Of a DNA stretch of 23,288 nucleotides, positions 1-23,288 are shown one piece after another. How positions within the stretch are numbered: position 1 is the stretch's first letter; the number at the start of each line of letters is the position of its first letter. Source of the DNA: Octopus sinensis (taxonomy: Eukaryota). Location: NCBI RefSeq assembly GCF_006345805.1, contig NW_021836622.1, forward strand, positions 1 through 23,288, read 5' to 3'. Below the pieces are notes generated by a model. It saw only the letters and a program-made list of their open reading frames with translations, did no database searches and was not told where the DNA came from. Made by a program: the position numbers and the translations under genes.

Positions 1-1166
1 AAGTCATATATCTCGACTTTGCAAGGCCTTTGATAAAGTCGATCATGGAATGATATGTCACAAACTGCGTGATCTCAACATAGTTGAAAACTGGGAGAAT
101 GGCTTCATGACTTACTGAAAGATAGAAGTCAGGTTGTAGTGGCCATTAACACGCAAATAGTGAGCGGTGGTGTTCGCAGGGCACTGTTCTTGGACCACTA
201 CTGTTCATAATGGCCCTCTCAGACATGCCCTCAGCCACGCAGAGAGCCACGATCACAAGTTATGCAGATGATACAAAAGTTTCACAGGCAATACAGAACC
301 CTGAGGACACTAAACACCTGCAATGTGAGCTGACAAAATATACAAGTGGGCCGAAAAGAATAGCATGCAGTTCAATGCTGAAAAGTTTCAAGCTCTATAC
401 TATCAGCATGCAAAACTAAATGCAATACCAATGAATACACTGGACCCGGGGAATAGCAATCCCAGAGGCACAATCAGTGCGTGACCTAGGTATTTACATG
501 AGTGATGACGCGACCTTCGTGTACATGTTGCTAAATGGGCAATGAAATGTAGACGACTGGCCGGATGGATCCTCAGACCTTTAGAACAAGAGAACAAGAA
601 CCATGATGGTCCTCTGGAAGACACTTGTCCTAAGCCACTTTGACTACTGCTCTCAGTTATGGTCACCATCCAGTGTCAAGTTGATCACAGAGCTCGAGGC
701 GATCCAACGTAGCTACACGAAGAAGATAGCCTTTATGCAGAATGTAAGCTACTGGGAAAGACTCAGGAAATTAAAATTATATTCCCTGGAGCGTAGGCGG
801 GAAAGATATGCCATAATATACATCTGGAAGATCCTGGAGGCAAGTGTCCTGAACTTTGGCATCGAGAGTTACGCAAATGCCAGAACTGGGCGCCACTGCG
901 TGGTGCCTAGGACTCCAAACTTGCCATCAAGATGTAGGACAAGATTCTGTGATAGCCTGGGCTTCCGAGGCCCACAGCTCTTCAATATCCTCCCGAAGAA
1001 CCTGAGAGACCTGCATGGGGTGGATACAGATGTCTTTAAAATGAAGCTGGATCTCTTCCTGTCAGGTGTCCCAGATGAACCAACTTCACGGCAGGAGGGG
1101 CAGATGAGGGCAGCTGCATCGAACTCTCTCATGCACCAAATAGCAGTTGCTAGAAAGCCTTCATGA
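1..1166 (+). pseudogene. Reverse transcriptase / C-terminal part of LINE ORF2, frameshifted fragment
   Basis: ORF-track pieces 210-419 (YADD) and 603-1166 join into one RT C-terminus through frameshifts; stop at 1164-1166. Confidence 0.9.
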
Positions 1167-1260
1167 AGTGAGACCAAGTAGCAACACCAAATGGCGGTGC
1201 CCCAGCATGGCCACAGCTCATAAGCTGAAACTGGAAAAATCAAAAAAAAATCAAAAATCA
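1..1260 (+). mobile_element. CR1-group non-LTR retrotransposon, family A copy 1 (3' part; continues left of window)
   Basis: RT motifs across frames: YLDFARPLIK/AFDKVDHG, QGTVLGPLLF, YADDTK, SLERRRERY, VPDEP..RAAASNSL. The 3' UTR has a hairpin cagct-cata-agctg (1214-1227) and a tail of (A)nTC units to 1260. Confidence 0.93.
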
Positions 1261-1283
1261 TATAAAACTATGTATATATATAA

Positions 1284-1328
<45 letters not shown>

Positions 1329-1430
1329 TATATATATATATGAAACTATATATATATAACTATATTATATATATATATATATATAGTTTTATATATATAC
1401 ATAGTTTTATATGATTTTTTGATTTTTTGA
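1240..1430. repeat. Inverted repeat (fold-back) of the LINE tail plus adjacent TA tract, with a (TA)n centre
   Basis: The reverse complement of 1381-1430 (tcaaaaaatcaaaaaatcatataaaactatgtatatatataaaactatat) matches 1240-1290, including the unique g interruption. Confidence 0.88.
1261..1410. repeat. Interrupted (TA)n microsatellite
   Basis: Direct reading; aac/aaaac interruptions. Confidence 0.97.
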
Positions 1431-2840
1431 GGTAGCAGAGCGGAAGCCAAGAACTATAGACCTATCTCTCTGACCTCACACATCAGCAAGGTCATGGAAC
1501 GAATAGTCAGAAGGAAGCTGATCACCTTCCTTGAAGAGAATGACTTGCTGCCCGACACCCAACATGGTTTCCGACCAGGGAGAAGCTGTTTAACTCAGCT
1601 CCTACAACACTATGACTGGGTGCTGAAACGGCTGCTCAACCACTCAAATGTGGAAGTGATATATCTCGACTTTGCAAAGGCCTTTGATAAAGTCGATCAT
1701 GGAATGATATGTCACAAACTGCGTGATCTCAACATAGTTGGAAAACTGGGAGAATGGCTTCATGACTTTCTGAAGGATAGAAGTCAGGTGGTAGTAGCAA
1801 TGGGGCCACCTCCATTAACACACAAATAGTGAGCGGTGTTCCGCAGGGCACTGTTCTGGGACCACTACTGTTCATAATGGCCCTCTCAGACATGCCCTCA
1901 GCCACGCAGAGAGCCACGATCACAAGCTATGCAGATGATACAAAAGTTTCACAGGCAATACAGAACCCTGAGGACACTAAACACCTGCAATGTGAGCTGG
2001 ACGAAATATACAGTGGGCTGAAAAGAATAGCATGCAGTTCAATGCTGGAAAGTTTCAAGCTTTATACTATCAGCATGCAAAACTGAAGCAATACCCAATG
2101 AATACACTGGACCGGAGGGATTGCAATCCCAGAGGCACAATCAGTTGTGCGTGGTTGACCTGGGTTCACATGAGTGATGACGCGACCTTTCATGTACATG
2201 TTGCTAAACTGACAATGAAATGTAGACGGCTAGCTGGATGGATTCTTAGAACCTTTAGAACAAGAGAACAAGAAACCATGATGGTCCTCTGGAAGACACT
2301 TGTCCTAAGCCACTTTGACTATGCTCTCAGCTATGGTCACCATCCAGTGTCAAGTTGATCACAGAACTTGAGGCGATCCAACGAAGCTACACAAAGAAGA
2401 TAGCCTCTATGCAGAATGTAAGCTACTGGGAAAGACTCAAGAGATTAAAATTATATTCCCTGGAGCGTAGGCGGGAAAGATATGCCATAATATACATCTG
2501 GAAGATCCTGGAGGGAAGTGTCCTGAACTTTGGCATCGAGAGTTACGCAAATGCCAGAACTGGGCGCCACTGCGTGGTGCCTAGGACTCCAAACCTGCCA
2601 TCAAGATGTAGGACAAGATTCTGTGATAGCCTGGGCTTCCGAGGCCCACAGCTCTTCAATATCCTCCCGAAGAACCTGAGAGACCTGCATGGGGTGGATA
2701 CAGATGTCTTTAAAATGAAGCTGGATCTCTTCCTGTCAGGTGTCCCAGATGAACCAACTTCACGGCAGGAGGGGCAGATGAGGGCAGCTGCATCGAACTC
2801 TCTCATGCACCAAATAGCAGTTGCTAGAAAGCCTCCATGA
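1431..2840 (+). pseudogene. Reverse transcriptase fragment of LINE ORF2 (5'-truncated, frameshifted)
   Basis: ORF-track pieces 1494-1829, 1829-2086, 2032-2358 and 2355-2840 contain QHGFRPGRSCLTQLL, YLDFAKAFDKVDH, SGVPQGTVLGP, YADD and SLERRRERY. Confidence 0.93.
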
Positions 2841-2910
2841 AGTGAAACCAAGTAGCAACACCAAATGGCGGTGCCCCAGCATGGCCACAGCTCATAAGCT
2901 GAAACTAGAA

Positions 2911-2932
2911 TCATCAATCAATCAATCAATCA
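2911..2932 (+). repeat. (AATC)n 3' tail of family A copy 2
   Basis: tcatcaatcaatcaatcaatca directly after the 3' hairpin-gaaac motif; short tandem-repeat tails are typical of CR1-group LINEs. Confidence 0.88.
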
Positions 2933-3005
2933 TATAATATATTATATATATATATATATATAACTTATAATATATATATATATTATATATATATTATATA
3001 TAAAC

Positions 3006-3036
<31 letters not shown>

Positions 3037-3056
3037 AATATATATATATATATATC

Positions 3057-3089
<33 letters not shown>

Positions 3090-3374
3090 GAATAATATAT
3101 TATATATATATTATATATAAATATTATATATAAATATATTATATTTATATATATATATATATATATAAATATATATATAAATATATATATAATAATATAA
3201 TATATATAACTATATATATATATATATCTATATATATAACTATATATATATATATACATATATATAACTATATATATATATATGTATAACTATATTATAA
3301 CATATATATATATAAAAACTATATATATAACTATATATATATATATAACTATATATATATTATATATATAAAAC

Positions 3375-3406
<32 letters not shown>

Positions 3407-3410
3407 ATAT
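2933..3410. repeat. Interrupted (TA)n microsatellite
   Basis: Direct reading; recurring tataactata / tataaaactata interruptions. Confidence 0.97.
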
Positions 3411-3577
3411 AATTTAGTTATCGCCATACTATATGGCATTCTTATAAAAATAAGAATAAAGCTGACCGCTTATTAGCTCCATGAGGCCATCGCTTAAGTT
3501 AGCTATTTGATACACAAACTGTATCCATATAACCTTTGAACAAGGGAGGTCAGTCGCTCCACACTACTTGGCCGGCA

Positions 3578-3619
3578 GCTACAGACGCGTTTCGGGGTAT
3601 TGCCCCTTTTCAATGCAGC
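3578..3619 (-). ncRNA. Minimal type I hammerhead ribozyme, U3-A8 core variant
   Basis: Minus strand reads GCUGCA-UUGAAAA-GGGG-CAAUA-CCCC-GAA-ACGCGU-C^UGUAGC. Stem I is 6 bp (one G-U) and stem II is 4 bp G-C. Core UUGAAAA keeps the 3-8 Watson-Crick pair; GAAA is present; stem III is the palindrome ACGCGU; the site is GUC. Predicted cut between 3584 and 3583. Confidence 0.85.
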
Positions 3620-3629
3620 GTAGCCAAAC

Positions 3630-3645
3630 CAGTAGGTGTCGCTTC
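3630..3645. other. 16-bp target-site duplication at the 3' end of Tx1 copy 1
   Basis: cagtaggtgtcgcttc is identical at 3630, 8963, 9318 and 14628. Confidence 0.92.
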
Positions 3646-3863
3646 TTAAATCTTTATTATGATTATAAAAATCTTACAGAGATAGTACATTACATACAAA
3701 ACATAATTACAAAAGTTTACGTTGTTCGTTTGATATTTACATATGTTGATTATTGATTATGATACTAGACTTTATTTCTCCTTTTTTTTAAAATAAAAAT
3801 GATTTTGGCCAGCTAGGTATATCACAGTCAGGATTCTTACCCGACAGCCTAAGAGCCCAGAGA

Positions 3864-6800
3864 CTATTTTCTCCCTTCATGATGACCAAGCAGGGTTACT
3901 CCACCCACCTTTTTTATCACATCCTTCCATCGATTCACATACTTTTTCTGTGTCAGGTCCTCTTCTCTAAATCCATCTTGCTCTTTAGATGGTATCTGAA
4001 GTATTTTAACATACCATATCCAGAGACAAAGGTTCCTGACACCAAACCTTCCAATCTAGTTCTCCACACACACTCTTTCAGTACTGCCACCGTACAGTGA
4101 AAACAAGCCTCACCTTCCTTTGAGAGTCCAGCTGGCGGTATCATCTTTATTATAGAACCAGCCGATAGCTGTACTCGTCCCAGATGCGACAACACGTGTT
4201 CTACGTAACTTATTAAGCCTGACAGCTCCTGACAATGTACAAAAGCGTGCTGGACGGTTTCATCGTCCAACCCACATCTTGGACATGTCGGTGGCACTGA
4301 CATTCCATGCCTATATAACTTATCGCGAACAGGTAGAGCATTCCTATAGCACTGCCAAGTCAGGGATTTTTGGTAATTGTCCAAATACCCCGGCTTGAAA
4401 GTCTTCTTAAACAGGTCGGATAGTTGATCCTCATCGAACCCCAGAGCCCCTCTTAGGACGTCGTCATTTTTTGCCTCTACCATCCTTCTATAAATGTCGA
4501 GGTGGTATTCCGCAGCCGGCTTTGCCTATCTTGTGGATCAGCCAGAGTGCCTGTCGGCACTCTTTCTGCCATAAAGTCAGGTTCCGTCTTTTAATGAAAC
4601 CGGTTTAAATCTCTCCATAGAGTCCGGTTGCGGGAAGAAATTATCTGCCAGCGGACTCCACACCTTATCACCTTCCAGGTGAAACCAGAGATGTCTCAGT
4701 CTCAGCGCATGCCTGCGCATCATTAACCAAGGCATCCCCAGCCCACCCTTTAGTGGTTCCTGGCAACACACGGAGCGCCTTACAAGTGGCTTTCCTCCCT
4801 TCCACAAAAAGCGGAAAAGGAGTCGATCCAACTTGCTTAGCCACAAATCGGGGCAAGGCACGACAGTCAGGCGATAGGTGATTACAGATGCTATAAACAC
4901 CTGTACCACCTCCGCCCTCCCTTTCAAGGAAAGATGCCTTCCGAACCACTCCCGAACTATGGCTTCGACCTTGGTCACTACCTCGCCAATTTTTCTCCGT
5001 CTGGGAGTCTGAACCAAACCAAACTCCAAGCAATTTAACAGGACCATCTGTCCAGTGTCCAACAACACTGGACGATATCGGCTTGTTCCTCCAGGTGCCG
5101 AGGCGCAAACCAGTGGACTTGTCCTTGTTAACTTTGCCCCAGCCACCGCTTCGTATCTTCGGAGAGCACCTTCTACACGAGTTAGTTGTGCTTCGTTGGA
5201 CACGATGAAGGTGACGTCATCCGCATACGCAGAAACAGACTTACCGCATCCGATTTCATTAGGATTGCATCTCACCGTCTCCAACTTCCGCAGCAATGGC
5301 TCAAGAGCCAAAACGTACAGGAGAGGGGACAAGGGACATCCTTGACGAACTGAACGCTTAATCGAAAACGGTTCCGTTAGTAACCGTTTATCTGGACTGT
5401 GGACTTGATACCGCTGTACATAGCTGATATCCACCCGCGAAAGTCAGGACTAGCCAGCCCACCTCGAGAACCGTCGCCAGGTACTGATGATCTACCCTAT
5501 CAAATGCTTACTTTGGTCTAAATGGACCAATGCCCCTCCTTTGCCGGCTAATTGCCCAAACCTGTCTATAGTGTAGCGTAGAAGGTGAAGATTATCTTCG
5601 ATCGACCTGCCTGGGATTGCACATGTCTGTGCCTTTCCGACAAGTTTTTCCATGACGACCTTCAACCTTTCTGCTAACACCTTGGCCAAAATCTTTAACT
5701 CTACATTAAGTAGAGTTATGGGCCTATAATTACTAATATTATCCCCCTTGCTCGGGTCTTTCTGGATCAGCGTCACAACTCCCCGGCTCACAGAACTGGG
5801 AATCCTCCCATTCTGTTGCCAGTTTGCGTAGACGCTTGCCAGTATGTCCCCGAACAAGTCCGGCATACAACAATAAAACTCATAGGGCAGACCATCCAGT
5901 CCCGGCGACTTTTCCCGGGCGCATTCAGCCAAAACCCCTCTTACCTCCGCGGGAGTAATCGGTCCTTCACAGCGTTCCGCTCTGCTTGGCGAGAGCCGAG
6001 GCCCACCAGCTAGGAAGTTCTGTAAGTCCTCCCCTCGCTCGAGTGGATCGCCCTCCCCAAACAACCGAGCGAAATGCTGTTGAAAGACCTTCTGTATCTC
6101 CTCCTGTCCATAGATTTTGCGTCCCTGTTCGTCAGTTAAAGACTTAATAGTGGACTTTTTGCCCTTCTGACTCTCCACACGACGTGCCCATCCGGCAACA
6201 TTAATACCTTCTCGTTTCACTGCACGTAGCTTAGCTCTGACTCTACATCCTTCATGCTTGGCATTGAGGTGACGGTACAAGATCGTTCTCTCTGCTAACA
6301 CTCTAGATGCACAGCCAGATCCCATTGCCTCGTCTAAGTTCTTAACTAAATCGCCCTCTATTCTAGTCCTATCTAAACTTAGCTGGTTGCTAAATCTAAT
6401 GGACTCCAAACGGATGGCTCTTTTGAGGGCGATCCACCATCTATATTAATGATGGTTCCACATAATGCCTCTGGACTAATTCCATAATCCGGTTACGGAA
6501 AGCTTCACAAGCCAAAATAGACTTGTTCATTTTCCAGTATCCGGGTCCTGTCTATGGCATTTATCTACATGTACCTCACACGTCACTAATTTGTGATCCG
6601 TGTAAGGCACAATACAAAATTGTGGACAGCTAATGCTATTCCTATCTCGTTCTTTAACAAATACCCTATCTATATACGATCTGCGTGAGCCGTCATTGTT
6701 ACTCCACGTCCACTGTGGAATGCTCGGCTCATCCATTCGAAACCGATCTACTAGATTAAAGCTCGTCAGTAGACCCTTAAGGCAAGGATTCCCCCTTCTA

Positions 6801-7259
6801 TCAGACGAGCCCACACTATCTATCCGCGCATCGATGATAGTGTGAAATCCCTACCAATACTACCGTTTTAGACGTCACTAGAAAGTGCTCCAAGTTCCGA
6901 TAAAAACCAGTCTGCCTACCCTCATTAGGAGCATAAACAGCTACCAACCTGAAGGACTGCTTACTTACGTGAGTTACATCGAGGACAACCAGCCTACCTT
7001 CTGGGTCCATAAAGACAGTACTTACCTGTAAGTCCAAGTTCTTCCTGATAAGGACTGCCACGCCTGCACTTCCTCCTCGGCTAGGAGAAATAAATTTCTC
7101 GTAACCATTGAGAAGATGCGAGAACGCTTGGGTTCCTCTCATCTTGGACTCGGTGACAATGGCTACATCTATTCTGTGTGTCCTGAGGTCGTCCAGCAAG
7201 CAAGCCTGTTTCCATTTCGACCCCATTCCACGCACATTTATACAGCCCAACTTAATCAT
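3864..7259 (-). CDS. Tx1-type ORF2: AP endonuclease + reverse transcriptase + C-terminal CCHC zinc finger (~1130 aa reconstructed; frameshifted as assembled)
   Basis: EN motifs GCINVRG, TES, SYIDRVFV, YTDH; RT motifs KSPGLDGLPYEFY, YRPITLLNVELKIL, RQGCPLSPLL, AYADD; finger CPRCGLDDETVQHAFVHC. Stop reconstructed with copy 2 (..HEGRK*). Several single-base indels break the frame. Confidence 0.9.
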
Positions 7260-7279
7260 CGATGAATGAAGAAAGTTTG

Positions 7280-8745
7280 TTACTTACGGTTGTGAGAGGG
7301 AGCATGGCAGCTTTTGTCTGCCTGCTTCCCCACACTCTCCCGTTGTTGCTGGGCATTTAACGGCGTTGCCACCGGGCTCTGGGATGGAGTGGCTGCCGGG
7401 CTAATATTCAATTTTCCAGCTATCACCTCTTGTGTGACATCTTTAATCAGGTTGTCCCTCACGTGTAGTTGGAAGAGTCTCTCCTTCCATTCCTCCTCTC
7501 CAACCTTCGCATACCCTCCAATCCGGGTTTTTTTCGATGGTTGAAACATTTTATGTTTGGTTTCGCCTTTATGTACCAAACTACTCTCTCGTTTTTTGTG
7601 TTATAAGCAATGCACCTATCGGTTTTTTGAATCCTTTTAAAGTTGGGGGCTGGGGTTTAATGAAATGCTGGCCTACAAAAGTAGTGCCAGCGGGGTGGGA
7701 TTGGATAATTTTTTTGTGTTGTTCTGCGTTTGTTTTTCTTTTGTTTTGGGGTGGGGAGTCCGGGGTATTGGATTTCTTCCTTTTGTTGGTTACGGTCGTA
7801 TATTCCATTACTTCCAGTTCTTTTCCATTTGATAAATTATTTTCCACCTCGTTTTCGTTTTCGCTTTGTTTTCCATTCATTTTCTTTCCTCCTTTGACTT
7901 TCATTTTGCTTTTTCCGGGTATTCTCTTTTGTTGTTGCTGTGATGTCTGCTTTGTTCTCCACAGCGGTTTGAATGGGGGCATTAACGGGTTTTTTCTTTT
8001 GCACTCTGAGCGGACGTGACCCTTCTGCCCACATTTGAAACATCTGGGCCTACGTCCCTCAACCGATACCCGCGCAGTGTGTCCATCCCCACGAAGACCC
8101 TGTCTGGCAAACTCTCCAGCGTTGCATTGTCAGCTTGAACGATCATTTCAAGCTGCTGACCTTTCCAAATTTTGCCTCTTTCATCCTCATGTTTAAAATT
8201 TAATTTCTCTTCTACGTCGAATACGACCGCTGTTGCTGCCCACATTACATCGTAACCTTGGTATACTCTATTGTTATCTTAGCTGTTCTGCGCCCTAAGT
8301 ACGTGGGCAGCAACAGGATGTCTGCACTCTTCAACGTTTGAGTTGAAATTTCCTTCGCTATGCTAGCCGACTCGAAATGCGCTTCAATAGTAGCGCTTCT
8401 CACTCCTCGGCCAACATAGCGAACCTTGTTCCAAAATGGTGCCATGCACCGTTCTACCAATTCATTTCTTACATCTGCAATCTTTTTTTCCTTAATATTA
8501 TATACCTTATAAATTACCGTCTTCTCACGGATTGCTTGTAAGGTGTCAGGGGGCGGTATTATTCTCGTTTCTTCTCCGCCTTTGTATGAACTTTCTGAAC
8601 TTGAAGAGATCCTCCATTGTTACTTCCAGTTCTATAACATTGCCTCCAACGGCTTCCGAAAAACTTTGTTTCTCCTTTGTATCCTTTGCTTTATAACTTC
8701 TCCCATCTCGGGAAAATCAGAATTTGACGTTAAGTCAAGATCCAT
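7280..8745 (-). CDS. Tx1-type ORF1 (gag-like nucleic-acid-binding protein, ~490 aa reconstructed; frameshifted as assembled)
   Basis: ATG at 8745 (MDLDLTSNSDFPEMGEV), a single CX2CX4HX4C knuckle CFKCGQKGHVRSEC at 8001-8042, a Lys-rich tract, stop at 7280-7282. Confidence 0.82.
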
Positions 8746-8824
8746 AATAAAATGCAAGTGACTTGTCACAAGAGACAAGATAAAAATTAAATCCACACTG
8801 AATTAAAGTTCATATATAAAAAGA

Positions 8825-8851
8825 AATTTTCTACCCCGAAGGGCGAAAATT
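8825..8851 (-). promoter_or_regulatory. cUUCGg tetraloop hairpin in the Tx1 5' UTR (repeated at 14490-14516)
   Basis: Minus strand AAUUUUC-GCCC-UUCG-GGGU-A-GAAAAUU; identical in both copies. Function unknown. Confidence 0.55.
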
Positions 8852-8962
8852 ACTTTGTTTCACAAGTTAATACTCCAAAAATTGTACGTGTAAATCCAGA
8901 ACAGAACGAACTAACATAACAGCTTACAGCGTAAAATAATCCGACGTAATCCAAGGAAAAAT

Positions 8963-8978
8963 CAGTAGGTGTCGCTTC
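8963..8978. other. Target-site duplication at the 5' end of Tx1 copy 1
   Basis: cagtaggtgtcgcttc. Confidence 0.92.
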
Positions 8979-9267
8979 CGACAATCTGTTCAAAGGTTTT
9001 ATTTACCTAGCTTCGGTGGAATACATCCACTTGTTTTCAATAATAGAAATATTAAAATTACTAAGTCTCTCTAAAAGAGAACAACGGCAGCGTTCCCGGA
9101 AATATTAGTTATCGCCATACTAATATGGCATTCTTATAAAAATAAGAAAAAGCTGACCGCTTATTAGCTCCATGAGGCCATCGCTAAGTTAACTATTTGA
9201 TACACAAACTGTATCCATATAACCTTTGAACAAGGGAGGTCAGTCGCTCCACACTACTTGGCCGGCA

Positions 9268-9307
9268 GCAACAGCCGTTTCGGGGTATTGCCCCTTTTCA
9301 ATGCAGC
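9268..9307 (-). ncRNA. Degenerate copy of the hammerhead ribozyme
   Basis: Stem II and core are intact, but stem III/cleavage site reads ACGGC instead of ACGCGUC and stem I has a mismatch. Predicted inactive unless this is sequencing error. Confidence 0.65.
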
Positions 9308-9317
9308 GTAGCCAAAC

Positions 9318-9333
9318 CAGTAGGTGTCGCTTC
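9318..9333. other. Target-site duplication at the 3' end of Tx1 copy 2
   Basis: cagtaggtgtcgcttc (16 bp; 17 bp if the following t is included for this copy). Confidence 0.92.
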
Positions 9334-9549
9334 TAAATCTTTATTATGATTATAAAAATCTTACAGAGATAGTACATTACAATACAAAACATAATTACAA
9401 AAGTTTACGTTGTTCGTTTGATATTTACATTTGTTGATTATTGATTATGATACTAGACTTTATTCTCCTTTTTTTTAAATTAAAAATGATTTTGGCCAGC
9501 TAGGATATCACAGTCAGGATTCTTACCCGACAGCCTAAGAGCCCAGAGA

Positions 9550-12500
9550 CTATTTTCTCCCTTCATGATGACCAAGCAGGGTACTCACACCCGCCTTTTT
9601 TATCACATCCTTCCATCGATTCACATACTTTTTCTGTGTCAGGTTCCTCTTCTCTAAATCCATCTTGCTCTTTAGATGGTATCTGAAGTATTTTAACCCA
9701 TATCCAGAGACAAGGTTCCTGACACCAAACCTTCCAATCTAGTTCTCCACACACACTCTTTCAGTACTGCCACCGTACAGTGAAAACAAGCCTCACCTTC
9801 CTTTGAGAGTCCAGCTGGCGGTATCATCTTTATTATAGAACCAGCCGATAGCTGTACTCGTCCCAGATGCGACAACACGTGTTCTACGTAACTTATTAAG
9901 CCTGACAGCTCCTGACAATGTACAAAAGCGTGCTGGACGGTTTCATCGTCCAACCCACATCTTGGACATGTCGGTGGCACTGGCATTCCATCAGGGATTT
10001 TTGGTAATTGTCCAAATACCCCAGCTTGAAAGTCTTCTTAAACAGGTCGGATAGTAGATCCTCATCGAACCCCAGAGCCCCTCTTAGGATGTCGTCATTT
10101 TTTGCCTCTACCATCCTTCTATAAAATGTCAAGGTGGTATTCCCGCAGCCGGCTTTGCCTATCTTGTGGATCAGCCAGAGTGCCTGTCGGCACTCTTTCT
10201 GCCATAAAGTCAGATTCCGTCTTTTAATGAAACCAGGTTTAAATCTCTCCATAGAGTCCGGTTGCGGGAAGAAATTATCTGCCAGCGGACTCCACACCTT
10301 ATCACCTTCCAGGTGAAACCAGAGATGTCTCAGTCTCAGCGCATGCCTGCGCATCATTAACCAAGGCATCCCCAGCCCACCCTTTAGTGGTTCCTGGCAA
10401 CACACGGAGCGCCTTACAAGTGGCTTTCCTCCCTTCCACAAAAAGCGGAAAAGGAGTCGATCCAACTTGCTTAGCCACAAATCGGGGCAAGGCACGACAG
10501 TCAGGCGATAGGTGATTACAGATGCTATAAACACCTGTACCACCTCCGCCCTCCCTTTCAAGGAAAAATGCCTTCCGGACCACTCCCGAACTATGGCTTC
10601 TACCTTGGTCACTACCTCGCTCCAATTTTCTCCGTCTGGGAGTCTGAACCAAACCAAACTCCAAGCAATTTAACAGGACCATCTGTCCAGTGTCCAACAA
10701 CACTGGACGATATCGGCTTGTTCCTCCAGGTGCCGAGGCGCAAACCAGTGGACTTGTCCTTGTTAACTTTTGCCCCAGCCACCGCTTCGTATCTTCGGAG
10801 AGCACCTTCTACACGAGTTAGTTGTGCTTCGTTGGACACGATGAAGGTGACGTCATCCGCATACGCAGAAACAGACTTACCGCATCCGATTTCATTAGGA
10901 TTGCATCTCACCGTCTCCAACTCCCGCAGCAATGGCTCAAGAGCCAAAACGTACAGGAGAGGGGACAAGGGACATCCTTGACGAACTGAACGCTTAATCG
11001 AAAACGGTTCCGTTAAGTAACCGTTTATCTGGACTGTGGACTTGATACCTCTGTACATAGCTGATATCCCCCCGCGAAAGTCAGGGCCTAGCCCAGCCGC
11101 TTCGAGAACCGTCGCCAGGTACTGATGATCTACCCTATCAAATGCTTTACTTTGGTCTAAATGGACCAATGCCCTTCCTTTGCCGGCTAATTGCCCAACC
11201 CTGTCTATAGTGTAGCGTAGAAGGTGAAGATTATCTTCGATCGACCTGCCTGGGATTGCACATGTCTGTGCCTTTCCGACAAGTTTTTCCATGACGACCT
11301 TCAACCTTTCTGCTAACACCTTGGCCAAAATCTTTAACTCTACATTAAGTAGAGTTATGGGCCTATAATTACTAATATTATCCCCCTTGCTCGGGTCTTT
11401 CTGGATCAGCGTCACAACTCCCCGGCTCACAGAACTGGGAATCCTCCCATTCTGTTGCCAGTTTGCGTAGACGCTTGCCAGTATGTCCCCGAACAAGTCC
11501 GGCATACAACAATAAAACTCATAGGGCAGACCATCCAGTCCCGGCGACTTTTCCCGGGCGCATTCAGCCAAAACCCCTCTTACCTCCGCGAGAGTAATCG
11601 GTCCTTCACAGCGTTCCGCTCTGCGTGGCGAGAGCCGAGGCCCACCAGCTAGGAAGTTCTGTAAGTCCTCCCCTCGCTCGAGTGGATCGCCCTCCCCAAA
11701 CAACCGAGCGAAATGCTGTTGAAAGACCTTCTGTATCTCCTCCTGTCCATAGATTTTGCGTCCCTGTTAGTCAGTTAAAGACTTAATAGAATACTTTTTG
11801 CCCTTCTGACTCTCCACACGACGTGCCCATCCGGCAACATTAATACCTTCTCGTTTCACTGCACGTAGCTTAGCTCTGACTCTACATCCTTCATGCTTGG
11901 CATTGAGGTGACGGTACAAGATCGTTCTCTCTGCTAACACTCTAGATGCACAGCCAGATCCCATTGCCTCGTCTAAGTTCTTAACTAAATCGCCCTCTAT
12001 TCTAGTCCTATCTAAACTTAGCTGGTTGCTAAATCTAATGGACTCCAAACGGATGGCTCTTTTGAGGGCGATCCACCATCTATATTAATATGGTTGCACA
12101 TAATGCCCTCTGGACTAATTCCATAATCCGGTTATGGAAAGCTTCACAAGCCAAAATAGACTTGTTCATTTTCCAGTATCCGGGTCCCTGTCTATGACAT
12201 TTATCTACAGTGTACTAACACGTCACTAATTTGTGATCCGTGTAAGGCACATACAAAATTGTGGACAGCTAATGCTATTCCTATCTCGTTCTTTAACAAA
12301 TACCCTATCTATATACGATCTGCGTGAGCCGTCATTGTTACTCCACGTCCACTGTGGAATGCTCGGCTCATCCATTCGAAACCGATCTACTAGATTAAGG
12401 CTCATCAGTAGACCCTTGAGGCAAGGATTCCCCCTTCTATCAGACGAGCCCACACTATCTATCCGCGCATCGATGATAGTGTTGAAATCCCCTACCAATA

Positions 12501-12900
12501 CTAGCGTTTTAGACGTCACTAGAAAGTGCTCCAAGTTCCGATAAAAACCAGTCTGCCTACCCTCATTTGGAGCATAAACAGCTACCAACCTGAAGGACTG
12601 CTTACTCACGTGAGTTACATCGAGGACAACCAGCCTACCTTCTGGGTCCATAAAGACAGTACTTACCTGTAAGTCCAAGTTCTTCCTGATAAGGACTTCC
12701 ACGCCTGCACTTCCTCCTCGGCTAGGAGAAATAAATTTCTCGTAACCATTGAGAAGATGCGAGAACGCTTGGGTTCCTCTCATCTTGGACTCGGTGACAA
12801 TGGCTACATCTATTCTGTGTGTCCTGAGGTCGTCCAGCAAGCAAGCCTGTTTCCATTTCGACCCCATTCCACGCACATTTATACAGCCCAACTTAATCAT
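9550..12900 (-). pseudogene. Tx1-type ORF2 (APE-RT-zinc finger), copy 2; frameshifts plus a 52-bp deletion before the zinc finger
   Basis: ORF-track pieces 12226-12900 (EN, includes GDFN), 10612-11703 (RT, YADD), 9896-10657 and 9693-9986. Bases equivalent to 4309-4360 are missing at 9991/9992. Confidence 0.9.
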
Positions 12901-12920
12901 CGATGAATGAAGAAAGTTTG

Positions 12921-14409
12921 TTACTTACGGTTGTGAGAGGGAGCATGGCAGCTTTTGTCTGCCTGCCTCCCCCACACTCTCCGTTGTTGCTGGGCATTTA
13001 ACCGGCGTTGCCACCGGGCTCTGGGATGGAGTGGCTGCCGGGCTAATATTCAATTTTCCAGCTATCACCTCTTGTGTGACGTCTTTAATCAGGTTGTCCC
13101 TCACGTGTAGTTGGAAGAGTCTCTCCTTCCATACCTCCTCTCCCACCTTCGCATACCTCCAATCCGGGTTTTTTTCCGATGATTTGAAACATTTTATGTT
13201 TGGTTTCGCCTTTATGTACCAAACTACTCTCTCGTTTGTTGTGTTATAAGCAATGCACCTATCGGTTTTTTTGAATCCTTTTAAAGTTGGGGGCTGGTTT
13301 AATGAAATGCTGGCCTACAAAAGTAGTGCCAGTGGGGTGGGATTGGATAATTTTTTTGTGTTGTTCTTCTGCGTTTGTTTTTCTTTTTGTTTGGGGTGGG
13401 GAGTCCGGGTATTGGATTTCTTCCTTTTGTTGGTTACAGTCGTATATTCCATTACTTCCAGTTCTTTTCCATTTGATAAATTATTTTCCCCCTCGTTTTC
13501 GTTTTCGTTTTGTTTCCATTCATTTTCTTTACCTCCTTTTGACTTTCATTTTGCTTTTTCCGGGTATTCTCTTTTGTTGTTGCTGTGATGTCTGCTTTGT
13601 TCTCCACAGCGGTTTGAATGGGGGCATTAACGGGTTTTTTCTTTTTGCACTCTGAGCGGACGTGACCCTTCTGCCCACATTTGAAACATCTGGGCCTACG
13701 TCCCTCCACCGATACCCGCATAGTGTGTCCATCCCCCACGAAGACCCTGTCTGCAAACTCTCCAGCGTTGCATTGTCAGCTTGAACGATCATTTCAAGCT
13801 GCTGACCTTTCCAAAATTTTGCCTCTTTCATCCTCATGTTTAAAATGTTTAATTTCTCTTCTACGTCGAATACGACCGCTGTTGCTGCCCACATTACATC
13901 GTAACCTGTTGGTATATCCTCTATTGTTACCTTAGCTGTTCTGCGCCCTAAGTACGTGGGCAGCAACAGGATGTCTGCACTCTTCAACGTTTGAGTTGAA
14001 ATTCCTTCGCTATGCTAGCTGACTCGAAATGCGCTTCAATAGTAGCGCTTCTCACTCCTCGGCCAACATAGCGAACCTTGTTCCAAATTGGTGCCATGCA
14101 CCGTTCTACCAATTCATTTTTTACATCTGCAATCTTTTTTCCTTAATATTATATACCTTATAAATTACCGTCTTCTCACGGATGATTGTTGTGGGTGTCA
14201 GGGGGGGGTATTATTCTCGTTTCTTCTCCATTCTTTTGTATGAACTTTCTGAACTTGAAGAGATCCCCCATTGCTACTTCCAGTTCTATAACATTGCCTC
14301 CAACGGCTTCCGAAAAACTTTGTTTCTCCTTTGTATCCATTTGATTTCCATTTTTTATAACTTCTCCCATCTCGGGAAAATCAGAATTTGACGTTAAGTC
14401 AAGATCCAT
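12921..14409 (-). CDS. Tx1-type ORF1, copy 2 (frameshifted as assembled)
   Basis: MDLDLTSNSD start at 14409, knuckle CFKCGQKGHVRSEC at 13647-13688, stop at 12921-12923. Confidence 0.82.
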
Positions 14410-14627
14410 ATTAAAATGCAAGTGACTTGTCACAAGAGACAAGATAAAGATTAATTCCACACTGAGTTAATAGCACATATATAAAAAGAAATTTTCTACC
14501 CCGAAGGGCGAAAATTATTTTGTTCCACAAGTTAATACTCCAAAAATTGTACGTGTAAATCCAGAACAGAACGAACTAACATAACAGCTTACAGCGTAAA
14601 ATAATCCGACGTAATCCAAGGAAAAAT

Positions 14628-14643
14628 CAGTAGGTGTCGCTTC
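14628..14643. other. Target-site duplication at the 5' end of Tx1 copy 2
   Basis: cagtaggtgtcgcttc. Confidence 0.92.
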
Positions 14644-14902
14644 TGACAATCTCTGTTCAAAGGTTTTATTTACCTAGCTTCGGTGGAATACATCCACTTG
14701 TTTTCAATAATAGAAATATTAAAATTACTAAGTCTCTCTAAAAGAGAACAACGGCAGCGTTCCCGGAAAATATTAGTTATCGCCATACTAATATGGCATT
14801 CTTATAAAAATAAGAATAAAGCTGACCGCTTATTAGCTCCATGAGGCCATCGCCTTAAGTTAGCTATTTGATACACAAACTGTATCCATATAACCTTTGA
14901 AC
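14628..14902 (-). mobile_element. Partial unit of the hammerhead tandem repeat
   Basis: Matches 8963-9231; interrupted at cctttgaac by an inversion. Confidence 0.78.
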
Positions 14903-14944
14903 GCTGCATTGAAAAGGGGCAATACCCCGAAACGCGTCTGTAGC
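14903..14944 (+). ncRNA. Minimal type I hammerhead ribozyme, U3-A8 variant, intact, plus strand
   Basis: gctgca-ttgaaaa-gggg-caata-cccc-gaa-acgcgt-c^tgtagc; predicted cut after 14938. Confidence 0.85.
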
Positions 14945-15170
14945 TGCGGACAAGTAGTGTGGAGCGACTGACCTCCCTTGTTCAAAGGTTATATGGATAC
15001 AGTTTGTGTATCAAATAGCTAACTTAAGGCGATGGCCTCATGGAGCTAATAAGCGGTCAGCTTTATTCTTATTTTTATAAGAATGCCATATTAGTATGGC
15101 GATAACTAATATTTTCCGGGAACGCTGCCGTTGTTCTTTTAGAGAGACTTAGTAATTTTAATATCTATTA
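14903..15170 (+). mobile_element. Inverted partial unit of the hammerhead repeat (fold-back; arms 14708-14902 and 14980-15170, 77-nt loop)
   Basis: Reverse complement of the unit, beginning at hammerhead stem I; 2-nt (ac) microhomology at the junction. Confidence 0.85.
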
Positions 15171-15475
15171 TATATTATATATATAAATTATAACTATATA
15201 TATATATATATATATAACACTATATATATATATATATATAACTATATATATAACTATATATATATATATATAAACTATATATATATATATATATAACTAT
15301 ATATATAACTATATATATATATAAAAACTATATATATATATATATATAACTATATATAAACTATATATATATATATAAACTATATATATATATATATAAT
15401 ATATATATATATAACTATATATAATATACTATATATATATATATAATATATATATAATATAAAACTATATATATA

Positions 15476-15516
<41 letters not shown>

Positions 15517-15560
15517 ATATATATATAATAAAACTATATATATTATATAACTATTATATA

Positions 15561-15594
<34 letters not shown>

Positions 15595-15782
15595 AACTAT
15601 ATATATATATAAACTATATATATATATATATAATATATAACTATATATATATAAACTATATATATAACTATATAATATATATAGGACCTAAATATATAAC
15701 TATATATAACTATATAACTATATATAACTATATAACTATATATAACTATATATATATATATAGGACCTTAAATATATATATA
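15171..15782. repeat. Interrupted (TA)n microsatellite
   Basis: Direct reading; aac interruptions, and taggacct(t)aaa twice (15682, 15761). Confidence 0.97.
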
Positions 15783-16014
15783 TTTGTAACCACGTGTTTG
15801 CCTACAAACCCGTAAGTACGTTTTCATTTAACTACAAATTGTTATATACACCTGTTTTTCTTTTAATATCCTCAAACAACCAAATAATCAAAAACTCACA
15901 CCCTTAAGAGAGAACATTTATATATATATACACTTCTTTAACTCCCAAGAAAGAATATATATATTTTCAAAAATCAAAAGGAAAAGAAACAAAAGAAAAA
16001 CAAACATTACTAAC

Positions 16015-17233
16015 TTGCAGGCCTGCAACAGACGAAATTGGTCTGATAACGAAATTGATGTTTTAATAAACACATGGTTCTCTCTTTCCCAAACAGAAAA
16101 TCTAAATGTATTGTGTTTGAATGAGATTGCCGAAAAAACATCACAAGTGGTCAACACACGATCCGTCAAACAGATTCGTAGCAAGTTGAAACATATCGAA
16201 GTATCTTTCAAACTGATAAGAGGCCATTATGAAAAGCTTCTACATATTTTCACAGTTCAAGAACAACAACAGCTAGAAAATCAGCAGCCACAACAACAAC
16301 AACAACAGAATGAGCCACTCCTGGTTCCCAGCACAATGGCTGACCCTAACATCGGTCAAGCACAACAAGAACAACAACAGCCACAGCAACAAGAACAACA
16401 ACAGCCACTCCTCAACTCTAGCTTACTAGATGATTCACTAAATGCCAGTTCTTTTCACCGCTCTCACAGCAACCACCACAATTATCATCATCATCATCAC
16501 CACCGCTGCCACCATCGTCTTCTATCACCAAAAATACCAACAGAAAACCAAATAAGAAACCACTGCCCTCTTCCCCCACATCACCACCTCAATACTACTG
16601 CAGTAACAAAAACTTAAAGAAACATAGGAAGCAGAATGCGCCCCCCACGGCACAAACAAGAAATCCCCAAATATGCCGCTATTCACTGCGCCAGAGACTC
16701 TGCACAAATAGTGACTGCATCTTCACGCATCTACCCGGCACTAGACGCACTACCGGCCAAGGCCAAAGCACGCATCCCACAATAACATCAACACCACAAA
16801 TAGTAAATCGAAATTCAAAACACACACAACTCGGAGTCCCAAAATCTGCCGGTATTCCCAACGTGAGAGAACATGTCTACTGAGTGACTGTCTCTTCACT
16901 CATCTTCCAGGGACCCGACGCACAAACAGAAACGGGGCCTCAAGCCAACACACAAACCTGAATAACAATAAAAATAGAAACACACCATGCTGCAGTAATG
17001 CTGGTCCAGTCTTTTCAGGAAGACACAAAAACAACAACAACAAAAGTGGAAACTACAACCCTATCCAACAGTGCAACCACACCTCCAGCCAAAAACTGCT
17101 CCCTAAGCAGGAAAATTCTTTTTTAGCCATGTTGAACATGGCAAAAGAGATACACAAAAACATTCTAGCCATCACTCAACACCATCCTATGCTATTACCC
17201 CAGTGCACCAATTCCCCGCATTGCTGCCACTAA
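16015..17233 (+). CDS. LINE ORF1: Myb/SANT-like helical domain, poly-Gln, Ser/Pro-rich linker, two CCCH zinc fingers (two frameshifts; start not identified)
   Basis: NWSDNEIDVLINTW...IAEK...RSVKQIRSKLKHIEVSFK (16036-16212); ICRYSLRQRLCTNSDCIFTHLPGTRR (16671-16748); ICRYSQRERTCLLSDCLFTHLPGTRR (16844-16921), whose frame stays open to taa at 17231-17233. No ATG found upstream in frame. Confidence 0.65.
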
Positions 17234-20223
17234 CACACACAAAAAATCCAAGCCCCCTGCAACAGTCAAAACCAGCCACTACACTAACCTCCACATTCCT
17301 ACTCAATGCACAAGGTGTCAGCCCTTCCATCAATGCACAAAAATGGAAGGTCCAATTCATTGAAGACTGGGTTGGTAACCATTCACACCACATCCCTTTC
17401 TTCATTCTCACTGAGACCCACCTTGACAACTCCCACTTGGAAGCCGAAGTGAGAGTGAAGAATTTCACAACCATCCGCGCGGATCGTATCGGCAGGAGGA
17501 AGGGTGGAACTGCCATTTTCCTGCATGATTCATTTACGGCAGATGGAAATAGTATATTCTCCAACGGCTACTGTGAATCAGTCACCGTGCACAACAAAGC
17601 CAATGACCTGACAGTAATTGGGCTCTATAGGCCGCCCCAAACACCCATACTGTGCTTTAAAGAATGCCTCAACAGCATTAAGTGCTTTATTCAACAGTGC
17701 CATTCTAGCAACATACTCATGATGGGAGACTTCAATCTACCCTGTGTTGACTGGACTACAAACTGTTTGAAACCAAGCACTCCCGCCTCAACCGCTGACA
17801 AAGAAGCAGCAGAGTCACTTTTCGACTTTACGAATGAGTTTTTCTTGTCCCAACTTGTCCTTGCACCAACAAGACATCAGAACATTTTGGACCTAGTGTT
17901 TAGTAACCACACTAACGCTATACATAACGTTACAGTGGAAAAAAACCCTTCTTTCAGACCATGACATGGTTCTCTGTAACATGAAATTCCACCAGCCGAA
18001 AGCTAATCCTAGTGACCTTCCTCCAGCCCACCCATTTGACAACATGGATCTCCATAAAGCCAACTGGGATGCAATCAGGAACGAGCTATCAAATGTTGAC
18101 TGGTCCTTTACACATACACACATCTCCACCAACCATAAAACATCTTGGCAGATCTTTGTAGACACCGTCACAGACATATGTACAAAACACTCCCCACCAA
18201 GACCTGTGAACAAAAAGTGCAGAATCCCCCAAAACAGAAAAACCATTATCAGAAAAATAAAAAGAACAAACAAAAAAATTAACAAACTAAAGTACTGCCA
18301 ACAGCAACACACACATTCGACGGCTATCGCACTGCTTGAATCCAAAAATATAACCTCCAACAATGCATGAAGACCCTCATCAATAACCAAAGATCAGCTG
18401 AGGAGAAGTGGGCCATTGAAAAAATCAAACTCAACCCCAAAGTGTTCTTTTCATTTGCGAGGAAACGCAGGGTCACTGTCTCCACTGTAGGCCCTCTAAT
18501 TGACGAAACTGGCACTCTCCAAGATAATGCCAAATCCATGGCCGAGATACTGCAGAAACAATACTGCTCTGTTTTCAGCAATCCTGATATGGCCGATCTG
18601 GGCTGTATCAGTGATGTCAACCCCCAACACACTATATCGGACATAACGTTTAGTGCCCCTGATGTCTTAGCGGCGATAAACGAAATAAAACACAATTCAG
18701 CAGTAGGCCCCGATAGGTTCCCTGCTTGTGTCCTGAAGGTGTGTCGACACCAACTTGCATCTCCCGTTGCTAATCTGTGGAGAAACTCACTGGATGCTGG
18801 CTATATTCCAAAAACCTTCTGTCCCAGTCTGTTGTCCCAGTTTTCAAAAAGGGAAACAAGTCCCTTGCAGTGAATTACCGTCCGATCTCACTCACCTCTC
18901 ATATCATCAAGGTATTTGAGAGGGTGGTGAGATCTCGAATAACCCAATTTCTGGAAAGCAACAGACGGCTGATCTCCAACCAACATGGGTTCCGTAATGG
19001 AAGGGACTGCCTAACGCAGCTCCTGCATCACTTTGAGGACATTTTGAGAGCTTTGGAGAGGGCTCCAACACCGATGTCATCTACCTTGATTTCAGTAAGG
19101 CCTTCGACAGGGTCGATCACAAGATCCTATTGAAAAAACTATCCAACATTGGTGTCTCTGGAAAGTTACTGAAAGTTACTGACAGACAGATCTCAACATG
19201 TTGTAGTTGAAGGGGTAAAATCAAGCCCAGCCAAAGTCAGTAGTGGCGTTCCGCAAGGCACTGTGCTGGGCCCACTTCTTTTCATCATTTACATTAATGA
19301 CATTAATGACATCATCAAGCACAGCAACATAAAAATCTTTGCAGATGACTCCAAGCTACAGAAGGTCATAAATGAGGCGAGTGACCGGACATGCCTTCAG
19401 TCAGATCTACTGGCTGTTATCCAATGGGCAGAAAAAAACAATATGCTGCTGAACGAGGATAAATTTGAGCTAATCCACTTTGGAAAAGAGGATGCCCTGA
19501 AACTCCCATACTCCCTTCCTTCAGGTGAAACTCTCGCGGCGTCCAACAACATCAGAGACTTGGGAGTAATTGTGGACAACAACGTAAGCTGGGCCACTCA
19601 TATAAACACCAAAGTTGACATGGCCCGCAGAATGTGTTCCTGGATTCTCAGAACTTTCCAGTCGAGAGATATCCACACCATTATCTTCTCTTCTCCACTT
19701 TTGCCCGACCCCACCTTGAATACTGTTGTCCACTGTGGTCTCCCCACACAATACAAGGTATCATAAAAGTTGAAGCACCTCAAAGGGCAATCACAAAAAA
19801 GATAGATGGCATGACAGGCCTCGACTATTGGGGTCGACGAGAAAAGCTAAAACTCTATTCTCTCCAACGTCGTCGTGAGCGCTACATCATCTGCATGATG
19901 TGGAAAATATTCCATCAGCATTGCCCAAATGATGCTGGCATCACCTTTAAGGTACATCCAAGGCTTGGGCCCCGTGCCATCCGCCCAAAACAAAAATCGC
20001 ACTCTCATCTCATAACAACAATACGGCACAATTATTTCACCTCAATTGGCCCCGCTCTCTTTAACATTACACCAAAACACATTAAAACAGAAACTGACCC
20101 TATAGGGTTCAAGAAGTCTTTGGACAGATTCCTTCAAGAAATCCCGGATAACCCCCTACACCTGGATATGTCTCTGTAAACAATAACTCTCTACTTGAGT
20201 GGGCCATAGTGCCCAAATTCTGA
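17203..20223 (+). CDS. LINE ORF2: AP endonuclease + reverse transcriptase (~1000 aa reconstructed; frameshifted as assembled)
   Basis: EN motifs LNAQG, LTETHL, LYRPP, GDFNLP, NILDLVF, SDH; RT motifs NYRPISLTSHIIKVFER, QHGFR, YLDFSKAFDRVDH, QGTVLGPLLF, FADDSK, RPHLEYCCPLWSP, SLQRRRERY. Reconstructed stop at 20221-20223; the start is approximate. Confidence 0.9.
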
Positions 20224-20288
20224 CTTGAAAGACTTCACCAGGTGGTGCTATAAGTTAGACATGGCCTGGGCCAATAATGGCCGAAACC

Positions 20289-20312
20289 TATCAAAGTATC
20301 AAAGTATCAAAG
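20289..20312 (+). repeat. (TATCAAAG)3 tail of family B
   Basis: Three exact 8-mers right after ggcc-aataat-ggcc-gaaac. Confidence 0.9.
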
Positions 20313-20643
20313 TATAATATATATATATATAAAACTATATATATAACTATATATAAACTATATATATATATATATATATATTATATAATATATATATATA
20401 TATATAATATAATATATATATAATAAAACTATATATATAACTATATATATATATATAAATATAAAAACTAATATATATATATATATAACTATATATATAT
20501 ATAAACTATATATATAACTATATATATATATATATATATAATATATATATTAACTATATTATATATAAAACTATATATATAACTATATATTATATATATA
20601 TAATAACTATATATATATATAAAACTATATATATACCTATATA

Positions 20644-20674
<31 letters not shown>

Positions 20675-20694
20675 AAACATATATTATATATATA

Positions 20695-20749
<55 letters not shown>

Positions 20750-20765
20750 ATATATATATATATAT
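20313..20765. repeat. Interrupted (TA)n microsatellite
   Basis: Direct reading. Confidence 0.97.
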
Positions 20766-20840
20766 ATTATTGGTGAATTGAAGAAATGGAGCTGAACGCA
20801 GATTGAACCGTTCAGCTCCATTCTTCAATTCACCAATAAT
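20766..20840. repeat. Near-perfect hairpin, ~32-bp arms with a 10-nt loop
   Basis: attattggtgaattgaagaa(a)tggagctgaacg - cagattgaac - cgttcagctccattcttcaattcaccaataat. Confidence 0.92.
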
Positions 20841-21016
20841 GTTTTAATTTCAATTATCCGCACCAACGCACGGTTGCAACGCCAGATGGTTGTACCTCCA
20901 ACCGTGCTGTTTACTGCTGTGATTTTTGCTACTAAGGTATCGGTTAAACTTTTGATTAATCTACTACAAGATTATTCATCTTTCTATTTCACATAATTAT
21001 ATATATATATATAATA

Positions 21017-21036
21017 TACTCTTTTACTCTTTTACT
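21017..21036 (-). repeat. (AAAGAGTA)n tail of family C
   Basis: Plus strand tactcttt-tactcttt-tact. Confidence 0.8.
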
Positions 21037-21091
21037 TGTTCAGCCATCCGGCTGAGGCCATGCGCGGGGCACCGCCTTGTTGCTACCCTCT

Positions 21092-23288
21092 CTAAGTCCA
21101 GTTTGCCGTGGCTGGCCACTGATCTAAGAGAGAGTTGTAGCTGCTGCCCTTAGGTTACTTCCTACCTTGCAGTGGGTTCATCTGGGATCCCGGAAAGCAG
21201 CTTGTCTAGATGTTTTTTGAAAATGTCCACATCCGCATCATGTAGTTTTCTTAGTTTTCTTGGCAGTTTGTTGAACAGCTGAGGGCCCCTGAACCCCAGG
21301 CTATTACAGTATCTGCTCCTTACCCAGTGACGTCCTGTACGGGGATTGGAACAGCTCTCAATTCCAAAATTTGGTGCTAGTCCCTCCAGGATTTTCCATA
21401 TGTATATCACTGCATATCTCTCTCGTCTTCGTTCCAAGGAGTACAAATTGAGTTCCCTAAGCCTCTCCCAATAGTTCTTTTCTTTCATGGTGGAAATCCT
21501 CTTGGTGAAATGTCTTTGGATTGTCTCAAGCTCTGTGGTTAGTTTGACACTATGCGGTGACCACAGTTGGGAGCAGTAGTCCAGGCGGCTTAGGACAAAT
21601 GTCCTCCATAGTCTCAGCATGGTCTCGCAGTCTCTTGTCCGGAATGTCCTCAGGATCCAGCCAGTGAGTCGTCTGCACATTGTCGCCACCTTCGCGATGT
21701 GTGAAGAAAAAGATGCATCGTCACTCATGTCTATCCCCAGGTCCCGTATTGATTTCGATACTGGGATTTCGATCCCTCCTGGACCAGTATAGTTGTGTTG
21801 TAATGTATATGTGTTTACAGCTTGATATTGTAAGGCTTGAAATTTACCAGCATTAAATTGCATGTTGTTGTCTTCAGCCCATTTGTATATGGCATCCAGA
21901 TCTTGTTGTAAAAGGTCAGCATCAGCTGGGTTTTTGATTGCCTGTGCTACCTTTGTGTCATCAGCATAGCTAGTGAGGGATGTTGTTTGTGCTACCAAGG
22001 GCATGTCAGAGAGCGCCACCAAAAACAGCGAGGGTCCCAAGACTGTGCCCTGTGGCACCCCGCTTGCTATTGGTGTCTTTCCCGAGAGGGCTCCATTGGC
22101 TGCAACCATCTGGCTTCTGTCCTTCAGGAAGTCATGTATCACTCACCTACTTTTCCTGTTATGCCGAGTCTGAGTAATTTGTGACATATCACTCCGTGGT
22201 CGACTTTGTCAAAGGCCTTCGCAAAGTCGAGATATACCACATCCACCTGTGAGCGATCCAGTAGTTGTTTCAGTACCCAGTCGTAGTGTTGTAACAGCTG
22301 CGTAAGGCAGCTTCTTCTGGGCGAAAGCCATGCTGTGCGTCAGTGAGACGGTTAGTTTCTTCGAGGAACGTGATCAGTTTTTTTCTGATGATTCGTTCCA
22401 TGACCTTACTTATGTGTGACATCAGGGAGACTGGCCTGTAGTTTTTGGCCTCTGCTCTACTCCCTCCTTTGTGGATAGGGCATATGGTGCCTTCTTTTAG
22501 CGCCCTGGGCAGTTTACGTTAGCCAAGGAACCACTGAAGAGCTTCTTCAGTGGTCCCGCTAGGGCATGCCTGCATGCTTTTAGGAGGACTGCTGGGAATC
22601 CATCTCGGTCCAGAGCTGAGTTTATTCTCATTTCTTCTATGGCAGATATTACATCCCTCTCTGTTATGTCTATGTGGTCGATGGTTGTTGTTTGGTTTTG
22701 GAGGTTGTGGCATCAAAGAAAACTTCTGGTTGTGATTTGCATGTGCCCCAGAGGGGATATGAACACACTTTTATACTGTTCCTTTAGTATTTCACTTATC
22801 CCTTGGGGGTCCTCAGTTAGAGAGCCCTTTTTATCAAAGAGTGGGCCAATCTTGCAGTGTACCGAGGTGGTTCTCTTTCGCAAATTTAAAGAAGGCTTTA
22901 GGGTTTGTTTTAATATTCTCTATGGCCCTGGCTTCTCTCTCTGCCTCTCCTTCATAGGAAAGTTTGAGTGCAGTTTCCGTTTCCAAAAGTTTCAGGTGGA
23001 GTCCCTCATTGTTTCTCTGCCGTGCATTCAGTGCTTCGAGAGCTTAGCTCTTCGCCTCATAAGTATTTTCTGTCTCTGGGAATAACGTTCCTATGCCCGC
23101 TGGCTTTTTTCTCCAGGACAAACTTATGGCATATGTTCTGTATTGTTGTCATGAAATGTTGGAAATGTGTGTTGGTGTCTTGTGTGGTGATAAAGTCACT
23201 CCAGTCATGTTTTCGGATCTCTTCGTTGATCTTCTTCCAGTTTGCCTTATGGAAGTTTAGACTGGATAGGCCTGTGGTATTTCTAATG
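21092..23288 (-). pseudogene. LINE ORF2 (linker + reverse transcriptase), frameshifted, incomplete in window
   Basis: GSRAEAKNYRPVSL, QHGF, YLDFAKAFDKVDH, SGVPQGTVLGP, YADDTK, SLERRRERY, IPDEP; the native stop is inferred near 21092. Confidence 0.88.

Follow-up and report, generated by a model that had tools for sequence, protein, structure and literature searches.

In a 23,288-nt window of the Octopus sinensis genome (contig NW_021836622.1; the whole stretch of DNA that was analysed), two full-length LINEs of the L1/Tx1 type occupy the same site in a ~355-nt, hammerhead-bearing repeat that resembles a retrozyme, each flanked on both sides by the same 16-bp duplication. The favoured explanation, to which we give a probability of about 0.45–0.6, is a single LINE insertion followed by duplication of the LINE together with one unit, rather than two independent insertions, because a frameshift between the endonuclease (EN) and reverse transcriptase (RT) domains is common to both copies, their other lesions are private, the differences between them look neutral, and their flanks show no more divergence than the LINEs. 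The first-pass annotation had proposed the opposite, that the LINE family targets the retrozyme unit and hit it twice independently; nothing beyond this single locus supports that proposal, and the evidence within the window leans against it. What the locus shows at present is one transposon nested in another, within a repeat-rich region.

Organisation of the block and its host repeat

The block lies between two degenerate (AT)n microsatellites, at 2932–3411 on its left and 15161–15762 on its right. The 16-mer CAGTAGGTGTCGCTTC occurs exactly four times, on the plus strand at 3630, 8963, 9318 and 14628, with none expected from shuffled sequence, and these sites bracket two 5.3-kb minus-strand LINEs, copy 1 (3646–8962, 5317 bp) and copy 2 (9334–14627, 5294 bp), whose full length is apparent from pairwise alignment, ORFs and domains. 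The two bracketed elements that had been described were thus recovered as such, the duplication at the 3' junction of copy 1 (3630–3645, plus strand) being defined by exact-match count and sequence inspection. Around the LINEs, four pieces of the host repeat follow one another: a partial unit, p1 (3411–3645, minus strand), which is the 3'-most in ribozyme orientation and ends in the 16-mer at 3630–3645; a full unit, p2 (8963–9333, minus strand), consisting of 355 nt plus the second 16-mer and lying between the two LINEs; a partial unit, p3 (14628–14902, minus strand), which begins with the 16-mer at 14628–14643 and is truncated before the hammerhead; and an inverted partial unit, p4 (14903–15147, plus strand), recognised as an inverted repeat and by a match to the hammerhead descriptor.

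All four pieces align in register to give one ~355-nt unit with the 16-mer once per period, and p3 and p4 together form a 168-nt palindrome that is 98% complementary. LINE plus unit constitute a composite with a period of about 5.67 kb, and the direct part of the block, 11.46 kb, spans about 2.0 periods. Removal of the LINEs had been said to rebuild a clean tandem array; the register of the pieces bears this out, but the uninterrupted array is a reconstruction and is not directly seen, as the window contains no uninterrupted (empty) target site, such as ...GCCAAACCAGTAGGTGTCGCTTCYGACAATC..., and every site is occupied. The window also holds another LINE fragment in tandem duplicate, its period being about 1670 bp.

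Animal non-LTR retrozymes are defined by tandem units of 150–450 bp, with a GC content below 45–50% and a type-I hammerhead in each. The unit here is 355–363 nt long with 41% GC, and its order is consistent across p1, p2 and p3, over only about 2.4 units in which every boundary is LINE-occupied. The monomer RNA is predicted to be highly self-paired, as in retrozymes, with a minimum free energy (MFE) of -124.5 kcal/mol (z = -7.46) that none of 100 dinucleotide shuffles equalled. Its GC content and folding, and its insertion as tandem and inverted pieces within an (AT)n microsatellite, make the unit compatible with an animal non-LTR retrozyme as judged from sequence, in agreement with the earlier description of the LINE host as a hammerhead-bearing, retrozyme-like unit. 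The unit was also considered as part of a LINE UTR, and this was rejected, the similarity being no better than chance 9–10-mers.

The hammerhead motif

At 3578–3619 on the minus strand lies an intact hammerhead motif of type I whose core carries U3/A8 (GCUGCA UUGAAAA GGGG-CAAUA-CCCC GAAA C-GC-G U C^UGUAGC), with predicted cleavage between 3584 and 3583, and a second intact U3/A8 motif was matched by the descriptor in the inverted p4, at 14903–14944 on the plus strand. These two sites are the only matches to the structural descriptor in the window, compared with none in 300 dinucleotide shuffles, and the MFE fold of the monomer includes helices I and II with the core unpaired. The helices are in register, with 6 bp in helix I, 4 bp in helix II (G10.1-C11.1), and a short palindromic helix III (ACGCGU). 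In p2, the hammerhead (about 9268–9307) is disrupted: a 2-nt deletion and a substitution fall at its cleavage site.

In place of the canonical core, C3 U4 G5 A6 N7 G8 A9...G12 A13 A14...H17, the motif reads U3 U4 G5 A6 A7 A8 A9...GAAA...C17 (UUGAAAA, not CUGANGA). Positions 3 and 8 both depart from the canonical bases, as a Watson-Crick covariation, U3-A8, that is known from natural Penelope-like-element hammerheads (PMC4209133), and the motif is by its sequence a variant of the core rather than a canonical hammerhead. Rfam gave no match, either at the gathering threshold on the whole window or at E<=10 on the unit pieces; this was not counted against a hammerhead, since a control with the canonical CUGACGA core and an identical helix II (locus L003) was missed as well. 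The locus offers a clear instance of a U3/A8 core combined with canonical hammerhead helix sizes, one that escapes the Rfam models. The duplication and helix I downstream of it are exactly 10 nt (GTTTGGCTAC) apart, and LINE and hammerhead share one orientation, precisely as had been noted beforehand.

The LINE copies

Both LINEs carry, on the minus strand, an ORF1 with a CCHC knuckle (about 8745–7283 in copy 1 and 14409–12924 in copy 2) and an ORF2 (7259–3953 and 12900–9639, respectively) with an AP-endonuclease, an RT and a C-terminal zf-RVT. Pfam matches were found to zf-CCHC in ORF1 (E=8e-6), of which 490 codons are readable from both copies combined, and to Exo_endo_phos (E=3e-13), RVT_1 (E=4e-33) and zf-RVT (E=4.5e-11) in ORF2. 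The closest solved RT is that of human L1 ORF2p (E=7e-38, versus E=4e-24 for R2), and the closest solved endonuclease is L1 EN. The 3' end has no poly(A), reading ...AATAAAGATTTAA in copy 1, and in both copies it ends precisely, with ...AATAAAGATTTA(A) directly abutting the duplication. At this junction the copies differ by one base (TTTAA versus TTTA), while their 5' junctions, like the duplication, are identical.

The combination of AP-type EN, RT and C-terminal Cys/His motif, with ORF1 upstream of ORF2 and a 16-bp target-site duplication, is that of the L1/Tx1 group, and the precise 3' end without poly(A) in both copies is a trait of the Tx1 clade. Membership of that clade is defined by RT phylogeny, through grouping with Tx1, Keno, Kibi and Koshi and not L1; from these sequence features, the LINE is classified as APE-type and L1/Tx1-type, a placement at the level of the L1/Tx1 group that does not set Tx1 apart from L1. 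The 16-mers, domains and 3' ends accordingly identify an APE-type LINE without poly(A), and uphold the initial description of a LINE bounded by a 16-bp target duplication. Its expected bottom-strand nick site, 5'-CGCTTC^YGACAATC, contains GC, unlike the AT-rich L1 type, despite kilobases of (AT)n nearby, which hints that the endonuclease may be sequence-specific.

Origin of the two copies

Aligned with each other, the LINE copies show about 97% identity; they are separated by 116 mismatches and 42 indel events, among them a 10-bp indel and a 52-bp deletion in copy 2 relative to positions 4308–4359 of copy 1. ORF-breaking lesions number 5 + 7 in copy 1 and 6 + 8 in copy 2, of which 11 and 13, respectively, are private and one frameshift is common to both. 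This 1-nt frameshift (AATTAT to AATAT context, minus strand) lies between the EN and RT domains, at 6444–6449 in copy 1 and about 12085 in copy 2, and was identified by reading the two copies as one mosaic. Even the mosaic requires one repair at this site; whichever of the four combinations of nearby private indels is taken, the reading stays out of frame or meets a stop codon, and homologues run ...LIQRALVGAVTGNRWW... uninterrupted across the position. As an element without an in-frame RT should not retrotranspose twice by itself, the common frameshift favours one insertion, whereas two insertions would need a defective source to move twice. Against this, the frameshift could have passed from one neighbouring copy to the other by gene conversion, or could be a recurrent assembly error, given that 25 of the 31 single-base indels sit in base runs.

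The substitutions between the copies comprise 21 synonymous and 79 non-synonymous changes, which, at an expected synonymous fraction of 0.24–0.26, indicates neutral decay from one sequence; the same test gave no sign of purifying selection in these differences. Diverged active sources are thereby excluded, two insertions from one source still being compatible. The paralogous flanks differ by 4 substitutions in 497 nt and the LINEs by 93–116 in 5249 nt, a comparison that rests on very few flank substitutions, with many of the LINE mismatches clustered near indels; p1 and p2 differ by 2 substitutions in 228 nt. CpG decay was considered as the cause of the higher LINE divergence and rejected, as CpG transitions account for only 13 of the 116 substitutions and LINE and unit have similar CpG densities.

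Under the favoured scheme, a non-autonomous type-I hammerhead retroelement, probably dependent on a Penelope-like element, would have entered the (AT)n tract as a short partial tandem, accompanied on its 5' side by the truncated, inverted copy. A LINE of the L1/Tx1 type would then have entered one unit once, by target-primed reverse transcription, creating the 16-bp duplication and landing 10 nt upstream of helix I in the orientation of the ribozyme. We infer that this copy gained the EN-RT frameshift before the composite of LINE and one unit was duplicated, most likely through unequal crossing-over of the homologous unit sequences that flank the LINE on both sides, and that both copies subsequently decayed neutrally. 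The occupation of every site is expected where LINE plus unit is itself the repeat, and both the unrelated 3' flanks of the closest relatives that could be inspected and the other tandemly duplicated LINE fragment speak for duplication. Taken as a whole, with unequal crossing-over as the route, this scheme stands at slightly below even odds.

In the principal alternative, the LINE family would be sequence-specific for the retrozyme unit, and two independent retrotranspositions would have occurred at the same site in adjacent units, co-orientation allowing the LINE to be transcribed from the array and the retained downstream target sequence to guide priming. In its favour, the two full-length LINEs have precise ends that lack poly(A), lie in one orientation and are flanked by an identical 16-bp duplication; Tx1 families are often site-specific with identical duplications, so identical junctions are compatible with independent insertions, and the one-base difference between the 3' junctions would suit them also. 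The GC-containing nick site, in a region where (AT)n is abundant, hints in the same direction and against duplication. Nevertheless, with a frameshift upstream of RT in both copies, differences that lack the mark of purifying selection, and two of two sites filled with none empty in the window, a pattern that a site-specific LINE would rarely show without very high occupancy, this alternative is judged unlikely.

Duplication may instead have taken place at the RNA level, with transcription of the LINE-bearing unit and reverse transcription of the 5.67-kb composite into a multimer, possibly by rolling-circle copying of a circular RNA that hammerheads had processed or by the partial-tandem mode of Penelope-like elements; the whole block, 3411–15170, would then have arrived in the (AT)n tract as one event. 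An inverted 5'-truncated copy followed by a direct partial tandem in a microsatellite is a Penelope-like signature (PMC8557442), the direct part measures about 2.0 composite periods, units and LINEs are equally low in divergence, the common lesion fits a single template, and retrozyme multimers have been proposed to form through rolling-circle-type RNA copying (PMC7229834). Retrozymes measure 170 to 400 nt, however, and no composite of such size has been reported (PMC7229834); an 11-kb cDNA would be long, and two active hammerheads would be required, where the middle one, in p2, is now broken. The window offers nothing that separates RNA-level copying from unequal crossing-over, and the RNA-level route appears rather improbable. 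An assembly artefact, in which one LINE-bearing unit was wrongly expanded or a fold-back chimera was formed, might account for the many single-base indels in LINEs and units, mostly in base runs, and for the near-perfect palindrome at the right end; it is scarcely credible for copies that differ by about 2% substitutions, by the 52-bp and 10-bp indels and by their own sets of lesions, and that enclose a middle unit with unique changes.

Further copies and target specificity

Searches of a protein database and of metagenome, viral and prokaryote-genome collections found no further copy of the LINE or of the unit, which also counts against a family specific for this site. In the protein search with the LINE, no match that extended over most of the query exceeded 52% identity, and short fragments reached 63–66%; the sole match in the metagenome DNA scan was an unrelated 580-nt retrozyme with the same helix II, and neither DNA nor protein scans of the prokaryote-genome and viral collections gave any match. 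Three 52%-identical relatives (loci L004, L005) have three unrelated 3' flanks and do not appear to be site-specific. A 63%-identical relative (locus L001) terminates in an (ATT)n microsatellite, a pattern known from microsatellite-specific Tx1 families and one that speaks for target specificity; neither comparison is close enough to settle the specificity of this LINE. The proposed inspection of the flanks of other copies is thus answered in part, by these distant relatives, closer copies not having been found in the collections searched.

Many Tx1-clade families are strictly site-specific, with an identical duplication at every copy, and published targets include piggyBac, Mariner and Harbinger elements, LTR retrotransposons and satellites (PMC4494074); targeting of other repeats is common in Tx1. 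Kojima's criterion for target specificity is the same sequence in >20% of flanks, i.e. many copies (PMC4494074), and one locus with two probably non-independent copies cannot show that the LINE family targets the unit. The "parasite of a parasite" suggested by the first-pass annotation loses its novelty, since Tx1 families that target other transposons are already published (PMC4494074); if the specificity is real, the behaviour is already known and only its target is new, the hammerhead retrozyme being absent among the published Tx1 targets that could be found.

A bolder reading is that of a LINE lineage specialised on hammerhead retrozymes, co-transcribed with them, trimmed at its 3' end by their ribozyme, and forming a 5.7-kb circularisable 'giant retrozyme', which we regard as highly improbable. 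Entry in ribozyme orientation just upstream of the hammerhead would permit transcription from a constitutively expressed array; the host ribozyme would cut the 3' end of the LINE RNA about 75 nt downstream, and the target-identical tail left by this cut could anneal at the nicked site. Confirmation of the target specificity by a genome-wide census would add hammerhead retrozymes to the target niches of Tx1/L1-type elements and would provide the first case that could be found of an autonomous LINE inside a ribozyme-processed, circular-RNA-forming retroelement, bearing on the identity of the reverse transcriptases that act on the RNAs of retrozymes and on how promoter-less site-specific LINEs are transcribed and trimmed.

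Comparison with known systems

The host repeat resembles animal non-LTR retrozymes (Cervera and de la Pena 2020, PMC7229834; Li, Clavereau and Pollet 2026, preprint 10.64898/2026.07.22.740005) in its ~355-nt low-GC unit, tandem arrangement and strongly self-paired monomer RNA, and in a type-I hammerhead with a 6-bp helix I, a 4-bp helix II and a short palindromic helix III that would require dimers. It differs in having only ~2.4 units, all interrupted or truncated, and a U3/A8 core. With the hammerheads of Penelope-like elements it shares the U3-A8 core covariation and palindromic positions 15.2-16.2 (Cervera and de la Pena 2014, PMC4209133), and with Penelope-like insertions the inverted 5'-truncated copy beside a partial tandem and the microsatellite insertion site (Craig et al. 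2021, PMC8557442); in contrast to those elements, it has no Penelope-like RT or GIY-YIG ORF, and its helix sizes are those of 'canonical' metazoan hammerheads and not of the minimal Penelope-like form.

The LINE is comparable to Tx1L in Tx1D of Xenopus laevis and to the crocodilian families Tx1-Mar, Tx1-9_AMi, Tx1-8_Crp and Tx1-4_AMi (Kojima 2015, PMC4494074), likewise APE-type L1/Tx1 LINEs without poly(A) at a fixed position within another mobile element and with a long duplication of a fixed sequence; tandem insertions sandwiching a duplication are known for their SINE partners (PMC4494074). Their specificity rests on many copies, whereas here there is a single locus, and the host element here is a hammerhead retrozyme. 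R2 in 28S rDNA provides a functional analogy only, that of a LINE in a transcribed repeat, in sense orientation, where a ribozyme could define the RNA ends, and on this analogy co-transcription of LINE and retrozyme is a conjecture; R2, however, carries its own 5' HDV-like ribozyme and uses a restriction-like endonuclease, while the hammerhead described here belongs to the host repeat.

Two full-length LINEs bounded by one 16-mer

The + strand of the window holds four copies of the 16-mer CAGTAGGTGTCGCTTC, at 3630, 8963, 9318 and 14628, whereas its dinucleotide shuffles contain none. The 16-mer is found at both ends of each of two LINEs coding on the minus strand, copy 1 (3646–8962, 5317 bp) and copy 2 (9334–14627, 5294 bp). 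Aligned over their whole length, the two are ~97% identical, and they differ by 116 mismatches and 42 indel events, among them one of 52 bp and one of 10 bp. In both, ORF1 carries a CCHC zinc knuckle (Pfam zf-CCHC, E=8e-6), and ORF2 an AP-type endonuclease (EN; Pfam Exo_endo_phos, E=3e-13), a reverse transcriptase (RT; Pfam RVT_1, E=4e-33) and a C-terminal zf-RVT motif (Pfam, E=4.5e-11). The solved structure nearest to the RT is human L1 ORF2p (E=7e-38), with R2 far behind (E=4e-24), and that nearest to the endonuclease is L1 EN. Neither copy has a poly(A), the 3′ end ...AATAAAGATTTA(A) directly adjoining the duplication. By their domains, structural neighbours, ends and duplication, both elements belong to the L1/Tx1 group of LINEs, are full length and are flanked by a 16-bp target-site duplication; the first-pass annotation had called them Tx1-like. 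Their best database relatives are at most 52% identical across most of the RT, and none is named.

Among single-base indels between the copies, 25 of 31 fall in runs of one base, and indel density in the short units is comparable. Errors in long-read assembly may account for some of the apparent ORF decay.

A hammerhead retrozyme-like unit

The four pieces flanking the LINEs, at 3411–3645 (p1), 8963–9333 (p2), 14628–14902 (p3) and, inverted, 14903–15147 (p4), align in register as a single unit of ~355 nt with one 16-mer per period. That the unit is a LINE UTR was ruled out, because sequence comparison found no similarity between unit and LINE above chance 9–10-mers.

On the LINE strand, from 10 nt past the duplication, the unit reads GCUGCA UUGAAAA GGGG-CAAUA-CCCC GAAA C-GC-G U C^UGUAGC, a hammerhead motif with a helix I of 6 bp, a helix II of 4 bp with G10.1-C11.1, a helix III of 2 bp and the cleavage triplet GUC. 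Helix III lies inside the palindrome ACGCGU, which implies that the ribozyme would act as a dimer. The architecture is like that of canonical metazoan type-I hammerheads, the sole departure from the canonical core being U3 and A8 in place of C3 and G8, positions that pair with each other; U3-A8 covariation has been described in ~1,300 hammerheads of Schistosoma Penelope-like elements (PMC4209133). Helix sizes of the canonical metazoan kind are thus joined to a core known earlier from minimal Penelope-like-element hammerheads. A structural descriptor permitting either core matched two sites in the window, at 3578–3619 in p1 (minus) and 14903–14944 in the inverted p4 (+), and none in 300 dinucleotide shuffles. 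The motif and the p1 match bear out the earlier claim of a hammerhead 10 nt from the duplication and on the LINE strand. In p2 a substitution and the loss of 2 nt disrupt the cleavage site, and p1 holds the one intact hammerhead on the LINE strand.

Rfam covariance models gave no match to the window at gathering threshold, nor to the unit pieces even at E<=10, a result that is uninformative, because Rfam at E<=10 also misses the canonical hammerhead of a metagenome contig (TBL_comb47_HYPODRAFT_10135176, 1–1112), the one match in a helix-II pattern search of metagenome contigs. This contig, from a freshwater lake, carries a 580-nt tandem repeat with a fully canonical type-I hammerhead, UCCUAA CUGACGA GGGGCAAUACCCC GAAAC-UA-GUA UUAGGA; helix II and its loop are identical to those of the unit, whereas the remainder is unrelated.

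From cleavage site to cleavage site the monomer RNA is 363 nt long (41% GC), with a predicted fold of -124.5 kcal/mol (z = -7.46); in the minimum-energy fold helices I and II form and the core stays single-stranded. In this predicted fold the 16-mer pairs with the segment immediately downstream of the cleavage site (window 3555–3580 against 3630–3650 and 14628–14650), which would place the LINE in a rod-like extension of helix I.

Read in the direction of the ribozyme, the block consists of an inverted truncated copy and then a direct partial tandem, between two degenerate (AT)n tracts. Penelope-like elements leave this same insertion signature, microsatellite bias included (PMC8557442), and the architecture fits the view, recently put forward, of animal retrozymes as non-autonomous derivatives of Penelope-like elements (10.64898/2026.07.22.740005). 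The unit is accepted as a hammerhead retrozyme-like repeat, with the caveats that only ~2.4 units are present, the core is a variant and the ribozyme is putative.

Neighbouring elements

All transposon blocks are separated by degenerate (AT)n / AACTATATAT-type tracts, three in number and 450–600 bp long (2932–3411, 15161–15762 and 20313–20767). Each adjoins a LINE or the retrozyme block on its 3′ side, and may be a target for insertion or a 3′ tail that has expanded. In a second, unrelated LINE (16015–20179, +), ORF1 carries a Myb/SANT-like DNA-binding domain under the Pfam cut-off (25.7 vs 27 bits), and frameshifts interrupt the endonuclease and RT ORFs that come after it. A third LINE family, represented by its RT and C-terminal part with the motif YSLERRRERY, forms two tandem partial copies at 1–2900 (+; period ~1670 bp, blocks 97–99% identical) and, at the right end, an inverted copy (21162–23288, -; 77% similar).

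One insertion or two

The window contains no empty target, and the clean ~355-nt tandem array of the first-pass annotation is thus a reconstruction, although its pieces do align in register. Because every 16-mer copy adjoins a LINE, the structure can be read as a 355-nt array struck twice, or as a 5.67-kb composite of LINE and unit present ~2×. Two independent site-specific insertions, the interpretation first offered, would produce the identical duplications and precise ends expected of a strictly site-specific Tx1 element, and are favoured also by an inferred bottom-strand nick site, CGCTTC^YGAC, that is not of the AT-rich L1 type though kilobases of (AT)n adjoin. A frameshift before the RT, common to both copies, speaks against them, and we consider them rather unlikely.

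This lesion emerges when the copies are read as a mosaic in which any differing position may take the base of either copy. The mosaic ORF1, of 490 codons, is open without repair, and the mosaic ORF2, of 1087 codons, after exactly one; taken singly, copy 1 would require 5 + 7 repairs (ORF1 + ORF2) and copy 2 would require 6 + 8. The lesion falls between the EN and RT domains, at window ~6446 in copy 1 and ~12085 in copy 2. All four combinations of two private indels nearby still run out of frame or meet a stop, and homologues are continuous across the point (...LIQRALVGAVTGNRWW...), which together suggest that both copies share a 1-nt deletion. Since a LINE with an out-of-frame RT should not retrotranspose twice, the lesion favours a single inserted copy, duplicated afterwards. 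Gene conversion between neighbouring copies, or recurrent assembly error, could mimic it; that the structure itself is an assembly artefact is extremely unlikely.

Coding differences between the copies number 21 synonymous and 79 non-synonymous (expected synonymous fraction 0.24–0.26), a pattern of neutral decay in both LINEs from what was essentially a single sequence. The first interpretation is partly supported: the placement of a LINE within a retrozyme-like unit stands, and the common lesion and the neutral differences weigh against independent hits. Between paralogous flank pieces there are 4 substitutions over 497 nt, and between the LINE copies 93–116 over 5249 nt, many clustered next to indels; on these small counts the units show no sign of greater age than the LINEs.

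Our preferred reading, at a probability of roughly 45%, is that the LINE entered one retrozyme-like unit once, and that LINE and unit would then have been duplicated at the DNA level through unequal crossing-over between the unit sequences flanking the LINE. Tandem duplication does occur in this region, the third LINE family being present at the window's left end as two partial copies in tandem (period ~1670 bp). A composite multimer copied from hammerhead-processed RNA, arriving in one step, is an improbable source of the repeated composite.

Comparison with known systems

Searches of a 5.8-billion-protein collection, of metagenome contigs, and of prokaryote-genome and viral collections, from all of which the source genome is evidently absent, turned up no other member of the LINE family and no other copy of the unit. 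The nearest relatives with readable flanks belong to a 52%-identical LINE family in ENA assembly ERZ21867824, with two copies 97% identical and 7 kb apart on one contig (L004, 1–2295 and 6976–9255) and a third, ~89% identical to these, on another (L005, about 4524–9088); the three have unrelated 3′ flanks and no poly(A). In a JGI metagenome fragment (L001; 63% identity over the RT and C-terminus), the nearest relative whose 3′ end can be seen, that end is followed by (ATT)n for 75 nt or more (1980–2105), which resembles microsatellite-specific Tx1 families. Both relatives are too distant to decide target specificity.

A literature search found no report of a LINE targeting a hammerhead retrozyme. 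The 'parasite of a parasite' arrangement is not new for Tx1, because families with fixed targets in other mobile elements are on record, with piggyBac Tx1D, Mariner-N4_AMi, Harbinger elements, LTR retrotransposons and satellites among the targets, besides snRNA genes, 5S genes and microsatellites (PMC4494074). Co-orientation and a 75-nt spacing would allow the LINE to have its RNA produced by retrozyme transcription and trimmed by the ribozyme, which we consider very doubtful. Were a census to confirm retrozyme targeting, one more member would be added to a known class of Tx1 targeting.
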